Assembly: GCA_045605345.1 (NCBI GenBank)
Contig: JAZUPT010000019.1
Location: 64,603-128,602 of the forward strand
Direction of reading: 5' to 3'
Length of the DNA stretch: 64,000 nt
From: Candidatus Spyradenecus sp.
GTDB lineage: Bacteria; Verrucomicrobiota; Kiritimatiellia; RFP12; DVOR01
The position numbers were made by a program, and so were the translations under genes. The notes under the pieces were generated by a model. It saw nothing but the letters and a program-made list of their open reading frames with translations, did no database searches and had not been told where the DNA came from. Shown here in pieces: positions 1-64,000 of the stretch; positions within the stretch are counted from its first letter, which is position 1; each line of letters starts with the position of its first letter.

Positions 1-1691
1 AATGACTCGCAGAAAGCGAGGAGCATGGCGTGTGACAAGGAGTTTAAGATGCCGAAGGTGGTGAGTGCTTGCCAAGGCTTTGGGGCTTCGCCGCGGAGGA
101 TGTCGGCCACTAACGTAAAGTCTCCTTCGCCGTGCATGCGTGCGATGCAGGAGAGAATCTTGCGCAAAGTCGTGCGCGTCTCTTCATCTAAGGGAAGCCG
201 TGGCGGGAGGTGTTTGAGTGGGTGGCAACGGTCGCAGCGGACACAACGGCGCTTGGTGGCAACTTCGCCAAAGTAGGTTAGGAGGAACTTGTGGCGACAG
301 GAGCGGAGGGAGACAAAGTCCAGCAATGTTTGCAAGCGCGCACGGTCCGCGGTGGCCTTGTCATTGAGTGCGGCGCAGACCTCGGCGAGCGCCGCGGGAT
401 TGGCCGACTCAGGAATGCTAATGGTGGAATAGGGGTCGCCCGCATGACGCGTGCGATGAATGAGGCCGCGACGTTCAAAGTGCGCCATGAGGCTGCGAAT
501 GCTTTGTTCTGAAGCGAATCCTGCACGGCCCGCCCACTCCTCTGGACTGAACATCGCGCCGCCAGTTTCGGACTGCGTGCAGGCATTGCGAACGGCGGCG
601 TAGCATTCATAGACGTGTTCTTGAGGCGGGGTTGCAGCGGCAATGAAAAATTCTTGCGTGCGGATGTCGGCGGGGGAGAAGAGGAGTTCGCACCATGCAT
701 AGGCGCCATCACGGCCAGCGCGGCCGACTTCTTGGTAGTAAGCTTCCACGGAACCTGGAATATCCCAGTGCACAACAAAGCGAATGTCCGCACGATCCAC
801 GCCCATGCCAAAGGCATTGGTGGCGGCCACGATGGGCGCATCGCCACGCATAAAGGCATCTTGCACACGGGTGCGCTCTCGGTCTTCCATGGCGCCGTGG
901 TAGGCAATGATTCGGTGGCCGTGAGGTTTGAGCAAGAGTTGTACGCGCTCCACCGCGCGACGCGTGGCGCAGTAGATGATGCCAGTGCGAAAGGTTTCGA
1001 TCACCTGAAGGAGGCGCTCAAGTTTTTCGGCGTGAGTTTTGACGCGGGTAACGGTGAGATGGAGGTTGGGTCGGGCAAAGCCTGTGACAAAGATTTTTGG
1101 GGGCTGGCGACCATTTTTGCCGAGGCCGAGATGGCGAATGATATCTTGGCGAACGTCATCGGTGGCGGTAGCCGTTACGGCAATAATTCGAATATCCGAA
1201 GGAAGTGATGAGACCACCTTTTCAAGGTGGAGGTAGTCTGGACGGAAGTCATGACCCCAGGTGCTAATGCAGTGCGCTTCGTCAATCGCGAGCATGCGTA
1301 AGGGCGTGTCGGCTAAGGCATCAAGAAAGCGTGGATTGCGGAAACGTTCAGGGGCGACATAGACGAGTCGGTAGCGTCCTGAGCGCATGCCATTGAGACG
1401 GAAGGCGGTTTCGGTGGGGGAGAGCGTAGAATTGAGGTAGGTCGCAGAGATGCGGTGGGCGGTAAGGGCGTCAACCTGGTCCTTCATTAACGCAATGAGG
1501 GGCGAGACGACCAACACCGTGCCGTCAGTTAACATCGCGGGTAATTGGAAGCAAAGACTCTTACCTGAGCCAGTGGGCATAACGACAAGGACGTCATGCC
1601 CACCGAGGATAGCACGTATCGCAGCCTCTTGTCCAGGACGGAATTCAGAGAAGCCGAAGCCAGCAGCGAGCGCCTTGTGAAGCGCATCCAT
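1..1691 (-). CDS. recQ: ATP-dependent DNA helicase RecQ; the 3' end of the gene runs off the window edge, so the C-terminal part of the protein is missing
   Basis: Minus-strand translation starts at ATG 1689-1691 with MDALHKALAAGFGFSEFRPGQEAAIRAILGGHDVLVVMPTGSGKSLCFQLPA, i.e. Walker A and DEAH-box RecQ motifs. The frame stays open to position 1. It is absent from the ORF track because it has no stop in the window. Confidence 0.85.
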   Translation of the reverse strand, partial: MDALHKALAAGFGFSEFRPGQEAAIRAILGGHDVLVVMPTGSGKSLCFQLPAMLTDGTVLVVSPLIALMKDQVDALTAHRISATYLNSTLSPTETAFRLNGMRSGRYRLVYVAPERFRNPRFLDALADTPLRMLAIDEAHCISTWGHDFRPDYLHLEKVVSSLPSDIRIIAVTATATDDVRQDIIRHLGLGKNGRQPPKIFVTGFARPNLHLTVTRVKTHAEKLERLLQVIETFRTGIIYCATRRAVERVQLLLKPHGHRIIAYHGAMEDRERTRVQDAFMRGDAPIVAATNAFGMGVDRADIRFVVHWDIPGSVEAYYQEVGRAGRDGAYAWCELLFSPADIRTQEFFIAAATPPQEHVYECYAAVRNACTQSETGGAMFSPEEWAGRAGFASEQSIRSLMAHFERRGLIHRTRHAGDPYSTISIPESANPAALAEVCAALNDKATADRARLQTLLDFVSLRSCRHKFLLTYFGEVATKRRCVRCDRCHPLKHLPPRLPLDEETRTTLRKILSCIARMHGEGDFTLVADILRGEAPKPWQALTTFGILNSLSHAMLLAFCES

Positions 1692-2204
1692 TTAGGGTTG
1701 CCACGCGTTATAATCGTCGCGTGCGGTACGCATCATCGCGTTGTATTCTTCGGGTGTCCCGAGGCCAGAGCGGAAGGCGAGTTGGGAACCATCAGGGCCC
1801 ATCACCACTAAGAAGGGATAGTAGCGGCCTGCATCGGTGACAGAGAAGGTTTCTTCAAAGGTAGCGCGCGTTTCGGGGTCGTCTACCGAGACGTCGGCAT
1901 AGAGGAAATCTTCTGGGAGAGGAATGCTGCCATTGCCAAGCATATTCCATACCTTTTGGCAATTGGTGCAGTTCTCGCGTCCGTACTGGATGAGGAGAAA
2001 TTTATTTTTGGCTTTGGCATTATCCATCGCCTTGCGCAAATCATGTTCGCCACGCGGCTTCACCACCTTGAGTTGCTCGCAATTGGCACCTGCAGGCACG
2101 GTGGAGGGGGCGAACGGTTTGTCAGAGAAGGTCTCGGCCTGAGCGATAGAAGAGAGTGCGCTCACCGCGAGTAAGCAACCAAAACGAACAATCATATGAC
2201 GCAT
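1692..2204 (-). CDS. Secreted thioredoxin-fold protein with a CxxC active site
   Basis: 170 aa with an N-terminal signal peptide and a CTNC motif in a thioredoxin-like context (LLIQYGRENCTNCQKV). Confidence 0.6.
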   Translation of the reverse strand: MRHMIVRFGCLLAVSALSSIAQAETFSDKPFAPSTVPAGANCEQLKVVKPRGEHDLRKAMDNAKAKNKFLLIQYGRENCTNCQKVWNMLGNGSIPLPEDFLYADVSVDDPETRATFEETFSVTDAGRYYPFLVVMGPDGSQLAFRSGLGTPEEYNAMMRTARDDYNAWQP

Positions 2205-2242
2205 TGCGAATTCCTCCTAACGAAGCTAAAGCATTAAAGCGA

Positions 2243-3736
2243 TTATTCCAAAACGCGAGCACCTGTATTTTGGCCAGGGAAGTTCTTTGCGGAAATCTTC
2301 CAGAAGAAGGTACACGGCGTATCAACGGTAACGGTCTGCGGCGACCAGAAGTTGTCCTTTGTGAAGACCAACTTTTTCGTGCTGACCGCTTTACCTGCAC
2401 CATCGGTGTCAAGATTGACGGTGACCTTTTCCGGTGTAGCACGCCAGAGCGAGAAAGCAAAGCGCCCCTTGCCGAGCGGACGGCAGAAGATGGCATTCAC
2501 ATCGCGACGCAAACGCTGTTGGCGCAACATTGTATCGATGCCGATGCTAATGGCGGTGGTGGCCTCTTGGTCGCAGGTCGGCGGTAAAACCGCGGCACCC
2601 GTCCACTTGAGATAGAGCATGGCGGCGAACATTGCGGCGGTCGCTTCCGTAGGTTCGGCACCCTTGTACACAGGCTTATTGGGGCAACGGCGCACCCACT
2701 CTGCGATGGCCAGCGGGAAGGGGAGCCAGCCGGGCTTGTTCGCATCGGCGGCGTAAATCATTTCAAGGTGTTGCAATTCGGTTAGACCGGAATCGTCTTC
2801 AAAGGCAGGACGCGTGTAGACTGAGGCATTCGGCATCTTGCCCAAGGTGTGAACCGTACGGAAGAGGCAGGGCCATCCCGTGTCAATGGTGGTATCTTTT
2901 GTGTAATGAAGCGTCAGCTTGCGCCCATCGGCCAAAGCGAAGGCCTCAAGCCAATCGCCGATCTTACGTTCAAATGCACCATCATAAAGAATGGCATCAA
3001 AGGCAATGCCAACGCGCACATCAAAGCCACCTGCGGGTAAGTGTTGCGCGGCATAGATGACATCTTGACCAAGTTCTAACCCAGCATCAATGGAATCAAG
3101 CAAGTCCACTGCCAAACTCGGATGGATACCACTCAAGGGCGCAATTTCAAAATCTTCACCTTTGAGCACGCGTGCAATGCCAGCGGCCGCAACATAGGAT
3201 TCTGTGCCAGCACCTTTCGGTACTTTTTTATTGTAAAAGGTGTCATCGGTGTAGACGCGTTGCCACACCTTAGGCAATGCAATAAAGGTGAGATCTGCGC
3301 CGATAGCGAGGCGCGCGAGGCGTTGGAGTGGGGAGTTTTCGCAGAGGCCAGACATCTTATAGACGGGCTTCTGGACTGCGACAACTGCGGCATCTTGCAA
3401 GTGTTTTGGACGCAATGCCTTTAAGGTGGCTAAGCCCAGAAAGGCTAAACGTTCGGACTCGGCGGGGGAGAGCGTAACCAAGAGCGAATCAGCTTCAAGC
3501 AAGGCGGCTCGCACGCCATCGGTATCAGGCGTATTAATCCACGTGCTGAGCCACTTGAAGGGGACCACTTCCACGGCTTCGTCATTCAACAGGTGGCTGA
3601 GTTGGGTCGCTACAGCAGGAGCATCCACCGCTGCGCCTTGACCAACGAGCCAGACAACCTTTGCCGAAAGGAGAGGGGCGCAGCAGAGCGCGAGGAGGAA
3701 AGATACACTGCGGCAGAGAGAGGGAAGAAAACGCAT
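2243..3736 (-). CDS. Hypothetical secreted protein of 497 aa
   Basis: Long ORF with a signal peptide (MRFLPSLCRSVSFLLALCCAPLLSA). No motif I can name. Confidence 0.5.
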   Translation of the reverse strand: MRFLPSLCRSVSFLLALCCAPLLSAKVVWLVGQGAAVDAPAVATQLSHLLNDEAVEVVPFKWLSTWINTPDTDGVRAALLEADSLLVTLSPAESERLAFLGLATLKALRPKHLQDAAVVAVQKPVYKMSGLCENSPLQRLARLAIGADLTFIALPKVWQRVYTDDTFYNKKVPKGAGTESYVAAAGIARVLKGEDFEIAPLSGIHPSLAVDLLDSIDAGLELGQDVIYAAQHLPAGGFDVRVGIAFDAILYDGAFERKIGDWLEAFALADGRKLTLHYTKDTTIDTGWPCLFRTVHTLGKMPNASVYTRPAFEDDSGLTELQHLEMIYAADANKPGWLPFPLAIAEWVRRCPNKPVYKGAEPTEATAAMFAAMLYLKWTGAAVLPPTCDQEATTAISIGIDTMLRQQRLRRDVNAIFCRPLGKGRFAFSLWRATPEKVTVNLDTDGAGKAVSTKKLVFTKDNFWSPQTVTVDTPCTFFWKISAKNFPGQNTGARVLE

Positions 3737-3862
3737 AAACGGTCTTTCTACTTGTGCACAGAAGGATGGCTTAACCGAGGAAGTCTTTGAGGACCTCCAA
3801 TAGCCCCATAATGATCCCTTTGATCAAATATTCCATTGGAGGTCCTCGGGGTTAAAGGCGGA

Positions 3863-5125
3863 TTAAAATGCCGCCAATTTGTTGAAGTCCAACGTGGCAA
3901 AGAGGTCTTCAATGGTCTCTGCGCGACGGATTTCCGTAACAGACCCATCTTCGCGCAAGAGCAATTCTGCGGAACGCAGTTTGCCATTGTAGTTGAAGCC
4001 CATGGCGTGTCCGTGAGCGCCAGCGTCGTGGAAGACGAGGAGGTCGCCCGGCACGATTTCAGGAAGCGCACGCTGAATGGCGAACTTATCATTGTTTTCG
4101 CAGAGCGAACCTGTGACATCATAGATGTGGTCTGCGGGAGCATCGGCCTTGCCAACCACGGTAATGTGGTGGTAAGCACCATAGAGTGCCGGACGCATGA
4201 GGTTGGCCATGCACGCATCCATGCCCACATAATCGCGGTAGGTGTGCTTGAGGTGGCGCACTGTGCTGACGAGATAACCGTAAGGCCCCGTGATGCAACG
4301 GCCACATTCCAAGTAAATCTTCAGCTCGGGATGGCCCTTGCCAATGAGACGTTCTTCATAAGCTTTACGAATGCCTTCGCCGACAATCTCCAGATTGACG
4401 CCCTCTTGTTCGGGACGGTAGGGAATGCCGATGCCGCCGCCGAGATTGACGAATTCAAAGGTAATGCCCAATTCGGCGTGAAGCTCTGCAATGAGATCGA
4501 AGAGCAGAATCGCCGTATCAATGAAGTACTGCGGATTCAACTCATTGGAGGCCACCATTGTGTGCAAGCCAAAGCGCTTGACGCCCTTTTCCTTGAGGAG
4601 GCGATAGCCCTCAAAGAGTTGCTCACGTGTGAAGCCATACTTCGCTTCCTCAGGCTTGCCGATGATGGCATTGCCACCTTTGAGCGGGCCGGGATTGTAG
4701 CGGAAGCAGACGAGTTCGGGGAGTTTGCCGCATGCTTTTTCGAGGAATTCGATATGGGAGATGTCGTCAAGATTGACATTCGCGCCCATTTCCACAGCGT
4801 GGACAAATTCTTCGGCGGGGGTGTCATTGGAGGTGAACATAATTGCTTCACCATCCAAGCCGACCTTTTCCGAAAGGAGAAGTTCGGGCAAAGACGAGCA
4901 GTCGGCACCAAAGCCTTCATCCTTCAGTACGCGCATCAGGAAGGGATTAGGGGCAGCTTTGACAGCAAAGAAGTTGCGAAAGCCTTTATTCCAGGCAAAC
5001 GCAGCCTTCATGCGGCGAGCATTTGCACGGATGGCCTTTTCATCATAGAGGTGAAAAGGCGTAGGCCAACGGGTTGCGATGTCGCGCAATTGCGCTTCTG
5101 TGCAAGGCAATGTTTTTTCAGACAT
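3863..5125 (-). CDS. lysA: PLP-dependent fold-III decarboxylase, diaminopimelate decarboxylase-like
   Basis: 420 aa with FHLYDE near the N-terminus, a glycine-rich loop NLGGGIGIPY, and a CENNDKF/HDAGAHG C-terminal region typical of the DAP/ornithine/carboxynorspermidine decarboxylase family. Confidence 0.65.
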   Translation of the reverse strand: MSEKTLPCTEAQLRDIATRWPTPFHLYDEKAIRANARRMKAAFAWNKGFRNFFAVKAAPNPFLMRVLKDEGFGADCSSLPELLLSEKVGLDGEAIMFTSNDTPAEEFVHAVEMGANVNLDDISHIEFLEKACGKLPELVCFRYNPGPLKGGNAIIGKPEEAKYGFTREQLFEGYRLLKEKGVKRFGLHTMVASNELNPQYFIDTAILLFDLIAELHAELGITFEFVNLGGGIGIPYRPEQEGVNLEIVGEGIRKAYEERLIGKGHPELKIYLECGRCITGPYGYLVSTVRHLKHTYRDYVGMDACMANLMRPALYGAYHHITVVGKADAPADHIYDVTGSLCENNDKFAIQRALPEIVPGDLLVFHDAGAHGHAMGFNYNGKLRSAELLLREDGSVTEIRRAETIEDLFATLDFNKLAAF

Positions 5126-5134
5126 AGTTAAAAC

Positions 5135-5494
5135 TCAGGGATTATTGGGGGTGAAGGGAATTTCTTTTGCGCCAGTCCAAAGGGCTTCAATGTCGTAGTA
5201 TTCGCGTGCTTCAGGTGCAAAGATGTGAACCACTACATTGAATGCATCCAATAAGACCCAGCCGCTGTCAGACTCGCCAGAGGTGCGATAACGGAGGTCC
5301 GTGTCGGACTTGAGGTAGGATTGTGCAGCCTTTTGTAAAGCCTTCAAGTGAGGAGCCGAGGTACCTGAAGCAATTACGCAAATATCTGTTACGGTGGAAA
5401 TGCCGCGCACGTCTAAGATGCGAATCGCTTCTGCTTGTTTGTCATACAAAGCTTGCGCGATACCTAACGCGAGCGTTTCATTTGTTTGTGTCAT
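5135..5494 (-). CDS. rsfS: Ribosomal silencing factor RsfS (Iojap)
   Basis: 119 aa, size and sequence pattern of the RsfS family, located immediately downstream of nadD as in the conserved nadD-rsfS arrangement. Confidence 0.75.
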   Translation of the reverse strand: MTQTNETLALGIAQALYDKQAEAIRILDVRGISTVTDICVIASGTSAPHLKALQKAAQSYLKSDTDLRYRTSGESDSGWVLLDAFNVVVHIFAPEAREYYDIEALWTGAKEIPFTPNNP

Positions 5495-5510
5495 GGGATA
5501 TTGTCTCCTT

Positions 5511-6113
5511 TTATAAATAGAGGTTGTGATCCCGAAGGTAGCGTTCTTCTAAATCACAAATAGCATACCGAATCGGACGCTTCTCCGCAACTGCTGCGCG
5601 GATGTCCGAACTTGAGATGTCCAATAAAGGCCCCGTCAAACGGTGCGCTTTGAATCCTGGAACTGCTGGGACGGTGGATTCCGAGATTCCTGGACGGTCG
5701 AAGAGAATGAACTCGCAGAGCCCTGGCAATGCTTCTGCGCGATACCATTTGGAGAAGGATTGGGCTGAGTCCATTCCGATGATGAACCAGAAGGTTGCCT
5801 CAGGTTCTTCTGCGCGAAGCGCCATCAACGTATCGTAGGTGTAGGTCTTGCCACCGCGATAGATTTCACGACAGTCCAATGTAAACTGCGGATGGTTTGC
5901 AAGCGCTAAGCGTAACATCGCACACCGATCTTTGGCGGCGGCGGGCGCGTGTTCTTTGAGTGCTTGTTGTGCGCAGGGCATGAAGCGAACTTCATCTAAC
6001 GAAAAGGTCTCTAATGCCGCCTGCGCAAGGGCGATGTGTCCCTCGTGCACCGGATCAAAAGACCCTCCCATAAGTCCGATATTTCGTTTCATGCTTGTTA
6101 ACAATGCTTTCAA
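5511..6113 (-). CDS. nadD: Nicotinate-nucleotide adenylyltransferase
   Basis: GLMGGSFDPVHEGHIAL (the GGxFDPxHxGH nucleotidyltransferase motif), about 200 aa. Confidence 0.85.
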   Translation of the reverse strand: MKALLTSMKRNIGLMGGSFDPVHEGHIALAQAALETFSLDEVRFMPCAQQALKEHAPAAAKDRCAMLRLALANHPQFTLDCREIYRGGKTYTYDTLMALRAEEPEATFWFIIGMDSAQSFSKWYRAEALPGLCEFILFDRPGISESTVPAVPGFKAHRLTGPLLDISSSDIRAAVAEKRPIRYAICDLEERYLRDHNLYL

Positions 6114-7241
6114 TTAATCGAAGAAGGGGGCGGGCGGTGTGGCCACCGGACGCGATTCATACTGCGTAGCATCGGGCAGGAGGCCATATTCGGATTCCGC
6201 TGCATCAGAAATACGAAAGACATAGCGGAAAACGAAGATGAGTCCCGTTAAGGTGAGTAAAGCCACAAAGATTAAGAGTGCCTGATAGAGCATGCGCGGG
6301 GTGACATAACGACCTTCATCGCCATGTAAGCGCTTCACCTTCGGGCGTGTGGCACACGTGACCAAATTGGCGCAACCTTGGAAGAGGTGCTTGAAGAGGT
6401 CGCAAATCGGACGGAGCGCTTGGTTGGCGGGCTCAGAGACTGGCTGCTGCGGACTAAAAATGTTGCGTTTGGCGCTGCCTGCGGGCTTTAATTCGTCCGA
6501 ACGGTCTCGCTGCGGCACGATGGTGCGATTGCGCTTTTCTTGTTCAAAGGCTTTTGAGAAGATCGCGCGGTGAGGGTTCGCTGGAGGCGGGGTGACGGAC
6601 GCAGGTGTCACGGGTGGAGGTAGGGTGTCACCCGTGAGGGTAAAGGTTTCGCGAACCGCAGGGTCGGCCGCAGGTGGTTGCGGGTCGGCACTCATGGGGA
6701 AGAGTTCCAACTCTGGTGCGGGCGCTACGGGTGCTTGGGCAGGTGTCGGCGCAGGTTCCGTCGGCATGCGGAAGGGTTCAGGTTGTGCAACGGTGTCTTC
6801 TTCAACGCTAATAGAGATTTCTGGTTTTGGCACCGCGGTGAAGGTCTCTTCGGCAGGCTCCACAATCTTGTGCGTGACAACCTTTGAAGGGGTTTCCGTC
6901 AAGGGCTCTTTGGGCGGCAAGGTTCTGCGAGCGCCCGTATGGATGGGTTCTAACGGACGTTCGGGGAGTTCGCGAATTGCAGGACGTGTGACAGGCTTTT
7001 TGCCGCTGCCTCCAGTGGTTTGCGCAAGGTAGTCTTCAAGCAGAGGTTGCGCTTCGATTCCAAGCAGATCGCAGTAAAGCTGAATGTACCCTTTACCATA
7101 GATCGGAGCGGCAATTTTCTTGAAATTTTCCGTTTCCAAAGCATCAATAATGCGCGTCATTAGATGGGTGCGTTCGGAGACGTACTCTTTGGTCCAGCCG
7201 CGTTCAAGTCGTTGTTGTTTCAGAATTTCACCGAAAGACAT
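6114..7241 (-). CDS. RodZ-like helix-turn-helix membrane protein with a proline-rich linker
   Basis: N-terminal Xre-type HTH (ILKQQRLERGWTKEYVSERTHL), a long Pro/Ala/Thr-rich region, and a C-terminal transmembrane helix. Confidence 0.55.
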   Translation of the reverse strand: MSFGEILKQQRLERGWTKEYVSERTHLMTRIIDALETENFKKIAAPIYGKGYIQLYCDLLGIEAQPLLEDYLAQTTGGSGKKPVTRPAIRELPERPLEPIHTGARRTLPPKEPLTETPSKVVTHKIVEPAEETFTAVPKPEISISVEEDTVAQPEPFRMPTEPAPTPAQAPVAPAPELELFPMSADPQPPAADPAVRETFTLTGDTLPPPVTPASVTPPPANPHRAIFSKAFEQEKRNRTIVPQRDRSDELKPAGSAKRNIFSPQQPVSEPANQALRPICDLFKHLFQGCANLVTCATRPKVKRLHGDEGRYVTPRMLYQALLIFVALLTLTGLIFVFRYVFRISDAAESEYGLLPDATQYESRPVATPPAPFFD

Positions 7242-7273
7242 GTTTAACCTCGGACGTTAAGGAATGGAAGGTG

Positions 7274-10102
7274 TTAAAGGGAGGAATCTGTGGATTTAAA
7301 TTGTGATGGACGACGAATCTCTGGCAACTCAAGAGAGGCAGGGTCAAAATCGCCCAGGTCGAAGTCTTCACCCGTGGGTGGAGTCTCTTCCAACGGTTCA
7401 TAGTGATAATCATTGACGCCTTCATCACTCGGGCTTTCGGAGGCGGGCGAGGGGGCGGCGTCAGGTGCGGGCGCATCGGTTCGTGTATCAAAGGCGGCGG
7501 CTTCTCCATCGGTGCCGGCCATCTTTTGACGTTCTTCAGCATTCAAGTCAACGAGAATCTCACGCGTGCCTCCGGCGCGTCCCATTGGACCAATGATGCC
7601 ACGTTCTTCAAGCATATCGGTGATGCGGCCAGCCTTTTGATAGCCAATCTTAAATTTGCGTTGCAACGCAGAGGTGGAAAAACGTCCGGTTTGACGGATG
7701 TATTCCAATGCTTTGAGATAGACACCTTCATCGGAGGTGTCATCATCAGCACCCAATTCAATGACAGGGTCATCCTTAGGTTGCGCCACGAGCCCTTCAA
7801 GAAGCGATTCCACGCTGCGGGTGGTCTTCTCTTCGGGGATACGCTCCATGGTGCCTGTTAAGACGTTGTCAAAGGCGGGGCCTGCTTGATTACGAATGAA
7901 ATCACAGATGGCATCAATAGACTCATTGGTTACCCATGCGGCCTGCGAACGCACGGTGGGCTTACCAGAACGGCCAAGCAACATGTCACCCTTGCCGATA
8001 AGGTTTTCTGCGCCAGATTCGTCAAGAATGGTGCGAGAATCATTGGCCTGCGCCACGCGAAGGGCCACACGGCCGGGGATGTTAGATTTAATTGTACCCG
8101 TGATGATGTCTGTGGTGGGACGCTGGGTAGCGATAATGAGGTGGATGCCTGCCGCACGTGCCTTGGCGGTAAGGGCGGCGATGGGCATTTCAATTTCGGA
8201 TCGCACCGCGGGGTCATTCATCAAGTCGGCAAGTTCGTCAATGATGAGCACGATAAAGGGCAGGCGAACGGTCGGGTTGTCACGATGGGGAAGGGGATTC
8301 TCAACGCGATTGTTGTACTCACCAATGTTACGCACACCATACCGTTGCAACTGTTCGTAGCGACGTTCCATTTCCATCTTTGCCCAACGCAAGGTGAACA
8401 TCACTTTTTTCGGTTCCACCACAACAGGATTGAGCAAGTGTGGCAGGTTGTCGTAAGAGGTGAATTCTACGCGTTTGGGGTCAACCATCAAGAGGCGCAA
8501 GCGGTCGGGTTTGCGGCACATAAGGAGGCCGACGAGCATGTCATTGACCGCCACAGACTTACCGGAGCCTGTGCCACCCGCCACCAAGAGGTGGGGCATT
8601 TCTGCCAAGTCTACAATTAAGTCGCCGCCAGTGGCCAATTTACCCATAGCCAAGGGCAAATCCATCTTACGTTCTGCTTCGCGCCACGTGTTACCTTCCA
8701 GGATTTCACGCAAGGTCACCGATTGACGAATGGAGTTTGGTACTTCGATACCCACGAGGTCACGGCCAGGGATTGGCGCTTGGATGCGGATGGATTCTGC
8801 GCGCAGGTTCATCAGCAAGTTGCGTCGTGTACCCTCAAACTTCTTCAAGTCAACATTGGGCTCAGGGCGAATTTCAAACTGTGTAAGCACTGGACCACGC
8901 TTGTAATTGACCACCTTCGCATCAATGCGGAATTGCGCCAAGACACCTTCAATCGCAGCAATAGCCGACTGAATGTCTTCTGCATCACTCTTCCGTGGAG
9001 GAATTTTGCCCAAAAGTTCAATGGGCGGCAAGCCGTAATCCTGCAGATAAGCTTCGGGCTCAGTATTATCATTGGCCGCCGGCACGGGGGCTGTGATTGA
9101 TTTTTCGGGTGAAACAGGCTTTAGTACAGGCGCATTTTCCGCCTGTAGTGTGAAGGGGACGGGTTCAGGTTCAGGGCGCGGCTCTGGGCGCTTGGGCTTG
9201 GCGATGGGTTCGGGACGTTCAAAGAGGGGTTCGGCGGCTGCTTTGCGTGGTGGCGGCACCCATGTTTGATCTGCTAAGCGAGCGCGTTGGCGCAAAATTT
9301 CTGCCGTAGAAGGGACGGGTGTCTCTTCAACGGGTTCTGGTTCATGCTTGCTACCGAAGAGTCGGCGCCAAAAACCTGGCGCGTTTTCTTGGGGTGTGTC
9401 GATTGCTGCCGCCTGACTGCGCAACGCTTCCGCGGTCTCCATCGCTTCCGAACCGAGCGTTTCGGTGGTGCGCGGCGTCATCAAGCGCGTAAGGAGGAAG
9501 AGCATATTCCGCACGCCAATAATCATCTGGAGTAAGAAGGCAATCAAAGCCCACAACAGAATCTGCAATCCCATCTCCCCGAGGAAATCGCGCAGGAACC
9601 CCGTAACAAGCCATTGACCAATCGCGCCGCCAGCATTGGGACGCAAGTTGAGTTCGGCGAGTAAGGGAATGGCAGCGCCATCGTCACCGCCAAAACTCTG
9701 AAAGAGGCAGGCGAGAACTGCATAGAGACAACCAATCCAAATCACACGCAACCGAAAATAGTGCACCCGCCCATGCAACATGAAGCAAGCAATGAGAAAC
9801 AGCAATGGCAGTGCGAAATAACGATAGGCCAATCCTGCAATACCGTACCCATAAAAGGTCAACCAAGCGCCCAAGGTCCCAATCTTGTTCATCGGTACGC
9901 CATCAGGCGGCGAGGGAGGGTTGTGCAACCAACTAATGTCGCGCCAATCATAAGAGATGAGGGCGAAAAAGAGAATGATGGTCGTTGCCAATAAGACGAT
10001 GCCCCAAATGCGGCGCATCCGCACATTGACAGTGGTATTCATCTCCTCCGAGAGCGTGGAGGAGATGCGCGAAGCAGAATGGGATTGGGGTTTTCGAGGC
10101 AT
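7274..10102 (-). CDS. ftsK: DNA translocase FtsK/SpoIIIE
   Basis: 942 aa: N-terminal transmembrane helices, proline-rich linker, Walker A VAGGTGSGKSV, and a gamma-domain winged helix (YLKALEYIRQTGRFSTSALQRKFKIGYQKAGRI). Confidence 0.9.
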   Translation of the reverse strand: MPRKPQSHSASRISSTLSEEMNTTVNVRMRRIWGIVLLATTIILFFALISYDWRDISWLHNPPSPPDGVPMNKIGTLGAWLTFYGYGIAGLAYRYFALPLLFLIACFMLHGRVHYFRLRVIWIGCLYAVLACLFQSFGGDDGAAIPLLAELNLRPNAGGAIGQWLVTGFLRDFLGEMGLQILLWALIAFLLQMIIGVRNMLFLLTRLMTPRTTETLGSEAMETAEALRSQAAAIDTPQENAPGFWRRLFGSKHEPEPVEETPVPSTAEILRQRARLADQTWVPPPRKAAAEPLFERPEPIAKPKRPEPRPEPEPVPFTLQAENAPVLKPVSPEKSITAPVPAANDNTEPEAYLQDYGLPPIELLGKIPPRKSDAEDIQSAIAAIEGVLAQFRIDAKVVNYKRGPVLTQFEIRPEPNVDLKKFEGTRRNLLMNLRAESIRIQAPIPGRDLVGIEVPNSIRQSVTLREILEGNTWREAERKMDLPLAMGKLATGGDLIVDLAEMPHLLVAGGTGSGKSVAVNDMLVGLLMCRKPDRLRLLMVDPKRVEFTSYDNLPHLLNPVVVEPKKVMFTLRWAKMEMERRYEQLQRYGVRNIGEYNNRVENPLPHRDNPTVRLPFIVLIIDELADLMNDPAVRSEIEMPIAALTAKARAAGIHLIIATQRPTTDIITGTIKSNIPGRVALRVAQANDSRTILDESGAENLIGKGDMLLGRSGKPTVRSQAAWVTNESIDAICDFIRNQAGPAFDNVLTGTMERIPEEKTTRSVESLLEGLVAQPKDDPVIELGADDDTSDEGVYLKALEYIRQTGRFSTSALQRKFKIGYQKAGRITDMLEERGIIGPMGRAGGTREILVDLNAEERQKMAGTDGEAAAFDTRTDAPAPDAAPSPASESPSDEGVNDYHYEPLEETPPTGEDFDLGDFDPASLELPEIRRPSQFKSTDSSL

Positions 10103-10111
10103 GGTAAAGGA

Positions 10112-10525
10112 TTAGTTCTCTGTCACAAGTGAGAATTTGAAGAGTCTCGCAGAGCGTAAAATCTGGATGACATCCATGATGCGGCCATAAGCCTGCGTTT
10201 CATCTCCGCGAATATGCGCCACAACATCTTTGTTTTGTGCTACGGCCGCCTTGGCCTTGGCGAGGAGTTCTTCATCCGTAACGGGTTCTTTTCCGATGAA
10301 GAGGCGGCCTTCTGCGGTGATGCTTACGGTGAAGGGATCGTTATTTTCAAGCGGATCTCCTGAGGCCTTAGGCAAGCGCAGTGTCACTCCGTTTTGCAGT
10401 GCAGGGAAGGTGATGATGAAGGCAATCAGCAACAGAAACGTCATGTCCAAAATCGGCGTCATATCAATTTGACCATTGATTTGACGAGGTTTACGTTTTC
10501 TGCGGGAGAGCCGTGTGCGTAACAT
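10112..10525 (-). CDS. exbD: Biopolymer transport protein ExbD/TolR
   Basis: 137 aa with a single transmembrane helix and the ExbD family pattern (INMTPILDMTFLLLIAFII). Confidence 0.8.
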   Translation of the reverse strand: MLRTRLSRRKRKPRQINGQIDMTPILDMTFLLLIAFIITFPALQNGVTLRLPKASGDPLENNDPFTVSITAEGRLFIGKEPVTDEELLAKAKAAVAQNKDVVAHIRGDETQAYGRIMDVIQILRSARLFKFSLVTEN

Positions 10526-10527
10526 AA

Positions 10528-11274
10528 TTAGCGATCCTCAAGGTAGTGCAATCGCAATTTACCCATTAGGTCTTCGCCGAAACCTTCAAGGTCAACGCTT
10601 TCCGATTCCAAACGCCCCTGCAACAGGTTATAGCCAATTGTTGAGGGGATTGCTACCACGAGGCCAACCACCGTGGTAAGCAATGCCGAGGAGATGCCAG
10701 GAGCCAATTCTGCGATGTCAGCACTTCCACACGCAGCCATCGCTTGGAAGGCGTACATCACACCCCAAACGGTGCCGAAAAGACCCATGAGTGGCGCAGA
10801 ACTGGTGAAGATGGCAATCCACGTCATGCCAGGTCCGCTCAGATTGACGCATTGCTCTTCCACGGAGTGAGCGCAGACAGACTCCACGAGGTCCATTTGC
10901 TTTCGTGTGAGACTCAGGCGATAGGTGGGGTCAATGCTCATGCGTTGACGTTGTTCAACTGGCACCAACGTGGCGAGGCGTTCGCAACTCTTCACATAGA
11001 CGTTGCCCATCGGTGTTTCGGTGAGCGCATGCGGTGCGTGGGCATACTCCACGAAGATTTCCAAGGGGTCGTTCTTCTTTACGAAGGCGTCTACGAAGCG
11101 TGCCGAACGATTATGAATATCGTCAAGTCTTGCCTTCTTGCTTAACATCATCCCCCAAGAGCAGATGCTCATCACAATTTGGATGATGACAATCATCTGA
11201 CCCATGATGTCCGAGTCCATAAAGGCTCGGAAGGGGCCCGTGGTGCCTACGGCGAGCAGGAGCGAATCAAACAT
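10528..11274 (-). CDS. exbB: MotA/TolQ/ExbB proton channel
   Basis: 248 aa, three-transmembrane MotA/TolQ/ExbB architecture, adjacent to exbD. Confidence 0.8.
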   Translation of the reverse strand: MFDSLLLAVGTTGPFRAFMDSDIMGQMIVIIQIVMSICSWGMMLSKKARLDDIHNRSARFVDAFVKKNDPLEIFVEYAHAPHALTETPMGNVYVKSCERLATLVPVEQRQRMSIDPTYRLSLTRKQMDLVESVCAHSVEEQCVNLSGPGMTWIAIFTSSAPLMGLFGTVWGVMYAFQAMAACGSADIAELAPGISSALLTTVVGLVVAIPSTIGYNLLQGRLESESVDLEGFGEDLMGKLRLHYLEDR

Positions 11275-11281
11275 GGTTCAC

Positions 11282-12991
11282 TTAAATCCTTTCCGGAGTC
11301 GGAATACCGAGCAAGGTCAAACCAGCACGCAAGACCTTAGAGACGGCATCGCACAAGCGGATACGGCAATCACGCACTGCGGGATCCGCCTTCAATACGG
11401 GCGAACACTGGTAGAAGCTGCTATAGAGTTGGCTGAGCTGGTAGAGGTAGTCTGCTAAGACGCTCGGCTTACAGAGGTCACCTGCGCGCTGCACGGCATT
11501 GGGATATTGCAAGAGGTGAAGGGCGAGGGCCTTTTCGGCATCGCCGGTGATTAGGAGCGGATTGTCCTTTGGCTTGCGACCCGTTTCTGCGCGATAACGT
11601 GCGAGCAGGGAGTTCAGGCGGGCGTTAGCATATTGCAAGTAGGGGCCGCTATTGCCTTCAAGCGCAAGGGCACGTTCCCAAGTGAAGACAATCATTGTGG
11701 CAGGGTCGTGGGAGAGGTCGGCATACTTAATGGCGCCGATGCCGATTGCTTCAGCGAGGGTTGCGCGTTCCTCTTCGGTCCAATCGGGGTGACTTTCGTC
11801 CACAATCTTGCGTGCACGGGCAGCTGCTTCATCGAGGAGTGTTTCAAGTTTAATCACGTTGCCTTGGCGTGTGGAGAAGGTGCCTTCAGGCAAGCGCATG
11901 AGACCGAAGGGAACGTGCTGGAGTGCCGCCTTGGCGCAGAAGCCAAGCTTGCCGCAGATGGCGAAGAATTGCTTGAAGTGAAGTTGCTGACGATCATCGG
12001 TGACGTAGATGATACGCGCAGGGTCAAATTCTTCAGTACGCGACTTGACCGTGGCGATGTCGGTGGAGGTGTAGTTGAAGCCGCCGTCACGCTTGCGAAC
12101 AATGGCCACTTCCAAGCCTTCATCCTTCATGTCCACAATCCATGCGCCTTCGCTCAAGGTGGCTAAGCCCTTTTCCTTGAGCGTTTCAACGACGGGCTCC
12201 AACATCGGCTGGTAGTAGCTTTCGCCACGATAGAGGTCGAAGCTTACATCAAGGCGGTTATAGATGCGACCAAATTCACCGAGGGAGATTTCAATAAAGC
12301 GCTTCCATACAGCGAGGTTGGCTTCGTCACCAGCCTGCAACTTCACGAGCTCTTCACGGCAGGCGTCCAACCATGCGGGATCTTCCTTGGTGGCGTTGTA
12401 GCTCTGCACGTAGACCTTTTCGAGGAGTTCTACCGTGAGGTTGGCGCGTTCGTCATCGGTGAGGAAGTGGCGGTAGCCCATGATGAGGATGCCAAATTGC
12501 GTTCCCCAGTCACCAAGGTGGTTGTCGGCAATGACGAGATAACCCAGCGCACGCAGGATGCGGTCAATCGCATTACCAATTACCGTGCTACGAATGTGGC
12601 CGATGTGCATCGGCTTCGCCACGTTAGGGGAGGAGTAGTCAATGACAACCTTTTCGTTCGCACCGCTCTGCGGAACGCCAAGGTGGGGATCATTGCTGAG
12701 CGATTCCACGCCATCAGCGAGGGCGCGGTTCGAGAGGGTTAAGTTGATAAAACCAGGTCCTGCGACTTCTGCCTTTTCCAAAATATCAGGCAAGGGGAGT
12801 GCCTGAATTACGGCATCGGCTAATGCGCGCGGATTTTTGCCTGCACGCTTGGCGATGCCCATGGCATCATTGCACTGCCAGTCGCCAAAACGCGAATCCT
12901 TTGAGGGCACAACTTTGCCACCGCCACATCCAGGCTCTACTGCTTCAAATGCCGCGCTCAACCACTGCTTTACAAGACCTTCGCAATCCAT
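11282..12991 (-). CDS. argS: Arginyl-tRNA synthetase
   Basis: 569 aa; HIGH motif region PMHIGHIRSTVIGNAI and a class-I anticodon-binding C-terminal domain. Confidence 0.9.
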   Translation of the reverse strand: MDCEGLVKQWLSAAFEAVEPGCGGGKVVPSKDSRFGDWQCNDAMGIAKRAGKNPRALADAVIQALPLPDILEKAEVAGPGFINLTLSNRALADGVESLSNDPHLGVPQSGANEKVVIDYSSPNVAKPMHIGHIRSTVIGNAIDRILRALGYLVIADNHLGDWGTQFGILIMGYRHFLTDDERANLTVELLEKVYVQSYNATKEDPAWLDACREELVKLQAGDEANLAVWKRFIEISLGEFGRIYNRLDVSFDLYRGESYYQPMLEPVVETLKEKGLATLSEGAWIVDMKDEGLEVAIVRKRDGGFNYTSTDIATVKSRTEEFDPARIIYVTDDRQQLHFKQFFAICGKLGFCAKAALQHVPFGLMRLPEGTFSTRQGNVIKLETLLDEAAARARKIVDESHPDWTEEERATLAEAIGIGAIKYADLSHDPATMIVFTWERALALEGNSGPYLQYANARLNSLLARYRAETGRKPKDNPLLITGDAEKALALHLLQYPNAVQRAGDLCKPSVLADYLYQLSQLYSSFYQCSPVLKADPAVRDCRIRLCDAVSKVLRAGLTLLGIPTPERI

Positions 12992-13230
12992 AACCTAAAA
13001 AACTCCTAATAAAGAAAAATCATATTTATTCTATCACAAAATAAGTGCGCACGCGTGTACTAATAGAAGAGAAAGCGTGTTAATTTCTACTGAAATACGC
13101 ACAAAAGTCTTTTTGCGTGAGGAATTTAAGCATTTTGAAGAAGGCTTGGAGGAATAAAGCACAAGGACGCGACTCGGGTCGCGTCCTTGTGATACGTCTT
13201 TTCCACCCGCATCGGGTGTCATAGATGGGT

Positions 13231-15051
13231 TTAACGCTTGAAGGAATCCTTCAAAGTTACCGTGCGGTTGAAGACGGGTGTGCCAGGCTTGGAAGCATGG
13301 ATATCTGGCGTGAAGTAGCCAACGCGTTCAAACTGATAGTGTTCGCCAGGAAGGGCGTCGCCGAGGAGGGGCTCCACGTATGCCGTAATCGTCTTTATGC
13401 TTTCTGGTGCGAGGGCATCAAGGAAGTTGCCACTCGGGCACGACATGGGGTCTTCCAATGCGAAGAGGCGGTCGTAGAGACGCACTTCTGCGGTCTTCGC
13501 GTACTTGGCGCTGACCCAGTGGATGGTACCCTTGACCTTGCGCCCATCAGAGGGATTGCCTCCCTTGCTCTGGGGGTCGTAGGTGCCGTGGATTTCGGTA
13601 ACATTACCCTCTGCATCCTTCACGATGTGCGTGCAAGTAAAGAGGCAGAGGCCGCGCAGACGTACCTCGTTGCCGACTGTGACACGGAAGAATTTCTTCA
13701 CGGGAACTTCCATGAAGTCATCACGGTCAATCCAAAGCTCACGACCGGAGCGAAGTACGCGTTTGCCCGCAGTTTCGTCTTCAGGATTGTTCGGCACTTC
13801 GGCAGTGAGTTCTGCGTCCTCAGGCAGGTTGTCAATGACGAGCTTGACCGGGTCCAAAACCGCCATACGACGCGTGGAGATGCGGTTTAAGTCGTCTCTG
13901 ACACACCACTCAAGTAATGCAAGATCGGTGAGCGATTTGTACTTTGAAACGCCCGTGCGTTCGCAGAGGTCGCGAATGGCCGCTGCGGTATATCCGCGAC
14001 GACGCATACCTGCCACGGTGGGCATACGGGGGTCATCCCAGCCGTCCACGTGACCTTCTTCCACTAATTGACGGAGCAGGCGCTTACTCATCACGGTGTA
14101 GGTGAGGTTGAGACGGGCAAATTCGCGCTGCTGCGGGCGAATTGTCTTACCATCGCGCACAACCAGACGGCCCTGTTCTGCGAGGCGGTCAATCACCCAA
14201 TCATAGAGCGGACGGTGGACTTCAAATTCAAGGGTGCACATGGAGTGTGTCACCCCTTCGAGCGCATCTTCAATCGGATGCGCGAAGTCATACATCGGAT
14301 AGCAATGCCACTTGTCGCCAGTGTGATAGTGCGGCTGATTGACAATGCGGTAAATCACTGGGTCGCGGAAGTGGATGTTGGGCGAAGCCATATCAATCTT
14401 CGCACGCAAACAACGCGTACCTTCGGCGAATTCGCCAGCGCGCATCCGACGGAAGAGGTCAAGGTTTTCTTCTGGACTGCGATCGCGATAAGGAGAGGGT
14501 TTGCCGGGTTCCTGCGGAATGCCGCGATAAGCCTTCCACTCATCCTGCGAGAGTTCGCACACATAGGCTTGGCCGCGACGAATAAGTTCTTCTGCGATGT
14601 CCCACATGGTTTCAAACATATCGCAGGCGTAGAAGAACTTGTCCCACGAATAGCCAAGCCAAGAGATGTCTTTCTTTAACTGCTCGACGAATTCATCCGT
14701 TTCTTTTGACGGGTTGGTATCGTCCATACGTAAGTGACACTTGCCGTTAAAGAGGCTCGCCATACCGAAATCAACCCACACCGCCTTTGCGTGGCCAATG
14801 TGAATCCATCCATTGGGTTCGGGAGGGAAACGAGTCACCACCGTGCCGTCATTCTTGCCTGCGGCGAGGTCTTCTTCAATCCATTGACGTAAAAAGTGGC
14901 GTGCGGTATCCGATTCGGTTGCGGGGTTCAATGACGCTTTGTCTTCCATAATCCTTGCATCCTTAAAAAATAAAATCCGCATAAGTATACCAAATTTACG
15001 CATGAATAGTGTATTTTGATACACTGTTAGTATGAAGTTTTCGCTTTCCAC
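13231..15051 (-). CDS. glnS: Glutaminyl-tRNA synthetase. The true start is probably the internal MEDKAS near position 14947
   Basis: TRFPPEPNGWIHIGHAKA (HIGH motif), VMSKR (the KMSKS equivalent), and a C-terminal beta-barrel anticodon-binding region. A stem-loop terminator lies downstream at 13169-13196. Confidence 0.8.
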   Translation of the reverse strand: MESENFILTVYQNTLFMRKFGILMRILFFKDARIMEDKASLNPATESDTARHFLRQWIEEDLAAGKNDGTVVTRFPPEPNGWIHIGHAKAVWVDFGMASLFNGKCHLRMDDTNPSKETDEFVEQLKKDISWLGYSWDKFFYACDMFETMWDIAEELIRRGQAYVCELSQDEWKAYRGIPQEPGKPSPYRDRSPEENLDLFRRMRAGEFAEGTRCLRAKIDMASPNIHFRDPVIYRIVNQPHYHTGDKWHCYPMYDFAHPIEDALEGVTHSMCTLEFEVHRPLYDWVIDRLAEQGRLVVRDGKTIRPQQREFARLNLTYTVMSKRLLRQLVEEGHVDGWDDPRMPTVAGMRRRGYTAAAIRDLCERTGVSKYKSLTDLALLEWCVRDDLNRISTRRMAVLDPVKLVIDNLPEDAELTAEVPNNPEDETAGKRVLRSGRELWIDRDDFMEVPVKKFFRVTVGNEVRLRGLCLFTCTHIVKDAEGNVTEIHGTYDPQSKGGNPSDGRKVKGTIHWVSAKYAKTAEVRLYDRLFALEDPMSCPSGNFLDALAPESIKTITAYVEPLLGDALPGEHYQFERVGYFTPDIHASKPGTPVFNRTVTLKDSFKR

Positions 15052-15982
15052 CTCTTATTTTGCTGGTCGCCATTATGCGCCAGAAGAAATGGCCGCTCGT
15101 ACGGTTGCTCTCGGCTTTGCGACGGTTGAGTTGGGTTATTTTACGCGTGATGTGGAGCTTGATGCGTGGGAGGATGCGCTTACGGCCGAAGGGCTCACCG
15201 TTTCAAGTGTTCATGCGTTTTGCCCAATGCCGCTGAGTATGCCTCAACTTGGCCCAGAGGTGTTCAGCCTCGCTTCTCCTGATGCGGAAGAACGTCAAGC
15301 TGCGATTCAAGCCATGCTTCGTACATTAGATGCGGCGGCGCGATTTGGCGCACGTGCGATTGTTACCCATGGGGGGCGCGTTGAACTTCGCGAGCCAGGT
15401 CGCCTTTTTGGTTCGCGCCCGTATCGTTCCCAACTTTCTCGCGCACTTCAAGCAACAGGTCAGGCTGATCTGAACCTCGTTGAACGCGAACGCGCCTACC
15501 GTGAAGCCGCCGCCCCCCACTGGGTGGACGCTGTTTCGTTTGCGTTGGACATGCTTTTGCCACGCTTTGAAGATGCAGGCATTGCGCTCGCTTTTGAGAA
15601 TTTGCCGGGCTTGGAAGCCTTCCCCGATCCAGCGGAATGCGCTTTTTTGCGTGAACGCTTCCCTTCGCCCTTCCTTACGGCTTGGTATGACATTGGCCAT
15701 GGCGAACGCAAAGCCCGTACGGGCGATTGGCCTGTTGCTGAAACGCTTGCGCTTACGTTAGACTTTACCGTTGGCACTCACATCCACGATGTGCGTGGAT
15801 TGGAAGAAGATCACTGCGCCCCTGGTGAGGGGGAGGTGGATTATCACGCCTTGATGCCCCTCTTGCGCAAGCTGGGTCTTATTCGCGTCTTTGAACCTGC
15901 GCCGAATGTCAATCCCGCAGCACTTCAAGCGGGACGCGAACACCTGGAGGCGCTTTTAGCTGACATTCCTGATACGCTTTGA
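15032..15982 (+). CDS. Sugar phosphate isomerase/epimerase with a xylose-isomerase-like TIM barrel
   Basis: 316 aa, AP-endonuclease-2 / xylose-isomerase-like pattern (GFATVELGYF ... IVTHGG ... LAFENLPG). Confidence 0.6.
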   Translation: MKFSLSTSYFAGRHYAPEEMAARTVALGFATVELGYFTRDVELDAWEDALTAEGLTVSSVHAFCPMPLSMPQLGPEVFSLASPDAEERQAAIQAMLRTLDAAARFGARAIVTHGGRVELREPGRLFGSRPYRSQLSRALQATGQADLNLVERERAYREAAAPHWVDAVSFALDMLLPRFEDAGIALAFENLPGLEAFPDPAECAFLRERFPSPFLTAWYDIGHGERKARTGDWPVAETLALTLDFTVGTHIHDVRGLEEDHCAPGEGEVDYHALMPLLRKLGLIRVFEPAPNVNPAALQAGREHLEALLADIPDTL

Positions 15983-16575
15983 TGATTAATTACTTTTTGA
16001 AAGATGGCACGATGAAACAAATTCTTTTTCCGATGTTCGTCATTACACTTCTTGGTTGCGTGGGGTGCACGACTCCACTTGCAGAGACTCCTATGAATGA
16101 GGTGGACGCCTATGTCGCCTTCTGTCGCGACTTGGCACTTGATGGCGAGCGGACTCCCGATGCATTACGCAGTCCTATTCATGCGCATGAGTATAAAACG
16201 GACTGTAGCATTGTCTATGCCGATGCCGATTATTTGAGCTATCGAGTTGAAGCTTTTGAATACACGGGCGGCGCACATGGGATGACCACTGTAACCGTGG
16301 GAACCCTTGATCGCAAAACGGGATGCAAACTGACTGTTGCAGAACTCCTTTCACGCACAAACCTTTCTGCGCATCAAGATGCAATTAAAGCCTCAATCAT
16401 CCAACGCCTCGGTGGGGCAGAAAACTTGTTAGTACCCCTCACGCTCACGGATAATTGTTACCTTGCAGAAGACGGTCTCCACTTCGTCTACAATCCCCTT
16501 GAAATCGCTTGTTACGCCGCAGGCCTTATCGAAGTCACCATCCCCTACAAAAAAGAATGTAGGGGATGGCGATAG
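15979..16575 (+). CDS. DUF3298/DUF4163-like lipoprotein (RsiV / PdaC C-terminal-like)
   Basis: Lipobox LLGCVGC; YRVEAFEYTGGAHGMTTVTVGTLD, characteristic of the DUF3298 family. Confidence 0.55.
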   Translation: MMINYFLKDGTMKQILFPMFVITLLGCVGCTTPLAETPMNEVDAYVAFCRDLALDGERTPDALRSPIHAHEYKTDCSIVYADADYLSYRVEAFEYTGGAHGMTTVTVGTLDRKTGCKLTVAELLSRTNLSAHQDAIKASIIQRLGGAENLLVPLTLTDNCYLAEDGLHFVYNPLEIACYAAGLIEVTIPYKKECRGWR

Positions 16576-16640
16576 GAGCGTGTGTAAGTGTTTTTAACCT
16601 TTAGGTAAAAGCGTAAATTCTTTTACTTTTATGCAAATAA

Positions 16641-17696
16641 CTATGTACGCTTTAGAAATTTAAACCTAAAGAGAAGCCAAAGATAGGCAATTTTATGACG
16701 GAAACTTACATCACGAAATGAGATTTTCTTTTCAATAAAGAATTCATAAAGAATGTCTGTAAATGCACGAAGTCGCAAATCGCGTTCTTCACGTGACAAT
16801 GATTTTCCACGTCGAATCATATTGAACGTAATCTTCAGAAACTTAATGATGTACCATTTACGTTGATGAGCCCAAAGACCAATTGGGTCGTTCTTTTCTC
16901 GCTCTTCTGTGTAGAGGTCAAAGAGAAGACGGACCTCGGTATGCTGACAGGCGATTTTCTTAAGTGAGATAGTGTTATGCATCATTGAGTTTTCTTGCCC
17001 ACCATTGTAAAAATACAACACTGCTTGCGAGACAACCCATCGCTCGGCCTTTTGAAGCAAGGCGAAAGGACGCGGCAATGAGGCATCTGCTAAAAAGGGA
17101 TAAGTTCGGGCTAATGCAGTTGTTGAAAATTGAATCCAATTGTCGGTATGGATTTCATGTGCTTGGACGTATTGTTTAGGGGTATTCTGTCGAACGGAAT
17201 CATCAGCAATTATGATTGGAATTGTCTCAAAGTCTTTTGGCAGAGGCTGGGGTGATGGAGACTCCCCATAAAAGGTTTGATATCGGAATGCAATGAATTC
17301 TGCATGATAGTGCTCAAGAGCCCATAGAGAATACTCTAAAAGTTGTGGGTGCAATACGTCATCTTGGTCACATGCATAGAAAAATTTTCCACGAGCTAAA
17401 GAAAGACCATTGGAACGAGCCGCGGCAGGGCCAGTGTTGGGTTGTGTTACAACACGAATTCGAGAGTCTTTCGCAGCACATGCTTCCAATACTGCAAGTG
17501 TTTTTCCATTGTCCGTTGATCCGTCATTTACGCAAATGACTTCAAAGGACTGCTCTGTTTGTGCTTGAATACTCTCAAGCGTTCGTATAATCACCTCGCC
17601 GATATTGTAGACGGGAATAACGATTGAAACTTTTGGAGGAGTTGATTGCATACGAAGCCCTTTCGAGTTGAAATACATAAGACAATTCTCACTCAT
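16641..17696 (-). CDS. Family 2 glycosyltransferase. The likely start is MQSTPP near position 17651
   Basis: KVSIVIPVYNIGEVIIRTLESIQAQT ... VICVNDGSTDN ... CDQDD (GT-A fold with the DxD motif). The gene and both flanks are AT-rich relative to their neighbours. Confidence 0.8.
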   Translation of the reverse strand: MSENCLMYFNSKGLRMQSTPPKVSIVIPVYNIGEVIIRTLESIQAQTEQSFEVICVNDGSTDNGKTLAVLEACAAKDSRIRVVTQPNTGPAAARSNGLSLARGKFFYACDQDDVLHPQLLEYSLWALEHYHAEFIAFRYQTFYGESPSPQPLPKDFETIPIIIADDSVRQNTPKQYVQAHEIHTDNWIQFSTTALARTYPFLADASLPRPFALLQKAERWVVSQAVLYFYNGGQENSMMHNTISLKKIACQHTEVRLLFDLYTEEREKNDPIGLWAHQRKWYIIKFLKITFNMIRRGKSLSREERDLRLRAFTDILYEFFIEKKISFRDVSFRHKIAYLWLLFRFKFLKRT

Positions 17697-18015
17697 CTAT
17701 AGTTTATCTCAGGCGTTACAAAATTGTCAAACAATCTATTTGAATGATATTTTAGATTACGTTGATGGTTAAATTATGTGGAGAAGATACACTGTTTGTA
17801 GGGGATATGAGGGAGGTGTTTCTTCATATTGCGTAATCAGCCGTGAATCTATTCCTTTTGAGAGAGTATTGGTGATAATTTAAAATTATTGGCACTCGGG
17901 GTGTTTTTTAGTGCTTTTTGAGGGGTAAATGGGATTCTTTGCGTACATTCGCTTGCATCGCGTGCGAATTTTAGAGATAATAAGGAGCGTTTTCTATTTG
18001 AAATAAGGAGCGACT

Positions 18016-18930
18016 ATGAAATTTGATAAGCGCGGTGCGCTGATGGAAGTGAACGTCCCTGGCATGGATAAGATTCAGGGTAAGGTGCGCGATATCTATG
18101 ATCTTGGCGATAAGATTCTCATCGTTGTGACCGACCGTTTGAGCGCGTTTGACGTGATTATGGATGACGGTGTCCCTGGCAAGGGTAAGGTGTTGAATAG
18201 CATTTCGACCTTCTGGTTCCGCAAGTTGGGTCACATTTGCCCCACTCACTTGATTTCTGCGGATGTGAAAGACTATCCGGCTCCCTTCAATGAAATGCCT
18301 GAATTGCAGGGCCGTTCGATGTTGGTGCGTAAGTTGAAGGTTGTTCCTTACGAATGCATCGTGCGTGGTTATCTCACGGGAAGCGGTTGGGCAGAATACA
18401 AGAAGCAGGGCACGGTGAATGGTCAGCAGCTGCGCGAGGGTTATCAGAATGCCTCCAAGCTTGACGAAGTGCTCTTCACGCCCACCACGAAGGCTGCGAT
18501 TGGCGACCACGATATGGCTGTGACCGTTGAGGAAATGACCAAGGACGTGGGCGAAGCATTGGCGACGAAGCTTCGCGACCTCTCTATTGCGCTCTACACT
18601 GAAGCAGCAAAGCACGCAGAAAGCCGTGGTATTATCCTCGCCGATACGAAGTTTGAATTCGGTTTGGATGAAGCGGGCAATGTTGTTCTTGCGGACGAAG
18701 CTTTGACCCCTGACTCGTCTCGTTTCTGGGCGAAGTCTACCTATGCCATCGGCAGCAATCCTCCCAGCATGGATAAGCAGTTCGTGCGTGACTGGTTGGA
18801 CGCCATCAATTTCAACCATCAGCCTCCGGCACCTCCGTTGCCTGATGAGGTGATTGAAAAGACTCAGGCAATCTATGCCGAATGCTACACGCGCCTGACC
18901 GAAGGCGAAGCTTGCGCCCCCGTGCTTTAA
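18016..18930 (+). CDS. purC: Phosphoribosylaminoimidazole-succinocarboxamide synthase (SAICAR synthetase)
   Basis: 304 aa with the PurC family signature (KVRDIYDLGDKILIVVTDRLSAFD ... ILADTKFEFG). Two AAGGAG repeats lie upstream. Confidence 0.9.
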   Translation: MKFDKRGALMEVNVPGMDKIQGKVRDIYDLGDKILIVVTDRLSAFDVIMDDGVPGKGKVLNSISTFWFRKLGHICPTHLISADVKDYPAPFNEMPELQGRSMLVRKLKVVPYECIVRGYLTGSGWAEYKKQGTVNGQQLREGYQNASKLDEVLFTPTTKAAIGDHDMAVTVEEMTKDVGEALATKLRDLSIALYTEAAKHAESRGIILADTKFEFGLDEAGNVVLADEALTPDSSRFWAKSTYAIGSNPPSMDKQFVRDWLDAINFNHQPPAPPLPDEVIEKTQAIYAECYTRLTEGEACAPVL

Positions 18931-18931
18931 C

Positions 18932-20692
18932 ATGACGGCCGCAACGCCTTTCTTAATTCCCCCGCGTCGCTTTGATGCGCACGGGGGATTTTTTTCTCTT
19001 CCGCCGTATGCGGTGCTTACGTTTACCGCACCAGAGCCCCTTCCGCACGCCTTGCGTTTAGCCGAATCGCTTGTGCCGCAGGGTGGGGTGCGCCAATGTT
19101 GTACGGGCCCAAATTATACATTGACGTTTGGTGCGCCAGAGGCCTTACCTGAAGTGCCTGAGATTGTTTCGGAGGCTTCGCCAGAGGCGTATGCCTTTAC
19201 GATTGCACCAGAGGGCGTGGCGGCGCGTGCGACTTCGGCAGAGGGGCTTTTTCGGTGTTGTGCTTTTTTAAAACGTGAATTGGCGCGCGGTCAATTGCCG
19301 TGCGGGTGCGGCGAGGATGCCCCGCAAAAGGCGGTGCGTGGGGTGATGCTTGATGTCTCGCGTAATCGCACCTATAGCTTGAAGACGCTCTTCAGCGTGG
19401 TGGACCAACTCGTCTTGTTGGGCATGAATCGCTTAGAGCTTTACTTTGAAAATGTCTTTGCTTATCGCGACCATGCTGCGGTGTGGGGGAAGACTTCGCC
19501 GTACACCCCTGCGGATATTGCGGCATTGGAGGCCTACTGTGCGGCGCGATTTGTTCAACTTGTTCCGAATCAAAATACCTTGGGACACTTTGAACGTTGG
19601 CTGAAGCATCCGGACTATTTACGTTATGCAGAGTTGCCACAGGGAGGCGCGCGGACGCCATGGGGCAGTATTCAGGCGCATCCCACGGGCCTTTTTGCAG
19701 CCGACCGCGCCACGCGTGATTTTGTGAAGGGGCTTCTTAATGAACTCTTGCCCTGCTTTCCGCATGCGACGACGGTGAATCTTGGCGGCGATGAGGTCTT
19801 TGATTTGGGGCAGGGGCGTTCGCAGTGTGAGGATAAAGCGGCGCTTTATTTGGGCTATATGCGTGAAATGGCCGATGTTGCGTTGCATCATGGCAAACGT
19901 CCAGAGCTTTGGGCGGATATGTTGATTCGCCATCCAGAGATTTTGCCTGAGGTTAAACGTATCTTACCAGAGGCGCGTTGGCTCGTGTGGGGTTATGAAG
20001 CTTCTGACCCAATTGTCGCGAATGCGGAACGATTGCAAGCGGAGGGCTTGGAGGTTGTCGTCAGTCCAGGTACTTCATCGTGGCGTAGTTTCTGCGGTAG
20101 AACGTCCAATATGCTCGCCAATATTCGAGCCGCCGCATCTGTGGCATCGTCAGGCATTCTGCTTACAGACTGGGGCGATGCGGGTCATTGGCAACCCCTT
20201 GCGATTTCCCTTCCTGCGCTTGCCTTTGCTGGTGCACTTGCGTGGAATTCAACTGCAGAGCCTGATGTGGCGGCATTAACGGATGTTTTATGCGGTGAAG
20301 ATGGGTTGGGTGAGTGCCTCTTACGCTTGGGCGATACTTACCTAACGGCAAATGCTGCTGCGGGTAATGCCACAAAACTCTTCCAAGCCTATAATCTGCC
20401 ACTTTCTGATGCGCCGAAGTTGGAACCCGATGCGCTCCGTAAAACGCTTGATGAACTGGATGAACTCGCTGCATTGCCAGTGCTCTCGGGAAGCTCCCTT
20501 GCCGTACGTGAGACGCGTTATGCTCTGGAATTGCAACGGCTCGCAGTGCTTCGCGCCTTACAAACGCCGGGATTACGTCGTAGACGTGCCGCACTTGCCG
20601 CCCAGATGTCGCTCTTGTGGGTTGAACGTGGCCCGCGTGCACAATTAGATGACTCTCTGTCGGCTTTTCTTTCACAGGAGTTGCCAGAATGA
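18932..20692 (+). CDS. GH20-family beta-N-acetylhexosaminidase-like protein
   Basis: RGVMLDVSRNRTYSLKTL ... LGMNRLELYFEN ... VPNQNTLGHFE ... NLGGDEVF, the GH20 catalytic TIM-barrel pattern. Confidence 0.65.
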   Translation: MTAATPFLIPPRRFDAHGGFFSLPPYAVLTFTAPEPLPHALRLAESLVPQGGVRQCCTGPNYTLTFGAPEALPEVPEIVSEASPEAYAFTIAPEGVAARATSAEGLFRCCAFLKRELARGQLPCGCGEDAPQKAVRGVMLDVSRNRTYSLKTLFSVVDQLVLLGMNRLELYFENVFAYRDHAAVWGKTSPYTPADIAALEAYCAARFVQLVPNQNTLGHFERWLKHPDYLRYAELPQGGARTPWGSIQAHPTGLFAADRATRDFVKGLLNELLPCFPHATTVNLGGDEVFDLGQGRSQCEDKAALYLGYMREMADVALHHGKRPELWADMLIRHPEILPEVKRILPEARWLVWGYEASDPIVANAERLQAEGLEVVVSPGTSSWRSFCGRTSNMLANIRAAASVASSGILLTDWGDAGHWQPLAISLPALAFAGALAWNSTAEPDVAALTDVLCGEDGLGECLLRLGDTYLTANAAAGNATKLFQAYNLPLSDAPKLEPDALRKTLDELDELAALPVLSGSSLAVRETRYALELQRLAVLRALQTPGLRRRRAALAAQMSLLWVERGPRAQLDDSLSAFLSQELPE

Positions 20693-21921
20693 AACTACCT
20701 GAAGTTCGTCCAGGAGAGCGGTGGGGGCTCTGTTTAAGTGGGGGAGCAGACTCCACTGCACTGCTCTTAAAATGCTTAGAAGTCGGCTTCCCGATGGTCG
20801 CGCTTCACTTCAATCACGCCTTTGAAGATGAGGAGGGGGACGCCGATGAGGTCTTCGTTCGGGAGCTGTGTGCGACACGAGGGGTAACCTTGCGTGTGGG
20901 ACGTTGTACAGAACCGTGGACAACGCGAGAGACGAAGGAGGTCTTTGCGCGTCGCCATCGTATGAATTTCTTTGCGGAGTCGGCACAAGAATTGAAGTTG
21001 ACGGGTTTGCTTTTGGCGCATCATGCCGGCGATCGAGCGGAGAATGTCGTGTTGCGTTTGGCACGCGGGTGTGGCGCAGAGGGATTGACGAGTTTTGGAT
21101 TTGAGAATCAAGCACCGTGGGATGCGCGATTAAAATTGGTGCGACCGCTTTTGGATGAGACGCATTTGGATCAGGTAAAGTGGTTGGAGGCGCGTGGTCA
21201 AACGTGGAGAGAGGATGTTTCAAATGCCGATTTGTCAATTCCACGTAATGCAATTCGCGCTGCATTGCCAGGGGTTTTGCCACACTTTGTTGCAGGGGTA
21301 AATGCGGCGGCAGATGTCCTTTCTGAGGAGAATGCGTTTATCGCGGCGTGCGCGGAGGCGAGTGTGATTCACCGCTCTGCGTGGCGCTTGGAGGTGAAAC
21401 CTGCGGTACATCCAGTCTTGTTGCGACGGATTTTGCGTGGATGGTTGGGTGAATTAACGCGTCGGCAAACCGAAACGCTCTTAATGCTTCCGCAAAACAA
21501 CACGGCGACGGTCTCAGGCAATCGCGTGATTGTGCGCCTTTCAGACACGCAGTGGCAGGTGCGTCGAGCTGAGGCATCGCCCGCGCCGCCAATGCTTACG
21601 ATTACTTCGCCTGGTGTATATCGCTTTGGGAATTGGCAAATTACGGTGGGAGATGACGCTGCGCAACTGCGCCTGCCCTTGCCACTCACCGTCCGTTCGC
21701 GTCAGGCTGGGGATCGTTTTCGGCCACGTGGGTTGCGCGGTTCGCGAAAGATTCAGGATGTTTTGACTGATTTGCGTGTGCCCGCTACTGCTCGAAATGG
21801 TTATCCGCTCTTTTGTGATTGTGCGGGGACGATTGTAGCAGTGCCTGGAATGCGTCCTGCAGCAGTGCCAGAAGGTGTGGAGACGGTGGGAATTACGCTT
21901 CAGCGTTTGGATGAGTGCTGA
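20689..21921 (+). CDS. tilS: tRNA(Ile)-lysidine synthetase
   Basis: PP-loop motif CLSGGADSTALL; 410 aa; its start overlaps the GH20 stop by 4 nt. Confidence 0.85.
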   Translation: MKLPEVRPGERWGLCLSGGADSTALLLKCLEVGFPMVALHFNHAFEDEEGDADEVFVRELCATRGVTLRVGRCTEPWTTRETKEVFARRHRMNFFAESAQELKLTGLLLAHHAGDRAENVVLRLARGCGAEGLTSFGFENQAPWDARLKLVRPLLDETHLDQVKWLEARGQTWREDVSNADLSIPRNAIRAALPGVLPHFVAGVNAAADVLSEENAFIAACAEASVIHRSAWRLEVKPAVHPVLLRRILRGWLGELTRRQTETLLMLPQNNTATVSGNRVIVRLSDTQWQVRRAEASPAPPMLTITSPGVYRFGNWQITVGDDAAQLRLPLPLTVRSRQAGDRFRPRGLRGSRKIQDVLTDLRVPATARNGYPLFCDCAGTIVAVPGMRPAAVPEGVETVGITLQRLDEC

Positions 21922-23315
21922 ACGAAGTCGCGTAGATGACCTGCGAGCGCCGCCGCGCCTCTGAAGAGGTAGGCGGGATGTTTTGCTGCGCGAAGGATTT
22001 GGCGCAGAATGGCCATTGGGTGCAAAAAGCCCCGATAGGTCTCCGCGATGCAGGCGCGAATCTCAGCCTCTGTCATCGGAGATTTCATCACAGGTGAACG
22101 CATATCGTAGGCTTCCCAATCACGCGTAAGGAGTTGGTCCGCTTGATCTAATGCCTTAAAGAGAGGCGTGCCAGGATAGGGGACAAGCCACGTTGCTTGT
22201 AAAGTTGCAGCGCGTCCAGTGCGGAGAAATTCACGTCCGAGTGCAACCGTTTTGGCGGCATCGCTTGCCGTCTCCCACGGATAACCAAACATTAGGGTAA
22301 TATGCACATCCAGCCCTGCGGCAGAGGCCGCCTTTGCCCCATCATAGATTTGCTGCACGGTGAGACCTTTGTTGAGCTTATCAAGCGTGGATTGATTGGC
22401 AGATTCCACGCCGAAGAGTACGAGGCGGAAGCCCGCGCGGCGCATGTGTTTGTACTCTTCCGCTGAGAGTGCGCCGAAGCGCATATTGCAATCAATTCGT
22501 ACTTTGCGGTGATAACCGCGCGTAATCATTCCCTCACAAAAATCCTTGAGCCACTTACCTGTTGGTAAACTGCCCGCATCGTCCATGATTTCTTTGACGC
22601 CTCGGTCAATTAAAGCGCCGATTTCATCCAAGACCTGCTCCACCGGGCGGACGCGATAGGTGGGATAGAGCGTTGTCCATGCGCAAAAGGTGCATTTGCC
22701 GTGCCAACAATCTCGTGCGCTCATGATATACGCGCCGGGCGTCTTTGCGAAGTTGCCATTGCGATAGGCGTAGTCTTCCCAACGGGTTAGGTCGCGATCA
22801 ATCTGCGGAAGCATTGAAAGATCCACTGGAATCTCGCGCCCCTCCAACCAAGAGAGCAGGGCAAAGTCATAGTCGCCACCCTTAAGTGCCGCATCCACTA
22901 CGCCACTTCCAAGCACCTCTTCTGGGCATGCCGTGACATGGTCGCCTGCCATAACAAGACGGCATTGGGGGAGGCGCGCTTTGAGTTGGGCCGCCCATGC
23001 TAAATGAAATCGTACCACAGGCGTCTTTGTCTCAAGGAATACCACGTTGGGCGCCCACGCCTCAAGTTCTTTCCAAAAGCGCTCAGACGTCATTGAACGT
23101 GCGATCCCGTCCAACCACAATACGGCATAACCACGCGACTGCAAGAGCGTCGCAGCACTTGCAGGGACCACGGGATAGATTGCGGTAGGATGGCTAAACC
23201 ACTGAAACTGGCGGTTCTGCGAGAGTAAAGGCACCCCCTTCTCCGACGGAATCGGCGGATAACAAAACGCAACGCGACAAGCAGGTGAAGAAGTCTGTGT
23301 ACTCACGCCCCACAT
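21900..23315 (-). CDS. B12-binding-domain radical SAM protein
   Basis: 471 aa; CWHGKCTFCAW (a Cx4Cx2C-type cluster motif) following an N-terminal cobalamin-binding-like region. The stop overlaps the tilS stop (convergent orientation). Confidence 0.7.
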   Translation of the reverse strand: MWGVSTQTSSPACRVAFCYPPIPSEKGVPLLSQNRQFQWFSHPTAIYPVVPASAATLLQSRGYAVLWLDGIARSMTSERFWKELEAWAPNVVFLETKTPVVRFHLAWAAQLKARLPQCRLVMAGDHVTACPEEVLGSGVVDAALKGGDYDFALLSWLEGREIPVDLSMLPQIDRDLTRWEDYAYRNGNFAKTPGAYIMSARDCWHGKCTFCAWTTLYPTYRVRPVEQVLDEIGALIDRGVKEIMDDAGSLPTGKWLKDFCEGMITRGYHRKVRIDCNMRFGALSAEEYKHMRRAGFRLVLFGVESANQSTLDKLNKGLTVQQIYDGAKAASAAGLDVHITLMFGYPWETASDAAKTVALGREFLRTGRAATLQATWLVPYPGTPLFKALDQADQLLTRDWEAYDMRSPVMKSPMTEAEIRACIAETYRGFLHPMAILRQILRAAKHPAYLFRGAAALAGHLRDFVQHSSKR

Positions 23316-23448
23316 TATAGTCTAAACCCACCCCATTCGTCCTGCCTTTTTCAAAAAAAGCAGGTGGTTGGATTAGGAATGTTATGTAGAAGAATCCGAA
23401 AGAAGCAACGCACGAGCGCGCCTCTTTGAACGGATGATTGGACGCAGT

Positions 23449-24155
23449 TTAGAGCGTTACAGGTGCGCTCATAAACGTTTGTCGGGTGGCACCCTTCTCC
23501 TGTTGGAAAAGCAGTTGAATTGTGGTGCCAGTGGGGTAATCTGCGCTATTGAGCGAGAAAAGTACCTCTTTGCCAGACTTCTTTTGCAGAATGGGCGTAA
23601 TCGCAGTGCGCTGTTGGTCAACAATGACAAACCACTTCGCCTGTTTCCCCAATTGCTCACAATACAAATGACGCCCATTCACCAGAACAAACGTAGTCTC
23701 CCCAGAAGGCGTTACTTCCACGTCACGCAGTTCAGGAGTTGTAATGGCATCAACCTTTTCAACCGTTACACCCTCTAACGCATGACGCAAGCGTGACCCT
23801 GCAGAGACCGAAACTAAGAGCTGATGTTTGCTACTATCAAATGCTTCGTCTTTGGTTGTGAAAGCACCTTTAATGGTTGGGCGAAAGCGCATAACGGAGC
23901 CAAAATTAACCGAGCGGCCATGGCGAAGATTGTCAATGATGACATCCATCATCTGTTCGGCTATGCCCAAAATTTCATGTTCAGCATACTTTGATCCTTC
24001 GCGAACCATCTGCTGGGCGATGGTTTTTAAGCTTGCCGGGTGGATTTCAGCTCTTGCTGCATAATACTGTTTCCCGCGAACCAAATATGGCAACGGGATT
24101 AATCAATAAGCGATGTTAGCAATCGTATTGCGAACATTTAAAAGACGTGGACTCA
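23449..24155 (-). pseudogene. HU-family DNA-binding protein with a C-terminal DUF4469-like domain, interrupted by an in-frame TGA
   Basis: ATG at 24153-24155 (RBS GGAGG upstream) encodes MSPRLLNVRNTIANIAY, then an in-frame TGA, then the same frame continues LIPLPYLVRGKQYYAARAEIHPASL... to 23449. The ORF track restarts at a TTG codon at 24093. Confidence 0.5.
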
Positions 24156-24277
24156 TAAGTAACCTCCATACGAACGTAGAACAAATACATTTAATAATGT
24201 AACCTTGCGCTCATCATATCACAATCCTGCCACTTTTACTGTTCAGTTTGTTACAAACTCAAATCCAGTTTGTTACA

Positions 24278-24560
24278 TTTCATTTCTTCAATACTTTGTA
24301 CCATATTTGCCGTGCCGTAACTTATTCATTTACAATAACTTATTTTGAATATTTTATGGCAGGCAATTTTAAGTTTAAAATCAGTACAATTTGTACTATT
24401 CATGCAAAATTTAAACAGTACAATTTTTTTGGGGGCCAATTATTTAAAGGGGAAATTTCCTCTCGGGAAGAAATCTTAAACAGTACAATTTTTAGCCGGG
24501 GACTTTTTAGACCTGTTTAGAAAATTCTAGAAAATAGTACGAAGGTCCGAAGAAGTGAAA
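24278..24560. mobile_element. MITE-like non-autonomous element, copy 1 (283 bp) with terminal inverted repeats
   Basis: Near-identical to 31178-31459. Ends are TTTCATTTCTTCAATACTTTGTAC ... GTACGAAGGTCCGAAGAAGTGAAA (about 17 of 24 terminal positions inverted-complementary). Contains AGTACAATTT three times and the palindrome GGAAATTTCC. Confidence 0.6.
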
Positions 24561-24759
24561 AAGGGCGAGACCCTTGAAGAATATGGTACCATATTGATGA
24601 GGAAAATGGTACCCTATTCTTCGGCAATATTAGCCTTTTTCAAACGCAGAAAGGGTTGTTTTCGTTTTCAATATTAGCCTTTTTGATTTTGAAAATGGGT
24701 ACACTTATTTTTTTGATTTTGTGAGGGGGCGTTTCTTTCGTCAAATTAGACTCTTTTGC

Positions 24760-24800
24760 AGAGAGAAAAAGAAACGCCTCCCCGACATCCGGAGAGGCGA
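24760..24800 (-). terminator. Rho-independent terminator of the minus-strand lipoprotein operon
   Basis: Stem CGCCTC ... GAGGCG with loop CCCGACATCCGG, followed on the minus strand by TTTCTTTTTCTCTC. Confidence 0.55.
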
Positions 24801-24823
24801 TGGATCAGTGGTCGTTTATGGGA

Positions 24824-25447
24824 TTACCAGCCGATGGAAGAACCCTTGCCGCCCTGCTTTGCCATATCAACCGACTTCTGGAAGACGGTGCGACGCTGGC
24901 GATTGTTGAGGCGAATTTGGAAAGTATAATTCTTCTCACGCAGGTCTGCATTGGCAGCCGTGAGCAGATTGATGGTACCTTCCATGTAGAAGTCTGCTGC
25001 GTCATCTCTATTCACGGCGACATCATTCATGAAGGCGTCTTCCTTATTGGCAGCAATTGCTCCGGCATCGTTTGCCACGATTTCAACGAGTCCGCTATTG
25101 AGCAGGTCTTCATTGATACGGCCTGCAATCTGAGCCAGGTCAATGGACAAATCTGTTTTATTGATAATGCTGCCGACATTAATCACAGGCAGACGACCAT
25201 TCTTTTTCTCAAAATTAACAATGTGACCATTGTTGAGCATGGCTTGCGTGAGCTGACCTGCAGCATTCTTGAAGTCCTGCAAGTCCACACCCATAGAGGT
25301 GATCGCTTCTGTACCACCTGCAACAATACGACGGGGCTGCTGTGCAACACAGCCCGTCAAAAATACACCAAGTAATGCGCAACCTGCTAAAAATGCAATG
25401 TTTTTCATCTTTTGAGTTCCTTTTTTAATGTGTACGGTTTTTATCAT
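24824..25447 (-). CDS. LpoB-like lipoprotein (penicillin-binding protein activator LpoB/YcfM family)
   Basis: Lipobox LAGCALLGVFLTGC; C-terminal pattern ADFYMEGTINLL ... YTFQIRLNN, resembling LpoB. Confidence 0.55.
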   Translation of the reverse strand: MIKTVHIKKGTQKMKNIAFLAGCALLGVFLTGCVAQQPRRIVAGGTEAITSMGVDLQDFKNAAGQLTQAMLNNGHIVNFEKKNGRLPVINVGSIINKTDLSIDLAQIAGRINEDLLNSGLVEIVANDAGAIAANKEDAFMNDVAVNRDDAADFYMEGTINLLTAANADLREKNYTFQIRLNNRQRRTVFQKSVDMAKQGGKGSSIGW

Positions 25448-25485
25448 CCGATAATTTCTTCAGGGAAACTGCCGCATGAAGAAGA

Positions 25486-25908
25486 TTAGTTATCGGCATT
25501 CAACAATTTAATGCGGAAGTCCCGCGCCTCACGCGAAGGTGCAGTAAAAGAAAGACTCCGGCTTTCACGCGCTTCAAAGACATATTGCTGCCAGCCACCT
25601 CCTGCGGTGTCAATTTTCATCGCAGCAGCATCGTACCACTCCATCTGCGCATTCACCGTCAGGCGATTACGTGTAAAGTTTTCCATTTCGAGCTGCACGC
25701 GAAGTAATCCTGCTGCATTTTCTGCAGTATTAATCCGTACTACGCCAAAATCATCTGCGAAGTTCAAATCGGTATCCACGCGACTGTCACGAATAATATT
25801 CATCGCAGCAGACTTATTTGCATTTTCTACCGTATTGACAGAAACACCTGCGCAGCCCACCATCAGGAACATCCCAATGCAAGCCGCACAAAAAAGAGCT
25901 TGTTTCAT
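25486..25908 (-). CDS. YcfL-like small lipoprotein
   Basis: 140 aa, lipobox MVGCAG, size and context (next to an LpoB-like gene) as in ycfL-lpoB operons. Confidence 0.45.
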   Translation of the reverse strand: MKQALFCAACIGMFLMVGCAGVSVNTVENANKSAAMNIIRDSRVDTDLNFADDFGVVRINTAENAAGLLRVQLEMENFTRNRLTVNAQMEWYDAAAMKIDTAGGGWQQYVFEARESRSLSFTAPSREARDFRIKLLNADN

Positions 25909-25954
25909 ACGTATTCCCTTTCCTTACTGTTGTTGCTGAAATAATAACATAAAA

Positions 25955-27388
25955 TCAACGGATCTTGAATGCCATCACGCAGGCTTTACTATTCGCATGC
26001 ATCGTGCGTACACAGATGACCCACACCTCTCCGGTTTCAGGCAATGTAAGTGTTTGCAAGGTACGCCCGTCCTGCGTAATCGTTACCTGACGATCAGCCG
26101 GCATGTCAATGCGTCCCACACCGATATGCTTCGGCAAAGCATTCCAACTGCGTGTATCTGCCGTAGCTGTGCCATATTGATAAAGTGCAGTCCCAAGCAA
26201 TGCAGCAATCTGCATATAGGTATTACCACTCTGACGTGCAGCGTAATTCGCAGCATACGAAGCGACCGCTTTCGCAGTAGCAGAAGCAATCGCACGTGTC
26301 AAAATGCCAGGATAATCATTATCATATTCCTTGGCAATGACCGCCTCCATGTCGCAAACCAGCTCAGCTACGCCTACTTGACCACCTCCACGAAGGGTGG
26401 CAAAGGGGCCAACATTCTTGTCAACCTTCAACTTCGGCAAGGCGATGCTGACAAAGGAGAAGGTTCCACCAGCATAGATGGGCAGCAGGATTGAGAACTC
26501 TTCACGATAAGGCGCCATCCCATTCTCATGGAAAAGATACACCCCAGCTGGAATTTTTGCACCAGCATTGAGGCGTTCAACATCCTGACGAATAGTCTTA
26601 TTTTCAGGTGCCATTGAAAGCGCACGTGTCATGCGGAACCGCGCCATTTCACGATCTGCATCATCCACACCTGCATAAAGGTGATAAAACGCGTAGAGAT
26701 ACTCCGAGAAAGGATTCACATACAGTTCATACCCGCGTGTATCAGGTAACTCTTTCATGATTTCATCGGTGGCCTCAGCCATCTCTCCGCTCGAGGATGT
26801 CTTGTCAATACTTGCGCTATTTTCGTCTTTTTCAACCGCCTCACGCGTCTTTTCAATACGCTCGGCATTCACTGCGACAATCTCTTTCTGATGATTATCC
26901 AATCGCACCAGAGGTTGACGCGCATCAGCAATTTTACCTGCCTGTAACGCATTCAAAGCCTGGTAGGTATTCACCATCAAAATATCCGCCCCAGAACCAC
27001 GATACGGCAATGTTGCAGGATTGGTCAAAAGTGAAATTCCTTCGCGGCTGATAGAGACCTTTGCCATGTTCTGCCAATAATCATAGATGCGTTCAGCGCG
27101 ATTGAAAAAGGCCTGACTCGCCCTTTCACGCCCTGCTGCACGCGCAGTAGCACCAGCCTCTAAAAGAAGCACAAGCGTATCTCGCCCATGTTCATCTTCA
27201 GCACCATCCTCAGCCATGTCACTGATCAGTTCCACCGCCCTGTCCGTATCGCCAGTGCCAAACACCTGACGATATTCTGCAACGCGCTCTGAATAGCTCG
27301 CGCAGCCCACCATTAAACCCATCCATATCAGCGACAAAGCCACCCCAAAGGTGCGTTTTGTCCGCATCATTGCTTGAACTTTTGTCAT
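25955..27388 (-). CDS. Lipoprotein of 477 aa, the COG3014-like partner commonly found with LpoB-like and YcfL-like genes
   Basis: Lipobox LMVGCAS, helical/TPR-like N-terminal region. Translationally coupled to its neighbours. Confidence 0.4.
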   Translation of the reverse strand: MTKVQAMMRTKRTFGVALSLIWMGLMVGCASYSERVAEYRQVFGTGDTDRAVELISDMAEDGAEDEHGRDTLVLLLEAGATARAAGRERASQAFFNRAERIYDYWQNMAKVSISREGISLLTNPATLPYRGSGADILMVNTYQALNALQAGKIADARQPLVRLDNHQKEIVAVNAERIEKTREAVEKDENSASIDKTSSSGEMAEATDEIMKELPDTRGYELYVNPFSEYLYAFYHLYAGVDDADREMARFRMTRALSMAPENKTIRQDVERLNAGAKIPAGVYLFHENGMAPYREEFSILLPIYAGGTFSFVSIALPKLKVDKNVGPFATLRGGGQVGVAELVCDMEAVIAKEYDNDYPGILTRAIASATAKAVASYAANYAARQSGNTYMQIAALLGTALYQYGTATADTRSWNALPKHIGVGRIDMPADRQVTITQDGRTLQTLTLPETGEVWVICVRTMHANSKACVMAFKIR

Positions 27389-28284
27389 TCTTTCTTCTCC
27401 ATGGGTTTAACCTGCGAACCGACGGATGCACGTGTATCACCGATTAATTCGCCCTGTGCATAGTCAGATTCTACATCCGTAATCTTTACTGTGCCCATAG
27501 GACGCCCCTTAATCTTACGCGTGACACCCGTATCAGGATCGGTTACAGTGCGCGTCTTGCCATAAACTTTACAGACATCACCGACCTTAAAAATGCCTTC
27601 GCCGGCATTAATCGTAACGTAAATCTCGTCCACATCAATAATCTTGGGCGGGAAAGTTGCGGCGATTAAGAATTTCGTACTTGCCTCAGCCATTTCGCGT
27701 GTCAGTTTGGGCAACATTGAATCAAACCGTCCAAAACGACGATTCGAGGTGTTGGAAACATCGGCAATATCCACCTTTTCAAGTTGCTGATTCGACGCAT
27801 CAATAATTTCAGAAGTGCTTGTATCAATCACACGCATCTGAGTAGAGAGTTGATAACGTACCTTCGCACGATGTACACCATTGAAAACAGCTACATCCGT
27901 GACCTGTTGGAAAGCATCAATTGAGACGATTAAAGCATACTCTCCACCAATCATCTCATTAGCCTGAGCACCTTTTTTCGCCACCAACCCTGCTTCATCA
28001 AGAGCCTGTTCACGAAGCAACTCTTCCAAAGCATCCGAACGCTCCAGAACACGATACTTGCGAGAGGAAACAATCTCAGAGATCAGATGTTCGTCCAAAC
28101 TCTCAATCACGCGCCCCAAAAGCTGCGCACGTTCATCATGCGCCACCTCAGCCTTCAGCGAATCATTCGCGGTAACGCGCGCAACATAGAGCGTCTTCTG
28201 CTGCGCCAAAGCAATCACCGGCATCATCACCGCCAGTGCTAACCATTTTAAACTGCCAGATTTCATCGTTAATCCCCCTTTCAA
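27385..28284 (-). CDS. CsgG/HfaB-family lipoprotein (curli-type secretion channel-like)
   Basis: KTLYVARVTANDSL ... ISEIVSSRKYRVLERSDALEELLREQALDEAGL ... GGEYALIVSIDAFQ follows the CsgG family pattern. Its start overlaps the upstream gene's stop. Confidence 0.6.
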   Translation of the reverse strand: MKGGLTMKSGSLKWLALAVMMPVIALAQQKTLYVARVTANDSLKAEVAHDERAQLLGRVIESLDEHLISEIVSSRKYRVLERSDALEELLREQALDEAGLVAKKGAQANEMIGGEYALIVSIDAFQQVTDVAVFNGVHRAKVRYQLSTQMRVIDTSTSEIIDASNQQLEKVDIADVSNTSNRRFGRFDSMLPKLTREMAEASTKFLIAATFPPKIIDVDEIYVTINAGEGIFKVGDVCKVYGKTRTVTDPDTGVTRKIKGRPMGTVKITDVESDYAQGELIGDTRASVGSQVKPMEKKE

Positions 28285-28285
28285 A

Positions 28286-29530
28286 TTACTTCATTAACCA
28301 GTCAATAAACATCGGCGCCTGCCCTCCGACCACATCTGGCAGTTTATCCGCCTTAATCTGCAAACCACTCTGCTCAAGCATCTTGGCATGGCCCAAACGC
28401 TGAGCCATCTCCGCCTGACTCTGTTCGCGTTCAATCGTCAAATCATGCATAAACTGAATCGAATCCTTTACACGGTTGTATTCCTCATCTGTCATCCGCA
28501 TATTCACCGAAAGCGCCAACCCTTCACTCGGCACAACAGACATCGTGACATCATCATACCCCTCACGCGAGAAGCGCACCTTATGTACACCGCGAGAGAG
28601 ACGTAATGTACACCCAGTCGTACCACGCGCCACCCCATCGACCTCTACTGTCGCAGCCACCTCCGTGGGAATACGATCATTCAAAATGGAATTATCCTGT
28701 TTCAACGCCGGCAAGTAAATTGGCTTATTATTCATATCGTAAGCCAAAACCGTAAACGAAACCGGAATGCCACTCTTCTCTAAAGAAGCCTCACGCCACG
28801 CAGGAGCCTTCTCACGAATCTCTTCTGCCATCGCTGCTGCAAGTTCTTCTTCTAAACCATCGGCGTACTCGCCAAATTCCTCATCGGTAAAGGCCGTCTT
28901 ACGCATTGAAATCTGCGCCTGTAACGTACCCCCATCAAAAGCACTGCCCGTGTAAACATCCGCAATGCGATACGATGCAGAAATCTTGTAAATTTCATTT
29001 ACAATCTGTACATCCGAATTATCCGTTGCCTTACCAAAACGACGATCCCGCAATCGACGCACATTTTTTGTAAACCTGTCAAGCGTCACCGTCAGCAGAT
29101 AATCTGCGCCAGCATTCGCTGCCAAATGCATCCGTGATGTATCCCCCTTCAACTTCTCATCCTGCGTCGGTAAAGCCCGCCCCTTCTCATCATATTCCCG
29201 GCGAGACTCCATAGCAAAAACGGCATCATCCATATCGATGACCTCCACATTCGCTCCGGCAATCTGTGCCCCCACCTGAGAAGCCAAAACCTTACAAACC
29301 TTATCAAATTCCTTTTTACCCGTAATATTTTTCACCATCAACGCCACCACATGGGCCCTCGGCTCTGCCGGTTTCTGCGCCTTCACCTCTACATCATACG
29401 CAGCTTGCACCTTCAATTCCGTGCCGTCTTTCAACCGCAAAGAGACCGGATCTGCTGTAGCCGTCACCTTCTCCGCGCACAAAATAGAGGCGGCAACCAT
29501 TCCGTAAAACAAACAAAGCGACCGTTTCAT
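28286..29530 (-). CDS. Secreted protein with a C-terminal PEGA domain
   Basis: C-terminal VEVDGVARGTTGCTLRLSRGVHKVRFSREGYDDVTMSV is a PEGA-type motif; N-terminal signal peptide present. Confidence 0.55.
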   Translation of the reverse strand: MKRSLCLFYGMVAASILCAEKVTATADPVSLRLKDGTELKVQAAYDVEVKAQKPAEPRAHVVALMVKNITGKKEFDKVCKVLASQVGAQIAGANVEVIDMDDAVFAMESRREYDEKGRALPTQDEKLKGDTSRMHLAANAGADYLLTVTLDRFTKNVRRLRDRRFGKATDNSDVQIVNEIYKISASYRIADVYTGSAFDGGTLQAQISMRKTAFTDEEFGEYADGLEEELAAAMAEEIREKAPAWREASLEKSGIPVSFTVLAYDMNNKPIYLPALKQDNSILNDRIPTEVAATVEVDGVARGTTGCTLRLSRGVHKVRFSREGYDDVTMSVVPSEGLALSVNMRMTDEEYNRVKDSIQFMHDLTIEREQSQAEMAQRLGHAKMLEQSGLQIKADKLPDVVGGQAPMFIDWLMK

Positions 29531-29550
29531 CTCCTCTTTCCTCCTTACAA

Positions 29551-30099
29551 TTAAAAAGAACCATAAATGATGGGGAAAAAGCCTGGCGTTGTATTCGTAA
29601 TCACATTCACTACGCCAATCTGAATCCCACGTGCACCCTCTGCATAATTAATCACACCAATCTGCAAACCTTTAAGGTAATACGCACAGTTAATCACGCC
29701 AATCTGCAAACCACGCACACGCGAAACACTGTTCAGTGCACCCACCTGCAAACCTGCAAAATCCGCTTCCACAGTATTGAGTAACCCCACATCCAAGCCC
29801 TTCATGTTCACACACCGCCCATAAATCGGTGAAATGCGAATCCCACGCACATCCCAATCACCCCAGGGCAACTGAATCGGCGCAAGAATCCCAAGCGACA
29901 ATGGGGTCGTATTGCCATCCATCAAACTGAAATCTGCGCCACTTCCTCCTGAAGGTAAAGGTTTCGGCTGATCAGAAGGTTGACGCGTCGCAGTCCAATG
30001 ATACGTTGCCCCTTCCTGCCCGCTCCCTTCAGCAAAAAGTGTCCCACCCGAAAAACAAATCGTACTCACCAAAACAAAGCATAAAACCCATTTAAACAT
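29551..30099 (-). CDS. Secreted repeat protein with GlQiGxxN repeats
   Basis: Signal peptide; repeats GLQVGALN, GLQIGVIN, GLQIGVIN, GIQIGVVN. Confidence 0.5.
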   Translation of the reverse strand: MFKWVLCFVLVSTICFSGGTLFAEGSGQEGATYHWTATRQPSDQPKPLPSGGSGADFSLMDGNTTPLSLGILAPIQLPWGDWDVRGIRISPIYGRCVNMKGLDVGLLNTVEADFAGLQVGALNSVSRVRGLQIGVINCAYYLKGLQIGVINYAEGARGIQIGVVNVITNTTPGFFPIIYGSF

Positions 30100-30221
30100 C
30101 TTTCACCTCAACCTTCATCACTCCACCAATGTACACCATGTACATTACCCTAAAGAGCGATTCTGCAAAAAGAGTACATCATTTTCAGACCACTGTCAAT
30201 ACAAATCCACTCCGCACCCAC

Positions 30222-30496
30222 CATCCCGACATTATCGTACCCACCCGGCCACTGCGCCGGGTGGAGCCTTTCGCTTTAAGTTCACTTAGAACAAGGTTTA
30301 TCGTGAACGCCCTGACACTGTGACTGGAGTCCCCTCTCACACATCACCCCACGATTATCGTACCCACTCGGCCACTGCGCTGGGTGGAATCTTTCGGCTT
30401 TAAATTCACTGGGAACTGGCGGACCTTATCTGCTTCCGCTCTCTGCTAGCGAGTCTCAATCGCCTTTCGGCTTTAAGTTCACTTGGATCTGTACCA
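30222..30496. repeat. Irregular repeat array of units ATTATCGTACCCACYCGGCCACTGCGCYGGGTGGA (an 8-bp stem hairpin) plus CTTTCGGCTTTAARTTCACT
   Basis: The hairpin-containing unit occurs twice (30236-30290 and 30354-30410). The CTTTCGGCTTTAAGTTCACT motif occurs three times (about 30264, 30394 and 30464). Confidence 0.6.
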
Positions 30497-30879
30497 TAAT
30501 TAAGCTATTGATTCCAAGGGGTTTATTTTGGTGATTTGAAGGGAAACAGGGGTTTTTGAGCATTTTCGTCTCCCTTCAGGAAGATTCTCTATGAGTACTC
30601 CTCAGTTGTCAGTGAGCGCTACGCGCAGGACTGCATGTTTTTTAACACAAGAACGCAAGGTCTTGTTCCGTCGCGCAACTCGGCGCGATGAAAAACCTTG
30701 CTTTGCAAGTTTTTTCCCGAGTATGCCGACGGAACGCTGATATCTTACGGAACGCTGATATCTTAAAGATGGTCTTCACAACAAAAGAGTGGTGCACCAC
30801 GCCTTTCCTTACCCCTCTCTTCTTACTCATCACTCATCCCTTCTCTCTTCTCCCTTCTCTCCCCTCGCCACTCCCCGTG

Positions 30880-31100
30880 AGCACCTGTAAGCACATCCGC
30901 AGGATGTGCAGCGTGCAGGACTCAGTCCTGCCGCGGGGTGTGGGGCTGCGCAAGCCCCACATCTCTCCTCTAATCTACTAATCCACAGCGAGCACCCGCT
31001 CGCGTAATCCACAGCACCGTCAGGTGCGGATATATGCGCCCGATCCCGTAGGGCTGGGAAATCCACAGGGCCGACAGGCCCCTGCGGCGCAGCCGCTCAG
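30880..31100. repeat. Array of roughly eight short GC-rich hairpins, three of them preceded by (T/A)AATCCACAG
   Basis: Hairpins at about 30891-30909 (GCACATCC/GGATGTGC), 30915-30931 (GCAGGAC/GTCCTGC), 30940-30960 (GTGGGGCT/AGCCCCAC), 30989-31001 (CGAGC/GCTCG), 31013-31026 (GCACC/GGTGC), 31066-31079 (GGGCC/GGCCC) and 31084-31096 (GCGGC/GCCGC). AATCCACAG occurs at 30980, 31005 and 31058. A CT-rich tract sits at 30841-30875. Confidence 0.6.
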
Positions 31101-31177
31101 AAAAATAGCCTTTTTGAAAAAGAAAAAGGGTTGTTTTGAAGAAGCGTTAGGGAAGCCTTCATTTTCAATAAGGGCGA

Positions 31178-31459
31178 TTTCATTTCTTCAATACTTTGTA
31201 CTATATTTGCCGTGCCGTAACTTATTCATTTACAATAACTTATTTTGAATATTTTAGGGTAGGCAATTTTAAGCTTAAAATCAGTACAATTTGTACTATT
31301 CATGCAAAATTTAAACAGTACAATTTTTTGGGGGCCAATTATTTAAAGAGGAAATTTCCTCTCGGGAAGAAATCTTAAACAGTACAATTTTTAGCCGGGG
31401 ACTTTTTAGACTTGTTTAGAAAATTCTAGAAAATAGTACGAAGGTCCGAAGAAGTGAAA
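31178..31459. mobile_element. MITE-like element, copy 2 (282 bp)
   Basis: Near-identical direct copy of 24278-24560. It is flanked on the right by TGTTACAAACTCAAATTCAGTTT, matching the left flank of copy 1. Confidence 0.6.
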
Positions 31460-32051
31460 TGTTACAAACTCAAATTCAGTTTCTAAGAAACTTAGAGTCA
31501 ATTTCGCCTCTTTTTGAGTTTTGGCTCAATGAAACCTCCTCCTAAAGTTTGCAGAATGGAGGAAATGTTTTGGCATATGCGGTGGAAAATAATCGCGCAC
31601 AGTTGAGGGGCTGATTGACCATTTTTATACCTTATATGATGGAACCGAAATTGCGATTTCCTCGCAATGGGGACGCGCGTGGGGGAATGGGAATCTGCCT
31701 CAATTCCTTGCACGAGCGCATGAGTTAGGCTATGTTTTTGAAGAAGTACCGCCTGCTTCAATGGGCGGTGTTGAATAAATCGTAGAGCGATTAGTTTGTT
31801 TCTGGGGACGCGTGGGGGCGAGGCTTCCACGCGTTTTATTTACGCAGTACTGGAGTCGTAATAAAACAGTGGTTATGCTCTATTGTGATTTTAAAGCGTA
31901 TAACGGCGCCGCGATGCACTATAAATAAGTGCCGTGGATGCCGTTGGATGTGTTATCTCCGTGCTCCCGTTAGAGGGGGAGGTCGAAATCGGAGGTGTCA
32001 ATTAGTGTTAAACCTTGAGGTAGCACTAATGGCCCCTTGGATGAAACAGTC

Positions 32052-32732
32052 TTACTTGAAGAGGGTGCGTTGCGCAGGGATGTACTTGCGTGACGGGTAG
32101 GTGGTTTGTTTACGAATCAAGTTTAAATCATTGGGCGTGAGGGGGACTCGTTTAAACTTGGGGTTTTCGTAAAAAATGGTTGCGGCGGGGAAGAGGTCGC
32201 CAAATGCGGCATTCGCATGTGTGATGGTGCCATCCTTCTCGAAGGTAAAGGCTTGGTAGACCCAATGATTGTGTTGGCTCTTTTCGAAGTCATTAAAGAA
32301 GGTGGAGTGTAAGAGGTAAATTTTTCCATTCACTTGCACCAAGTCGGTGAGTTTAATGTTGTAGCCTTCAACGACTGTCTCAATGCGTCCTTGTTTGCCG
32401 CCAGAAAGAATGAAATGCGCACTGTATCCGTCAGCATTTAATCCACATCCCATCCAGGGCAAAAGAAAGACATAGTCGTCCACTTCGTCGCCATTGAGGT
32501 CAAGCATCCCGCCTTCGCAATACTGCGCGCTATCAATGTATGTAATTGTTTCACACTCTAACAAACTTAAAAAAGCGGCGATCGTTTCGCTTGAAAAGGT
32601 GGTCATTTCTACAGGGGTGGCCTTCACCTTTGGCGCCCAAGGGGTCTTCCACGCAAAGAGTGTGGTCATACAGCCCATGGCTAAAAATACTGCACTTGCA
32701 CAAATAAAACGTAAAAACGACTGTTGCATCAC
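32052..32732 (-). CDS. Hypothetical secreted protein of 226 aa
   Basis: Signal peptide (AVFLAMGCMTTLFA); no recognisable motif. Confidence 0.45.
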   Translation of the reverse strand: MMQQSFLRFICASAVFLAMGCMTTLFAWKTPWAPKVKATPVEMTTFSSETIAAFLSLLECETITYIDSAQYCEGGMLDLNGDEVDDYVFLLPWMGCGLNADGYSAHFILSGGKQGRIETVVEGYNIKLTDLVQVNGKIYLLHSTFFNDFEKSQHNHWVYQAFTFEKDGTITHANAAFGDLFPAATIFYENPKFKRVPLTPNDLNLIRKQTTYPSRKYIPAQRTLFK

Positions 32733-33021
32733 TGTAACCTCCCTTTCAAATCGTTGCTATCATAACATAAAACGTAAGATAAGAGGTGCTTCGTAAGGGG
32801 TGGTTTGCGCTAAAAAAGAGGAGCTAAAGCAATGAAGCGTTGTGGTAAAAGGGTAGGACGACTCATAGAGGGGGTAAATCTGTGTGCGCGAAATGAGGGG
32901 GAAACGTTGTAAAAAGGGTAGTGCGACCCCGTGGTTTTTCTTGATGAAATACGAAAAGTGTTGCGGAAAAGGCGTTTTGTAGGGTATAATACCTTCACCA
33001 TTTAACACTAAGGAGAAAACA

Positions 33022-33735
33022 ATGAGTTGTCCCTACGCTTGCTCGAGCGAAGTCGAGCACATGACAATGGTCGCTAAAGGCGCCAAGCATGGCCCCGCAC
33101 CTATCCCAGAAGAAGGTAAGTGGGTCAAGGTTTATGAAACCAAGGATATCTCCGGCCTCACCCATGGTGTGGGTTGGTGCGCACCCCAGCAGGGCGCTTG
33201 CAAGCTCACGCTTAACGTCAAGGACGGCGTGATTCAGGAAGCTCTCGTCGAAACCATCGGTTGCTCGGGTATGACCCACTCTGCCGCTATGGCTGCAGAA
33301 GTGCTCCCTGGTAAGACCATTCAGGAAGCGTTGAACACCGATCTCGTGTGTGACGCTATCAACACCGCAATGCGCGAACTCTACCTCCAGATCGTCTACG
33401 GTCGTACGCAGAGCGCATTCTCTGAAGGCGGTCTCCCCATCGGCGCAGGTCTCGAAGACCTCGGCAAGGGCCTCCGTTCTCAGGTTGGTACCATGTACTC
33501 CACCGCTCAGAAGGGTGTTCGTTACCTCGAAATGGCTGAAGGCTATGTCCGCAAGATTTACCTCGACAAGAACGATGAAGTCTGCGGTTATGAATTCGTC
33601 CACATGGGCAAGTTCATGGAAGCCGTCAAGAAGGGCCAGGACGCTAACGAAGCGCTCGCTGCCTGCACCGGCACTTATGGTCGCGTGACCGAAGCTGACG
33701 GCGCTGTGAAGTCCATTGACCCCCGTCACGAATAA
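33022..33735 (+). CDS. NifU/IscU-like Fe-S scaffold N-terminal-domain protein, the usual partner of the GGGtGRT protein
   Basis: GCSGMTHSAAMAAEVLPGKTIQEALN resembles the IscU/NifU N-terminal cysteine-ligand segment. Strongly biased codon usage. Confidence 0.5.
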   Translation: MSCPYACSSEVEHMTMVAKGAKHGPAPIPEEGKWVKVYETKDISGLTHGVGWCAPQQGACKLTLNVKDGVIQEALVETIGCSGMTHSAAMAAEVLPGKTIQEALNTDLVCDAINTAMRELYLQIVYGRTQSAFSEGGLPIGAGLEDLGKGLRSQVGTMYSTAQKGVRYLEMAEGYVRKIYLDKNDEVCGYEFVHMGKFMEAVKKGQDANEALAACTGTYGRVTEADGAVKSIDPRHE

Positions 33736-33748
33736 GGAGGATACTACA

Positions 33749-34747
33749 ATGGCTTTGTTTGAATCTTACGAACGTCGTATCAACCAGATTATGCCCGTCC
33801 TCGAAAAGTATGGCATCAAGTCCATCGAGGAATGCCGCGAAATCTGCAAGGCTAAGGGTTTCGATCCTTACGAAATCGCTGAAAACATCCAGAAGATCTG
33901 CTTTGAAAACGCAAAGTGGGCTTATGTGGTTGGCGCCGCTATCGCAATCAAGAAGGGCTGCACCAAGGCCGCTGATGCTGCTGAAGCAATCGGCGAAGGC
34001 CTCCAGGCTTTCTGTATCCCCGGCTCCGTTGCTGACGACCGCAAGGTCGGTCTCGGCCATGGTAACCTCGGCGCAATGCTCCTCCGCGAAGAAACCAAGT
34101 GCTTCTGCTTCCTCGCAGGTCACGAATCCTTCGCTGCAGCTGAAGGCGCTATCGGTATCGCAATGAAGGCCAACAAGGTCCGTAAGGAACCCCTCAAGGT
34201 CTGCTTGAACGGTCTCGGTAAGGATGCTGCTTACATCATCTCTCGTATCAACGGCTTCACCTACGTTGAAACCGAATTCGACTACTTCACCGGCAAGCTC
34301 AACATCATCAAGGAAATTCCTTTCTCTGATGGTCCTCGCTCCAAGGTGCGTTGCTACGGTTCTGACGACGTTCGCGAAGGCGTGGCAGTGATGTGGCAGG
34401 AAGGTGTGGACGTCTCCATCACGGGTAACTCCACCAACCCCACCCGCTTCCAGCACCCCGTCGCAGGTACCTACAAGAAGGAATGCATCCTCGCTGGTAA
34501 GAAGTACTTCTCCGTCGCTTCCGGCGGTGGTACCGGCCGTACGCTTCACCCCGATAACATGGCCGCTGGTCCTGCTTCTTACGGCATGACCGACACCATG
34601 GGCCGCATGCACTCCGATGCGCAGTTCGCTGGTTCTTCCTCCGTTCCTGCACACGTCGAAATGATGGGCCTCATCGGTGCTGGCAACAACCCCATGGTCG
34701 GCATGACTGTGGCTGTTGCTGTGGCTATCGAAGAAGCCAGCAAGTAA
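33749..34747 (+). CDS. GGGtGRT-family protein
   Basis: Contains the eponymous motif SGGGTGRTLHP; RBS AAGGAGGA lies 8 nt upstream of ATG 33749; strongly biased codon usage. Confidence 0.75.
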   Translation: MALFESYERRINQIMPVLEKYGIKSIEECREICKAKGFDPYEIAENIQKICFENAKWAYVVGAAIAIKKGCTKAADAAEAIGEGLQAFCIPGSVADDRKVGLGHGNLGAMLLREETKCFCFLAGHESFAAAEGAIGIAMKANKVRKEPLKVCLNGLGKDAAYIISRINGFTYVETEFDYFTGKLNIIKEIPFSDGPRSKVRCYGSDDVREGVAVMWQEGVDVSITGNSTNPTRFQHPVAGTYKKECILAGKKYFSVASGGGTGRTLHPDNMAAGPASYGMTDTMGRMHSDAQFAGSSSVPAHVEMMGLIGAGNNPMVGMTVAVAVAIEEASK

Positions 34748-34767
34748 GTTTTCACTTACTACAGCTA

Positions 34768-34803
34768 ATAAAAGCCGTCTCCTTGTGGAGGCGGCTTTTT
34801 GTT
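34768..34803 (+). terminator. Rho-independent terminator after the GGGtGRT gene
   Basis: AAAGCCGTCTCC-TTGT-GGAGGCGGCTTT stem-loop followed by TTTGTTTC. Confidence 0.6.
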
Positions 34804-34994
34804 TCTTAGTGGGGCTAACTTAGGAGACCAGTCCAACAATGGACCTTTCAGAACAATTCATTCGTAGTGAACCTTTCAGAACAATTCATTCGTGCGAAGT
34901 GTACAGAATGAACCTACGCAGAACAAGCATCTATCCTAAGCGATGGCATCCGCTCACGCAAAGCCGTAACGCCACGCATTTAAATGGTGTTACT

Positions 34995-35145
34995 GCAGTT
35001 GATGGGGATGGCGCGGGGATAGAGCAGTTTCGGTCTGCGCTTGAGCCGACACTTAGAAGGTGGGGATGGCGCGGGGATAGAGCAGTGTCGGTCTGCGATT
35101 GAGCCGAATATTAGAAGATGGAGATGGCGCGGAGGATGTCGTTTA
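34995..35145. repeat. Tandem ~60-bp repeat (about 2.3 copies) overlapping the 3' end of dus
   Basis: TGGGGATGGCGCGGGGATAGAGCAGTTTCGGTCTGCGCTTGAGCCGACACTTAGAAGG repeated. The last partial copy encodes the Dus C-terminus (...RAISIF). Confidence 0.7.
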
Positions 35146-36073
35146 ATGAATGGAGATTCATGAGGTTGCCGCGAAGGGTGTTGGCGCCAGGGAGCCCTTT
35201 GAAGTAGCGGAAGAGGTGGCGGCGGAAGGTGAGCACGGTGGCTTCTTCGGGGGTGAGGCGTGAGAAGGCGCAGGCTTTTTCGCGGTAACGAAGTTCTAAG
35301 GCAAGGTGGGCCTCGGCAAGCGGACGGGGTGCAACGTGTTCAAAGTTAAAGACACTGGGTGTTTCTAATGCCGCACGTGCAATTAAAATTGCCTTCACAC
35401 CCGTAGCCGCCATTGCTTCCGCTGAGGCGCGATCAACCACAGAGCCATTCCCGAAGATGGGCAAGTGGGTGGCTTCAACGGCCGCCTTTAGTGTTTCCAA
35501 ATGGACGGTGCCGGCATGTCCTTGCGAGGTGTAGCGCGCGTGAAGGCTAACCGAGGTCGTGCCCGCCGCTTCCATGCGTTGTAAGACCTCCTGCCAAACG
35601 GGCACCTGTGGGTTGGGGCCGAGGCGTGTCTTTACACTGACAGGGAGATTGACCGCCTTTACGACCGATGAAATGATTGCTTCAAGACGCGGTAAATCCT
35701 TGAGGAGTGCAGAGCCCGCGCCTTGCGCGGTGATGCGTGGCACAGGGCACCCAGCATTAATATCAATGCCCTCAAAGCGCCCCATGTCCGCAACAATGTG
35801 TGCCGCCTCCGCCAATCGTACAGGGTCATGGCCGTAAAGGTGGGCCCACACATGACGCTCTTCGGGAAAGGTTTCCAACAAAAAGAGCGTCTTTGGAGAG
35901 CGTCGACAGATTCCCTCGGCATTGACCATTTCCGTGTAGGTGCGTTGTGCTCCATGTTGTTCGCACAAAATACGCATCGGTGGCGTGGTAAACTCCGCCA
36001 TTGGGGCAAGGTAAAGAGGAGGGAGGTCTGTCATTGTGATTGATTCACGCTTAACGCCGCTTAAGCCAACCAA
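35111..36073 (-). CDS. dus: tRNA-dihydrouridine synthase
   Basis: LAPMAEFTTPPMRILC ... GIDINAGCPVPRI ... SVKTRLG, the Dus family FMN-binding TIM barrel. Confidence 0.8.
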   Translation of the reverse strand: MVGLSGVKRESITMTDLPPLYLAPMAEFTTPPMRILCEQHGAQRTYTEMVNAEGICRRSPKTLFLLETFPEERHVWAHLYGHDPVRLAEAAHIVADMGRFEGIDINAGCPVPRITAQGAGSALLKDLPRLEAIISSVVKAVNLPVSVKTRLGPNPQVPVWQEVLQRMEAAGTTSVSLHARYTSQGHAGTVHLETLKAAVEATHLPIFGNGSVVDRASAEAMAATGVKAILIARAALETPSVFNFEHVAPRPLAEAHLALELRYREKACAFSRLTPEEATVLTFRRHLFRYFKGLPGANTLRGNLMNLHSLNDILRAISIF

Positions 36074-37349
36074 ATGTGGGCTTGGGCGGTTCTGCTTCAG
36101 GTGTGATGGGTTCTTCTACGCGATAGGGGGTGAAATTGCCCTGTGCGGTGAGACGTTCCAACTCTTCAATGCGCCGCAAGAGTTGCTCTTGAATGTGGGC
36201 ATTTTCGCGGTGTTCATCTTCACGAGCGGTGCGTTCACGTTCAAGCGAACGCGCTGTTTCGCGTAATTTTTCTTCCAATTGGAGGGCGTTGAGCGTTTGA
36301 CGTTCTGCCTGGCCAATCTGGGCGCGAAGCTGGGTTTCGCGGCCTTCATGAGCGACGAGCTGACGTTGGAGCGCGCTTTCACGATCACGTGCATCGGCGA
36401 TTGCCTTCTCCAATGTAGCGATGCGGTCAGCATCTTGCGGACGTTGAATGGAGCCCGGCAATCCACCGAGGCGTCCTCGCACGGCAGAGGCAATCATCTG
36501 TTCCGGATTATCACCTGCGATGCGGCGGATTTCAAAGAGACGTTCGGAGAGCTGTACCAACCGTTGACGCGAGAGTTCACGGAGGCGTTCAATGAAGTGT
36601 TCTTCTTCTTCTTGGCTTCGCTTTAAAAGTTCTACTTCACGTTGGAGAACGGCGAAGAGCTCATCTGCGGGGAGTGCGTCTGAGGTCGGCTTAGCCTGTT
36701 GCGCCGTTTCCAATGCCGTTTCAAGGGTGTGAATACGCTGACGAAGCATGCGTTCGCGTTCGGCGGCAGCCTCAGCCGCTTCGGCGGCGGAGGCGCGAAG
36801 ATGGTCACGTTCCGAGTGCAGTGCTTCGATTTCTGCGGTGAGTGCGGCGGGATCGGGGAGGGAATTCGTGATGAAGTCGGCTTGACGAAGTTCTGCTTCT
36901 TGGCGTAATTCATCAATGCGACGATCTTTTAGGCGCAGCTCTTTCTCAAGCAAGAGCAATTTACGTTGCGCCTCTTCCAATTCCTGCAAGTGATCATTTT
37001 GTGGCACTTCAATCGGAAGGGGCAACTCCATTGAGATGGGTTTTTCGCCAGGGTCTTGCGAGATGATTGCATCAAAGGGGAAGTGGCCCTCTTCAATGAA
37101 ACGGCGTGCGGCAGTTTGTGTGACTGGACCATACGGTGCGCGACCGGAGACAATGACATACCAACACATCTGTAGTTCGGGCAATGTTTCAGCAGGTGCC
37201 CACGTAATCCCATCCGAGGAGATGGCATAACCGGGCTTGATGATGCCACGTTCGGCCCACTCCACGAGCATTGCGGTGGGGATATTGTTATTGCTGATTT
37301 CCGCGCCAGGATTGCGCAAAGACCAACGGCGTGTATCGATTTCCGCCAT
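36051..37349 (-). CDS. DUF4339 (GYF-like) N-terminal domain plus a long coiled-coil protein
   Basis: N-terminal WAERGIIKPGYAISSDGITWAPAETLPEL, then extended heptad-rich E/R/L/Q sequence. Confidence 0.5.
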   Translation of the reverse strand: MAEIDTRRWSLRNPGAEISNNNIPTAMLVEWAERGIIKPGYAISSDGITWAPAETLPELQMCWYVIVSGRAPYGPVTQTAARRFIEEGHFPFDAIISQDPGEKPISMELPLPIEVPQNDHLQELEEAQRKLLLLEKELRLKDRRIDELRQEAELRQADFITNSLPDPAALTAEIEALHSERDHLRASAAEAAEAAAERERMLRQRIHTLETALETAQQAKPTSDALPADELFAVLQREVELLKRSQEEEEHFIERLRELSRQRLVQLSERLFEIRRIAGDNPEQMIASAVRGRLGGLPGSIQRPQDADRIATLEKAIADARDRESALQRQLVAHEGRETQLRAQIGQAERQTLNALQLEEKLRETARSLERERTAREDEHRENAHIQEQLLRRIEELERLTAQGNFTPYRVEEPITPEAEPPKPTFGWLKRR

Positions 37350-37351
37350 AC

Positions 37352-37612
37352 TTACTGCTCCGCACGGATGGATTCGATTACCTTCGCGGCGTCTTCACGT
37401 ACATTGAAGACTTCATCTTCGGCAACGATATTACGCAAAAGTGCCGCACGAAGGCGTTCCTTAGTGGCTTCAAGTTCTTCTTCTGCGGTCAATAAGCGGG
37501 CTTTGGCAATAATCAGTTCGCGTTCCCACTGCGCTTTTGTCACTGCGAGTGCTTCGGTGAGGCGCGCATTTTCCTCGCGCAACTGCTTGATTTCGTCTTC
37601 GTATGCCATAGT
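37352..37612 (-). CDS. Small coiled-coil protein, possibly ZapB-like; start taken at MAYEDEIK
   Basis: About 86 aa and entirely coiled-coil (EIKQLREENARLTEALAVTKAQWERELIIAKARLL). Confidence 0.4.
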   Translation of the reverse strand, partial: TMAYEDEIKQLREENARLTEALAVTKAQWERELIIAKARLLTAEEELEATKERLRAALLRNIVAEDEVFNVREDAAKVIESIRAEQ

Positions 37613-37646
37613 GTGTGCTTCCTTAATCTGACGGAATAAAATGGGG

Positions 37647-38384
37647 TTAAAGGTCGGTTTTGGTGCCGGCGGGTGCGGTGCGAATGTGCCCAATCTCTTG
37701 CAAGACTGCCGCAGAACTGTCATATTCGGCGGCCAATTCAAGCGCGGCATCCTTTTGCGTCATGTCGCCCAGCTCGTTGTAAAGCTTTGCTGCGGTGAGG
37801 GCGGCCTCTGCGTTGCGCGTCGTGGTCGCGCAACGTTTCGCCTCGGCGGCCGCCGCCTTGAGATTACCCGCGGTATAGAGTCCGCGAATGGCAAGCCGCC
37901 AACGTGCCACAGTGTCATCCCGCATTGCAGGGGAGTGTTGCTGCACCTTTGAACGCAGGAGATTGTAACGGGTGCGGTAGGCTTGCGGCCAATCGGTGGG
38001 ATCAAGATCGTAGAGCCAGTCTGCCGAGTAGGCTGTTTGAAGCGTCTCGGCCAAGGTTAATTCGGCATTGATGAGGTCGTCGCGTGACCAATCGTCGCGT
38101 TGTTCACCCCATGCCCGCAGGAGTCGACGTAATTCGCCTTGTTGCGTCCCTTCAGCCAGTGCAATTTGCAACTCAAGCGTGCGACGCCAAAGGTTGGACC
38201 GTGGCACATCGTGACGATCAGCACGGGCGATAAGGCGACGCGCTTGAGCGTGTTGGCCCGTCTCAAAGGCTTCAAACGCCTGACGCTTCAATTCAGCATC
38301 CGCTTTGACATTGGGCGTGGTAACGCATCCGCTCCATCCCAGAAGCGCAATCGTTAAGCTGACAAGGAGTGGGAATTTACTCAT
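37647..38384 (-). CDS. Helical/TPR-like lipoprotein
   Basis: Start ATGAGTAAATTCCCACTCC (MSKFPLLVSLTIALLGWSGC lipobox); 245 aa. The longer 404-aa ORF in the track is an upstream over-extension. Confidence 0.55.
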   Translation of the reverse strand: MSKFPLLVSLTIALLGWSGCVTTPNVKADAELKRQAFEAFETGQHAQARRLIARADRHDVPRSNLWRRTLELQIALAEGTQQGELRRLLRAWGEQRDDWSRDDLINAELTLAETLQTAYSADWLYDLDPTDWPQAYRTRYNLLRSKVQQHSPAMRDDTVARWRLAIRGLYTAGNLKAAAAEAKRCATTTRNAEAALTAAKLYNELGDMTQKDAALELAAEYDSSAAVLQEIGHIRTAPAGTKTDL

Positions 38385-39456
38385 TGGTGGTCCTCGATGA
38401 CGGGGTGAAAGAGTCTGTGGATTTGTCCAATTGTTTGGCGAAAGCTTGTGCGCGCGCCACCTCATTCCGTGGGCAGATGAGGGTGACTTGCGGGGTGTGG
38501 GCGATAAATAAACCTTCCACACCTGAGAGGATGACCCGATGATTGGGGGTTGTTGAGAGGAGGGTGGTGTTTGCGGTATGATCGCATTGCCCACACCCCG
38601 CGATACGATTGCCCGCTGCATCTGCGGGAAGGTGACGTTCAATCGCATCAAAGGTGCCCGCATCATCCCAATCAAAGGTGCCACGTACCACCGAAAAGGC
38701 GGGGCAGGGTTCCATAATCGCATAGTCAAAGGCGATGGCAGGTAGTTGGGGATAAAATGCATCCGCCTTTGTAGGCGTCTCAATGAGGGGCAGAAATGCG
38801 GGAGCATCGGCACGAAAACGCGCATACAGCGTCTCGGCCGTCCAAACGAAAATCCCCGCATTCCAAAGGAAGTTGCCCGTGTTTAAGTAAGCCTTTGCGG
38901 TGGCAAGGTCGGGTTTTTCCGTAAACCCAGCACCCTTGCAGGTGCGGCATCCTGCGCGCGTTTCCAATGCGGTGCCGCAGGCGATATAACCATAAGCTGT
39001 GGCGGGTGCAGTGGGTTCAATCCCTACCGTGACAATTTCCTGTCGAGCCTCTGCCAATTCACAGGCGGCAGTGAGCGCCGCTTGAAAGGCTGTCGCATCT
39101 TGAATGAGATGGTCTGCGGGTAAGACCACACCGAGCGCATCGGGCGATTCTTGGCGAAGGTAACCGCAAGCATAGGCTAATGCCGCGGCGGTATTGCGCC
39201 CTTCGGGTTCACAGAGAATCTGCGCATCAGGGAAGTCGGGCACGGCTTCTCGAACAGCACCCCGCAATTCCTGCGCCGTGAGGATTCGCACGTGCTGCAA
39301 GGGGACAAACCCCTCAAGCCGTGCCAATGTTAATTCCAACAACGACTTCCCCCCAAACAACTTGATGAACGGCTTCCGACAGGCCGCCGATGAAAGCGGC
39401 CACAGACGCTCACCGCGTCCGCCTGCCAGAATAAAAACGTAAGGGGTGCCGTTCAT
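38377..39456 (-). CDS. manC: Mannose-1-phosphate guanylyltransferase-like nucleotidyltransferase
   Basis: YVFILAGGRGERLWPLS (G-rich NTP-transferase motif); about 360 aa with a C-terminal left-handed beta-helix-like region. Confidence 0.7.
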   Translation of the reverse strand: MNGTPYVFILAGGRGERLWPLSSAACRKPFIKLFGGKSLLELTLARLEGFVPLQHVRILTAQELRGAVREAVPDFPDAQILCEPEGRNTAAALAYACGYLRQESPDALGVVLPADHLIQDATAFQAALTAACELAEARQEIVTVGIEPTAPATAYGYIACGTALETRAGCRTCKGAGFTEKPDLATAKAYLNTGNFLWNAGIFVWTAETLYARFRADAPAFLPLIETPTKADAFYPQLPAIAFDYAIMEPCPAFSVVRGTFDWDDAGTFDAIERHLPADAAGNRIAGCGQCDHTANTTLLSTTPNHRVILSGVEGLFIAHTPQVTLICPRNEVARAQAFAKQLDKSTDSFTPSSRTTNE

Positions 39457-39470
39457 GTGGGGCGAGGTCC

Positions 39471-40547
39471 TTAGAGAATCAACATACAATCGCCGTAAGA
39501 GAAGAAGCGATACCGAGCTTTGACGGCCTCTTCATAGGCGGCCAAAACGCGTTCTCTTCCTGCCAAGGCCGAAATCATCATGATTAAGGTGGACTGCGGC
39601 AGGTGGAAATTGGTCAACATGACATCAATGGCCTTGAAGGTGTACGGCGGGTAAATGAAGGCAGTGCTGCTACCTTGTGTGGCGACAATTTCGCCATTGT
39701 TGAGCGAAGCAACCGTTTCAAGTGTACGCACCGAGGTGGAGCCCACTGCCACAATGCGTCCACCCGCGGCACGAGTTTCACGGATGGCGCGTGCCGTCTC
39801 TTCTGGGATTTCGTAGAATTCAGCATCCATGCGATGCTCTTCCACACGTTCAGCCTTGACGGGTTTAAAGGTGCCCGGCCCCACATGTAGCGTCACGAAG
39901 GCGCGACGCACGCCTGCCGCCTCAAGTTTTTCAAAGAGTTCATCGGTGAAGTGCAACCCTGCAGTAGGGGCAGCCACTGCGCCCACCTCCTTGGCATAAA
40001 CCGTTTGATAACGCTCCTTGTCGAGGCGCGCCATCTCGGGGTCGTTGGCATCGCGTCGAATATAGGGTGGCACGGGGGTGAGACCATACTGGTCCAACAA
40101 TGTCATCAATGGCTTGGCAGAGCGGAAGCAGACGAGGGAGTGTCCCTCTTCGTCCTTGTTGAGCACTTCGGCACGGAGTTGCTGCTCGGCGCAGAGGATG
40201 GTATGACCCGTACGTGACTTGCGTCCACTGCCGCACATGCAGCGCCATTGCGAGGTGAAGAGGCCCTCCACTTCGTGTTCGGTTTCGCAACAATTGAGGA
40301 GCAGTAATTCTGCTGCGCCACCAGTATCTTCCCAAGCACCGAGAATGCGTGCAGGGAAGACGCGCGTGTTGTTCAAAATCATCAAGTCGCCTGGACGTAA
40401 ATAGTCCACAATGTCGCTGATGGATTTGTGCTCAAGCGTGTTGGTCTCGCGGTTCAACACCATCATGCGCGAAGTGCCACGCACCTCTGGAGGGACCTGG
40501 GCGATGAGTTCTTCAGGGAGATTGTAATCAAAGTCTGCGGTGAGCAT
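39471..40547 (-). CDS. queA: S-adenosylmethionine:tRNA ribosyltransferase-isomerase
   Basis: MLTADFDYNLPEELIAQ ... GDLMILNNTRVFPARI ... and a conserved QueA C-terminal region. Confidence 0.85.
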   Translation of the reverse strand: MLTADFDYNLPEELIAQVPPEVRGTSRMMVLNRETNTLEHKSISDIVDYLRPGDLMILNNTRVFPARILGAWEDTGGAAELLLLNCCETEHEVEGLFTSQWRCMCGSGRKSRTGHTILCAEQQLRAEVLNKDEEGHSLVCFRSAKPLMTLLDQYGLTPVPPYIRRDANDPEMARLDKERYQTVYAKEVGAVAAPTAGLHFTDELFEKLEAAGVRRAFVTLHVGPGTFKPVKAERVEEHRMDAEFYEIPEETARAIRETRAAGGRIVAVGSTSVRTLETVASLNNGEIVATQGSSTAFIYPPYTFKAIDVMLTNFHLPQSTLIMMISALAGRERVLAAYEEAVKARYRFFSYGDCMLIL

Positions 40548-43353
40548 GGGTATCCTTTTGGAGGCAGGAGCCTTCTTCGGTGGCTTTTTTCACGGCGTCA
40601 CGATAACGATTCGCGACCTCCACCCCGAGGTCTTTCTCAATGATTTCTGCATAGCGAGCGGTGGCCACTGGGTGTAAGGGATAGTACCGCAGGCAGGTCT
40701 TAATCTCGCTTTCGGGGTCAGAGGAGGGAGGGAGATCCTTGGAGAGGATATAGGTCCAAAGTCGGTACTGACGCGGTTCAGAACGCAACCATCCCTCACA
40801 CACGGTGCGAGCGCGAGTGGGGTTTTCCTTAATTAGGCTTTCTAAGACACGGCAGCTAAGCTCTTGAGCGAGTGCAGGCGTCTTGGCAAGGCGTTCACGA
40901 ACGTTGAAGCTGCCGACGAATTTGACCGCCTCTTCGAGTTTGTTCTCAGCCAAGAGGGCATTGACGTAGTAGAGCGCATAGGCGAAGGTGCCATCGCGCA
41001 GGAAGAAGGACTGCATCTTGTCGGCAATGCGTTCACGTAGACGCGAGTTCTTTTCACGGAAGAGGGTGTAGAGCGCATCGTTGTCACTGAAGAAACGCTT
41101 GTTTTGTTGGTAGAGTTCGTCCGTCTTTGGGTGGTTGGGGTAGAGGCAGAAGAAGAGTTCCCAATCGGTTTCAGAGAGGGTATTTTGGGCCAAGAGTTGT
41201 GCCACTTCGTCTGCGGGAAGGTGGAGAATCGCCACGGCACGTTCAGGACGAGAGAGTTGGCTTGGGTCAGTTCGATAGAGCGCAAGAATCTCGGTCAAGA
41301 CGGCAGGCGCATTGCCTAATTGAAATCTTCTCAGACGGCTTGCCGAACAGAATCCCGGTGCACGCACAGGGCCATAGCGGTGTTCGAAGAGAAGGGCCGT
41401 GTGCTCAGAGGGTTGGCGCAGTTCTGGGCGCGCTTCCAAGACATCGCGGGCGGCATTGCGTTCGGCCTGTGTAATTGCGACGCCTTCGTGTTCCAACGCG
41501 GCGAGAGAGAGTGGAATGCTCGGGTTCTCAGGGTCAAGTGCGTGGGCGAGGCGCAGATGGGTGGCGGCCGCTTCGGGCTCTGCTCCAATGGCACAGGCGG
41601 CATGTTCTCGGGCGGCGAGTTGGTTCAATAAGAGCGTGCAGTGGTTGCCAATCGCCGTCTCTCCAAGCGTGGTTTCCTTCAAGAGCTTTGCCGCTTGGGC
41701 AGCATTGGTGGAGGTCTTGCGCGGGGGGAGTTGCTTTAAGATGCCGAGCTCAGGCGCAGTGGCAAGCAGATATTGGCGCAGGGGTTCCACGCCAACGTGT
41801 GTCAGGTTACGAATTAAAGGATCATGTGCCGCCACGTTTTTGAGGAAGGGGTGGTGATCCAATGATGCCGGCGTGAGCGTAGAGAAGGTTTCTGCTTGAG
41901 GTTGAATCGGTCTTCCGGAGATGTAACGGCGCGCCACGATGCCGAGTGTGTCTGGGTGATGCGTCATCCAGAGTGTAGCGGTTTCGGGGACGAGTTCATC
42001 TAAAAGCGGCGCAATGGCATGCATCGCCGTGCGGGCGGGCAGACCAGAGGCAGCAGGGGCATTTTTAATCGCAGAGTAAATCGCGAGGGTGCCAGAAAAG
42101 GCAAAGGTAAGGAGTAGGGCAATCAATCGAAACTTCGCACGAGACCAATGGACACGTTCGCCAAAACCGGTGTGTAACCACGACCCGAAGAGCACGCCAA
42201 TGCAGAGGGGCAACATAAAGCCTGCCACCAAGGCCATCGCATCGGGTTCGCAGAAGAGTTCCCATGCCGATTCGGGCCACTGCAAGAGCATCGCAATCAA
42301 AAGCCCGACGCAGGCGACTTGCCCAATGATTGGTGAGCCAAATTTGAGATAGGCGTGGGGGAAGCAACCGAAGAAGAGTGCCGCCGCAGAGAGGAAGATG
42401 ATGAGCGGGGCTAATCCTTCAAATGCGGTAAAGCGAGGCACTAACCCAAGGAGCCCCGTCATGAAGTGTTGGCCCCAGAGTGCGACGCCATTGGGGAGGG
42501 GCATCTGAGCCGCGTTCAGGACGCGCGCCCACCCCGCCGTGACCGCGATGGAGAGCAGGATCCCCACCACTAATCCTGCGCCAGCAGAGAGCAAGTAGGC
42601 GCCCCGTCCTTCTGCTTCATTGTGCAAAAAGATCCCACTCGCCAAAATAAAGGCAAAGAGTGAAACGGGCGTAAGTTCGGGTTGCGTAAAGGTGATAAAG
42701 GCAATGAATGCATAGGTGAGCGCAAGCAGGATGCAGTGACGCGCTTCAGGTAGACGGCTTAAAAGGTAACATTGGGTCGCTCGCCAACGAAACTCAAGGG
42801 CAAACGTAATCATGCAGGTCACCGCCAGCGCCGTTAAGGCTTGCGGGTAGGGGCGTGTGGCAATCGCCCAAATCGGAAGCGTGGCCAAAGCAAGCAAAGC
42901 CGTGGCGATGCCCGTCTCAAAGGAGACGTGCGAAATGGCAAAGAGTGCGCGGTCAAGTTCGTTATCGCGAATGCCTGTCAGGTCGACGCACGCATGGCGA
43001 GAGGTGGCAATTGCACAACGGAAAAGGCAGGCCACAATTCCCGCCCCAATCGCGGCATAGATGAGTCCCACAAAGAGCGTGAGATGATCATAGGGTAAAA
43101 GCGTAGCCAACGAACGAAGCACAATGGTATCCAAGGGTGCCGTCAAAATGTCGGGCGCTGAACCTGGATAACAAATCGCAGAAAAATATTCTGCGGAAAG
43201 TCCTGGGTAAGGTGTGAATGCAGACGTGCCGACATAAAAGAGCAATGCAACGACAAAAATGCCGACCGTCCAAAACAGATTCACGCTATGGCGTTTAAGA
43301 ATGTCAATCATAAGGCTATCTGTGTCATCATTAAGAAAACTAAACGCACTCAT
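40528..43353 (-). CDS. Large polytopic membrane protein with a C-terminal TPR-like domain (DUF2723 / O-mannosyltransferase-like)
   Basis: 941 aa with about 11 or more predicted transmembrane helices in the N-terminal 500 aa, then a helical-repeat C-terminal domain. Confidence 0.5.
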   Translation of the reverse strand: MSAFSFLNDDTDSLMIDILKRHSVNLFWTVGIFVVALLFYVGTSAFTPYPGLSAEYFSAICYPGSAPDILTAPLDTIVLRSLATLLPYDHLTLFVGLIYAAIGAGIVACLFRCAIATSRHACVDLTGIRDNELDRALFAISHVSFETGIATALLALATLPIWAIATRPYPQALTALAVTCMITFALEFRWRATQCYLLSRLPEARHCILLALTYAFIAFITFTQPELTPVSLFAFILASGIFLHNEAEGRGAYLLSAGAGLVVGILLSIAVTAGWARVLNAAQMPLPNGVALWGQHFMTGLLGLVPRFTAFEGLAPLIIFLSAAALFFGCFPHAYLKFGSPIIGQVACVGLLIAMLLQWPESAWELFCEPDAMALVAGFMLPLCIGVLFGSWLHTGFGERVHWSRAKFRLIALLLTFAFSGTLAIYSAIKNAPAASGLPARTAMHAIAPLLDELVPETATLWMTHHPDTLGIVARRYISGRPIQPQAETFSTLTPASLDHHPFLKNVAAHDPLIRNLTHVGVEPLRQYLLATAPELGILKQLPPRKTSTNAAQAAKLLKETTLGETAIGNHCTLLLNQLAAREHAACAIGAEPEAAATHLRLAHALDPENPSIPLSLAALEHEGVAITQAERNAARDVLEARPELRQPSEHTALLFEHRYGPVRAPGFCSASRLRRFQLGNAPAVLTEILALYRTDPSQLSRPERAVAILHLPADEVAQLLAQNTLSETDWELFFCLYPNHPKTDELYQQNKRFFSDNDALYTLFREKNSRLRERIADKMQSFFLRDGTFAYALYYVNALLAENKLEEAVKFVGSFNVRERLAKTPALAQELSCRVLESLIKENPTRARTVCEGWLRSEPRQYRLWTYILSKDLPPSSDPESEIKTCLRYYPLHPVATARYAEIIEKDLGVEVANRYRDAVKKATEEGSCLQKDTHAHRRL

Positions 43354-43609
43354 TATACCATAAAAAGCGCGCCCGCGAGAGCACGCTCATTGGAACTAGA
43401 ATCGCTCACGAATGAATAATCTTTGGCGACTGGGATTTAGCCTCCTGCAACTACCAACTGTAGTAAAGCCACTGCTAATTTCTTCTCTCTACACACACTA
43501 AGAGTGTAGCAAAAGGAAGACAAGTCGTCAACTCCGTTCACTCAAGTCAGTTAAACTCCCGCGGAAAGTAGGCGGCTTTCCCTTGGGAAAATGGGCGACT
43601 TTAGCCACC

Positions 43610-43700
43610 CGATTTCGTCTATTTTGCTCACCAATTTCGCCTATATTGCTCACCAACTTCGCTTATTTTGCAACTCAATTTCACTTATATTGACCCGGAA
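43610..43700. promoter_or_regulatory. About 3.5 tandem 23-bp repeats, plus three TTGTTGATAACT motifs further downstream (43729-43955)
   Basis: TTCGTCTATTTTGCTCACCAA / TTCGCCTATATTGCTCACCAA / CTTCGCTTATTTTGCAACTCAA / TTTCACTTATATTGACC, in the AT-rich 900-bp region upstream of the giant gene. Confidence 0.4.
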
Positions 43701-44304
43701 TTCCTTTAGCTTTCCCCAAAAAAGCTCCCAATTGTTGATAACTTTTCTACCACTTCTACCCCAAATTTTCGCAAGGAAGCCGCTGTAGCGGAGTTGATTT
43801 CGCCCCATTTTTGCATTATCTCTTTATTTCTCAATGCGTTATGCAGTTTCAACAAGGTTGAGCAAAAGTGCCGAAAATCTGCCAATCCGTAGAAGAATTT
43901 TCCAAAAACTGCGTCAAAAAAACCGCATTGTTGATAACTCGTTGATAACTCAAAAAAGTTTTCAACAAGCGAAAAATCGATGAAATTTTCGAAAAAGTGA
44001 TGGTTTCGCGCACGAGATTTTAAGGGACAAAAGGGATGAAAGGGAGGAGGAAAGAGACAGTTACCGCGAACGCAGTTTTAGAGAAGTGACAATCAGGTCC
44101 ATGAGCCCCCGCTCAAACAAGTTCCTTTTCCTATTTCAAATAGTCTCTTTTAATTGTGATTTTCGCCTTTCAAAGATGCTTCCTCCTTGGCGAGCTGCGG
44201 ATGATCCATTCGCGCTTGGGAAACATTTCTATCAACTTCTCGTATGTATAATTATTGATTTATAAATCATTTTGAGTTATAGTGGTAATAGGATTGAGGT
44301 GAGC

Positions 44305-47300
44305 ATGAACACATTCTTCCTTTTTCGTGCGACTATCACATTGCTCTTCGCAATATTCACATATCACACTCTTTTTGCAGAGGGCGACTTCCTTGGGCCG
44401 CCGCTACCCAATCTATCTCCTGAAGATGAAACAGAATTACCGAATGAGGGAAGTGATGATAATGAAGATGCGCCTGTTGAGGAGAATACACCAACTTCAT
44501 TAGCACTTATTGATTACTCGTCTTTTTTTAATCATTATGATTGGAGCACGTGGGATGAACGCATCGCAACATGGTATTCAAATTGTCATGATGCTGCTTT
44601 AATGACTCCACCGCTTCCATTAGGCACAAGAATGCATCATGCCCTTGGTGTTGAAGAAGTTTTTCCTCCCTTTGATGAGTTTTGCCCAAATTTAGAAGCG
44701 ATTGTCGTAGGAGATATTCAAACGTGGCAAGTTCGTGTAGAGGAGCACATTAATGCAGAAGGAGAACGCTCCTTTTGGACGCTCATTGGGAATGTCATTG
44801 TTCATAAGTTGCCATCACCAATGACATTTAATCCAACGAATTGGATTTGTTCTCTTTATGAAGATAATCTTCCTACGTGGCTTTTTGAAGACGAAGAGCA
44901 AACAACGGAGTGGTTGAGTATACGTGACCGAAGTCGCCTTGCAATTACATTAACAATCTTGCCGACAGGAATGCTCTCGACTTACAATACGGTCATGATT
45001 GAACTTGCAGAAGCCGAGCGTGTCAAGCGCGAGGAAGCGCAACAAGACCCTACCGCCTTTGCTTTTACACGGATTGATGTATCAGATAAAGATGTCTTTT
45101 TTGAATTTTACAACCCACTTAATGTTCGACTAAACCTACTGACAAGGGTGCGCCTTGATGAGCCGTGGGCATTATTTGGGGAGGTAGGTGAAACATCTTC
45201 TTTAGGTTACACATCAATTACATTCCCGCGACAAGAAAAAAATGACCCACCCTTTTTCCGTATCGTTGATGCCGTCACAGATACGGACGGTGATGGTTTG
45301 GCGGACGGTCTTGAACTCAATTATTTTAAGAGTGACCCCACCAAACAAGATTCTTCTGGCTCAGGGATTAGCGATTGGGATAAAGTGTATGTTTATAAGC
45401 TTGATCCAAGCGTACGCGATTCTGATGGTGACGGGTTAATTGATGGCGAAGAGATTCACATTGGGACAAATCCACAAGTTGCTGATAGCGATGGCGATGG
45501 GTTAAATGATGCAGAGGAAGTTAATAGCCTTCAACCCGCAGTAGCGTTTACTTGGATTCCAATAACGGCCTCTATTTTAACAAATCCCACGACGGAGTGC
45601 ATTGAGATTATATTGCCATCTGCGGTCAGTTTCGCCGGACATTTGTATGACAAGGTTATTATTGACACTGTGGGTAAACTAACACTCTCGCATACGTCTA
45701 TAGGAGATTCAGTTGATGAATTGATTATTTCAGGACATAGCAATCATCCCTATCTTTCAATTGATGCAGAATCAGACATTCTGTTTGAAGCGACAACATT
45801 TAATGATGTCCCCTGTTTTGTTTTTTCTTTTGTTAATTTAATTTTTGACGATGAGCGAAAAAGTTCTAATCACATCACATTTCAGATTGTATTGAGTTCA
45901 ATGTTCCCTAATCGTGTTTGGATTAACTATCTCGATATTGGTAAAGATAAATGGAATAATGGTGCAATTGCACAAATTCAAAATAAAACAAAGAAATCTT
46001 CTATCACGTTCCCCTACCTAAATGAAGGCACACTTACCACGCAAATCTCACTTGAGGGACGTTTTGGCTATGGCACCAATCCACATCTACCAGACAGTGA
46101 TGCCGATGGGTTATTGGACGGTGTTGAGATTAAAGAGGCGGGAAGTTCGCCTTTAATTGCCGACACCGACAAGGACTCCTTGTCTGATGGCAAAGAATTC
46201 TGTCACTATCACACCTCGCCAGTGTTGATTGACACCGATGGCGACACATTGCCTGATGCATGGGAAATTCAACATGGATTAGACCCCTGCTCAACAAATG
46301 GCAATCATGGACGTTTAGGAGATCCAGATGGAGACCGGCTGCCGAATGAGCTTGAGATGGAATACCAAACGTCTCCGACCCTTGCCGATTCCGATAGGGA
46401 CGGGCTGTCCGATTCGCACGAGGTTGGTCAAATTACTACTGAGAATGTTAATGAGACGCGTTCTGGGACAGTGCTTCATTCACTAAGCCATAGTTCAAAT
46501 GCAGATTCATTAGTCGCAACATTTTCACTCCCCTCTGCAATTCGCTTTAATACTACGTCTTACTCTAAGATCTTAATTTCATTGGATGGTCACATTCTTT
46601 TATTTAATGATGACGAAAATTTCTCTGAACTGTCTTATTCAAACATAAAATTAACGGGACTGAAGAGTTGCGCAACAGCTCTTATTATTGCAGCCTTCTG
46701 GGATGATTTGTATTATTTCGGCAATGAAACACGCATCACATTGGAAGAAACGGAGGATTCTTATCTTGTTCGCTATCAAGATGTTGGGTTATATGATTTT
46801 AAGTCAAACCAATCGGTTGTAGGTACGTTTGTTATTACGCTTCCTAAAAATGCCAATCCTTCTATTTCAATCACATACTCCAATTTTTCCTCTTCTTTTA
46901 CATGTCAAAGTGCGACCATCGGTGTTCGCACTGCATCTCTAAGTCGTGATATTGGACATAAAGTGTACCAATACACTTTTAACCAGGCAGTAGTACTCAA
47001 TAATACTACGGTGAATTTTTTAATAGGAAGTGGCACAGACCCCAACCTTTCCGACACCGATAATGATGGCATCTTGGATAGTGAGGAACTTGCCATCAAC
47101 ACCTCACCCTTTAGCGCCGACGACGATTTAGATGGACTACCTGATGGTTGGGAAATACAGTATTCGCTTAACCCAAAGTTTGCGAGTGGCAATCATGGCG
47201 CTAATGGAGACCTCGATGGAGATTTTCTGCGAAACTTAGATGAATACCGCGCAGGTTCCTCTCCCTTACACAGTGACACTGATAATGACGGTCTACTGGA

Positions 47301-50300
47301 TATTCAAGAGTTTGGTGGAGTCGCATTACAGTATAACGCGTCATGGATAACTACACCAAGTTCAATGACTAACATTATGTCTCGATTTAAAAGTACTTCC
47401 ACGGGATACGTTACGATTGATTGTAGTGATGCGCCATTTCAGTTTTTGAACACAAATTACACCACGATGTCTATCAATCTTAATGGACGAATTGACTTAT
47501 TTAATGATGATGTGTCGCCATCAGGATTAGCCACGAAAGGTCCAAAAGACTACTACACATGTGAGTCACAACAAAATCATATTTTGTTAGCCCCAGCATC
47601 GGGCGATCTATTTCTTTCATCATCCTCTTCCATTCTTTATGGAGAAACCGTTCTGAATGGGAAGGTATATGTTGTGGTGGAGTATCAACAGATGGGGGAT
47701 TATTGGAATAATGCAGACCTTGCCAATCATCAAATTTCGGCTCAGATTCTAATTCCTCGCGTCATCTCTCCCATTGAGCCGATTATCATCAATTACAAGA
47801 ATGTCGCGGGCAATCTATCACGAGAGCGACTCTCCGTAGGCTTTACAACACCAACACATTCAAAAGGGCGCGGTTTCGTTTTTAGTGAAAACCGACCGCT
47901 ATCCTCACCCGAAAGTGTTGCATTATTCCTTGGGATTGGCACATCGGCCTCAAATACAGATAGCGATTGCGATGGAATTAGTGATGGAGATGAATACAAC
48001 TATGGTACAAATGCTATTCAACCAGACACAGATGGAGATGGATTGTCTGATGGCTGGGAAATGCAACATGCTTATAATCCCCTCGTTCACAATGAAACAG
48101 ACGCGATTGTAGGCAATGAAAGAGATGCTGACCCAGATGAGGATGGCTTAACCAACCAGGAAGAAGAGTGTTTTAAAACGGTTCCAAAACAAACCGATAG
48201 TGATGGTGATGGCGTAAGTGATAAGACGGAAATTGACCAATGCAGTCATCCAATGAATGCTCAGGATGAAGGGATTCCAATGACGTATTATCCGGTCACC
48301 TTCGAATTCGGCGATTGGAGCACAAGTCATTCTGAAAAATATTATTTAACAATTAGGCCATTGGGAGAAGCCGCTTCAAATGAAAGTAAAATTGGGTGGG
48401 TCAACCTTGAATATGGTCAAGTTGAAACAAAGATTGCGCTTCTTAAAAAAGGTACAACATATGAAGTGTCACTCACGCATGCGAGTTCAAACCAAAGCGA
48501 ACCAGACTTAGACTACACCCTCAATATTAAATCTCCCAATGGTAGCGGACTCATCATTACAGACGCTATTACATCCCCCTTGGGAGCGTTTGCTGAATCC
48601 GAATGGGACTCCTCCGATCGTCTGTTTAAATTAACACTTGCAGGAGGCGATATTTACTGTGACATCAATCGAGATGGTCAAATAGAACAAGCAGTTGATG
48701 GCATTGCTACTCGAAGTGGAAAGAAGGTGCTTCATCATTGGTCCAACGACGATTATGACGTAGGGAACTGTAGCGATGACAAGGGTGCAACAGACATCCC
48801 TAAGGGAAACCAAAGCATTTTTAACGGAAATGACTTAAATTATCGTGATGGCACTGTTAATGGACGAGCCGACCTATTAGATTTTGTTCCCCTTTGGTTT
48901 GATATCGCTGATTTAATTAATGCGTGTCCGATGACGCAAGACTACACGTATACATTGTCATCAACGCTTGAAGTCGGCATTGTTTTTACCGAATTAGCCG
49001 CCAATGATGTCTTTAGTTGGCAGACCTCTGATGTGATAACCTACGACAAGCAAGGGGACGAGACACCCTCACATGAAGCCTCCGTCTACCCGATTGATGA
49101 CGCAGGTTTAGAGCTTAACCAAACGCTACTCAACCATTTAACAACTGGCATTGTGATGCTTGAAGGTAACGAACCAGGAGAAGGAGAATTAAAGCTTACG
49201 GTTTTGAAAGATGATATACTTATTTCCGAAATCGCATTTCAATTCAAGATTGTTGAAGTTGAAAACATGTACCGTACCATTGACATCACTTCAATGCCAC
49301 ATACCGTTGCTAAGCCAAGTGCGCCGACAGGATTAGCAGACTCCTATTTTGCGGAAAACACGCCTTACCTTTTCTTCTTGCATGGGTTTAATGTAACACC
49401 TAACACAGCGCGAGGATGGCAAGCAGAAATGTTTAAACGTTTGTGGCAGACTGGGTGTGATATGAAATTCGTTGGCGTAACGTGGTTTGGTGAAGAGGGT
49501 GTATTTGAGGCTTTTCGTTACCAAGAAAATGTCCGCAACGCACTTCTGTCAGGCGAATCATTCGCAGCATTGATGTCGCATTACAGTCAAGATAAAACGG
49601 TCGTAATGGCTCATAGCTTAGGCAATATGGTCGTCTCTTCTGCGTTTCAATTCTATGGCGCGACGTGTGACACCTTTATGATGCTTAATGCTGCAATCCC
49701 AAGCGAAGCTTTTGGGGCAACAGTTTCTAATGCTGACGAATACGTGAACTGTTTCGAAAGCGAGCAGCTCTTTGTTCCCGAGTCGTGGCACTCCTATCCC
49801 TGCAAGTCGTGGAGTGTTAATTGGCATAAACTCTTTTCCGCTGACGAAAAAGAGTCTAAATTAACATGGCGCAACGCATTCAAAGATGTCCCAACGAAAA
49901 CAACGGTCTATAACTTCTATTCCTCTGAAGATGAAGTCTTTGAACTTCACCACACGGTCCCATCAATGTTATCAGGAACAGAATTTGATCTTGCTTGGCC
50001 CTACATTGATTGGACTTTCCCTTATCTCCATCTACTATCGTCAATCCGAGTTGAAGCATCCCGCTATGCTTGGCATAAACAAGAAGTGTTTAAGGGAATG
50101 AATGGCCCCATTGGAACAAAAGGTGGTGGATGGTCATTCCATTGTCGCGAGCGTGGATTTAAGGTTTACCCAACGGGTGACGACGCGAGAAATGCAACAG
50201 ATACGCGATTACGGACGCGCCCCGTCTTTTCTACACGCGAAACCCCCTTCTTACGTAATGTGTCACAATACTCCGATGAAGAGTACTTCACACTCCTCGC

Positions 50301-50532
50301 CCTTCACATACCGGCCCTCACGCCTGCAATGGGAAGACCAGAAAATGCGACATTTTCGGATGTCGCCTCACTCTATCCGATTGACATGATTACAGTCAAA
50401 AACAATGGATGGGGGCGAGAACATTTTGAGTACAAAGGCCGTTGGCTTCATAGTGATGTCAAGAATATGGCATATTTTTATGTACATGAGCTTTTTCAAA
50501 CACTTAATTCTCTTGTGAAAAGGAGCAAATAA
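44305..50532 (+). CDS. Giant secreted multidomain protein: TSP3 calcium-binding repeats, three NIDO-like domains and a C-terminal alpha/beta-hydrolase (lipase/esterase-like) domain
   Basis: Signal peptide MNTFFLFRATITLLFAIFTYHTLFA, with RBS GAGGTGA before ATG 44305. There are at least 15 DxDxDGxxDxxE repeats (for example DTDGDGLADGLE, DSDGDGLIDGEE). Three paralogous domains of about 200 aa carry an FxFPxxxYxKIxIxxDGxIxLFND-type core. The C-terminal region has an LHGF oxyanion motif, an AHSLGN nucleophile elbow, and downstream D/H candidates. GC is much lower than the core genes. Confidence 0.8.
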   Translation: MNTFFLFRATITLLFAIFTYHTLFAEGDFLGPPLPNLSPEDETELPNEGSDDNEDAPVEENTPTSLALIDYSSFFNHYDWSTWDERIATWYSNCHDAALMTPPLPLGTRMHHALGVEEVFPPFDEFCPNLEAIVVGDIQTWQVRVEEHINAEGERSFWTLIGNVIVHKLPSPMTFNPTNWICSLYEDNLPTWLFEDEEQTTEWLSIRDRSRLAITLTILPTGMLSTYNTVMIELAEAERVKREEAQQDPTAFAFTRIDVSDKDVFFEFYNPLNVRLNLLTRVRLDEPWALFGEVGETSSLGYTSITFPRQEKNDPPFFRIVDAVTDTDGDGLADGLELNYFKSDPTKQDSSGSGISDWDKVYVYKLDPSVRDSDGDGLIDGEEIHIGTNPQVADSDGDGLNDAEEVNSLQPAVAFTWIPITASILTNPTTECIEIILPSAVSFAGHLYDKVIIDTVGKLTLSHTSIGDSVDELIISGHSNHPYLSIDAESDILFEATTFNDVPCFVFSFVNLIFDDERKSSNHITFQIVLSSMFPNRVWINYLDIGKDKWNNGAIAQIQNKTKKSSITFPYLNEGTLTTQISLEGRFGYGTNPHLPDSDADGLLDGVEIKEAGSSPLIADTDKDSLSDGKEFCHYHTSPVLIDTDGDTLPDAWEIQHGLDPCSTNGNHGRLGDPDGDRLPNELEMEYQTSPTLADSDRDGLSDSHEVGQITTENVNETRSGTVLHSLSHSSNADSLVATFSLPSAIRFNTTSYSKILISLDGHILLFNDDENFSELSYSNIKLTGLKSCATALIIAAFWDDLYYFGNETRITLEETEDSYLVRYQDVGLYDFKSNQSVVGTFVITLPKNANPSISITYSNFSSSFTCQSATIGVRTASLSRDIGHKVYQYTFNQAVVLNNTTVNFLIGSGTDPNLSDTDNDGILDSEELAINTSPFSADDDLDGLPDGWEIQYSLNPKFASGNHGANGDLDGDFLRNLDEYRAGSSPLHSDTDNDGLLDIQEFGGVALQYNASWITTPSSMTNIMSRFKSTSTGYVTIDCSDAPFQFLNTNYTTMSINLNGRIDLFNDDVSPSGLATKGPKDYYTCESQQNHILLAPASGDLFLSSSSSILYGETVLNGKVYVVVEYQQMGDYWNNADLANHQISAQILIPRVISPIEPIIINYKNVAGNLSRERLSVGFTTPTHSKGRGFVFSENRPLSSPESVALFLGIGTSASNTDSDCDGISDGDEYNYGTNAIQPDTDGDGLSDGWEMQHAYNPLVHNETDAIVGNERDADPDEDGLTNQEEECFKTVPKQTDSDGDGVSDKTEIDQCSHPMNAQDEGIPMTYYPVTFEFGDWSTSHSEKYYLTIRPLGEAASNESKIGWVNLEYGQVETKIALLKKGTTYEVSLTHASSNQSEPDLDYTLNIKSPNGSGLIITDAITSPLGAFAESEWDSSDRLFKLTLAGGDIYCDINRDGQIEQAVDGIATRSGKKVLHHWSNDDYDVGNCSDDKGATDIPKGNQSIFNGNDLNYRDGTVNGRADLLDFVPLWFDIADLINACPMTQDYTYTLSSTLEVGIVFTELAANDVFSWQTSDVITYDKQGDETPSHEASVYPIDDAGLELNQTLLNHLTTGIVMLEGNEPGEGELKLTVLKDDILISEIAFQFKIVEVENMYRTIDITSMPHTVAKPSAPTGLADSYFAENTPYLFFLHGFNVTPNTARGWQAEMFKRLWQTGCDMKFVGVTWFGEEGVFEAFRYQENVRNALLSGESFAALMSHYSQDKTVVMAHSLGNMVVSSAFQFYGATCDTFMMLNAAIPSEAFGATVSNADEYVNCFESEQLFVPESWHSYPCKSWSVNWHKLFSADEKESKLTWRNAFKDVPTKTTVYNFYSSEDEVFELHHTVPSMLSGTEFDLAWPYIDWTFPYLHLLSSIRVEASRYAWHKQEVFKGMNGPIGTKGGGWSFHCRERGFKVYPTGDDARNATDTRLRTRPVFSTRETPFLRNVSQYSDEEYFTLLALHIPALTPAMGRPENATFSDVASLYPIDMITVKNNGWGREHFEYKGRWLHSDVKNMAYFYVHELFQTLNSLVKRSK

Positions 50533-51593
50533 TGAAAATGTTTTATCACATTATGATTTTGTCATTATTACTTATGACAGCATGTGCAAACACATATGTT
50601 CCCAAAGCCAAAGTTACAATTCGTTCGGTGAACCAAGATGGGAAACCAATTGTAAACGAACCTGTGCGAATAGGATTTTCGTCATGGGGAGGAGTCTATG
50701 GAAAAACAGATCAGAATGGTTGCTTTACTGCAGAAGGACGACCGACGAGTGATTATCTTTTTGCAATCGGCCGGATGAAGGTAGATGAGGAATCCCCAAA
50801 GTATTATGCAACCTATTTTAGTAAAGATATCGCCCACTGGAAAGATTATCCCAAAGACGGCAAGTGGAAACCGTGGAATGAAACGATTGAAGTCGTCGTA
50901 AAAGAAAAAATAAATCCTATTCCAATGTATGCAAATGGGATTAAATTTAAAACAAATATCCCAGTCATTGATGAGTGGGTAGGATATGATTTCGAATACA
51001 ATGACTGGGTCGCTCCTCATGGCAAGGGGATTGTCGCAGATATTGAAGTTTCTCTTTCCGAAGAAAAGCCAACCGAAGAGGATGAAATTGAAGCATTGAA
51101 GATTCGTTTTCCGTATCCCCTCGCAGGCGCATACGTTATGAAAAAAGACCTCAATTGTGACTTTAAGTCCGTGTACCACGCAAATCCCAACGCAACGTAT
51201 GAACAAGAGATAACATGGTATAAAGCATATAAAATGATGGATGACATCAACCCTCATGCTTGGACAGAAAAAGAACGTTATTTTAAAGTAAGCAGAATGG
51301 TTAAATACAATCTCCTCTCCAAAGACGATTATCTCATTTTTCGTACACGAACAAAAGTGGACGAAAATGGGAATCTCATTGAAGCCCGTTATGGAAAAAT
51401 TTATGGACCTATTGAGTTTCGGTTAAATCTAACAGATGAAAGGCCGTCCTATCGCAAGCGTGTCACCCTCTGGAACTATTATTTCAATCCTACTGTTAAT
51501 GACACGAATCTTGAATATGATTTAAAACGTAATTTACTCAGTGACAAGGTTAAACCCAGAAAACGTGTAAACAACTCTCGTGTGTGGCCATAA
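50532..51593 (+). CDS. Lipoprotein paralog 1 with an N-terminal CarboxypepD_reg-like beta-sandwich; candidate immunity protein
   Basis: Lipobox LLLMTACAN. Its ATG overlaps the giant gene's stop (TAATG). It is about 90% identical overall to the next gene. Confidence 0.7.
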   Translation: MKMFYHIMILSLLLMTACANTYVPKAKVTIRSVNQDGKPIVNEPVRIGFSSWGGVYGKTDQNGCFTAEGRPTSDYLFAIGRMKVDEESPKYYATYFSKDIAHWKDYPKDGKWKPWNETIEVVVKEKINPIPMYANGIKFKTNIPVIDEWVGYDFEYNDWVAPHGKGIVADIEVSLSEEKPTEEDEIEALKIRFPYPLAGAYVMKKDLNCDFKSVYHANPNATYEQEITWYKAYKMMDDINPHAWTEKERYFKVSRMVKYNLLSKDDYLIFRTRTKVDENGNLIEARYGKIYGPIEFRLNLTDERPSYRKRVTLWNYYFNPTVNDTNLEYDLKRNLLSDKVKPRKRVNNSRVWP

Positions 51594-51649
51594 TCGCATC
51601 AAATCGTAACCATAGAAGATTGTAGAAATGGCTCATTGCCACCTTAACA

Positions 51650-51742
51650 TTGGCTTCATAGTGACGTCAAGAATATGGCTTATTTTTATATCCATCCGCT
51701 CTTTTCTCACATAGTAGAAATTCTTCAGAGAGGCTCCAAATG
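51650..51742 (+). repeat. Orphan copy of the giant gene's 3' end (encodes WLHSDVKNMAYFYIHPLFSHIVEILQRGSK*)
   Basis: TTGGCTTCATAGTGACGTCAAGAATATGGCTTATTTTTAT matches 50442-50482. It is in frame and ends with a TGA that overlaps the ATG of paralog 2. Confidence 0.75.
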
Positions 51743-52786
51743 AAAAAACACGTAACACTTGTTCTGTCTTTTTTATTTCTTTTAACTGCTTGTGCCCACA
51801 ACTACATTCCCGAAGCCAAGGTAACATTTAAGGTTGTTGATATGCATGGAAATCCAATCCCAAACGAAGATGCCACATTAGGTTTTTCACCCACGATTGG
51901 ATTTCATGGGAAAACGGATGAGAATGGTTATTTTACAGGCCGTGGTCGAACAGAAAGTGATTACGTCTTTTCTGTTGCTCGCGAATCAAACAAATACTAT
52001 CGAACCCGTTTTAGTAAAGATATCGCCCACTGGAAAGATTATCCCAAAGACGGCAAGTGGAAACCGTGGAATGAGACCATTAAAATCGTTGTAAAAGAAG
52101 AAATAAATCCTATTCCAATGTATGCAAATGGGATTAATTTTAAAACAAATATCCCTGTCGTTGATGAGTGGGTAGGATATGATTTCGAATACAATGACTG
52201 GGTCGCTCCTCATGGCAAGGGGATTGTTGCAGATATTGAAGTTTCTCTTTCCGAAGAAAAGCCAACCGAAGAGGATGAAATTGAAACGTTGAAGATTCGT
52301 TTCCCGTATCCCCTCGCAGGTGCATACGTTATGAAAAAAGACCTCAATTGTGACCTTAAGTCCGTGTACCACGCAAATCCTAACGCAACGTATGAACAAG
52401 AGATCACATGGTATAAAGCATATAAAATGATGGATGACATCAACCCTCATGCTTGGACAGAAAAAGAACGTTATTTTAAAGTAAGTAGAATGGTTAAATA
52501 CAATCTCCTCTCCAAAGACGATTATCTCATTTTTCGTACACGAACAAAAGTGGACGAAAATGGGAATCTCATTGAAGCCCGTTATGGAAAAATTTATGGA
52601 CCCATTGAGTTTCGGTTAAATCTAACAGATGAAAGACCGTCCTATCGCAAGCGTGTCACCCTCTGGAACTATTATCTCAATCCTACTGTTAATGACACGA
52701 ATCTTGAATATGATTCAAAGCGTAATTTACTCATTGACAAGGTCAAACCCAGAGAACGTGTGAACTACTCTGGTGTGTGGCCATAA
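51740..52786 (+). CDS. Lipoprotein paralog 2
   Basis: Lipobox LLLTACAH. Residues about 100-348 are nearly identical to paralog 1, whereas the N-terminal ~90 residues have diverged to roughly 55% identity. Confidence 0.7.
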   Translation: MKKHVTLVLSFLFLLTACAHNYIPEAKVTFKVVDMHGNPIPNEDATLGFSPTIGFHGKTDENGYFTGRGRTESDYVFSVARESNKYYRTRFSKDIAHWKDYPKDGKWKPWNETIKIVVKEEINPIPMYANGINFKTNIPVVDEWVGYDFEYNDWVAPHGKGIVADIEVSLSEEKPTEEDEIETLKIRFPYPLAGAYVMKKDLNCDLKSVYHANPNATYEQEITWYKAYKMMDDINPHAWTEKERYFKVSRMVKYNLLSKDDYLIFRTRTKVDENGNLIEARYGKIYGPIEFRLNLTDERPSYRKRVTLWNYYLNPTVNDTNLEYDSKRNLLIDKVKPRERVNYSGVWP

Positions 52787-52849
52787 TCGCATCGAATCGT
52801 AACCACAGAAGATTGTAGAAATGGCTCATCAAAACATTGCCCCTTAATA

Positions 52850-52900
52850 TTGGCTTCATAGTGACGTCAAGAATATGGCGTATTTTTATGTTTGTTGATT
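52850..52900 (+). repeat. Second orphan copy of the giant gene's 3' end (WLHSDVKNMAYFYVC*)
   Basis: TTGGCTTCATAGTGACGTCAAGAATATGGCGTATTTTTATG. The preceding 55-bp spacer is also shared with 51594-51649. Confidence 0.75.
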
Positions 52901-52959
52901 GAAAAAGTAAGTGGGCAGGTGGAACGAAATTACCTGTCCACTTACTTTCTTAATCAGCC

Positions 52960-53090
52960 AATTTCTTTTGACGAGTCATATTTATTCAACGATGCGGCTT
53001 TTGAAAATGAAGGTTTGACAAGGGTGGGGGCTTTTGATACCCTCTCAACGAAAGTACGTTTGATGCATTTTTATTAGGATAGCGTAGGCG
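52960..53090 (+). repeat. 130-bp direct repeat, copy A: a gene 3'-end fragment encoding ...ISFDESYLFNDAAFENEGLTRVGAFDTLSTKVRLMHFY*
   Basis: About 97% identical to 54518-54647. Together they bracket the fic gene. Confidence 0.7.
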
Positions 53091-53175
53091 TGTCGCTTGC
53101 TGCAGTCAACCTTGCAGGCGTTGAAGATTGAATTTCGCAGACGCCTGATGACTTAGTGACGAGGAAGTAAGTGGG

Positions 53176-54288
53176 ATGAATGACTTTGATGAATATCTTG
53201 TAGCAGGAGAGCCAGATAAGCGTGAGCGCGCATACGGATGGGCTACCGCCATCGGTCTGCAGGATGTTGATGGGCTGAAGGTTTCTGACCTTCTACTCAA
53301 GACTGCGAGGCGCAATATTGAAGGTGAGATAACTCAGGTAGATGCCGGGCAGATTATTGATGCTTACTATGAAACAAAGGAAGGACATGATCAGCCAGAA
53401 GATCAAAAAGAGGCTGATAAGGTGGCGTGTAGAATTAATGAAACGATCAATTCACCAACGTTTCGTTTTTCGCCAGAATACTACATTGGATTGCACGGTA
53501 GACTCTTTAAAGATGTGTTCGCTCACGCCGGAAAGATACGTGAGGTGGAGCTTACGAAGCGTGAATGGGTGTTGAACGGTGACACGGTCAACTATACGCC
53601 GTCGTATTTAGTGAAAGACTCACTTGCGTATGATTTCGCGGAGGAAAAGAAGTTTAGTTACGGTAGACTCTCTGATGAAGCTTTTACGGAACATTTTGCG
53701 TCTTTTATTTCGGGGCTTTGGCAGATTCATCCATTCAGAGAGGGGAATACTCGAACGGTTGCGGTTTTTGCCATTAAGTATCTGCATGCGATGCGTTATG
53801 ATGTGACGAATGCGCTATTCAAGGAAAAGTCGTGGTATTTTAGAAATGCGCTTGTGCGGGCGAATTATGAAAACCGGCAACTGAATGTTGAGAAGACGAT
53901 GCAACCTTTGGAGAACTTCTTCAAAGTCCTTATTTACGGAAGTAATATTGAGTTACGAAATAGATTTTTGCGTATTGGGGGTGAACATGAGATATCAAAG
54001 TCAAATGCTGTAAAGGATTTACATTGGAATGGGGGCGGCATAGATGTCGGTATAAAGAGTGTGGATGTCGGTATAAATGTCGGTATAAAGCAGGGGGAAA
54101 TACTCTCGCATACTGAAGAAAATGCCGTTAAGGCCATCTTGCGAGACAATCGCATAACGGCCAAGGCGTTGTCAGCTGTGTTGGGGGTTACCTCGCGTCA
54201 GGCTGAACGTATAATGGTGTCGCTTAAGAAGAAGACGGGCCTGCGTCGCGAGGGGTCGCGTAAAAATGGTCGTTGGATATTTTGCTAA
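53176..54288 (+). CDS. fic: Fic/DOC-family protein with a C-terminal winged-helix domain and a degenerate Fic motif
   Basis: HPFREGNTRTVAVFA, against the canonical HPFx(D/E)GNGRxxR; C-terminal wHTH-like LSAVLGVTSRQAERIMVSLKKKTGL; low GC. Confidence 0.75.
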   Translation: MNDFDEYLVAGEPDKRERAYGWATAIGLQDVDGLKVSDLLLKTARRNIEGEITQVDAGQIIDAYYETKEGHDQPEDQKEADKVACRINETINSPTFRFSPEYYIGLHGRLFKDVFAHAGKIREVELTKREWVLNGDTVNYTPSYLVKDSLAYDFAEEKKFSYGRLSDEAFTEHFASFISGLWQIHPFREGNTRTVAVFAIKYLHAMRYDVTNALFKEKSWYFRNALVRANYENRQLNVEKTMQPLENFFKVLIYGSNIELRNRFLRIGGEHEISKSNAVKDLHWNGGGIDVGIKSVDVGINVGIKQGEILSHTEENAVKAILRDNRITAKALSAVLGVTSRQAERIMVSLKKKTGLRREGSRKNGRWIFC

Positions 54289-54517
54289 TTGGTGCAGAAA
54301 ATAATGCATAACGCCTTGGTAATCAACAATTTCACATTGACAGTAAAATTAACAATTGACTGGCAGTCCAAGCAAAACTATCCGTGCTCGCAGGGAAATT
54401 AAAGCCTCTTGGATTCGCGACTCATCCACACTTGAATGCACCGCATGATAGACTTGTAGAAAGAAATATAACCGATGCTTGTGTGAGAATACCGATATGC
54501 TTTTTGGTGTAGAGTGG

Positions 54518-54647
54518 AATTTCTTTTGACGAGTCATACTTATTCAACGAAGCGGCTTTTGAAAATGAAGGTTTGACAAGGGTGGGGGCTTTTGATACCC
54601 TCTCAACGAAAGTACGTTTGATGCATTTTTATAGGATAGCGTAGGCG
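54518..54647 (+). repeat. 130-bp direct repeat, copy B
   Basis: Same coding-fragment sequence as copy A, here preceded by a stop and ending ...HFYRIA*. Confidence 0.7.
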
Positions 54648-54651
54648 ATAG

Positions 54652-55992
54652 GTGATGAAGGACGATTTGTTTCAATTTGAAGAGTCAACATGGCAGGAGG
54701 AGGCTCCAGATAATCGTAAGACGGGGCCACTTCCAGCGCGGATGCGTCCGCGTTCGCTTGAGGAAATCGTTGGGCAAGATCACATTTTGGCGCCAGGACG
54801 TTTGTTGCGTCGCGTGATTGAGAGTGACCGCTTTACGAATTTAATCTTTTATGGGCCGCCTGGTACGGGAAAGACGACGCTGGCGGAGGTGATTGCGCGC
54901 ACGACGCATCGTCGCTTTGAGCGGACGAGTGGGGTGATGAGTAATGTGGCGCAATTGCGCGCCATTTGCGAGCAGGCGCGGACGTTGCGAGGGCGGATTG
55001 GGACGGTGTTATTCGTTGATGAAATTCACCGATTCAATAAGTCCCAACAGGATGTGCTCTTGCCTTATGTTGAGGATGGTACGGTGACGTTGATTGGTGC
55101 GACCACGCATCATCCTGGGATCTTTATCAATACGCCACTAGTTTCACGAAGCTTGGTCTTTGAGTTGCACGCATTGACGGTGGCAGATATTGTGACACTC
55201 TTAAATCGTGCGGTCGCGGATAAGGAGCGCGGGCTAGGCGAAGACCCGGTCGTGTTAGAGCCTACCGCGGCGCATTTCTTGGCGGAGATTTGCGAAGGGG
55301 ATGCGCGTCGTGCGTTGACTGCGCTTGAGATTGCGGTGCGCTCAACGCCCCCGGCGGAGGATGGGCGGATCGTCATCACGCCCGAGGTGATGGGGGAGTG
55401 CGTCCAACGTCGCATTATCGCTTACGATAAGGATGAGGACCAACACTACGACACCATTTCGGCGTTCATCAAGTCCATTCGTGGGTCGGATCCTGATGCG
55501 GCAATTTATTGGTTGGCCAAGATGCTTGAGGGGGGAGAAGATCCACGCTTTATTGCTCGTCGCCTCATCATTTCCGCAAGTGAGGATATCGGCAATGCCG
55601 ATCCGCGTGGTCTAACGGTGGCGGTGGCGGCAATGCAGGCGGTGGAGTTTATTGGGATGCCGGAAGCGCGTATTTCGTTGGCGCAGGCGACCACCTATTT
55701 GGCTACCGCGCCGAAATCCAATGCGGCCTATCTCGCTGTGAATGAGGCTATGGCAGATATTCGTGCAGGACGCGTGCAACCTGTGCCCGAGCACCTTAAA
55801 AATGTCCATGTGAAGGCAGAGGGGAAGGCACGCGCCCCAGATTATCTCTATCCGCACGATTATAAAGATACGGCCGTGGATCAAGCCTATTTAACGGTGC
55901 CGAAGACGTATTATCATCCGAAGGCGGCGGGTTATGAGGATACGATTGCCAAACGTTTGGAGTGGCTTCGCAACAAGAAGAAGCAGGGTTAA
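54652..55992 (+). CDS. rarA: Replication-associated recombination protein A (AAA+ ATPase)
   Basis: LIFYGPPGTGKTTLAEVIA (Walker A), VLFVDEIHRFNK, and the MgsA C-terminal domain. Confidence 0.9.
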   Translation: MMKDDLFQFEESTWQEEAPDNRKTGPLPARMRPRSLEEIVGQDHILAPGRLLRRVIESDRFTNLIFYGPPGTGKTTLAEVIARTTHRRFERTSGVMSNVAQLRAICEQARTLRGRIGTVLFVDEIHRFNKSQQDVLLPYVEDGTVTLIGATTHHPGIFINTPLVSRSLVFELHALTVADIVTLLNRAVADKERGLGEDPVVLEPTAAHFLAEICEGDARRALTALEIAVRSTPPAEDGRIVITPEVMGECVQRRIIAYDKDEDQHYDTISAFIKSIRGSDPDAAIYWLAKMLEGGEDPRFIARRLIISASEDIGNADPRGLTVAVAAMQAVEFIGMPEARISLAQATTYLATAPKSNAAYLAVNEAMADIRAGRVQPVPEHLKNVHVKAEGKARAPDYLYPHDYKDTAVDQAYLTVPKTYYHPKAAGYEDTIAKRLEWLRNKKKQG

Positions 55993-56023
55993 TTTTGAGC
56001 ACGCTACACGAAAGAGGTGAAGG

Positions 56024-56905
56024 ATGAAGACAACGATTTCAATTTTACTTGCGAGTGGATTCGCCATGATGTTGACGGCGGGCACCTTTACGAAGGGCGC
56101 ACCGACGGCATCGTTGTTCGTGGCAGGGAATAACTATCTGGCAAAGATTGGGCCAGATGGGACGCAACAGCATCGTTGGCCCGGTGGGAATAATAATGAT
56201 GCGTGGATGTTGCCGAATGGAAATATCTTGATTGCGGATGGCCGTGCATGGGAGGCAGATGCCTCTGGAAAGTGTGTGTGGGAATATCGTTCGGAAGACA
56301 CGACGGGGGGCGGGTGCTATTCGGCACAACGTCTCCCTGATGGCTCAACGCTGATTGGTGAGAATAGCACGGGGCGAATCTTTGAGGTGACGCCGACGGG
56401 TGAGAAGCGCAATGTCATCCAAGTACCGTTGAACAATGGGAATCGGCATCAGACATTACGCATGGTGAGACGTTTGGCGGATGGGAGCACGTTGGTTTGT
56501 CGTTCGGGTATGGGCATTGTGGAACGCTATGCGCCAGGGGTCTTGGATAAACCCGCTTGGTCGCAGAAGGTGCCAGGGCTTGCTTTTGCCGCCATCGCAG
56601 ATGCGCAGGGAAATATTTACATTTCAAGTTTGAATCAAGTGCAGAAGTGGTCGCCCGATCATCAGTTGTTGTGGGAATTGAAGGCGAGCGAAACGGGACT
56701 CCCGATTAAGAACATAACGGGGCTTCATTTGTTGCCGAATGGTCACTTAATTATTGGTTGTTATGGTTATGGCAAGGGGATTGGCGCCTTTGAGGTGACG
56801 CCCGAAAAGACCATTTTGTGGACGTATCGTTCTGAAGAACCGTGTAATGATAGCCATATGGCGGTGCAACTTTTAGCAGAAGAGATTCCTACGCCAAATC
56901 GTTAA
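56024..56905 (+). CDS. Secreted beta-propeller-like protein
   Basis: Signal peptide; repeated DGS/NG-rich blades (LPDGSTLIG, LADGSTLVC, LPNGHLIIG). Confidence 0.45.
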   Translation: MKTTISILLASGFAMMLTAGTFTKGAPTASLFVAGNNYLAKIGPDGTQQHRWPGGNNNDAWMLPNGNILIADGRAWEADASGKCVWEYRSEDTTGGGCYSAQRLPDGSTLIGENSTGRIFEVTPTGEKRNVIQVPLNNGNRHQTLRMVRRLADGSTLVCRSGMGIVERYAPGVLDKPAWSQKVPGLAFAAIADAQGNIYISSLNQVQKWSPDHQLLWELKASETGLPIKNITGLHLLPNGHLIIGCYGYGKGIGAFEVTPEKTILWTYRSEEPCNDSHMAVQLLAEEIPTPNR

Positions 56906-56977
56906 GGCGAGTAAGTGGCGAAAGAGAAAAGCGGCAGGGAGACCTGTCGCTTTCGTTTATATGTGGGGATTTACGCC

Positions 56978-59626
56978 TTAGAGCGTCACTTCGCCGATGA
57001 GGTGTTTTTCTTTCGGCTTGTTAAGGCGCAGGGTCATGGTGCGCTGCTTCTCTTTAGCCGTGCCCCAATCGGTGTAGAGGGTGACGGTGATGACGGTCGC
57101 ACCCGTGAGGGCGGTTTGATGGGAGGAGAAGTAGTTGGAGAGGATCTTGTAGGTGCCACGTTCAAGGTCTTTCTTCAAGTATTCCTCTGGGCCATAACCA
57201 GTGGTGACGTCTTCGGAGACAAAGCCGCCTTCTGCGGTGCGCCGATTTCGGTAAAACGCCTCTTCGCCATTGGGCTCCAAGACATGGATGTCGATATCGG
57301 TTTGGTCGGCGTCCCAACTCATCACAATGCGCAGGCTCACAGGGAGGTCGCGCCGATAGGCGGCATCAAACGCAGGAATGGTGGGGCATTCGCCTTCTGG
57401 CCACTCATGCGCTTCAATCCAAGCAATCAACCCATTGAGTTCTTCCAAAGCAATGATGGCGACTTGGAAGTCATTGCCACGGAGTCCACTCTTGCGACCA
57501 TGCAAATCAAAGGCCGCGCGCTTAAAGAGGGTCATCGCCTCTTCTAAGAGGGGTTTTGCTGCAGTGGGGGCTGTCATTGCGCGTGCTTTACCTTCCTCCA
57601 TGAGTACGAGGGCTAAGTCGCGGTAGCTCTGTCCCTCTTCGCCACGTAGGGTCAACACCTTGCGGAAACAATGGATGGCGAGCGCGTAGTGTTTGGCTTC
57701 TCGCAGACGCCATCCCATTGTGCGCCACAAGGCGGGATCTTCTAACTTGAATTCGGCAAGGTTGGTGATGATGCGCTCGGCAATCACAATCGTGCAGGCG
57801 CTTGAGATGAGCTCAGACTTTGAAGAAGGCTCTTTGCCGATGGAGGGCTTTTGGTTTAAGAACCATCCTGCGCAGTCAAGGTAGAAGGCGGGGGAGTCTG
57901 CGTAGGTCTTGCGTTCTTTTAAGTAGATGTTGTAGGCATCTTCAGGATTGGCATCCATGGCCTTGAGGTAGGGCGTGTCGGGATTCCATGGTTTGAGGGT
58001 AATTGTAGCAGTGGGCGTGTCGTCTTGAGCCGAGGAGCCTTTACGTTTGAGGGAACGTCGTACACCATGCTGGGCTTGAGGTGCTGGGGCATTTTCTGGC
58101 GCGCCACTTCCTAAGAAGCGATAGGAAGCAGATTCGGCCACGGGTGACGCAGCATCAACATCGTACATGGGGACAGGGGCCGCCATATCGACTTCGGCTT
58201 CCATTTCGGTTTCCTCATCGGAGTCGTTGTCACGAGAGAAAGCACGCGCGAGGCCATTAAAGAGACCGCTGGAGGGTGTTTGTTTCTTCGGCTTCGGATC
58301 GTTCCACCACTTGACGCGTTCTTCCCAATAACGGAGCAACTGCGCTTCGTGTTCGGCCTTTGCCTTCCTATCGGCGATCGGATCATCCATTGCGGCGCGA
58401 CGCTTGACCCATTCGGTATGAATGTGCAATTGCTTGGGCGGTTCAATCTTGTATTCCAACCACTGTTCCAGCGTCTCTAAAACGATGAGGGAGAGCCCAG
58501 GCCCCGCCACACCATATTTGCGACCGAGGGCCAAGAATTCATCCTTTCGGGCGTCTGCTTGATTGGCTAAATCCTGCATGCGGCGCGAGGCCCACATGGT
58601 AGCGAGGAGCGTGCCGTCCGTGACGGGGAGCCCCGTGGCTTCGGCTTGGGCACGAGTGAGCTTTTGAATGGTGACATCGCGTGCAGGTGTTTCCGCGCGG
58701 CTGGCGATAGTCAAGCCTTCGCGTGTTTCATAATCGGGCGTTGTTAAACCCAGGGTGTCAATCTCATCGCTGAAGAGGAGGACAGGTGTCTTTTGGGGAA
58801 GGGCTTGGAAGGCCGCGCCTAAGTCGGTGCCCCCATCGTAAACGAGTGCGTCAATCGCTGTAAGGAGGTCGGCCTTCGTCTTAAAGGTTGACGGCATGTC
58901 TGGCCGATTGCGGAAGCAGTAGAGTTGCCATTCGCCAACGTCTGGGAGCATGGTTAGGCGTTCGCGCCACGCCGCAGCATGGGGTTCCGCGCTGAGGCTC
59001 GCATCCCAGAGGATGATGCCCGTAGTGAAGGCACCGAGGGTGTCGCGCAGGGAGGGCCGCGCCACGGTAGTGTTCTGTTCGGCAAGGAAGAAGTCTTCGC
59101 CGTCTCGTTCCAAAATTGCACTTTTGAGGGGCGTTTGAGGGAGGATCGGTGCGATGTAATCTATTTCTGCCTTGCGCGGAGTTTTGGGGAGTAAAGGATA
59201 GATGCGTGTACGCCAAAGATTCCCTTTGACGTGTTCAACAATGCCTGGGTCAACGCCTTTTCGTTCTTCGTTCTCAAAGGCGATGCGTGCTTTCTCTTTT
59301 TCACAGACCACGCCGGGCACCATTTCGCCATTAATTTCAAGTGCATAACCGCAGACAATCGCGCCGTCGGGGAGGGGGAGTTGCAACTCGCCAGACATTT
59401 CTCGCGAATTGGGGTTGGTGAAGGTGATGGAGACCTTGGTCCGTTCAAAGTAGGGATTTGAGGCAACAACCGACTGTGTCTGCGTAATCGCAACAGGTTT
59501 CTCATCGACACGCAGATTGGGAACAACGATAACTGGCGGGCGAGGTGGACGGATGTGCGCATGCACAGGCATTGTTCCAAGGAGAATCATCGGTAAAAAC
59601 GAAAGATAAAAAAGAGACTGCTTCAT
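56978..59626 (-). CDS. VIT (vault protein inter-alpha-trypsin) plus von Willebrand factor A domain protein, YfaP/DUF2135-like C-terminus
   Basis: Start ATGAAGCAG (MKQSLFYLSFLPMILL signal peptide), a VIT-like N-terminal domain (SITFTNPNSREMSGELQLPLPDGAIVCGYALEING), and a vWA region of about 300 aa. The track's 966-aa ORF is an upstream over-extension. Confidence 0.6.
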   Translation of the reverse strand: MKQSLFYLSFLPMILLGTMPVHAHIRPPRPPVIVVPNLRVDEKPVAITQTQSVVASNPYFERTKVSITFTNPNSREMSGELQLPLPDGAIVCGYALEINGEMVPGVVCEKEKARIAFENEERKGVDPGIVEHVKGNLWRTRIYPLLPKTPRKAEIDYIAPILPQTPLKSAILERDGEDFFLAEQNTTVARPSLRDTLGAFTTGIILWDASLSAEPHAAAWRERLTMLPDVGEWQLYCFRNRPDMPSTFKTKADLLTAIDALVYDGGTDLGAAFQALPQKTPVLLFSDEIDTLGLTTPDYETREGLTIASRAETPARDVTIQKLTRAQAEATGLPVTDGTLLATMWASRRMQDLANQADARKDEFLALGRKYGVAGPGLSLIVLETLEQWLEYKIEPPKQLHIHTEWVKRRAAMDDPIADRKAKAEHEAQLLRYWEERVKWWNDPKPKKQTPSSGLFNGLARAFSRDNDSDEETEMEAEVDMAAPVPMYDVDAASPVAESASYRFLGSGAPENAPAPQAQHGVRRSLKRKGSSAQDDTPTATITLKPWNPDTPYLKAMDANPEDAYNIYLKERKTYADSPAFYLDCAGWFLNQKPSIGKEPSSKSELISSACTIVIAERIITNLAEFKLEDPALWRTMGWRLREAKHYALAIHCFRKVLTLRGEEGQSYRDLALVLMEEGKARAMTAPTAAKPLLEEAMTLFKRAAFDLHGRKSGLRGNDFQVAIIALEELNGLIAWIEAHEWPEGECPTIPAFDAAYRRDLPVSLRIVMSWDADQTDIDIHVLEPNGEEAFYRNRRTAEGGFVSEDVTTGYGPEEYLKKDLERGTYKILSNYFSSHQTALTGATVITVTLYTDWGTAKEKQRTMTLRLNKPKEKHLIGEVTL

Positions 59627-59805
59627 AAAACCTCCACGAGGGTTGCGAAATGAAAAAGCGGGGTGGCACAGTTCACACCCTTTACATCGTAACAAATCTT
59701 TTCCGTGAAGAGAATTGAAAATCGGAGGTGTTGCATTGTGTAATTCGGAATACGCATTGATGAAAGGAAGTGGAGAGGCGCGGCAGGTGTGGTACAATGG
59801 AAGGC

Positions 59806-60987
59806 ATGAAAAAGACTGCGTTGACGATTTTGTATTACCTCTGGGTTGTGATTCGAGAGGTGTGCTATGCGATTGCAAGTTTCTTGTTATGGAGTTATGG
59901 CGGCGTCATTATTGTGTTTACCATGCACTATCAAGGTGTGATGGTGCTCGCATGGACGGCATTGTGGGCCTTGCTTTACGGTGCCCATATCTTCAACCTC
60001 TTTGGAAAGAAACGTGTTCGTAAGGGATTGTTGCTCTTGAGTCTGGTGGCGGTTGTGGTCCTGGTGGCGATGCCGTCTTATCGGTGGTACACCGTAGACC
60101 GTCATCGCCAATTGGCAGATCAGATTCAATGGTGGAAGTATGCCCCGTTCCGTGAGGGAACATTGGCGAAGCAGGTGGTAGCAGACCCACAGTATCACCT
60201 GCTCGGAGATTTGCCACGGATTGACGGCGCTTATGCGCTCTATCCACTTTATGCTGGGGCTGTTCAGTCGCTTTGCGAACCTAATGCCGAGATTGAGGTG
60301 AAAGTGGAGACAAATGGGTCGGATCGGACCTTTGAACGTCTCTTGGCGGGGAAGGTGGATTTGATTTTTAGCGCGCCTCCATCGCAATTGCAAGAAGAAG
60401 CCGCACAAGCAGCGGGGTTAACCTTTGAAATGACGCCAATTGCGCGTGAGGCCTTCGTCTTCTTTGTGCATCGAGAGAATCCTGTAGATAACTTGTCGCA
60501 AGAGGATATTCGGGCGATTTATTCAGGGAAGGGGAAGCGTTGGGAGGAGATTAATCCTGCGTGGAGTGGTGAGATTAAACCCTTCCAACGCAATGAGGGG
60601 AGTGGCAGCCAGACGCGGTTGCAACGCATCATGGGCGACATCCCAATTCTGCCACCGATTCGTGAGGATCGCGTGGGTGGCATGGGCGGCATTATTAATG
60701 ATGTGGCTGCTTATCGCAATCACCGCGAAGCGATTGGCTTCTCATTCCGTTACTTTACCGAAGAGATGTTTAAAAATGGCGACATCAAGTTGCTCTCTAT
60801 TGACGGTGTCGCCCCCACAGTAGAGAACATTCGCAACGGCACCTATCCCTTCTTGAGCGACTTTGGCATTATTACTGTTCACCCGCGGAGCGAAAATACG
60901 CGTAAACTCGTGAACTTCTTTTTCTCTGAAGCGGGGCAAACCTTAATTGAAGAAACCGGCTACGTCCCCCTCCCACACAAAGAGTAA
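59806..60987 (+). CDS. Membrane-anchored PstS-like (PBP superfamily) substrate-binding protein
   Basis: N-terminal transmembrane helices, then a periplasmic-binding-protein-like domain (DLIFSAPPSQ ... FQRNEGSGSQTRL ... IGFSFRYF). The start could be 59797 or 59806. Confidence 0.5.
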   Translation: MKKTALTILYYLWVVIREVCYAIASFLLWSYGGVIIVFTMHYQGVMVLAWTALWALLYGAHIFNLFGKKRVRKGLLLLSLVAVVVLVAMPSYRWYTVDRHRQLADQIQWWKYAPFREGTLAKQVVADPQYHLLGDLPRIDGAYALYPLYAGAVQSLCEPNAEIEVKVETNGSDRTFERLLAGKVDLIFSAPPSQLQEEAAQAAGLTFEMTPIAREAFVFFVHRENPVDNLSQEDIRAIYSGKGKRWEEINPAWSGEIKPFQRNEGSGSQTRLQRIMGDIPILPPIREDRVGGMGGIINDVAAYRNHREAIGFSFRYFTEEMFKNGDIKLLSIDGVAPTVENIRNGTYPFLSDFGIITVHPRSENTRKLVNFFFSEAGQTLIEETGYVPLPHKE

Positions 60988-61218
60988 GCCGCGACACTGT
61001 AAAGCATAAGTCTGCGATAGCTTAAAAGCGCCCGACCTCTTGTGAAGTCGGGCGCTTTTCTATCAAATGATACCACTTGCGTGAACGTGCGGCGATGGGG
61101 CCCTTCACCCATCGCAAGGATAACCGTCGCCGCCCATTTATTTAGTGTAAGAAAATCAATAAATCAAGGGTCGCAGTGCTGTCGTTATTTGAAAATATGG
61201 TATAGTGTGAATGTGAAA

Positions 61219-62346
61219 ATGTTCAATGAGCCGATTTTGGTAACGCGTCCATACTTGCCATCGTTGGAGATGTATAAATCTAAGTTGGCAGAGGTTTGGG
61301 CTAATCAGTGGTTGACGAATAATGGTCCTGTAGTACGACGATTTGCTACTCGACTTGCGGAGGTTCTTGATGTCGCAGAGGCGCGAACCTCGTTGTTTGT
61401 GAATGGCACCTTGGCGCTTGAAATTGTTTATCAGGCGTTAGGATTGGACACACCTGGTGCGGAGGTGGTTACCACGCCGTTCACCTTTGTGGCAACGTCA
61501 CATGCCTTGCGTCGTGTAGGGGCAATACCAGTTTTTGCGGATGTGGATCCCGATACCCTTTGCATGACACCAGAGTCTGCCGAAAAGTTAATAACGGAAA
61601 AGACGAAGGCGATTGTCCCGGTGCATGTTTATGGCCACCCCTGCGACTTAGATGGCTTTGAACGTCTTGCAAAAAAGTACGATTTGCGCTTAATTTACGA
61701 TGCGGCGCATGCATTTGGTGTGAAAGTGAACGGCAAGTCCATCGCGGATTATGGCGATGCATCAATGTTCTCCTTCCACTCCACCAAACTTTTCCACAGT
61801 ATTGAGGGTGGTTTGTTGACATTTCGCAAGCCGGAATTAAAGGCTGCGCTTGAGCGACTGAAAAACTTTGCAATTCGTTCAGAAACAGAGTGTGATAATA
61901 TTGGCACCAATGCGAAGATGAATGAACTCGCAGCCCTCATGGGAGAATGTTGTTTAGAAGTACTGCCGGATTTGATTGCCCACCGTAAGGCAATTTATGA
62001 CACCTATGCCGAAGTCTTTGAGGGGCAGGATAACGTTCGGTTGTTGCCCCGCCCTGAAAAGATGTATGGCTACGAGATTACGCATAACTATGCATACGTG
62101 CCAGTACTCTTCAAGGACTTCGAAACTCGCGAACGCGTTTACGAAACGCTTAAGCAATATAACATCTTTACACGTCGCTACTTCTATCCCCTCTTGAGCG
62201 ACTTTGAACCCTATCGCACCACTACTGGTGCCACTCCCATTGCGCGTCAAGCTGCGGATTGCGTCCTCTCCTTACCATCCTATCACGGTCTTGACCTCGC
62301 CGATGTCCGCGACATCGCTCAAAACATTTTGGAGATAGTGAAGTGA
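61219..62346 (+). CDS. DegT/DnrJ/EryC1/StrS-family PLP-dependent sugar aminotransferase
   Basis: MFNEPILVTRPYLPSLEMY ... NGTLALEI ... TPFTFVATSHA ... SFHSTKLF (Lys-containing loop). Confidence 0.8.
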   Translation: MFNEPILVTRPYLPSLEMYKSKLAEVWANQWLTNNGPVVRRFATRLAEVLDVAEARTSLFVNGTLALEIVYQALGLDTPGAEVVTTPFTFVATSHALRRVGAIPVFADVDPDTLCMTPESAEKLITEKTKAIVPVHVYGHPCDLDGFERLAKKYDLRLIYDAAHAFGVKVNGKSIADYGDASMFSFHSTKLFHSIEGGLLTFRKPELKAALERLKNFAIRSETECDNIGTNAKMNELAALMGECCLEVLPDLIAHRKAIYDTYAEVFEGQDNVRLLPRPEKMYGYEITHNYAYVPVLFKDFETRERVYETLKQYNIFTRRYFYPLLSDFEPYRTTTGATPIARQAADCVLSLPSYHGLDLADVRDIAQNILEIVK

Positions 62347-63560
62347 GTGCGCAGAAAAAGTTAATGTTGCTTGGAGGTATTCGATACCTTTTGCCGGTGA
62401 TTGAGACGGCACATAAGTTAGGCGTGTATGTGATTACGGCGGATTACTTGCCAAACAATATTGCACACAAATACTCCGACGAATACGTCAATGTCAGCAT
62501 CATTGATCGTGAAGCCGTTCTCAAGGTTGCCCAAGAAAAGCAAATTGATGGAATTCTTTCTTTTGCATGTGACCCAGGCGTAACCACTGCTGCGTATGTA
62601 GCAGAACAGATGGGCTTGCCATTTCAGTGTTCGTATGCGTCAACTCAGACGTTACAAGATAAAGGGTTATTTCGCGCTTTCTTGACAGAGCATGGGTTTA
62701 ATTGTCCGCATGCAAGGCGTTATACCGACATTGAAGCGCCGCAGAAAGATATTGATTTCTTCACATGGCCAGTGATTGTTAAACCGGTTGATTCTGCAGG
62801 TTCAAAAGGCGTGACCAAAGTTGAAAAGCCTGAAGACTTGCATGATGCTATCGTTGAAGCAGTGGGTAAATCACACACTGCAGGCTTTATTATTGAAGAT
62901 TTTATTGAATTTGAAAGTTGCCACTCTAGTACAGATATGTTTACAGTAGAGGGCAAACTGTGCGCAGTGTCCTATTCGGATCAGTTGTTTGATAAAGAGG
63001 CGGACAATCCTTACACGCCAGCCTTTATCATTTGGCCAACAACGATGAAGCAAGAGCATCAAGATTATCTCACATGCGAGATTCAGCGTTTGATGGACCT
63101 CTTGCAAGTAAAAACAGGTATTTACAATATTGAAACGTGCGTTGGCAAAGGTGGTATTCCTTACATTATGGAAGTCTCCCCTCGTGGGGGAGGCTGTAAG
63201 ATTGCTGAGTTGCAAGAAATGGCTTTTGGAGTAAACTTAATTGAGAATGAAGTGCGGAAAGCATTATCAATGCCATTAACAACAATTAAAGAGTCTGCAA
63301 TTGATGGTCATTGGTGCGAAATGGTCGTCCATGCACGCCCAGGACAGCAAGGTGTCTTTGAACGAATTGACATTCGTGAGGATGTACAAAGAGACCATTT
63401 ACGTGTAGTGGATATGTCGGCACAAAAGGGTGATATGGTTTATCCATTTACAGGCGCGAACTGCTCACTGGGGGATATGTTCCTCCAATTTGAGACGCGT
63501 CAAGCGCTAGACAATGCGATTAGCGATGTCACCGATTGGTTAAGTGTTGTAGTCAAGTGA
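62343..63560 (+). CDS. ATP-grasp domain protein
   Basis: 405 aa; pre-ATP-grasp plus ATP-grasp fold (WPVIVKPVDSAGSKGV ... IIEDFIEFE ... IMEVSPRGGG). Its start overlaps the DegT stop. Confidence 0.7.
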   Translation: MSAQKKLMLLGGIRYLLPVIETAHKLGVYVITADYLPNNIAHKYSDEYVNVSIIDREAVLKVAQEKQIDGILSFACDPGVTTAAYVAEQMGLPFQCSYASTQTLQDKGLFRAFLTEHGFNCPHARRYTDIEAPQKDIDFFTWPVIVKPVDSAGSKGVTKVEKPEDLHDAIVEAVGKSHTAGFIIEDFIEFESCHSSTDMFTVEGKLCAVSYSDQLFDKEADNPYTPAFIIWPTTMKQEHQDYLTCEIQRLMDLLQVKTGIYNIETCVGKGGIPYIMEVSPRGGGCKIAELQEMAFGVNLIENEVRKALSMPLTTIKESAIDGHWCEMVVHARPGQQGVFERIDIREDVQRDHLRVVDMSAQKGDMVYPFTGANCSLGDMFLQFETRQALDNAISDVTDWLSVVVK

Positions 63561-63564
63561 CGCA

Positions 63565-64000
63565 TGAAGGCAATTGGCGGATATTTTGGACTGGATGAAG
63601 GAAACGGAAATACACCGTTGCCGAATGGTGTGTTGTTGAATTCTGCTCGAAATGCCTTACGTCACATTGTTCGTCAGCTTAAGATTAAACAGATTCACAT
63701 TCCGCGTTACATTTGTCCTGTTGTGGAAGACGCCTTGCGTGCAGAATCATGTGCGATTGAACACTATGATTTGAATGATGCGTTTCTTCCTGCGAAAGAT
63801 TTTTCAAAGCAAGATATTGTTTTGTATGTCAATTATTTTGGCGTATCGGGTAAACGCGTTGAAATCTTGGCTGAACAATATCCAAACGTGATTGTGGATT
63901 GTGCGCAAGCCTATTATGCATTACCAAAGGGCCGTGCGAGTTTTTCGTCTCCGCGTAAGTTTTTTGGCATTCCAGATGGCGGTGTCGCATATGGTGTTGA
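63565..64000 (+). CDS. Hypothetical protein, possibly another aminotransferase-fold enzyme; its 3' end runs past the window
   Basis: ORF MKAIGGYFGLDEGNG... continues to the window edge. Confidence 0.4.

Follow-up and report, generated by a model that had tools for sequence, protein, structure and literature searches.

The 283-bp element that brackets a lipoprotein operon in Candidatus Spyradenecus sp. is a non-autonomous transposable element with terminal inverted repeats (MITE) of gut Kiritimatiellae, and the operon with its two bounding copies was probably inserted as one module, from a circle carrying a single copy, by cointegrate-forming transposition. We call the element E and its copies E1 and E2; the whole 64-kb stretch of DNA analysed is referred to as the window. 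E is a new sequence family in Kiritimatiellota, of a kind already known, the MITE-bounded translocatable unit. The features of the module and its flanks are as follows.

24243..24277, plus strand: left part of the array of 22-nt hairpin units (CAGTT-TGTTACA-AACTC...), the insertion target
24271..24277, plus strand: outer target-site duplication, left, TGTTACA, adjoining the left end of E1
24278..24560, plus strand: E1, MITE-like element of 283 bp without coding capacity, 30.7% G+C (whole window, 50.2%), with ends conserved in ~31 copies elsewhere
24278..24301, plus strand: left terminal inverted repeat of E1, TTTCATTTCTTCAATACTTTGTAC (31178-31201 in E2), pairing with the right end (fold helices 1 and 2)
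24382..24397, plus strand: central inverted pair of the GTAC-centred motif, CAGTACAATTTGTACT, its columns invariant in 31 copies
24537..24560, plus strand: right terminal inverted repeat of E1, GTACGAAGGTCCGAAGAAGTGAAA (31436-31459 in E2)
24561..24568, plus strand: inner junction repeat, the 8-mer AAGGGCGA, right of E1; left arm and loop of the hairpin AAGGGCGAGACCCTT (24561-24575)
24561-31177: stretch between the copies, 6617 bp (~6.6 kb)
24824..30099, minus strand: six-gene cargo operon (gene calls in the related strain L038 were also used)
24824-25408/25447, minus strand: LpoB-like gene
25486-25908, minus strand: DUF1425 gene
25955-27388, minus strand: gene for a 477-aa protein with no Pfam match
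27385-28284, minus strand: CsgG-like gene
28286-29530, minus strand: PEGA-domain gene
29551-30099, minus strand: gene for a 182-aa protein
30100..31169: non-coding cargo DNA, 1.07 kb, lying upstream of the operon and containing 123-bp direct repeats as well as an 18-bp tandem repeat
31170..31177, plus strand: inner junction repeat AAGGGCGA, left of E2
31178..31459, plus strand: E2, the second copy, 282 bp, in direct orientation
31460..31466, plus strand: outer target-site duplication, right, TGTTACA, adjoining the right end of E2
31460..31497, plus strand: right part of the 22-nt hairpin-unit array, one TGTTACA unit followed by a TCTAAGA unit

The first-pass annotation of the window had described two near-identical direct copies with imperfectly complementary inverted ends, and both observations hold. 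The alignment of E1 with E2 spans 284 columns and gives 97.5% identity, with a single 1-nt indel, in a T run. Of the 24 terminal positions, 18 are inverted complements between the two ends, including 11 of the outermost 12 nt. Each copy of E contains the motif TTAAACAGTACAATTT two times (expectation for the window, 0.03), and GGAAATTTCC is also found. The central CAGTACAATTTGTACT is an AGTACA-ATT-TGTACT inverted pair, the palindrome quoted in the earlier annotation being its reverse complement. Further copies of this GTAC-centred motif lie at 24416-24426 and 24481-24491 in E1, and variants lie inside both of its terminal repeats (24295-24301 and 24536-24543), giving six copies per E, two of them within the terminal repeats; E2 has the identical set. 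These motifs are most likely putative transposase-binding sites. The interior blocks of E are invariant across 31 copies. Conservation is lower over the 6 nt at the very tip of the left end, which is unusual for a transposase substrate. A 90-aa ORF with a TTG start crosses E1, but its frame is broken because the length of the T run varies among E copies, and the copies share no conserved ORF. The earlier statement that the element has no ORF is therefore right in substance.

The E1-operon-E2 block is absent from three related strains (L040, L041 and L042) whose flanks are 90-96% identical to those of the window. In L041 (96% to the two flanks) and L042 (90-92%) the flanks share one TGTTACA, an overlap of exactly 7 nt and the same heptamer that had been noticed next to both outer ends of the block. 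In another relative, L028, there is no E at the left junction, and the contig stops 9 nt further on. The whole block is present in L038, a 98% identical relative. The empty sites, together with the filled site of L038, indicate that E1-operon-E2 (7182 bp) entered a unit of the 22-nt array upstream of an HU-like gene as one insertion and duplicated a 7-bp target. The array units have arms of 5-7 bp and a variable 7-nt core, and the 23-mer TGTTACAAACTCAAATYCAGTTT stands at both flanks (24249-24271 and 31460-31482, repeat family D16). Insertion into a short tandem repeat, also suggested from the window, is borne out by the TGTTACA units, of which L041 has two and the window three. L040 has 4, so that unit number varies between strains, and this makes the case for a true 7-bp duplication slightly weaker. 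The arrays are not footprints of E, since intact arrays occur without E and without interruption (L027, L029, L040 and L041) and their spacers are unlike the E ends.

A second match, overlooked in the first-pass annotation, lies at the inner junctions, where E1 is followed directly by AAGGGCGA and E2 directly preceded by it. The hairpin to which this 8-mer belongs, B, is unique in all sequence examined. The resulting A-E-B...B-E-A pattern points to a cointegrate, the fusion of a single-E circle with the chromosome; two independent insertions would not give it. The structure of an IS6/IS26-type cointegrate is present in all its parts, that is, a directly duplicated element, outer TGTTACA, inner AAGGGCGA and sister copies. 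The sister relationship is seen in a four-way alignment of E1 and E2 from the window and L038, in which each difference is private to one sequence, so that E1 equalled E2 when the two strains split. Random within-genome pairs of E copies have a mean identity of 88.0%, and only 0.6% of them reach 97.5%. In another species (L044/L045) the same operon is bracketed by E at a different chromosomal site, and there the inner junctions share ACGAAGA.

No replication or mobility gene was found in the cargo, which leaves the origin of a circular donor unexplained. The operon homologues of more distant species (L043 and L056-L059) are not bracketed by E, so that the association of the operon with E is not universal. 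An exact-protein look-up of six window proteins returned no identical product on record, for which start-codon choice or strain differences may account; matches were obtained for the GGGtGRT protein and for homologues taken from two protein searches. A 226-aa ORF adjoins E in the window and another does so in L045; the two are not homologous.

Although there are only two E copies within the window, E is a multicopy family, with ~31 full-length copies in four other Kiritimatiellae (Ca. Spyradenecus) genomes and the same sharp ends throughout. A 20-mer scan gave 25 loci (L001 and L002-L025), and E is present in 24 of them, all from Kiritimatiellae; the remaining one, L001 from Lachnoclostridium, looks like a chance match. 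The full-length copies at L002-L025 are 85-93% identical, with identical ends and unrelated flanks, and there are internally deleted derivatives of 125-252 bp that keep both ends and have lost the interior blocks. All but one of 31 copies are intergenic. The exception (L025) lies within a gene, and excision of E together with a 6-bp repeat, CCATGC, restores a 512-aa ORF. E thus shows the features expected of a prokaryotic MITE: a length below 500 bp, no coding capacity, terminal inverted repeats, dispersed copies with common boundaries, target duplication, filled and empty sites, AT-richness and an intergenic location. Only 4 of 31 solo copies have a perfect flanking 7-mer, in each case CAATAGG, a sequence that commonly flanks E; cross-pairing the left and right flanks of different copies gives a 7/7 match in 3.7%. 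Direct pairs of E outnumber inverted pairs by 6 to 1, and three direct pairs have matching outer 7-8-mers (L015, CAGTGCGG; L010, CAATAGG; L020, CAATACGG), while the inner flanks of the L015 pair differ. Between species E is 89-91% identical, while the operon DNA is 69-71% identical.

A transposase with ends matching E was not found in the window, adjoining any copy (8-kb flanks) or in viral contigs, so that the autonomous partner anticipated in the first pass was not recovered from these sequences. Nor was a longer element bearing E ends found in the window or the copy flanks. An all-against-all BLASTP comparison of the L002-L025 ORFs gave no protein family common to independent loci that could be a candidate transposase. 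A blastn search with E gave no match in plasmid and phage collections, and a scan of viral contigs with the E left end gave chance 18-21-mers only. A link of E to the resolvase gene at the rearranged locus of the 88% relatives was rejected, there being no E and no cluster of GTAC motifs there. A tblastx comparison was swamped by E matches and otherwise showed only lack of synteny. The suggestion that E copies act as mobile regulatory modules finds no support, in that their orientation toward neighbouring genes has no consistent bias (18 vs 12 and 13 vs 11). A consensus promoter scan gave 4 matches against 1.7 expected, an uninformative excess. Scans of the window for Rfam families and for tRNA/tmRNA genes found nothing.

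We propose that a transposase encoded elsewhere would cut with a 7-bp stagger, often within the loop of the short palindromic units that form the 22-nt tandem arrays. The donor would be a circle with the lipoprotein operon and a single E, this E being flanked by its own duplication, AAGGGCGA. By the most likely route the circle would fuse with the chromosome through replicative transposition of E into TGTTACA, a step that would duplicate both E and the 7-bp target. The same structure could also arise in two steps, a solo E inserting into TGTTACA and DNA carrying the operon and E then integrating by Campbell-type homologous recombination between E copies. We regard this as a real, though clearly less probable, possibility. 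It predicts exactly the A-E-B...B-E-A pattern, and the donor in that case might be either a circle or a linear E-operon-E fragment from another strain. The relatives are heavily rearranged, and the many solo copies with mismatched flanks suggest that recombination of E with E is frequent. The other direct pairs (L015, L010, L019 and L020) are 87-91% identical, as expected of chimeras of unrelated copies; being no more alike than random copies, they are better explained by recombination than by replicative duplication. Against two steps stands the ancestral identity of E1 and E2, where random E copies differ by ~12%, and no solo-E allele was seen in the five related strains sampled (L028, L038 and L040-L042).

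The first-pass annotation had envisaged a composite-transposon-like insertion. Its insertion with target duplication stands, given the empty sites, whereas two independent insertions of E flanking the operon, with the outer ends then cutting and pasting the block into TGTTACA as in a classic composite transposon, are at odds with the inner AAGGGCGA and with the ancestral identity of the copies. The outer 7-bp duplication and the empty site would fit this model, as would the unmatched inner flanks of L015, but the inner junctions match over 8 nt in the window and 7 nt in L044. The chance of one 8-nt match is ~1.5e-5 unless identical hairpin cores were hit, and hairpin B is unique in the sequence examined; we therefore consider this model unlikely. 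It is still less likely that E is primarily a host module, whether as the gene for a structured RNA or as a cassette for protein binding or regulation, with spread and pairing secondary. The invariant interior blocks and the conservation of E between species above that of the operon are in its favour, as are a fold z-score of -2.2 and the co-varying ends, where U-G, U-A, C-G and G-C are all present at column 6/279. However, E lacks an Rfam match and an orientation bias, the L025 copy disrupts a gene, and the deletion derivatives dispense with the interior blocks. The signal for RNA structure is weak: compensatory changes affect 3 of 64 predicted pairs, a number reached by 95 of 500 shuffles, the E copies being too similar for this comparison to have power. 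An immobile 283-bp segment that was duplicated locally in tandem would account for just two copies within the window, but this reading is already refuted by the ~31 copies with the same ends in other genomes, the empty sites and the junction duplications. The first-pass annotation had held that two copies only, and no empty site, would favour such a duplication; copies elsewhere and empty sites show that neither is the case.

Several known systems resemble E. In Acinetobacter, pairs of a 439-bp MITE flank class 1 integrons with a 5-bp duplication and resistance genes on plasmids (PMC3934969). Both this MITE and E are AT-rich and ORF-less, with terminal ~25 nt matched at 18 positions, and in both cases same-direction copies bracket cargo within a direct target repeat, transposition or homologous recombination has been proposed and no matching IS is known. 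They differ in that the duplication is 7 bp for E, the sequences and phylum are unrelated, the E cargo is a chromosomal housekeeping-type lipoprotein operon rather than plasmid resistance genes, and the E module has an inner-junction duplication and a hairpin-repeat-array target. IS26 has its own transposase, 8-bp duplications and GGCACTG-type ends. This member of the IS6 family forms pseudo-compound transposons, translocatable units and cointegrates (PMC4471558). As with E, direct copies bracket cargo in the structure expected of a replicative cointegrate or of a single-element circle plus cargo, a target duplication surrounds the whole block, and many copies have no duplication of their own after recombination. 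In contrast, E is 283 bp long and non-coding, with unrelated ends, and it encodes no DDE transposase, so that it cannot be counted as an IS6/IS26 element. IS1397 is an insertion sequence that targets REP/BIME palindromes (PMC1525189) and, like E, inserts into short intergenic palindromic units in arrays; IS1397-type elements are autonomous, with other duplication lengths, and the 22-nt units targeted by E are at most candidate REPs. The classical bacterial MITEs, such as Correia, ERIC, RUP and Chunjie, are characterised by a length below 500 bp and terminal inverted repeats of ~4-30 bp, and draw their transposase from a related autonomous IS bearing matching ends (PMC10969869). E shares with them its size, its inverted repeats, AT-richness, a mostly intergenic location, size variants due to internal deletion and direct repeats that are often lost in older copies, while its interior is better conserved than its extreme left tip and it has no known parent IS. 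The Tn3-derived inverted-repeat miniature elements (TIMEs) duplicate 5 bp and have Tn3-type ends of ~38 bp that begin with GGGG; E, whose ends start TTTCA and whose duplication is 7 bp, is not one of them. In integron cassettes, crossover occurs at a conserved core within the attC site, with no target duplication and with an associated integrase. The discrete ends of E, its 7-bp duplications and the lack of an integrase in the window set it apart from these.

We also speculate, though we think it rather doubtful, that gut Kiritimatiellae may have a cassette-exchange system and maintain E as its docking module, in which case E would not be merely a decaying MITE. A recombinase or transposase encoded elsewhere would bind the six GTAC-centred sites, fuse circles carrying one E and genes to a chromosomal E or hairpin unit, and later release them. 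This would explain the conservation of E between species above that of coding DNA, the same operon bracketed by E at different sites in two species, where the inner duplications differ, and the dominance of direct pairs.

Kiritimatiellota is a phylum known almost solely from metagenome bins, and E is the first mobile-element family described for it. Its sharp, conserved ends account for assembly breaks in such bins and might be used as strain markers. The module is a clean natural example of a 283-bp non-coding element moving an envelope-lipoprotein operon of 6.6 kb from one chromosomal site to another in the same species, and its doubled junction signature makes the mechanism directly testable.

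The two copies of the 283-bp MITE-like element (E), here called E1 and E2, are direct repeats with 97.5% identity whose sole indel is one base in a T run. The sequence that they enclose, which we refer to as the cargo, contains no replication genes and is laid out as follows.

24278-24560: E1
between E1 and E2, minus strand: cargo lipoprotein operon of six genes (LpoB-like, DUF1425, 477-aa, CsgG-like, PEGA-domain, 182-aa)
30100-31169: non-coding stretch of 1.07 kb, upstream of the cargo operon
31178-31459: E2

In both copies the left end is TTTCATTTCTTCAATACTTTGTAC and the right end GTACGAAGGTCCGAAGAAGTGAAA. As inverted complements the ends agree at 18 of their 24 positions, including 11 of the outermost 12. 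TGTTACA abuts the outer end of each copy and the 23-mer TGTTACAAACTCAAATYCAGTTT (repeat family D16) lies on the left of E1 and on the right of E2. The near-identical direct copies, the imperfect inverted ends and the outer TGTTACA described in the first-pass annotation are thus real features of the sequence. The G+C content of E is 30.7% versus 50.2% for the window, and its sole ORF is not conserved among copies. Motif TTAAACAGTACAATTT occurs twice per copy (0.03 expected), the inverted pair CAGTACAATTTGTACT is present in each, and the variants TTTGTAC and GTACGAA sit within the terminal repeats; counting variants and the inverted pair, each E has six GTAC-centred copies. A conserved RNA fold is weakly supported: the fold has z = -2.2, and compensatory changes occur in 3 of 64 pairs, a count reached by 95 of 500 shuffles. 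The pairing of one end with the other co-varies. E was rejected as a known RNA family, there being no Rfam match in the window.

A single scan for an internal 20-mer in a collection of species-representative genomes gave 25 loci, of which 24 are in Kiritimatiellae metagenome bins, chiefly Candidatus Spyradenecus. BLAST and nhmmer identified about 31 full-length copies with 85-93% identity, constant first and last bases and unrelated flanks, as well as shortened derivatives of 125-252 bp in which the interior is deleted and both ends are kept. The copy count proposed in the first-pass annotation therefore shows that E is not limited to two copies, and the existence of a multicopy family in other genomes rules out local duplication as the origin of the pair. 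All but one of the 31 copies are intergenic. At locus L025 E splits a gene, and a 512-aa reading frame is recovered if E and a 6-bp repeat, CCATGC, are taken out. There is no preferred orientation relative to neighbouring genes, no recurrent protein family beside the copies at L002-L025, and no autonomous partner in the window or beside the copies. The majority of solo copies have no flanking duplication; perfect 7-mers surround 4 of 31, all of them CAATAGG, which is frequent at E flanks (cross-pairing of flanks gives 3.7% matches). Evidence on the duplication length therefore comes mainly from three sources: comparison of filled and empty sites, the copy inside the L025 gene, and the junction pairs. 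Because mean identity is equal within genomes (88.0%) and between genomes (88.7%), the family is, judging by sequence divergence, old or passed between species, and its subfamilies have recombined. The missing solo duplications are consistent with an old family in which recombination has shuffled the flanks. Discrete alternative blocks occur in mosaic combinations across species at alignment columns 147-165 and 178-190. L014 and L018, contigs of bin JAFYWN01, match exactly in their E copy and in several kb of its flanks and are probably an assembly duplicate. E and a diverged relative (about 75% identity) form head-to-tail dimers at locus L020 (3961-4501 and 1012-1412), just 6-8 nt apart, a spacing that recalls the reactive junctions at which copy-out/paste-in insertion sequences are joined end to end.

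When metagenomes were scanned with the 22-mer of the flank, unbroken arrays of the TGTTACAAACTCAAnnnCAGTT unit without E were recovered (L027 and L029), as was a relative 95% identical in the left flank (L028) that has no E at the junction and whose contig stops 9 nt further on. The decisive loci were reached via the GGGtGRT protein and homologues of the HU-like protein. The E1-operon-E2 block is present in L038, which is about 98% identical. In L040, L041 and L042, which have 95-96% identity to the window in the left flank and 90-92% in the right, the left flank of E1 directly joins the right flank of E2. By sample, the module is present in ERZ27316317 and the empty site in ERZ27297717 and ERZ28655949. 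The two BLAST segments of L041 overlap by exactly 7 nt, TGTTACA, and its array reads cagtt-TGTTACA-aactcaaattcagtt-TGTTACA-aacttgaactcagtt-TCTAAGA. The array unit is a short palindrome of 22 nt with CAGTT/AACTG-like arms and a 7-nt core, and there are two TGTTACA units in L041, three in the window and four in L040. Several insertion sequences are known to target short palindromic repeat units (PMC1525189). Because the flanks are contiguous in L040-L042 and overlap by one TGTTACA in L041, the 7182-bp block (24278-31459) was, on this comparison, inserted into a 22-nt array unit with duplication of 7 bp; a caveat is that the number of units varies between strains. The search for empty sites in relatives suggested in the first-pass annotation was thus successful, and its proposal of insertion with target duplication into a short tandem repeat is borne out by L041.

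The inner junctions also match, AAGGGCGA being found right after E1 and right before E2; when joined they form a hairpin, TTCAAT-AAGGG-CGAGA-CCCTT-GAA, that is unique among all sequence examined. If the outer duplication is called A and the inner repeat B, the order is A-E-B ... B-E-A with direct copies, which on the junction sequences is an arrangement of the cointegrate or translocatable-unit type. The composite-like transposition envisaged earlier holds as regards insertion and duplication, and its structure is refined to this type. The same order with direct copies rules out unequal crossing-over and intramolecular transposition, and two independent E insertions around the operon could not have produced the matching inner junctions barring an 8-nt coincidence. 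A circular donor would have carried a single E between the two copies of that element's own duplication, B, and would have joined the chromosome at A, replicative transposition of E yielding the cointegrate.

The circle can also have been joined by recombination with a resident E, which gives the same order and could account for direct pairs elsewhere (L015, L010 and L020) that are merely 87-91% identical. E1 and E2, however, are far more similar than the within-genome mean, and only 0.6% of within-genome pairs reach 97.5%. When E1 and E2 of the window are aligned with those of L038, each difference is private to one of the four sequences, so the two copies were identical when these strains split. 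On account of this identity and the private-only differences we favour the replicative route. The divergence of E1 and E2 (about 2.5%), of strains sharing the block (about 1.5%) and of empty-site strains (4-10%) is consistent in timing with replicative joining.

Direct E pairs recur. In another species (L044/L045) the same operon, with 69-71% DNA identity, is at a different site beside rfb genes and has direct E copies on both sides in the same relative orientation; the 7-mer common to its inner junctions, ACGAAGA, differs from the repeat in the window. In more distant species E is lacking and the operon is an ordinary chromosomal one. Further direct pairs surround a methyltransferase gene (L015, outer match CAGTGCGG), 188 bp (L010, outer match CAATAGG) and a HEAT-repeat gene (L020, outer match CAATACGG), the last, where the dimers also occur, being weaker evidence. 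Because these three pairs have such low identity, structures of this kind probably also arise by homologous recombination between copies of E.

The window belongs to a chromosome and carries argS, ftsK, tilS and a rarA-like gene; scanning it for tRNA, Rfam families, transposase and recombinase gave none. The LpoB-like cargo protein has a lipobox, LTGC, and the 477-aa protein has no Pfam match. The stretch at 30100-31169, with no Rfam match and no ORF >97 aa, contains 123-bp direct repeats (30215, 30338) and an 18-bp x2 tandem repeat (30729-30765). Adjoining the insertion site is an HU-DNA_bdg gene (23449-24156, minus strand) with an in-frame TGA (24103-24105; CGA in L040), which falls on codon 18 of the 235-aa version predicted in L038 and L040; the gene is therefore truncated or starts at a downstream TTG (24093). 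A low-GC (0.41-0.44) insert at 16571-17889, with a family-2 glycosyltransferase gene (16641-17696, minus strand), is replaced by 209 bp in L028. The NifU-like and GGGtGRT gene pair (33022-34747) is found in three chromosomal contexts among relatives (L030-L039), beside a 205-aa resolvase gene in the 88% relatives; the GGGtGRT protein is 100% identical despite 88% DNA identity. Between the GGGtGRT and dihydrouridine synthase genes is a 58-bp tandem repeat (35001-35137, 2.3 copies, 88% matches). A 22-nt tandem array without E, ATTTCGCCTATTTTGCTCACCA (43612-43692, 3.7 copies), borders a low-GC block at 43-54 kb encoding a 2086-aa TSP3-repeat protein. Tandem units of 23 nt with a palindromic ATATGGTACCATAT core lie just within the cargo (24575-24618); a similar array borders a defence island (L036, 11579-11720), and the E copy of L007 is inserted in a unit of this type. 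In these genomes, island borders seem to be marked by several families of arrays built from palindromic units of 22-23 nt.

E fits the description of a prokaryotic MITE given in PMC10969869. Its nearest published counterpart is a 439-bp Acinetobacter MITE, two identical same-direction copies of which, without an ORF, bracket class 1 integrons; 18 of its terminal 25 nt match, a 5-bp direct repeat accompanies the block, and the authors put forward transposition or homologous recombination as the means of movement (PMC3934969). The E block behaves like IS26 pseudo-compound transposons and cointegrates (PMC4471558). E itself was rejected as an IS26-family member, being non-coding and differing in its ends and duplication length. 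Tn3-derived miniature elements make a 5-bp duplication, and E, with different ends and 7 bp, is not one of these; an integron attC site is also excluded. The original observation and its main interpretation are therefore correct, with the type of structure refined. E represents a known kind of element, but the family is new and comes from an understudied phylum; its chief value lies in the clean mechanistic signature and in the repeated capture of the same operon.

Follow-up and report, generated by a model that had tools for sequence, protein, structure and literature searches.

[quoted passage not shown] This reading starts from what the sequences show, namely which genes are present, their export signals, synteny, resemblances of fold and a natural gene fusion, and proposes from them how the proteins may oligomerise, where they may reside and what they may do.

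Operon organisation and export signals

Six ORFs, all in one direction on the minus strand, fill positions 24824–30099 exactly (Table 1), as the preliminary description of this DNA had it. Of the several stop/start overlaps reported there one is genuine, the 4-nt ATGA at the g3/g4 junction, whereas the remaining four junctions are gaps of ∼19, 20, 46 and 77 nt; orthologous operons contain additional 1- and 4-nt overlaps. A hairpin resembling a strong terminator, with an 11-bp stem (8 GC pairs) and a T-rich tail, lies 25 nt past the g6 stop and is likely the 3′ end of the operon. Terminator-like sites inside the operon occur at chance level, and we infer that g1–g6 are transcribed together.

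Table 1. Features of the operon and its surroundings, in window coordinates, listed in the direction of transcription.
Feature	Position	Strand	Remarks
MITE-like 284-nt element, copy B	31177..31459		∼1.1 kb upstream of g1, orientation as copy A
g1, LA_2272-type repeat protein	29551..30099	-	182 aa, NF047436
g2, PEGA protein	28286..29530	-	414 aa, PF08308
g3, FlgT-like / CsgG-fold protein	27385..28266 (alternative start 28284)	-	293/299 aa, PF03783
g4, COG3014-family lipoprotein	25955..27388	-	477 aa, WP_309384062.1 similarity
g5, YcfL/DUF1425 lipoprotein	25486..25908	-	140 aa, PF07233
g6, LpoB-domain lipoprotein	24824..25408 (alternative start 25447)	-	194/207 aa, PF13036
Terminator-like hairpin and T-rich tail	24765..24799	-	CGCCTCTCCGGATGTCGGGGAGGCG then TTTCTTTTTC
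MITE-like 284-nt element, copy A	24277..24560		downstream of operon, 97.5% identical to copy B

The products had been characterised as exported proteins or lipoproteins. Export holds throughout, with N-terminal signal sequences in all six, while the lipoproteins number three of the six: a lipobox Cys is found in g4, g5 and g6 only, its Gly-Cys pair being invariant among distant orthologues, and no conserved Cys was found in g1, g2 or g3. HMM searches agree with the PEGA, CsgG, DUF1425/YcfL and LpoB families originally named, and COG3014 is supported by full-length similarity. The placing of the LpoB-like gene in the DUF799/GNA1162 type did not survive, as g6 belongs to PF13036 and no operon protein has a Pfam match to DUF799 or DUF4810. 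A CsgG-DUF799(GNA1162)-DUF4810 cluster was rejected as a candidate since neither partner has a Pfam match; GNA1162 (4hrv) is merely a distant fold neighbour of g3.

A lipoprotein triad with counterparts in Campylobacter and Helicobacter

g4 aligns along its full length with WP_309384062.1 (34% identity, 484 columns, E 2e-74), a ‘COG3014 family protein’ by its NCBI name. This match and the lipobox of g4 (LMVGC, G28-C29 invariant) uphold its earlier identification as a COG3014-like lipoprotein; it has no Pfam or NCBIfam match. Its family profile retrieves 6827 cluster representatives. The N-terminal half of g4 is helical and TPR-like, and a DTRSW..LPK motif is conserved close to the C-terminus. 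g5 is a small β-sandwich lipoprotein (lipobox LMVGC, G18-C19 invariant) that is YcfL-like as proposed, matching DUF1425 at 46.9 bits (cutoff 28.3, 2.6e-12), and its family profile reaches the PDB entries 3o0l (8e-12) and 4gio (5e-5), the latter of which we take to be Cj0090. The LpoB-like lipoprotein of the preliminary description is g6, with a lipobox (FLTGC) and an LpoB domain scoring 56.1 bits (cutoff 22.3, 5e-15). Its 194-aa form starts at an ATG (25408) preceded by an AAGGAA ribosome-binding site, and an upstream ATG (25447) would give 207 aa. This COG3014-YcfL-LpoB-like triad is widespread; in other lineages it stands by itself or is accompanied by CsgG-fold or PEGA proteins.

Among the closest known arrangements is cj0089-cj0090-cj0091 of Campylobacter jejuni, in which the gene order and the three lipoboxes are as in g4-g5-g6 and the proteins are of comparable size (453, 122 and 207 aa against 477, 140 and 194 aa). 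g6, Cj0091 and H. pylori HP1457 have the LpoB/COG3417 domain in common, while g4 is likened to Cj0089 and HP0018 by its size, its lipobox, a TPR-like character and the place it takes in the operon, not by sequence alignment. The Campylobacter operon differs in lacking g1–g3, and the present host belongs to the PVC group rather than the Campylobacterota. Deletion of HP0018, the Cj0089 homologue, disturbs the H. pylori envelope, with OM vesicle chains and hypervesiculation discussed by the authors (PMC11394524). [quoted passage not shown]

The Helicobacter results agree with an operon that maintains the envelope, and they also favour a reading in which the operon mainly regulates peptidoglycan synthesis or remodelling, with g6 acting from the OM as an LpoB-like activator of a class-A PBP, g4 and g5 modulating hydrolases and the remaining proteins accessory. 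In E. coli, where ycfL adjoins lpoB, the same two Pfam families as in the adjacent g5 and g6 are found in OM-type lipoproteins, and LpoB binds and activates PBP1b through the UB2H domain. The g6 domain is above its Pfam cutoff and its profile finds the E. coli LpoB structures, but distantly (2mii at E 0.016; range for 2mii and 4q6z 0.016–0.1), and its score against the LpoB equivalog TIGR02722 (58.9 bits) is below the cutoff of 110.55. The linker from Cys20 to the globular domain is ∼24 residues, much shorter than the ∼58 residues of E. coli LpoB, and probably could not span the distance to an inner-membrane PBP. The docking domain of PBP1b, UB2H, occurs to our knowledge in some proteobacteria only. 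As this reading moreover leaves g1, g2 and g3 without a role, we consider it unlikely.

The predicted fold of g3 resembles FlgT

g3 matches the Pfam CsgG family (PF03783) at 36.9 bits (cutoff 20.8, 3e-9) over residues 50–160 only, corresponding to model positions 33–148 of 210, and each of 16 orthologues is above the gathering threshold (best 1.9e-13). Its signal peptide ends in ...ALA, followed by QQKT; database gene calls take the 293-aa start rather than the TTG at 28284. Neither a lipobox nor a conserved Cys was found in the 16 orthologues. The AF2 model (pLDDT 77) consists of a CsgG-fold N-domain and a small C-terminal β-barrel domain. In Foldseek searches it matches FlgT best, over the full length (3w1e, E 1.7e-16; 8z5n, 1.8e-16; 286–292 columns, TM-score 0.36–0.37), with an E value ten orders of magnitude below that for CsgG (∼1e-6, ∼210 columns); the low TM-scores (0.37) result from a difference in domain orientation and from the third domain of FlgT. 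Further fold neighbours, CsgG, PelC, LptE, GNA1162 and HpaA, are ring-forming or OM-tethered.

FlgT of the Vibrio H-ring and g3 are both non-lipidated proteins with a Sec signal, and in both systems such a protein is encoded with small OM lipoproteins of related α/β fold. Could g3 then truly belong to an H-ring, with the operon contributing to a flagellar motor scaffold? Beyond the structural match to FlgT and the LPHT ring, which is the best that g3 has, this seems extremely improbable. Flagellar genes are absent from the 64-kb window and from the related loci examined; g3 has two domains where FlgT has three; the Pfam FlgT_N/M/C models do not match g3, the one weak hit being to FlgT_C (E 0.12) and coming from a single orthologue among the 16; and the H-ring partners FlgO, FlgP, MotX and MotY are replaced by the conserved, non-flagellar COG3014, YcfL and LpoB-like proteins.

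g2 may be built on a related domain. Its PEGA domain, a β-sandwich (PF08308, 30.7 bits, cutoff 20.8, 3e-7), occupies residues 293–347, between an N-domain (∼60–250) resembling CsgG, LptE and TolB-N and a helical C-terminal tail, and hhalign pairs g2 residues 141–236 with g3 residues 106–193 (probability 75%, E 2.6e-5). An orthologue at another locus (L027) has a PEGA match of 40.6 bits and weak LptE and FlgT_M matches in the N-domain. The Cys of g2 is not kept in orthologues, and the protein is exported and non-lipidated.

The repeat protein g1 and the curli-type channel

g1, likewise exported and non-lipidated, matches the LA_2272 repeat family of NCBIfam, named ‘surface repeat-containing’ (NF047436), in four stretches (70.3 bits, cutoff 25, 8.5e-20), and is under the cutoff of 140 for the VC2662 equivalog NF047437 (47.6 bits). 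Behind a disordered N-terminal third it contains ∼7 units of 14–15 aa with the consensus G-[LV]-Q-[IV]-G-[VL]-[IV]-N-x-A-x-x-[MAL]-[RK], and its C-terminal Phe is invariant. The same unit spacing (14/15 aa) is found across the family (587 matches), and 117 of 120 listed members have the terminal Phe; the Leptospira and Vibrio LA_2272/VC2662 proteins have both the unit and the terminal residue in common with g1. BAM substrates also end in Phe, although in g1 this residue represents just part of the canonical β-signal. The AF2 model has pLDDT >90 across residues 81–170, with strand continuous across 83–147, and predicts a short parallel β-solenoid. A structure search of the PDB with this model gave no neighbour at E<1, the weak matches being β-helices, and older threading assigned LA2272 and LA2273 to β-helix folds (PMC2387172). 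Deletion of VC2662 gave no biofilm phenotype (PMC10865864).

Unlike g1, which sits within a lipoprotein operon, the LA_2272/VC2662 relatives examined stand alone. As LA_2272 genes in other genomes are mostly solitary, without a CsgG-like neighbour, g1 need not depend on the operon. The link made previously between the repeat protein and CsgG-like proteins nevertheless holds good, through co-occurrence in two PVC lineages and through a natural fusion (P0164) that joins a signal peptide without lipobox, a CsgG/LpoB/TolB_N-fold domain and LA_2272 repeats ending in ...NVGF. This fusion places the repeat domain and a CsgG/LpoB-type fold in one complex.

The preliminary description had seen in these genes a CsgG-like channel and a possible OM secretion machine. 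On that reading g3, perhaps with g2, would form an oligomeric CsgG-like OM channel secreting g1 into a curli-like β-solenoid fibre or surface layer, with the lipoproteins accessory. It is encouraged by the core fold and above-cutoff PF03783 match that all g3 orthologues have in common with CsgG, by a long β-hairpin located where CsgG has TM1, by the presence of g1 with the cluster in two lineages, by its predicted parallel β-solenoid and by its repeat spacing Q-x-G-x-x-N-x-A, which is that of the curlin repeat Q-x-G-x-G-N-x-A. In CsgG, however, the TM1 and TM2 hairpins build a 36-strand barrel, and the CsgG structural literature holds that membrane insertion requires the lipidation Cys, which both g3 and g2 lack. 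The TM1-equivalent hairpin of g3 is ∼7–10 residues shorter than that of CsgG and bears D, H, R, K and R. The segment equivalent to TM2, ∼10 residues shorter, is rich in charge, its sequence varies and its pLDDT is low. A profile alignment to E. coli CsgG (4uv3) covers CsgG residues 62–177 only, ending before TM2. The partners of a curli system (CsgE, CsgF, CsgA, CsgB) are also missing: no match to CsgE, CsgF, CsgC or Curlin_rpt was found in the six proteins (Pfam, E≤0.1). The better fit of FlgT to g3, the covalent joining of the supposed substrate repeats to a periplasmic fold in the fusion protein and the LA_2272 genes elsewhere without a CsgG-like neighbour all point the same way. Neither the channel nor the secretion machine is supported as a description of the operon, and we regard the curli-like reading as quite unlikely.

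Conservation across genomes

Other Kiritimatiellae contain all six genes in the same order (52–88% protein identity) in unrelated genomic contexts, a recurrence that is more than chance. In a contig from the Lentisphaerales all six are again present at 28–37% identity, with the order changed, g1 at the 3′ end and additional g3 paralogues. Retention of the gene set despite shuffled order argues for a functional complex, and conservation in both groups bears out the view of the genes as an operon of exported or lipidated envelope proteins. Other loci contain parts of the set: in the Opitutales and further lineages (L016, L017) the g4-g5-g6 triad stands by itself, at L018 and L028 it is joined by a protein having a g3-like core, and at L027 by both a g3-like gene and a g2-like PEGA gene.

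Within the species g2, g3 and g6 are 99.5–99.8% identical, above the 96.6–97.8% of the neighbours TilS, GH20 and radical-SAM, which indicates strong constraint. Of the six proteins g1 varies most, both within the species (96.2%) and between relatives. This variability, the family name of g1, and the animal-gut metagenome-assembled genomes from which the relatives come (yak rectum, roe deer cecum, water buffalo cecum) would suit surface-exposed host-colonisation factors or adhesins, with g1 a variable surface antigen. A precedent exists in Cj0091, described as an adhesin, the mutant of which adheres and colonises chicks less well (PMC3100323). We nonetheless judge such a function very unlikely. 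The variability of g1 is not above that of the flanking genes, and conservation of g2, g3 and g6 beyond that of housekeeping neighbours is the opposite of what is expected of antigens. The fold relatives of g3 are periplasmic, and the triad, which an Opitutales genome and further uncharacterised metagenome contigs also contain, is not confined to the gut lineages found.

Flanking repeats

Two copies of a 284-nt element flank the operon. The element is short and non-coding with terminal inverted repeats and dispersed copies, as expected of MITEs: copy B has imperfect 31-nt inverted arms (31177–31207 and 31430–31460, 77% complementary), and the family extends to five other metagenome contigs (84–94% identity), often at contig ends. 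Target-site duplications of these elements were not identified. Thus the portrayal of the operon as a mobilisable segment between MITEs stands as to the MITE-like nature of the elements, but mobility is unsupported, as the operon and both repeats are all in the same place in strains of the same species. More distant relatives contain the operon without the repeats, its neighbours are housekeeping genes, and its GC content (48.3%) lies near the mean of the window (50.2%).

A putative OM-attached scaffold

In the envelope-maintaining assembly that we favour, the core would be the three-lipoprotein module of g4, g5 and g6, probably anchored by lipid to the inner OM leaflet, to which module Kiritimatiellae and Lentisphaerales would have added the Sec-exported, non-lipidated g1, g2 and g3. 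Below the OM, g3 and g2 may assemble into an oligomeric ring or lattice that the lipoproteins and a membrane-associated g1 would keep in place. The Vibrio H-ring would provide a precedent for such an arrangement: in V. cholerae rings of the small lipoproteins FlgO and FlgP link the FlgT ring, itself non-lipidated, to the OM (bioRxiv 10.64898/2025.12.02.691832). Two reports are not predicted by a scaffold beneath the OM, namely the fractionation of Cj0089 with the inner membrane and the adhesin description of Cj0091 (PMC3100323). In the envelope of these bacteria, the proposed assembly would stabilise the OM and/or couple it to peptidoglycan remodelling.

Organisation and conservation of the operon

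Six co-directional open reading frames, numbered g1 to g6 from the promoter-proximal end, occupy the minus strand at 24824-30099, as the preliminary description reported, and this interval holds no further long conserved ORF. N-terminal signal sequences are present on all six products, in line with the export proposed for them. Their assignment as lipoproteins stands for g4, g5 and g6, in which alone a Gly-Cys lipobox is found, invariant among their distant orthologues, and falls for g1, g2 and g3, which have no conserved Cys (a Cys near the N-terminus of g1 and g2 is not conserved, and g3 has none there). The COG3014 identity of g4 is upheld by WP_309384062.1 (NCBI 'COG3014 family protein'), 34% identical over the whole length (E 2e-74). 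g1 has no Pfam match and also matches the VC2662 equivalog of NCBIfam, under its cutoff; g3 could alternatively start at a TTG at 28284, gaining six residues.

Features of the operon and its surroundings (window positions)
Feature	Position	Strand	Description
g1	29551-30099	minus	182 aa; NF047436 'LA_2272 family surface repeat' at 8.5e-20, four stretches
g2	28286-29530	minus	414 aa; PEGA at 3e-7, residues 293-347
g3	27385-28266	minus	293 aa; Pfam CsgG at 3e-9, residues 50-160 only
g4	25955-27388	minus	477 aa; no Pfam or NCBIfam match
g5	25486-25908	minus	140 aa; DUF1425/YcfL at 2.6e-12
g6	24824-25408	minus	194 aa; LpoB PF13036 at 5e-15
284-nt element, copy A	24277-24560		same orientation as copy B, 97.5% identical
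284-nt element, copy B	31177-31459		same orientation as copy A
TGTTACAAACTCAAATYCAGTTT, 23 nt	24249-24271 and 31460-31482		directly left of copy A and directly right of copy B
32-nt segment	24631-24662 and 31106-31137		permuted the opposite way to TGTTACAAACTCAAATYCAGTTT
Repeat region upstream of g1	30215-30491		59-nt direct repeat x2 (30215-30273, 30338-30396; 83% identical); 28-nt repeat x3
HU-DNA_bdg (PF14848) gene	23449-24093	minus	235 aa in database gene calls; just downstream of operon, before a B12-binding radical-SAM gene; GC 47.9%, low like the operon's
ORF	40528-43353		941 aa; no Pfam match
TSP3-repeat protein gene	44272-50532	plus	2086 aa; bacterial TSP3 repeats
VIT/DUF2135 protein gene	56978-59878	minus	966 aa; VIT and DUF2135 domains

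Of the several stop/start overlaps originally described, one is present here (g3/g4, ATGA, 4 nt), the other junctions being gaps of approximately 19-77 nt; orthologous operons have additional overlaps of 1 nt and 4 nt. A strong terminator-like hairpin lies 25 nt 3' of g6, and terminator-like sites inside the operon are no more numerous than expected by chance. Together, junction spacing, overlaps and these terminator-like sites make co-transcription of g1-g6 likely, judging from sequence. A sigma-70 promoter scan gave weak 9-of-12 matches at best, so no promoter is claimed, and an Rfam search over 23000-33000 returned nothing, including no riboswitch. Each of the long units in the repeat region upstream of g1 carries a CCACCCGGC...GCCGGGTGG hairpin, and strains of the species differ there by an indel (~30453-30487). 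One possibility for this region, which has no Rfam match, is a regulatory or REP-like array within the promoter or 5' leader of the operon.

Relatives of g3 found by word index (n=26) all belong, where named, to Kiritimatiellae, and relatives were found on contigs of Kiritimatiellae MAGs from animal guts, of Candidatus Spyradenecus and of a single Lentisphaerales MAG. The six genes keep their order at 52-88% protein identity in unrelated neighbourhoods, such as a ribosomal L11-L12 operon in one relative and a restriction-modification/SNF2 cluster in another. The Lentisphaerales locus (L011) has all six at 28-37% identity, in the order PEGA protein, two g3-like paralogues, COG3014, YcfL, LpoB-like and, at the 3' end, LA_2272 repeat protein. 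A third g3-like paralogue lies 7 kb from the two in this operon (L011 7371-9129, 16398-17069), which suggests hetero-oligomeric assemblies. Between metagenomes of the same species g2, g3 and g6 are 99.5-99.8% identical, as against 96.6-97.8% for the flanking TilS, GH20 and radical-SAM genes; g1 is at 96.2%. These comparisons mark the six as a real gene set under selection rather than a fortuitous series of ORFs. We found no published description of the arrangement in the literature searched.

The flanking elements

The 284-nt elements on either side of the operon have imperfect terminal inverted arms of 31 nt. Copies 84-94% identical to them are present in five metagenome contigs that are otherwise unrelated; two of these contigs carry the element twice, and the copies frequently lie at the ends of contigs. 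Arms and dispersed copies make the MITE label reasonable. The further proposal that the operon is carried on a mobilisable segment between them finds no support. In same-species contigs the operon and both copies are always at the same place, with no empty site, and more distant relatives have the operon but lack the element. The GC content of the operon, 48.3%, is close to the 50.2% mean of the window, and in relatives the cluster is sometimes above and sometimes below its flanks. With unremarkable GC and no empty site, horizontal transfer of the operon was rejected. The window is ordinary chromosome (FtsK, ArgRS, a class-I Glu/Gln tRNA synthetase, TilS, MgsA and similar genes), and a tRNA scan across it found nothing, hence no tRNA integration site. 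The immediate flanks of copies A and B look like circular permutations of each other.

The lipoprotein triad

The three lipoproteins g4, g5 and g6 form a unit found far beyond these genomes. A profile of g4 relatives collects 6827 cluster representatives at E<=0.001, and distant relatives are directly followed by a DUF1425 gene and then an LpoB-domain gene. An Opitutales MAG (L016) and L017 have the triad by itself. In L018 and L028 the gene that comes next encodes a protein of 436-460 aa with a core that fits the g3 profile across the CsgG-fold and C-terminal beta domains alike; L027 has the order g3-like, COG3014, DUF1425, LpoB and g2-like PEGA protein. A PDB sequence search with g4 gave matches at chance level only. 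The g5 family profile matches PDB entries 3o0l (8e-12) and 4gio (5e-5), the latter presumably Cj0090. A single-sequence match of g6 to ParM-fusion entries (4xhp, E 3.5e-6) was treated as spurious, the family profile finding LpoB.

An LpoB-type regulator of PBPs is an alternative reading that we regard as unlikely. It is weakened by the score of g6 with the LpoB equivalog TIGR02722, 58.9 bits where the cutoff is 110.55, and by a linker of ~24 residues.

The C. jejuni operon cj0089-cj0090-cj0091 matches the triad in order, lipoprotein nature and size (453/122/207 aa versus 477/140/194 aa for g4/g5/g6) (PMC3100323). Fractionation placed Cj0089 in the inner and Cj0091 in the outer membrane, and Cj0091 has a role in adherence and chick colonisation (PMC3100323). 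That the products studied here are surface adhesins is improbable. For HP0018, the Helicobacter homologue of Cj0089, a study's title gives a role in cell-envelope maintenance, its discussion mentions OMV chains and hypervesiculation of the mutant, and its authors remark on synteny with HP1457, an LpoB homologue (PMC11394524). The triad is thus very widespread, yet its known phenotypes are fragmentary and come from Campylobacter and Helicobacter.

The CsgG-fold proteins g3 and g2

The preliminary description saw in g3 a CsgG-like channel. Formally, all 16 g3 orthologues belong to PF03783, which is a broad fold family. g3 has no lipidation site, its signal peptide closing with a conserved ...A-x-A|QQKT. 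Against E. coli CsgG (4uv3) the profile alignment spans CsgG residues 62-177 only, stopping before TM2. At the position of TM1 the g3 hairpin is ~7-10 residues shorter than that of CsgG and contains D, H, R, K and R; the segment at the TM2 position is also shorter, with strong charge, sequence variation among orthologues and low model confidence. The AF2 model (pLDDT 77) combines a CsgG-fold N-domain with a small C-terminal beta-barrel and is closer to FlgT (3w1e) and the Vibrio LPHT ring (8z5n), at E ~1.7e-16 over 286-292 columns, than to CsgG (~1e-6, ~210 columns). Further fold neighbours are HpaA, chlamydial CT253, LptE, GNA1162 and PelC. Domain searches of the six proteins found no CsgE, CsgF, curlin, DUF799 or DUF4810 partner, so that the DUF799-type partner once proposed falls away, g6 being LpoB PF13036. 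The family match survives, but lipidation site, hairpins, fold comparison and missing partners all speak against a curli-type pore, and the label 'CsgG channel' is probably wrong. That g3 is a true flagellar component is scarcely credible; a search of the window and the related loci examined found no flagellar context.

The g3 orthologues P0010 and P0015 bear the JGI label 'curli biogenesis system outer membrane secretion channel CsgG', which, given the missing lipobox and FlgT-like fold, is probably an over-annotation spreading through databases. Not every PF03783 match should be read as a 'curli secretion channel'.

In its N-terminal half g2 aligns with g3 (hhalign probability 75%, E 2.6e-5) and belongs to the same fold class. 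Its hairpin is likewise highly charged, and the g2 orthologue in L027 has weak LptE and FlgT_M matches; a PDB search with the g2 profile gave chance-level matches only. The operon thus encodes three proteins of CsgG/LpoB/TolB-N-like fold, g2 and g3 non-lipidated and g6 lipidated, none with membrane-pore features.

The LA_2272 repeat protein

A search with the g1 family gave 587 matches. The repeat unit, G-[LV]-Q-[IV]-G-[VL]-[IV]-N-x-A-x-x-[MAL]-[RK], recurs 3-17 times per protein at a spacing of 14 or 15 residues, and 117 of the 120 members listed among these matches (P0084-P0203) end in Phe. A conserved P-F-x-P-I-[IV]-N-x-S-F-like cap precedes this residue. With pLDDT >90 for residues 81-170 and a strand assignment unbroken over 65 residues, the AF2 model of g1 is read as a parallel beta-solenoid. 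Foldseek found no PDB neighbour at E<1, the weak matches being beta-helices (GlmU, hemolysin A, bactofilin, LpxD). Early threading work had likewise placed LA2272 and LA2273 on beta-helix folds (PMC2387172).

In other genomes the LA_2272 genes examined mostly stand alone. P0164 (L021 1809-2744; its 3.2 kb of surroundings are too short to inform) is a fusion in which a signal peptide without lipobox precedes a domain matching CsgG (2e-11), LpoB, FlgO and TolB_N, and then LA_2272 repeats ending in ...NVGF. Taken with co-occurrence in two lineages, this Rosetta-stone fusion is a physical link between the repeat domain and the CsgG/LpoB fold, and P0164 suggests that the domain can stand in for a lipid anchor. 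A membrane-associated partner or anchor would therefore fit g1 better than the secreted substrate of the preliminary description. The curlin repeat is Q-x-G-x-G-N-x-A, and the Q-x-G-x-x-N-x-A core of the LA_2272 repeat resembles it in spacing; g1 has no Curlin_rpt match, and the kinship is a motif resemblance only. This spacing keeps CsgG-type secretion of g1 alive as a distinctly improbable alternative.

A putative scaffold beneath the outer membrane

The original observation of the operon is confirmed with small corrections, and its interpretation is partly supported. Observed here are the composition of the operon, its export signals and synteny, the fold similarities and the fusion; everything further we infer. 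The best-supported reading, which we hold tentatively, is an assembly fixed beneath the outer membrane as an envelope-stabilising scaffold. In this picture g4-g6 would sit in the outer membrane by their lipid anchors, as the lack of Asp after their Cys suggests (E. coli +2 rule). The non-lipidated g3 and g2 would oligomerise below it, with g1 as a further attachment to the membrane. The assembly may serve envelope stability and coupling to peptidoglycan remodelling, a role extrapolated from HP0018 and the LpoB fold. A structural precedent for g3 and g2 held by lipoproteins is the Vibrio H-ring, 'a robust membrane-anchoring scaffold' in which rings of the small lipoproteins FlgO and FlgP couple the non-lipidated FlgT ring to the outer membrane (bioRxiv 10.64898/2025.12.02.691832).

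The six-gene operon extends a known, functionally obscure lipoprotein operon in a new, PVC-specific way, adding conserved partners with clearer structural analogy (FlgT-like, PEGA and LA_2272 repeat proteins). It reveals no surprising mechanism so far and provides a concrete entry point to three large families whose function is obscure, offering a testable hypothesis for the triad, as an outer-membrane-anchored scaffold, and one for the LA_2272/VC2662 repeat family, none of whose structures is solved; g1 draws attention to this repeat fold without a solved relative. More specific, and speculative, is a non-flagellar H-ring-like ring or lattice beneath the outer membrane in PVC bacteria, with non-lipidated FlgT-like and PEGA proteins held by the triad lipoproteins and by the LA_2272 solenoid as a novel type of membrane anchor. 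If true, it would be the first function for COG3014, DUF1425 and LA_2272, and would suggest a general envelope scaffold as the source from which flagellar H-ring/disk proteins were recruited.

Follow-up and report, generated by a model that had tools for sequence, protein, structure and literature searches.

A cluster of short GC-rich hairpins as a probable composite of dispersed modular palindromic repeats in gut Kiritimatiellae

The present study analyzes a dense cluster of short hairpins at 30880-31100 of the window, that is, of the whole 64-kb stretch of DNA under analysis. The patterns detected are consistent with the cluster being a composite copy from a lineage-specific repeat family of gut Kiritimatiellae, whose members are dispersed, modular, palindromic and REP/REPIN/BIME-like in kind, a reading to which we give a probability of roughly 0.72. 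Its module set comprises a three-hairpin block lying by a purine/pyrimidine tract, cassettes made of a TAATCCACAG linker and a small hairpin, and a GCGGC hairpin. Such units would spread and persist as hairpins in single-stranded nucleic acid, most likely as ssDNA recognised in trans by an HUH/Y1 transposase (RAYT or IS200-type), possibly assisted by recombination and slippage between copies, and the copy at this locus may have no dedicated role beyond that of a possible structural or termination barrier between neighbouring units. A sequence-only reading of the same DNA had held the array to be unlike REP/BIME elements, but the array is a mosaic of modules that are seen again at many unrelated intergenic sites, just as REP/BIME elements are.

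Results

An exhaustive scan (perfect stem of at least 5, loop 3-6, non-overlapping) found 7 perfect GC-rich hairpins in 30880-31100, and with one imperfect hairpin added the dense array of about eight that had been described from the letters alone was confirmed. The cluster is the densest 220 bp of the 64-kb window, with 7-8 hairpins and 45-50 paired bp compared with a window average of 0.89 hairpins and 4.8 paired bp per 220 bp; dinucleotide shuffles of the cluster (n=1000) had a mean of 0.96 hairpins and a maximum of 5. Both strands folded more stably than their shuffles in RNAfold (z-scores of -6.4 on the plus and -3.7 on the minus strand), and on neither strand did any of 200 shuffles fold as well as the cluster. 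The constant leader 9-mer was likewise found as described, with exact AATCCACAG at 30980, 31006 and 31060, three copies inside 90 nt, and the remaining exact occurrences in the window, at 7288 and 38415, are unrelated. Some details had to be corrected: the loop of the first hairpin is GCA instead of GC, the first cassette hairpin, given as CGAGC-ACC-GCTCG, has the full form GCGAGC-ACCC-GCTCGC, and the CT-only tract, put at 35 nt, is a run of 30 nt. The features of the composite and its surroundings are as follows.

30215-30583, minus strand: decayed CRISPR array with leader (30491-30583), recognised by homology to L007 and L008; context
30796-30878, plus strand: pyrimidine-rich tract by composition (83 nt, 87% C/T), with the 30-nt CT-only run at 30837-30866
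30868-30964, plus strand: three-hairpin block of 97 nt (CCGTGAGCACC tail, H3, H2, H1), found by covariance model R1 (111 bits, E=1e-23)
30891-30909, plus strand: hairpin H3, GCACATCC-GCA-GGATGTGC, perfect hairpin scan
30915-30931, plus strand: hairpin H2, GCAGGAC-TCA-GTCCTGC, perfect hairpin scan
30939-30961, plus strand: hairpin H1, TGTGGGGCT-GCGCA-AGCCCCACA, perfect hairpin scan
30965-31083, plus strand: linker-plus-hairpin cassettes, from sequence, repeats and hairpin scan
30988-31003, plus strand: cassette hairpin GCGAGC-ACCC-GCTCGC, perfect hairpin scan
31014-31027, plus strand: cassette hairpin GCACC-GTCA-GGTGC, perfect hairpin scan
31039-31058, plus strand: imperfect hairpin CCCGATCCC-GTA-GGGCTGGG, in the longer cassette module
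31068-31081, plus strand: cassette hairpin GGGCC-GACA-GGCCC, perfect hairpin scan
31084-31096, plus strand: GCGGC-GCA-GCCGC hairpin module (perfect hairpin scan), which closes the cassette array; the same 13-mer or its complement is in L001, L008 and L009
31101-31137, no strand assigned: degenerate AT-rich terminator-like palindrome (AATATTAGCCTTTTT..AAAGGGTT) of repeat family D6, right border of the composite
31177-31461, plus strand: 284-bp repeat R with terminal inverted repeats TTTCAYTTCTTC, second copy at 24277-24561; context, outside the hairpin family

The CT-only run is the longest homopurine/homopyrimidine stretch of the window, and purine/pyrimidine tracts of variable length flank most block copies elsewhere (flanks of 24 copies viewed). 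Model R1, built on the complementary 'GA' strand so that its match in the window is reported on the minus strand, finds the block once in the window. Within the cassettes, (T/A)AATCCACAG stands at 30979/30980, 31005/31006 and 31060 behind a degenerate TAATCTAC, and these motifs lead in turn into the hairpins at 30988-31003, 31014-31027 and 31068-31081; the imperfect hairpin belongs to a longer cassette module, CGGATATATGCGCCCGATCCCGTAGGGCTGGGA.

The hairpins are housed in an ORF-poor gap of 1.95 kb (30100-32051) that is itself a patchwork of repeats. On one side of the gap is a minus-strand operon (24824-30099) with lipoprotein, PEGA, CsgG-like, LpoB-like and DUF1425 genes, the nearest relatives of which are gut or rumen MAGs, and on the other a 226-aa gene; the window itself is from a Kiritimatiellae bacterium. 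Copies of family D6 occur in the window at 24626, 24670 and 31101, and a perfect version of this palindrome, with a 13-bp stem, is at 1249-1283 of L007. Repeat R has its second copy on the other side of the operon, and there is an 18-bp tandem duplication at 30729-30765 in the same gap. The decayed CRISPR array, about 400 bp from the hairpin composite and between it and the operon, has three degenerate repeats (at about 30261-30294, 30385-30418 and 30452-30490) and weak Rfam CRISPR-DR matches; intact arrays in L007 and L008 share its repeat, leader and trailer.

A search for further instances was positive, the modules recurring at many unrelated intergenic sites. The R1 covariance model returned about 40 block copies on about 21 contigs of related Kiritimatiellae. 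A single metagenome accounts for about 29 strong copies, spread over 18 contigs, and 3 loci of other assemblies for a further 11 (12 when all those above 30 bits are counted); these counts are not independent, because many copies come from that metagenome and are related by descent. The 18 metagenome contigs had been matched by an exact 22-mer of the block and have unrelated flanks, and in 13 of them the match lies no more than 300 nt from a contig end. The copies occur as singletons, as in the window, as direct tandem arrays and as inverted doublets. Three tandem copies are present on one metagenome contig, three direct tandem copies lie just past the rplL terminator on a 207-kb contig, and direct arrays with a period of 126-164 nt occur in L011, L014, L021 and L032. 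A 259-kb contig (L033) has 7 copies within 20 kb in three intergenic clusters, which are inverted doublets with plus and minus copies 150-250 nt apart and the purine tract outermost (GA tract-block ... block-CT tract). In L007, inverted block copies about 1 kb apart have a complete CRISPR leader-array-terminator unit between them.

The copies stand beside ordinary housekeeping genes that are unrelated to one another (BioG, thioredoxin, HAD hydrolase, SpoU, LpxI, ribosomal proteins, fab, arg), and the block may point either way with respect to its nearest gene (11 vs 6), with no significant rule. All block copies lie between called or long ORFs, and the ORFs overlapping them are short. Eight unnamed public ORFs resemble the block, and P0002 and P0005 are miscalled across block copies; ORFs miscalled over the block served as a probe, and two that were looked up led to the 207-kb and 259-kb contigs. 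Pfam gave no match for window ORFs overlapping the repeats and has none on record for P0002 and P0005, and variation between copies breaks the reading frame, in agreement with the claim that the hairpins are non-coding. In viral contigs, an 18-mer of H2 matched nothing but a single unrelated phage terminator, no match was returned for the H2-to-H3 junction pattern, and paired TAATCCACAG matched unrelated coding repeats or iterons. BLAST of phages and plasmids gave no match, a tRNA/tmRNA scan found none, and a literature search on Kiritimatiellae and REP found no paper.

Read on the purine-rich strand, the block consists of a purine tract, H1, H2, H3 and the tail TTTTACTGGTGCTCACGG. H1 in the family is GTGGGGC..GCCCCAC and/or GCAGGGG..CCCCTGC, H2 is GCAGGAC-TGA-GTCCTGC and H3 is GC(A/G)CATCC..GGATG(T/C)GC, all on the purine strand. 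Between copies there are indels of 1-2 nt and paired changes in the stems. RNAalifold recovers all three hairpins, and in an alignment of 22 copies (A2) 96% of cells are paired, with 22 double-change cells vs 8.4 in column shuffles, and sliding the stem partners destroys pairing. Covariation over these 22 copies is confined to 4 pairs with compensatory change, together with a compensatory indel pair in H3 (GCACATCC/GGATGTGC vs GCATCC/GGATGC); the invariance of H2 is an ascertainment effect, since H2 served as the search anchor for family copies. The check for covariation was thus positive, in that stem changes preserve pairing, and the alignment supports hairpins that appear to be selected for pairing rather than for sequence.

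Cassettes were also found in relatives, always in a single orientation. L015 has six AATCCACAG-type units, and a second site of L009 has three to four. In L001, L009 and L016 three units adjoin the block, and L022 has one unit. The cassette hairpins vary within an array and are drawn from a small set of types: GGGC-GNA-GCCC or GGGCC-GCA-GGCCC; GCATGC-NNNN-GCATGC; CGAGC..GCTCG; CACC-GTCA-GG..; GCGAAGC; and TGGC-GAA-GCCA. The earlier statement that all stems differ is therefore true inside the window array and does not extend beyond it, since the types recur at other loci in relatives, and the array may be seen as a mosaic from a limited repertoire. The 30988-31003 hairpin has no separate match, its relatives in L001 and L015 being imperfect. 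The hairpin of the longer module (CGGAYATATGCGCCCGA..CTGGGA) covaries among the window, L009 and L015. In L009, as in the window, the cassette array ends with a GCGGC hairpin, and this module also lies near blocks in L001 and L008; in the equivalent composites of these last two loci an alternative linker, CCCAGAAC, stands in place of TAATCCACAG.

The two strands of the hairpins are not equivalent. The CT strand, which is the plus strand in the window, folds more stably in 20 of 24 block copies and has 42 G-U pairs over these copies vs 19. On the same strand the loops of all three block hairpins are G..A in 32 cases and T..C in 1, while the loop sequences themselves vary (GCA, GTA, GAA, GTCA, GTTA, GCCA). 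Cassette loops on the TAATCCACAG strand are G..A in 11/16 and T..C in 0/16, and the G..A loops are mostly C-GNA-G triloops, including GCGAAGC, a sequence known for its exceptional stability as a DNA mini-hairpin. Tetraloops in block and cassettes are GNYA, not the GNRA or UNCG that are usual under RNA-level selection. We read this as moderate evidence for a role of the hairpins in single-stranded nucleic acid of one strand, and as weak evidence for DNA over RNA. Mobilisation of the IS200/IS605 type predicts a bias toward the lagging-strand template; hairpin strand against local GC skew was 8 vs 6, with no significant bias.

The closest relative is L001, with 79% identity over a 414-aa PEGA-domain query protein. 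Its segment upstream of the same operon includes a purine/pyrimidine tract, units of the TAATCCACAG type and the three left-hand hairpins, these last at about 90% identity; the block is inverted relative to the operon, tract and units are on swapped sides and the modules are re-ordered. R1 found no block copy in the more distant L002 and L003, and the spacer in L002 is 245 bp there; the inverted and rearranged copy in L001 and the lack of a copy in L002 and L003 argue against a conserved operon leader. L007 and the window are collinear over the stretch between CRISPR leader and block, but L007 is without TAATCCACAG cassettes and has a second, inverted block beyond the intact CRISPR array. L012 is orthologous to window 43650-44080 at 85-94% identity, and in it the purine tract runs into a block, whereas in the window the purine tract at 44038-44057 is followed by unique sequence; this comparison is suggestive and not a clean filled/empty pair, because the contig ends before the second junction, and it hints at purine tracts as possible targets. 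Exact-protein look-ups for strain variants of the locus returned two short Logan contigs, both ending before the repeats.

Discussion

The strand asymmetry could also be explained if the modules were a multi-copy structured RNA on the plus (CT) strand, acting as stabilising stem-loops, processed small RNAs or transcription barriers (terminators or insulators). Asymmetric folding with an excess of G-U wobble on one strand and compensatory stem changes are both in its favour, and TTTT after H3 on the GA strand of most copies, along with the C/U tract after H1 on the CT strand, gives a weak look of a bidirectional terminator. We nevertheless consider an RNA unlikely, given that Rfam had no match at gathering threshold (best in the region 20 bits vs a threshold of 47) and nothing relevant even at E<=10, that a consensus scan of 30000-32100 for promoters and terminators was at chance level and reported none of the hairpins, that there is no conserved promoter, that orientation to flanking genes is mixed, and that the loops are GNA/GNYA, as opposed to the RNA-typical GNRA/UNCG of established hairpin thermodynamics. 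Several copies moreover lie past the canonical terminator of the upstream gene, so that their transcription would need read-through. A similarly small chance attaches to the modules being a distinct kind of element and no REP analogue, namely linker-plus-mini-hairpin cassettes with C-GNA-G loops kept on one strand, either as substrates or products of an undescribed ssDNA enzyme or as DnaA-box-like TAATCCACA arrays spaced by extruded mini-hairpins. Elements of this sort, as inverted composites, could bracket and perhaps move other DNA, the CRISPR unit between the two inverted blocks of L007 being a case of such bracketing. It is rather less likely again that TAATCCACAG is a protein-binding site and the cassettes are site arrays with inert hairpin spacers, for example a locus that titrates DnaA or binds another regulator. 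The linker fits at 8/9 the DnaA-box consensus TTATCCACA, which may not be that of this phylum; the core ATCCACAG is near-invariant across cassettes while the hairpins vary, and unrelated phage contigs contain the same 10-mer in direct repeats that look like iterons or DnaA boxes. But CCCAGAAC substitutes for TAATCCACAG in the equivalent L001 and L008 composites, and the hairpins between motifs are kept by compensatory change and are strand-specific, neither of which would be expected of an inert spacer. Both flanks of the locus have a positive GC skew, and only the operon island has a negative one, so the locus is not oriC and an origin of replication was rejected.

Explanations tied to this particular locus fare worse. 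The suggestion that the array is a regulatory leader for the lipoprotein operon, here widened to cover either a structured leader that regulates the minus-strand lipoprotein/CsgG-like operon (24824-30099) in cis or an invertible switch of its promoter, draws on the position of the array upstream of the operon and on its different orientation in the window and in L001. The array is 780-1000 bp from the first gene, however, with the decayed CRISPR array and its leader intervening; L001 has modules that are re-ordered and not simply inverted, the 245-bp spacer of L002 lacks the array as does L003, and the same modules lie beside dozens of unrelated genes. An inverton was rejected as no inverted repeats of at least 14 nt flank the segment to mediate inversion. 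From these comparisons the leader or inverton reading appears largely refuted, and we regard it as very improbable. Almost no weight is left for the proposal of attC-like recombination sites in an integron-like cassette array, even though attC sites likewise combine a variable sequence with a conserved hairpin geometry. An attC site has RYYYAAC ... GTTRRRY cores flanking an imperfect palindrome of 57-141 nt and lies near cassettes and intI, but 30850-31120 has no RYYYAAC/GTTRRRY cores, the hairpins measure 13-23 nt and have no cassette ORFs in between, and Pfam found no integrase domain in the window ORFs checked. Equally negligible is decayed coding sequence with chance palindromes: two ORFs (97 and 78 aa) do overlap the region, but they have no Pfam match, their only database 'homologues' are the eight unnamed ORFs, of which the two looked up cross other copies, and copies vary by 1-2-nt indels and paired stem changes. 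Hairpin density is far above that of shuffles, and the reading is refuted.

If the interpretation as dispersed REP/REPIN/BIME-like repeats is true, it would add an undescribed intergenic palindromic mosaic repeat family in an under-studied gut phylum, Kiritimatiellota. The finding does not reveal a new regulatory RNA or recombination system. The repeats break metagenome assemblies, most copies being at contig ends, and yield spurious ORF calls, with eight such "proteins" in public collections, and they could serve in strain typing. One-strand G..A loops and cassettes of constant linker and variable hairpin would offer a clean system for asking what maintains hairpins, whether a transposase acting on single-stranded DNA, some process of replication or a function in RNA. 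They also illustrate how inverted repeats can come to bracket a CRISPR array (L007).

Comparison with known systems

Among modular intergenic repeats, which include ERIC and Correia elements, the pneumococcal BOX elements have the arrangement boxA-boxB(n)-boxC with modules of 45-59 nt. The present family resembles BOX in being modular, with a variable number of internal modules, stable predicted secondary structure and intergenic dispersal; it differs in having no sequence similarity and in its modules, which are mini-hairpins of 13-25 nt and a 97-nt block. CRISPR arrays are defined by identical direct repeats of 23-50 nt and unique spacers of similar length. A constant motif alternating with variable segments is common to both, but at 30965-31100 only 9-12 nt are constant and the variable segments, of 7-20 nt, are palindromes of a few recurring types, not unique spacers, so that the earlier statement that the array is unlike CRISPR holds; the neighbouring 30261-30490, by homology to L007 and L008, is a real decayed CRISPR array with a 37-nt repeat.

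Linker-plus-variable-mini-hairpin cassettes have, to our knowledge, no REP or BIME counterpart. Nor can membership in the REP/RAYT family itself be claimed, because there is no GT(A/G)G head, tandems are direct and there is no skew bias. The gene for a RAYT, a Y1 transposase, would be expected between two inverted REPs of the same genome; a tblastn search with an IS200 TnpA sequence found no Y1-like ORF in about 330 kb of window and related DNA, coverage small enough that the missing transposase is weak evidence. PATEs derived from IS200/IS605, and HUH/Y1 substrates in general, are similar to the family in their strand-specific subterminal DNA hairpins (see also PMC6006769), as in the lack of unit-level terminal inverted repeats and of visible target-site duplication, and differ from it in that the family is without a transposase found, defined left and right ends, a conserved cleavage tetranucleotide or lagging-strand-template bias.

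By the definitions adopted here, REPs have more than 100 copies per genome and a conserved GT(A/G)G head 5' of the palindrome, and BIMEs consist of regularly spaced palindromic units in alternating orientation (PMC2817692). The family is without a constant GT(A/G)G head before its hairpins, GTAG being limited to the H3-H2 interval of some copies (ACGCTACGC variants), with the window copy lacking it; its core is three different hairpins in fixed order, its block is flanked by purine/pyrimidine tracts, its tandem arrays are direct rather than alternating, and its host phylum, Kiritimatiellota, is far from the gammaproteobacteria in which RAYT and REP were defined. What it shares with REPs and REPINs, as known from E. 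coli, Pseudomonas and Stenotrophomonas (Nunvar et al. 2010, PMC2817692; Bertels & Rainey 2011, PMC3116915), is short stem-loop palindromes (family hairpins of 13-23 nt, 96% of cells paired) that are extragenic, beside unrelated neighbours and in either orientation, with block copies numbering 7 in 20 kb of one 259-kb contig, about 29 over 18 metagenome contigs and 1 in the 64-kb window, with inverted doublets at some loci (L033, L007) and complementary mutations that preserve palindromy. With BIMEs it shares the combination of several palindromic unit types with short constant linkers, TAATCCACAG in the window and CCCAGAAC in L001 and L008.

Repeats around the lipoprotein operon

The lipoprotein operon (minus strand, 24824-30099) and the hairpin region sit between two direct copies of a 284-bp element, here called R, and the 6.9 kb between the copies differs from its surroundings in being lower in GC content and reversed in GC skew. 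Features of this segment, in window coordinates, were as follows.

24277-24561 and 31177-31461: direct copies of R, 92-99% identical, with terminal inverted repeats TTTCAYTTCTTC
24575-24706 and 31101-31137: repeats of ATGGTACCATATT, plus AT-rich palindrome copies (AATATTAGCCTTTTT..AAAAAGGCTAATA)
30215-30583, read on the minus strand: decayed CRISPR array and leader, with 3 degenerate copies of a 37-nt repeat GTTCCAAGTGAACTTAAAGCCGAAAGGCTATTGAGAC

The two R copies have reciprocal flanks (TGTTACA|R|AAGGGCGA ... AAGGGCGA|R|TGTTACA), the pattern that recombination of a circle bearing one R copy into another copy would be expected to leave. The ATGGTACCATATT repeats and palindromes lie 3′ of the LpoB-like gene and adjoining the composite of hairpins; a perfect version of the palindrome occurs in the related locus L007, and these sequences may be bidirectional terminators, and they make up a further small repeat family common to L007 and another related locus, L022.

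Intact counterparts of the decayed array were found in two related loci, L007 with 5 repeats and L008 with 7, each of which shares its repeat, leader, trailer and terminator with the array in the window. Two of the “spacers” of the decayed array are duplicates of each other, each with a ATTATCGTA-plus-hairpin module. Pfam scans of the open reading frames that were checked revealed no cas genes. Additional modules of a short linker plus a hairpin recur in L001, the closest relative for the operon (1-240), in L007 (2330-2400) and in two other related loci, L010 and L015 (3940-4010 in the latter), among them a CTCATTC module (CCAGTC-GCA-GACTGG CTCATTC GCC-GTAA-GGC), the stems of which vary between copies, and GTGCCGCAGGGTG..CACCCTGC. 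The small-module repertoire of the lineage is larger than the set of modules present in the window.

Purine tracts and the three-hairpin block

One further intergenic region was compared with an orthologous contig, L012.

43600-44100: AT-rich intergenic region upstream of the gene for a 2086-aa TSP3-repeat protein, orthologous to L012 200-700

The only other homopurine run of at least 20 nt in the window is at 44038-44057, and because L012 runs on into the three-hairpin block at exactly this position, purine tracts are suggested as a preferred neighborhood or target of the block. The region also contains a 22-bp repeat (ATTTCGCYTATTTTGCTCACCA, 3.7 copies) and several GTTGATAAC boxes, and resembles an iteron or binding-site cluster; L008 800-1150, adjoining an HTH gene, is densely populated by TTATCAAC boxes of a similar kind. 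There was no change in the sign of GC skew at 43600-44100.

Repeats were also seen elsewhere in the window. Downstream of the 2086-aa gene, at 50440-54640, are 3-4 paralogous genes of approximately 350 aa each, with repeated intergenic segments (55-300 bp, 76-98% identical) spaced approximately 1.2 kb apart. A 58-bp tandem repeat (35001-35137, 2.3 copies, 88% matches) lies either at the beginning or immediately upstream of a dihydrouridine synthase gene (35111-36073, minus strand).

In L007 1380-2600, the three-hairpin block is present in two inverted copies, each with its purine/pyrimidine tract facing outward. These enclose a complete CRISPR unit consisting of leader, 5 repeats and rho-independent terminator, and the inverted blocks around this array look like long terminal inverted repeats.
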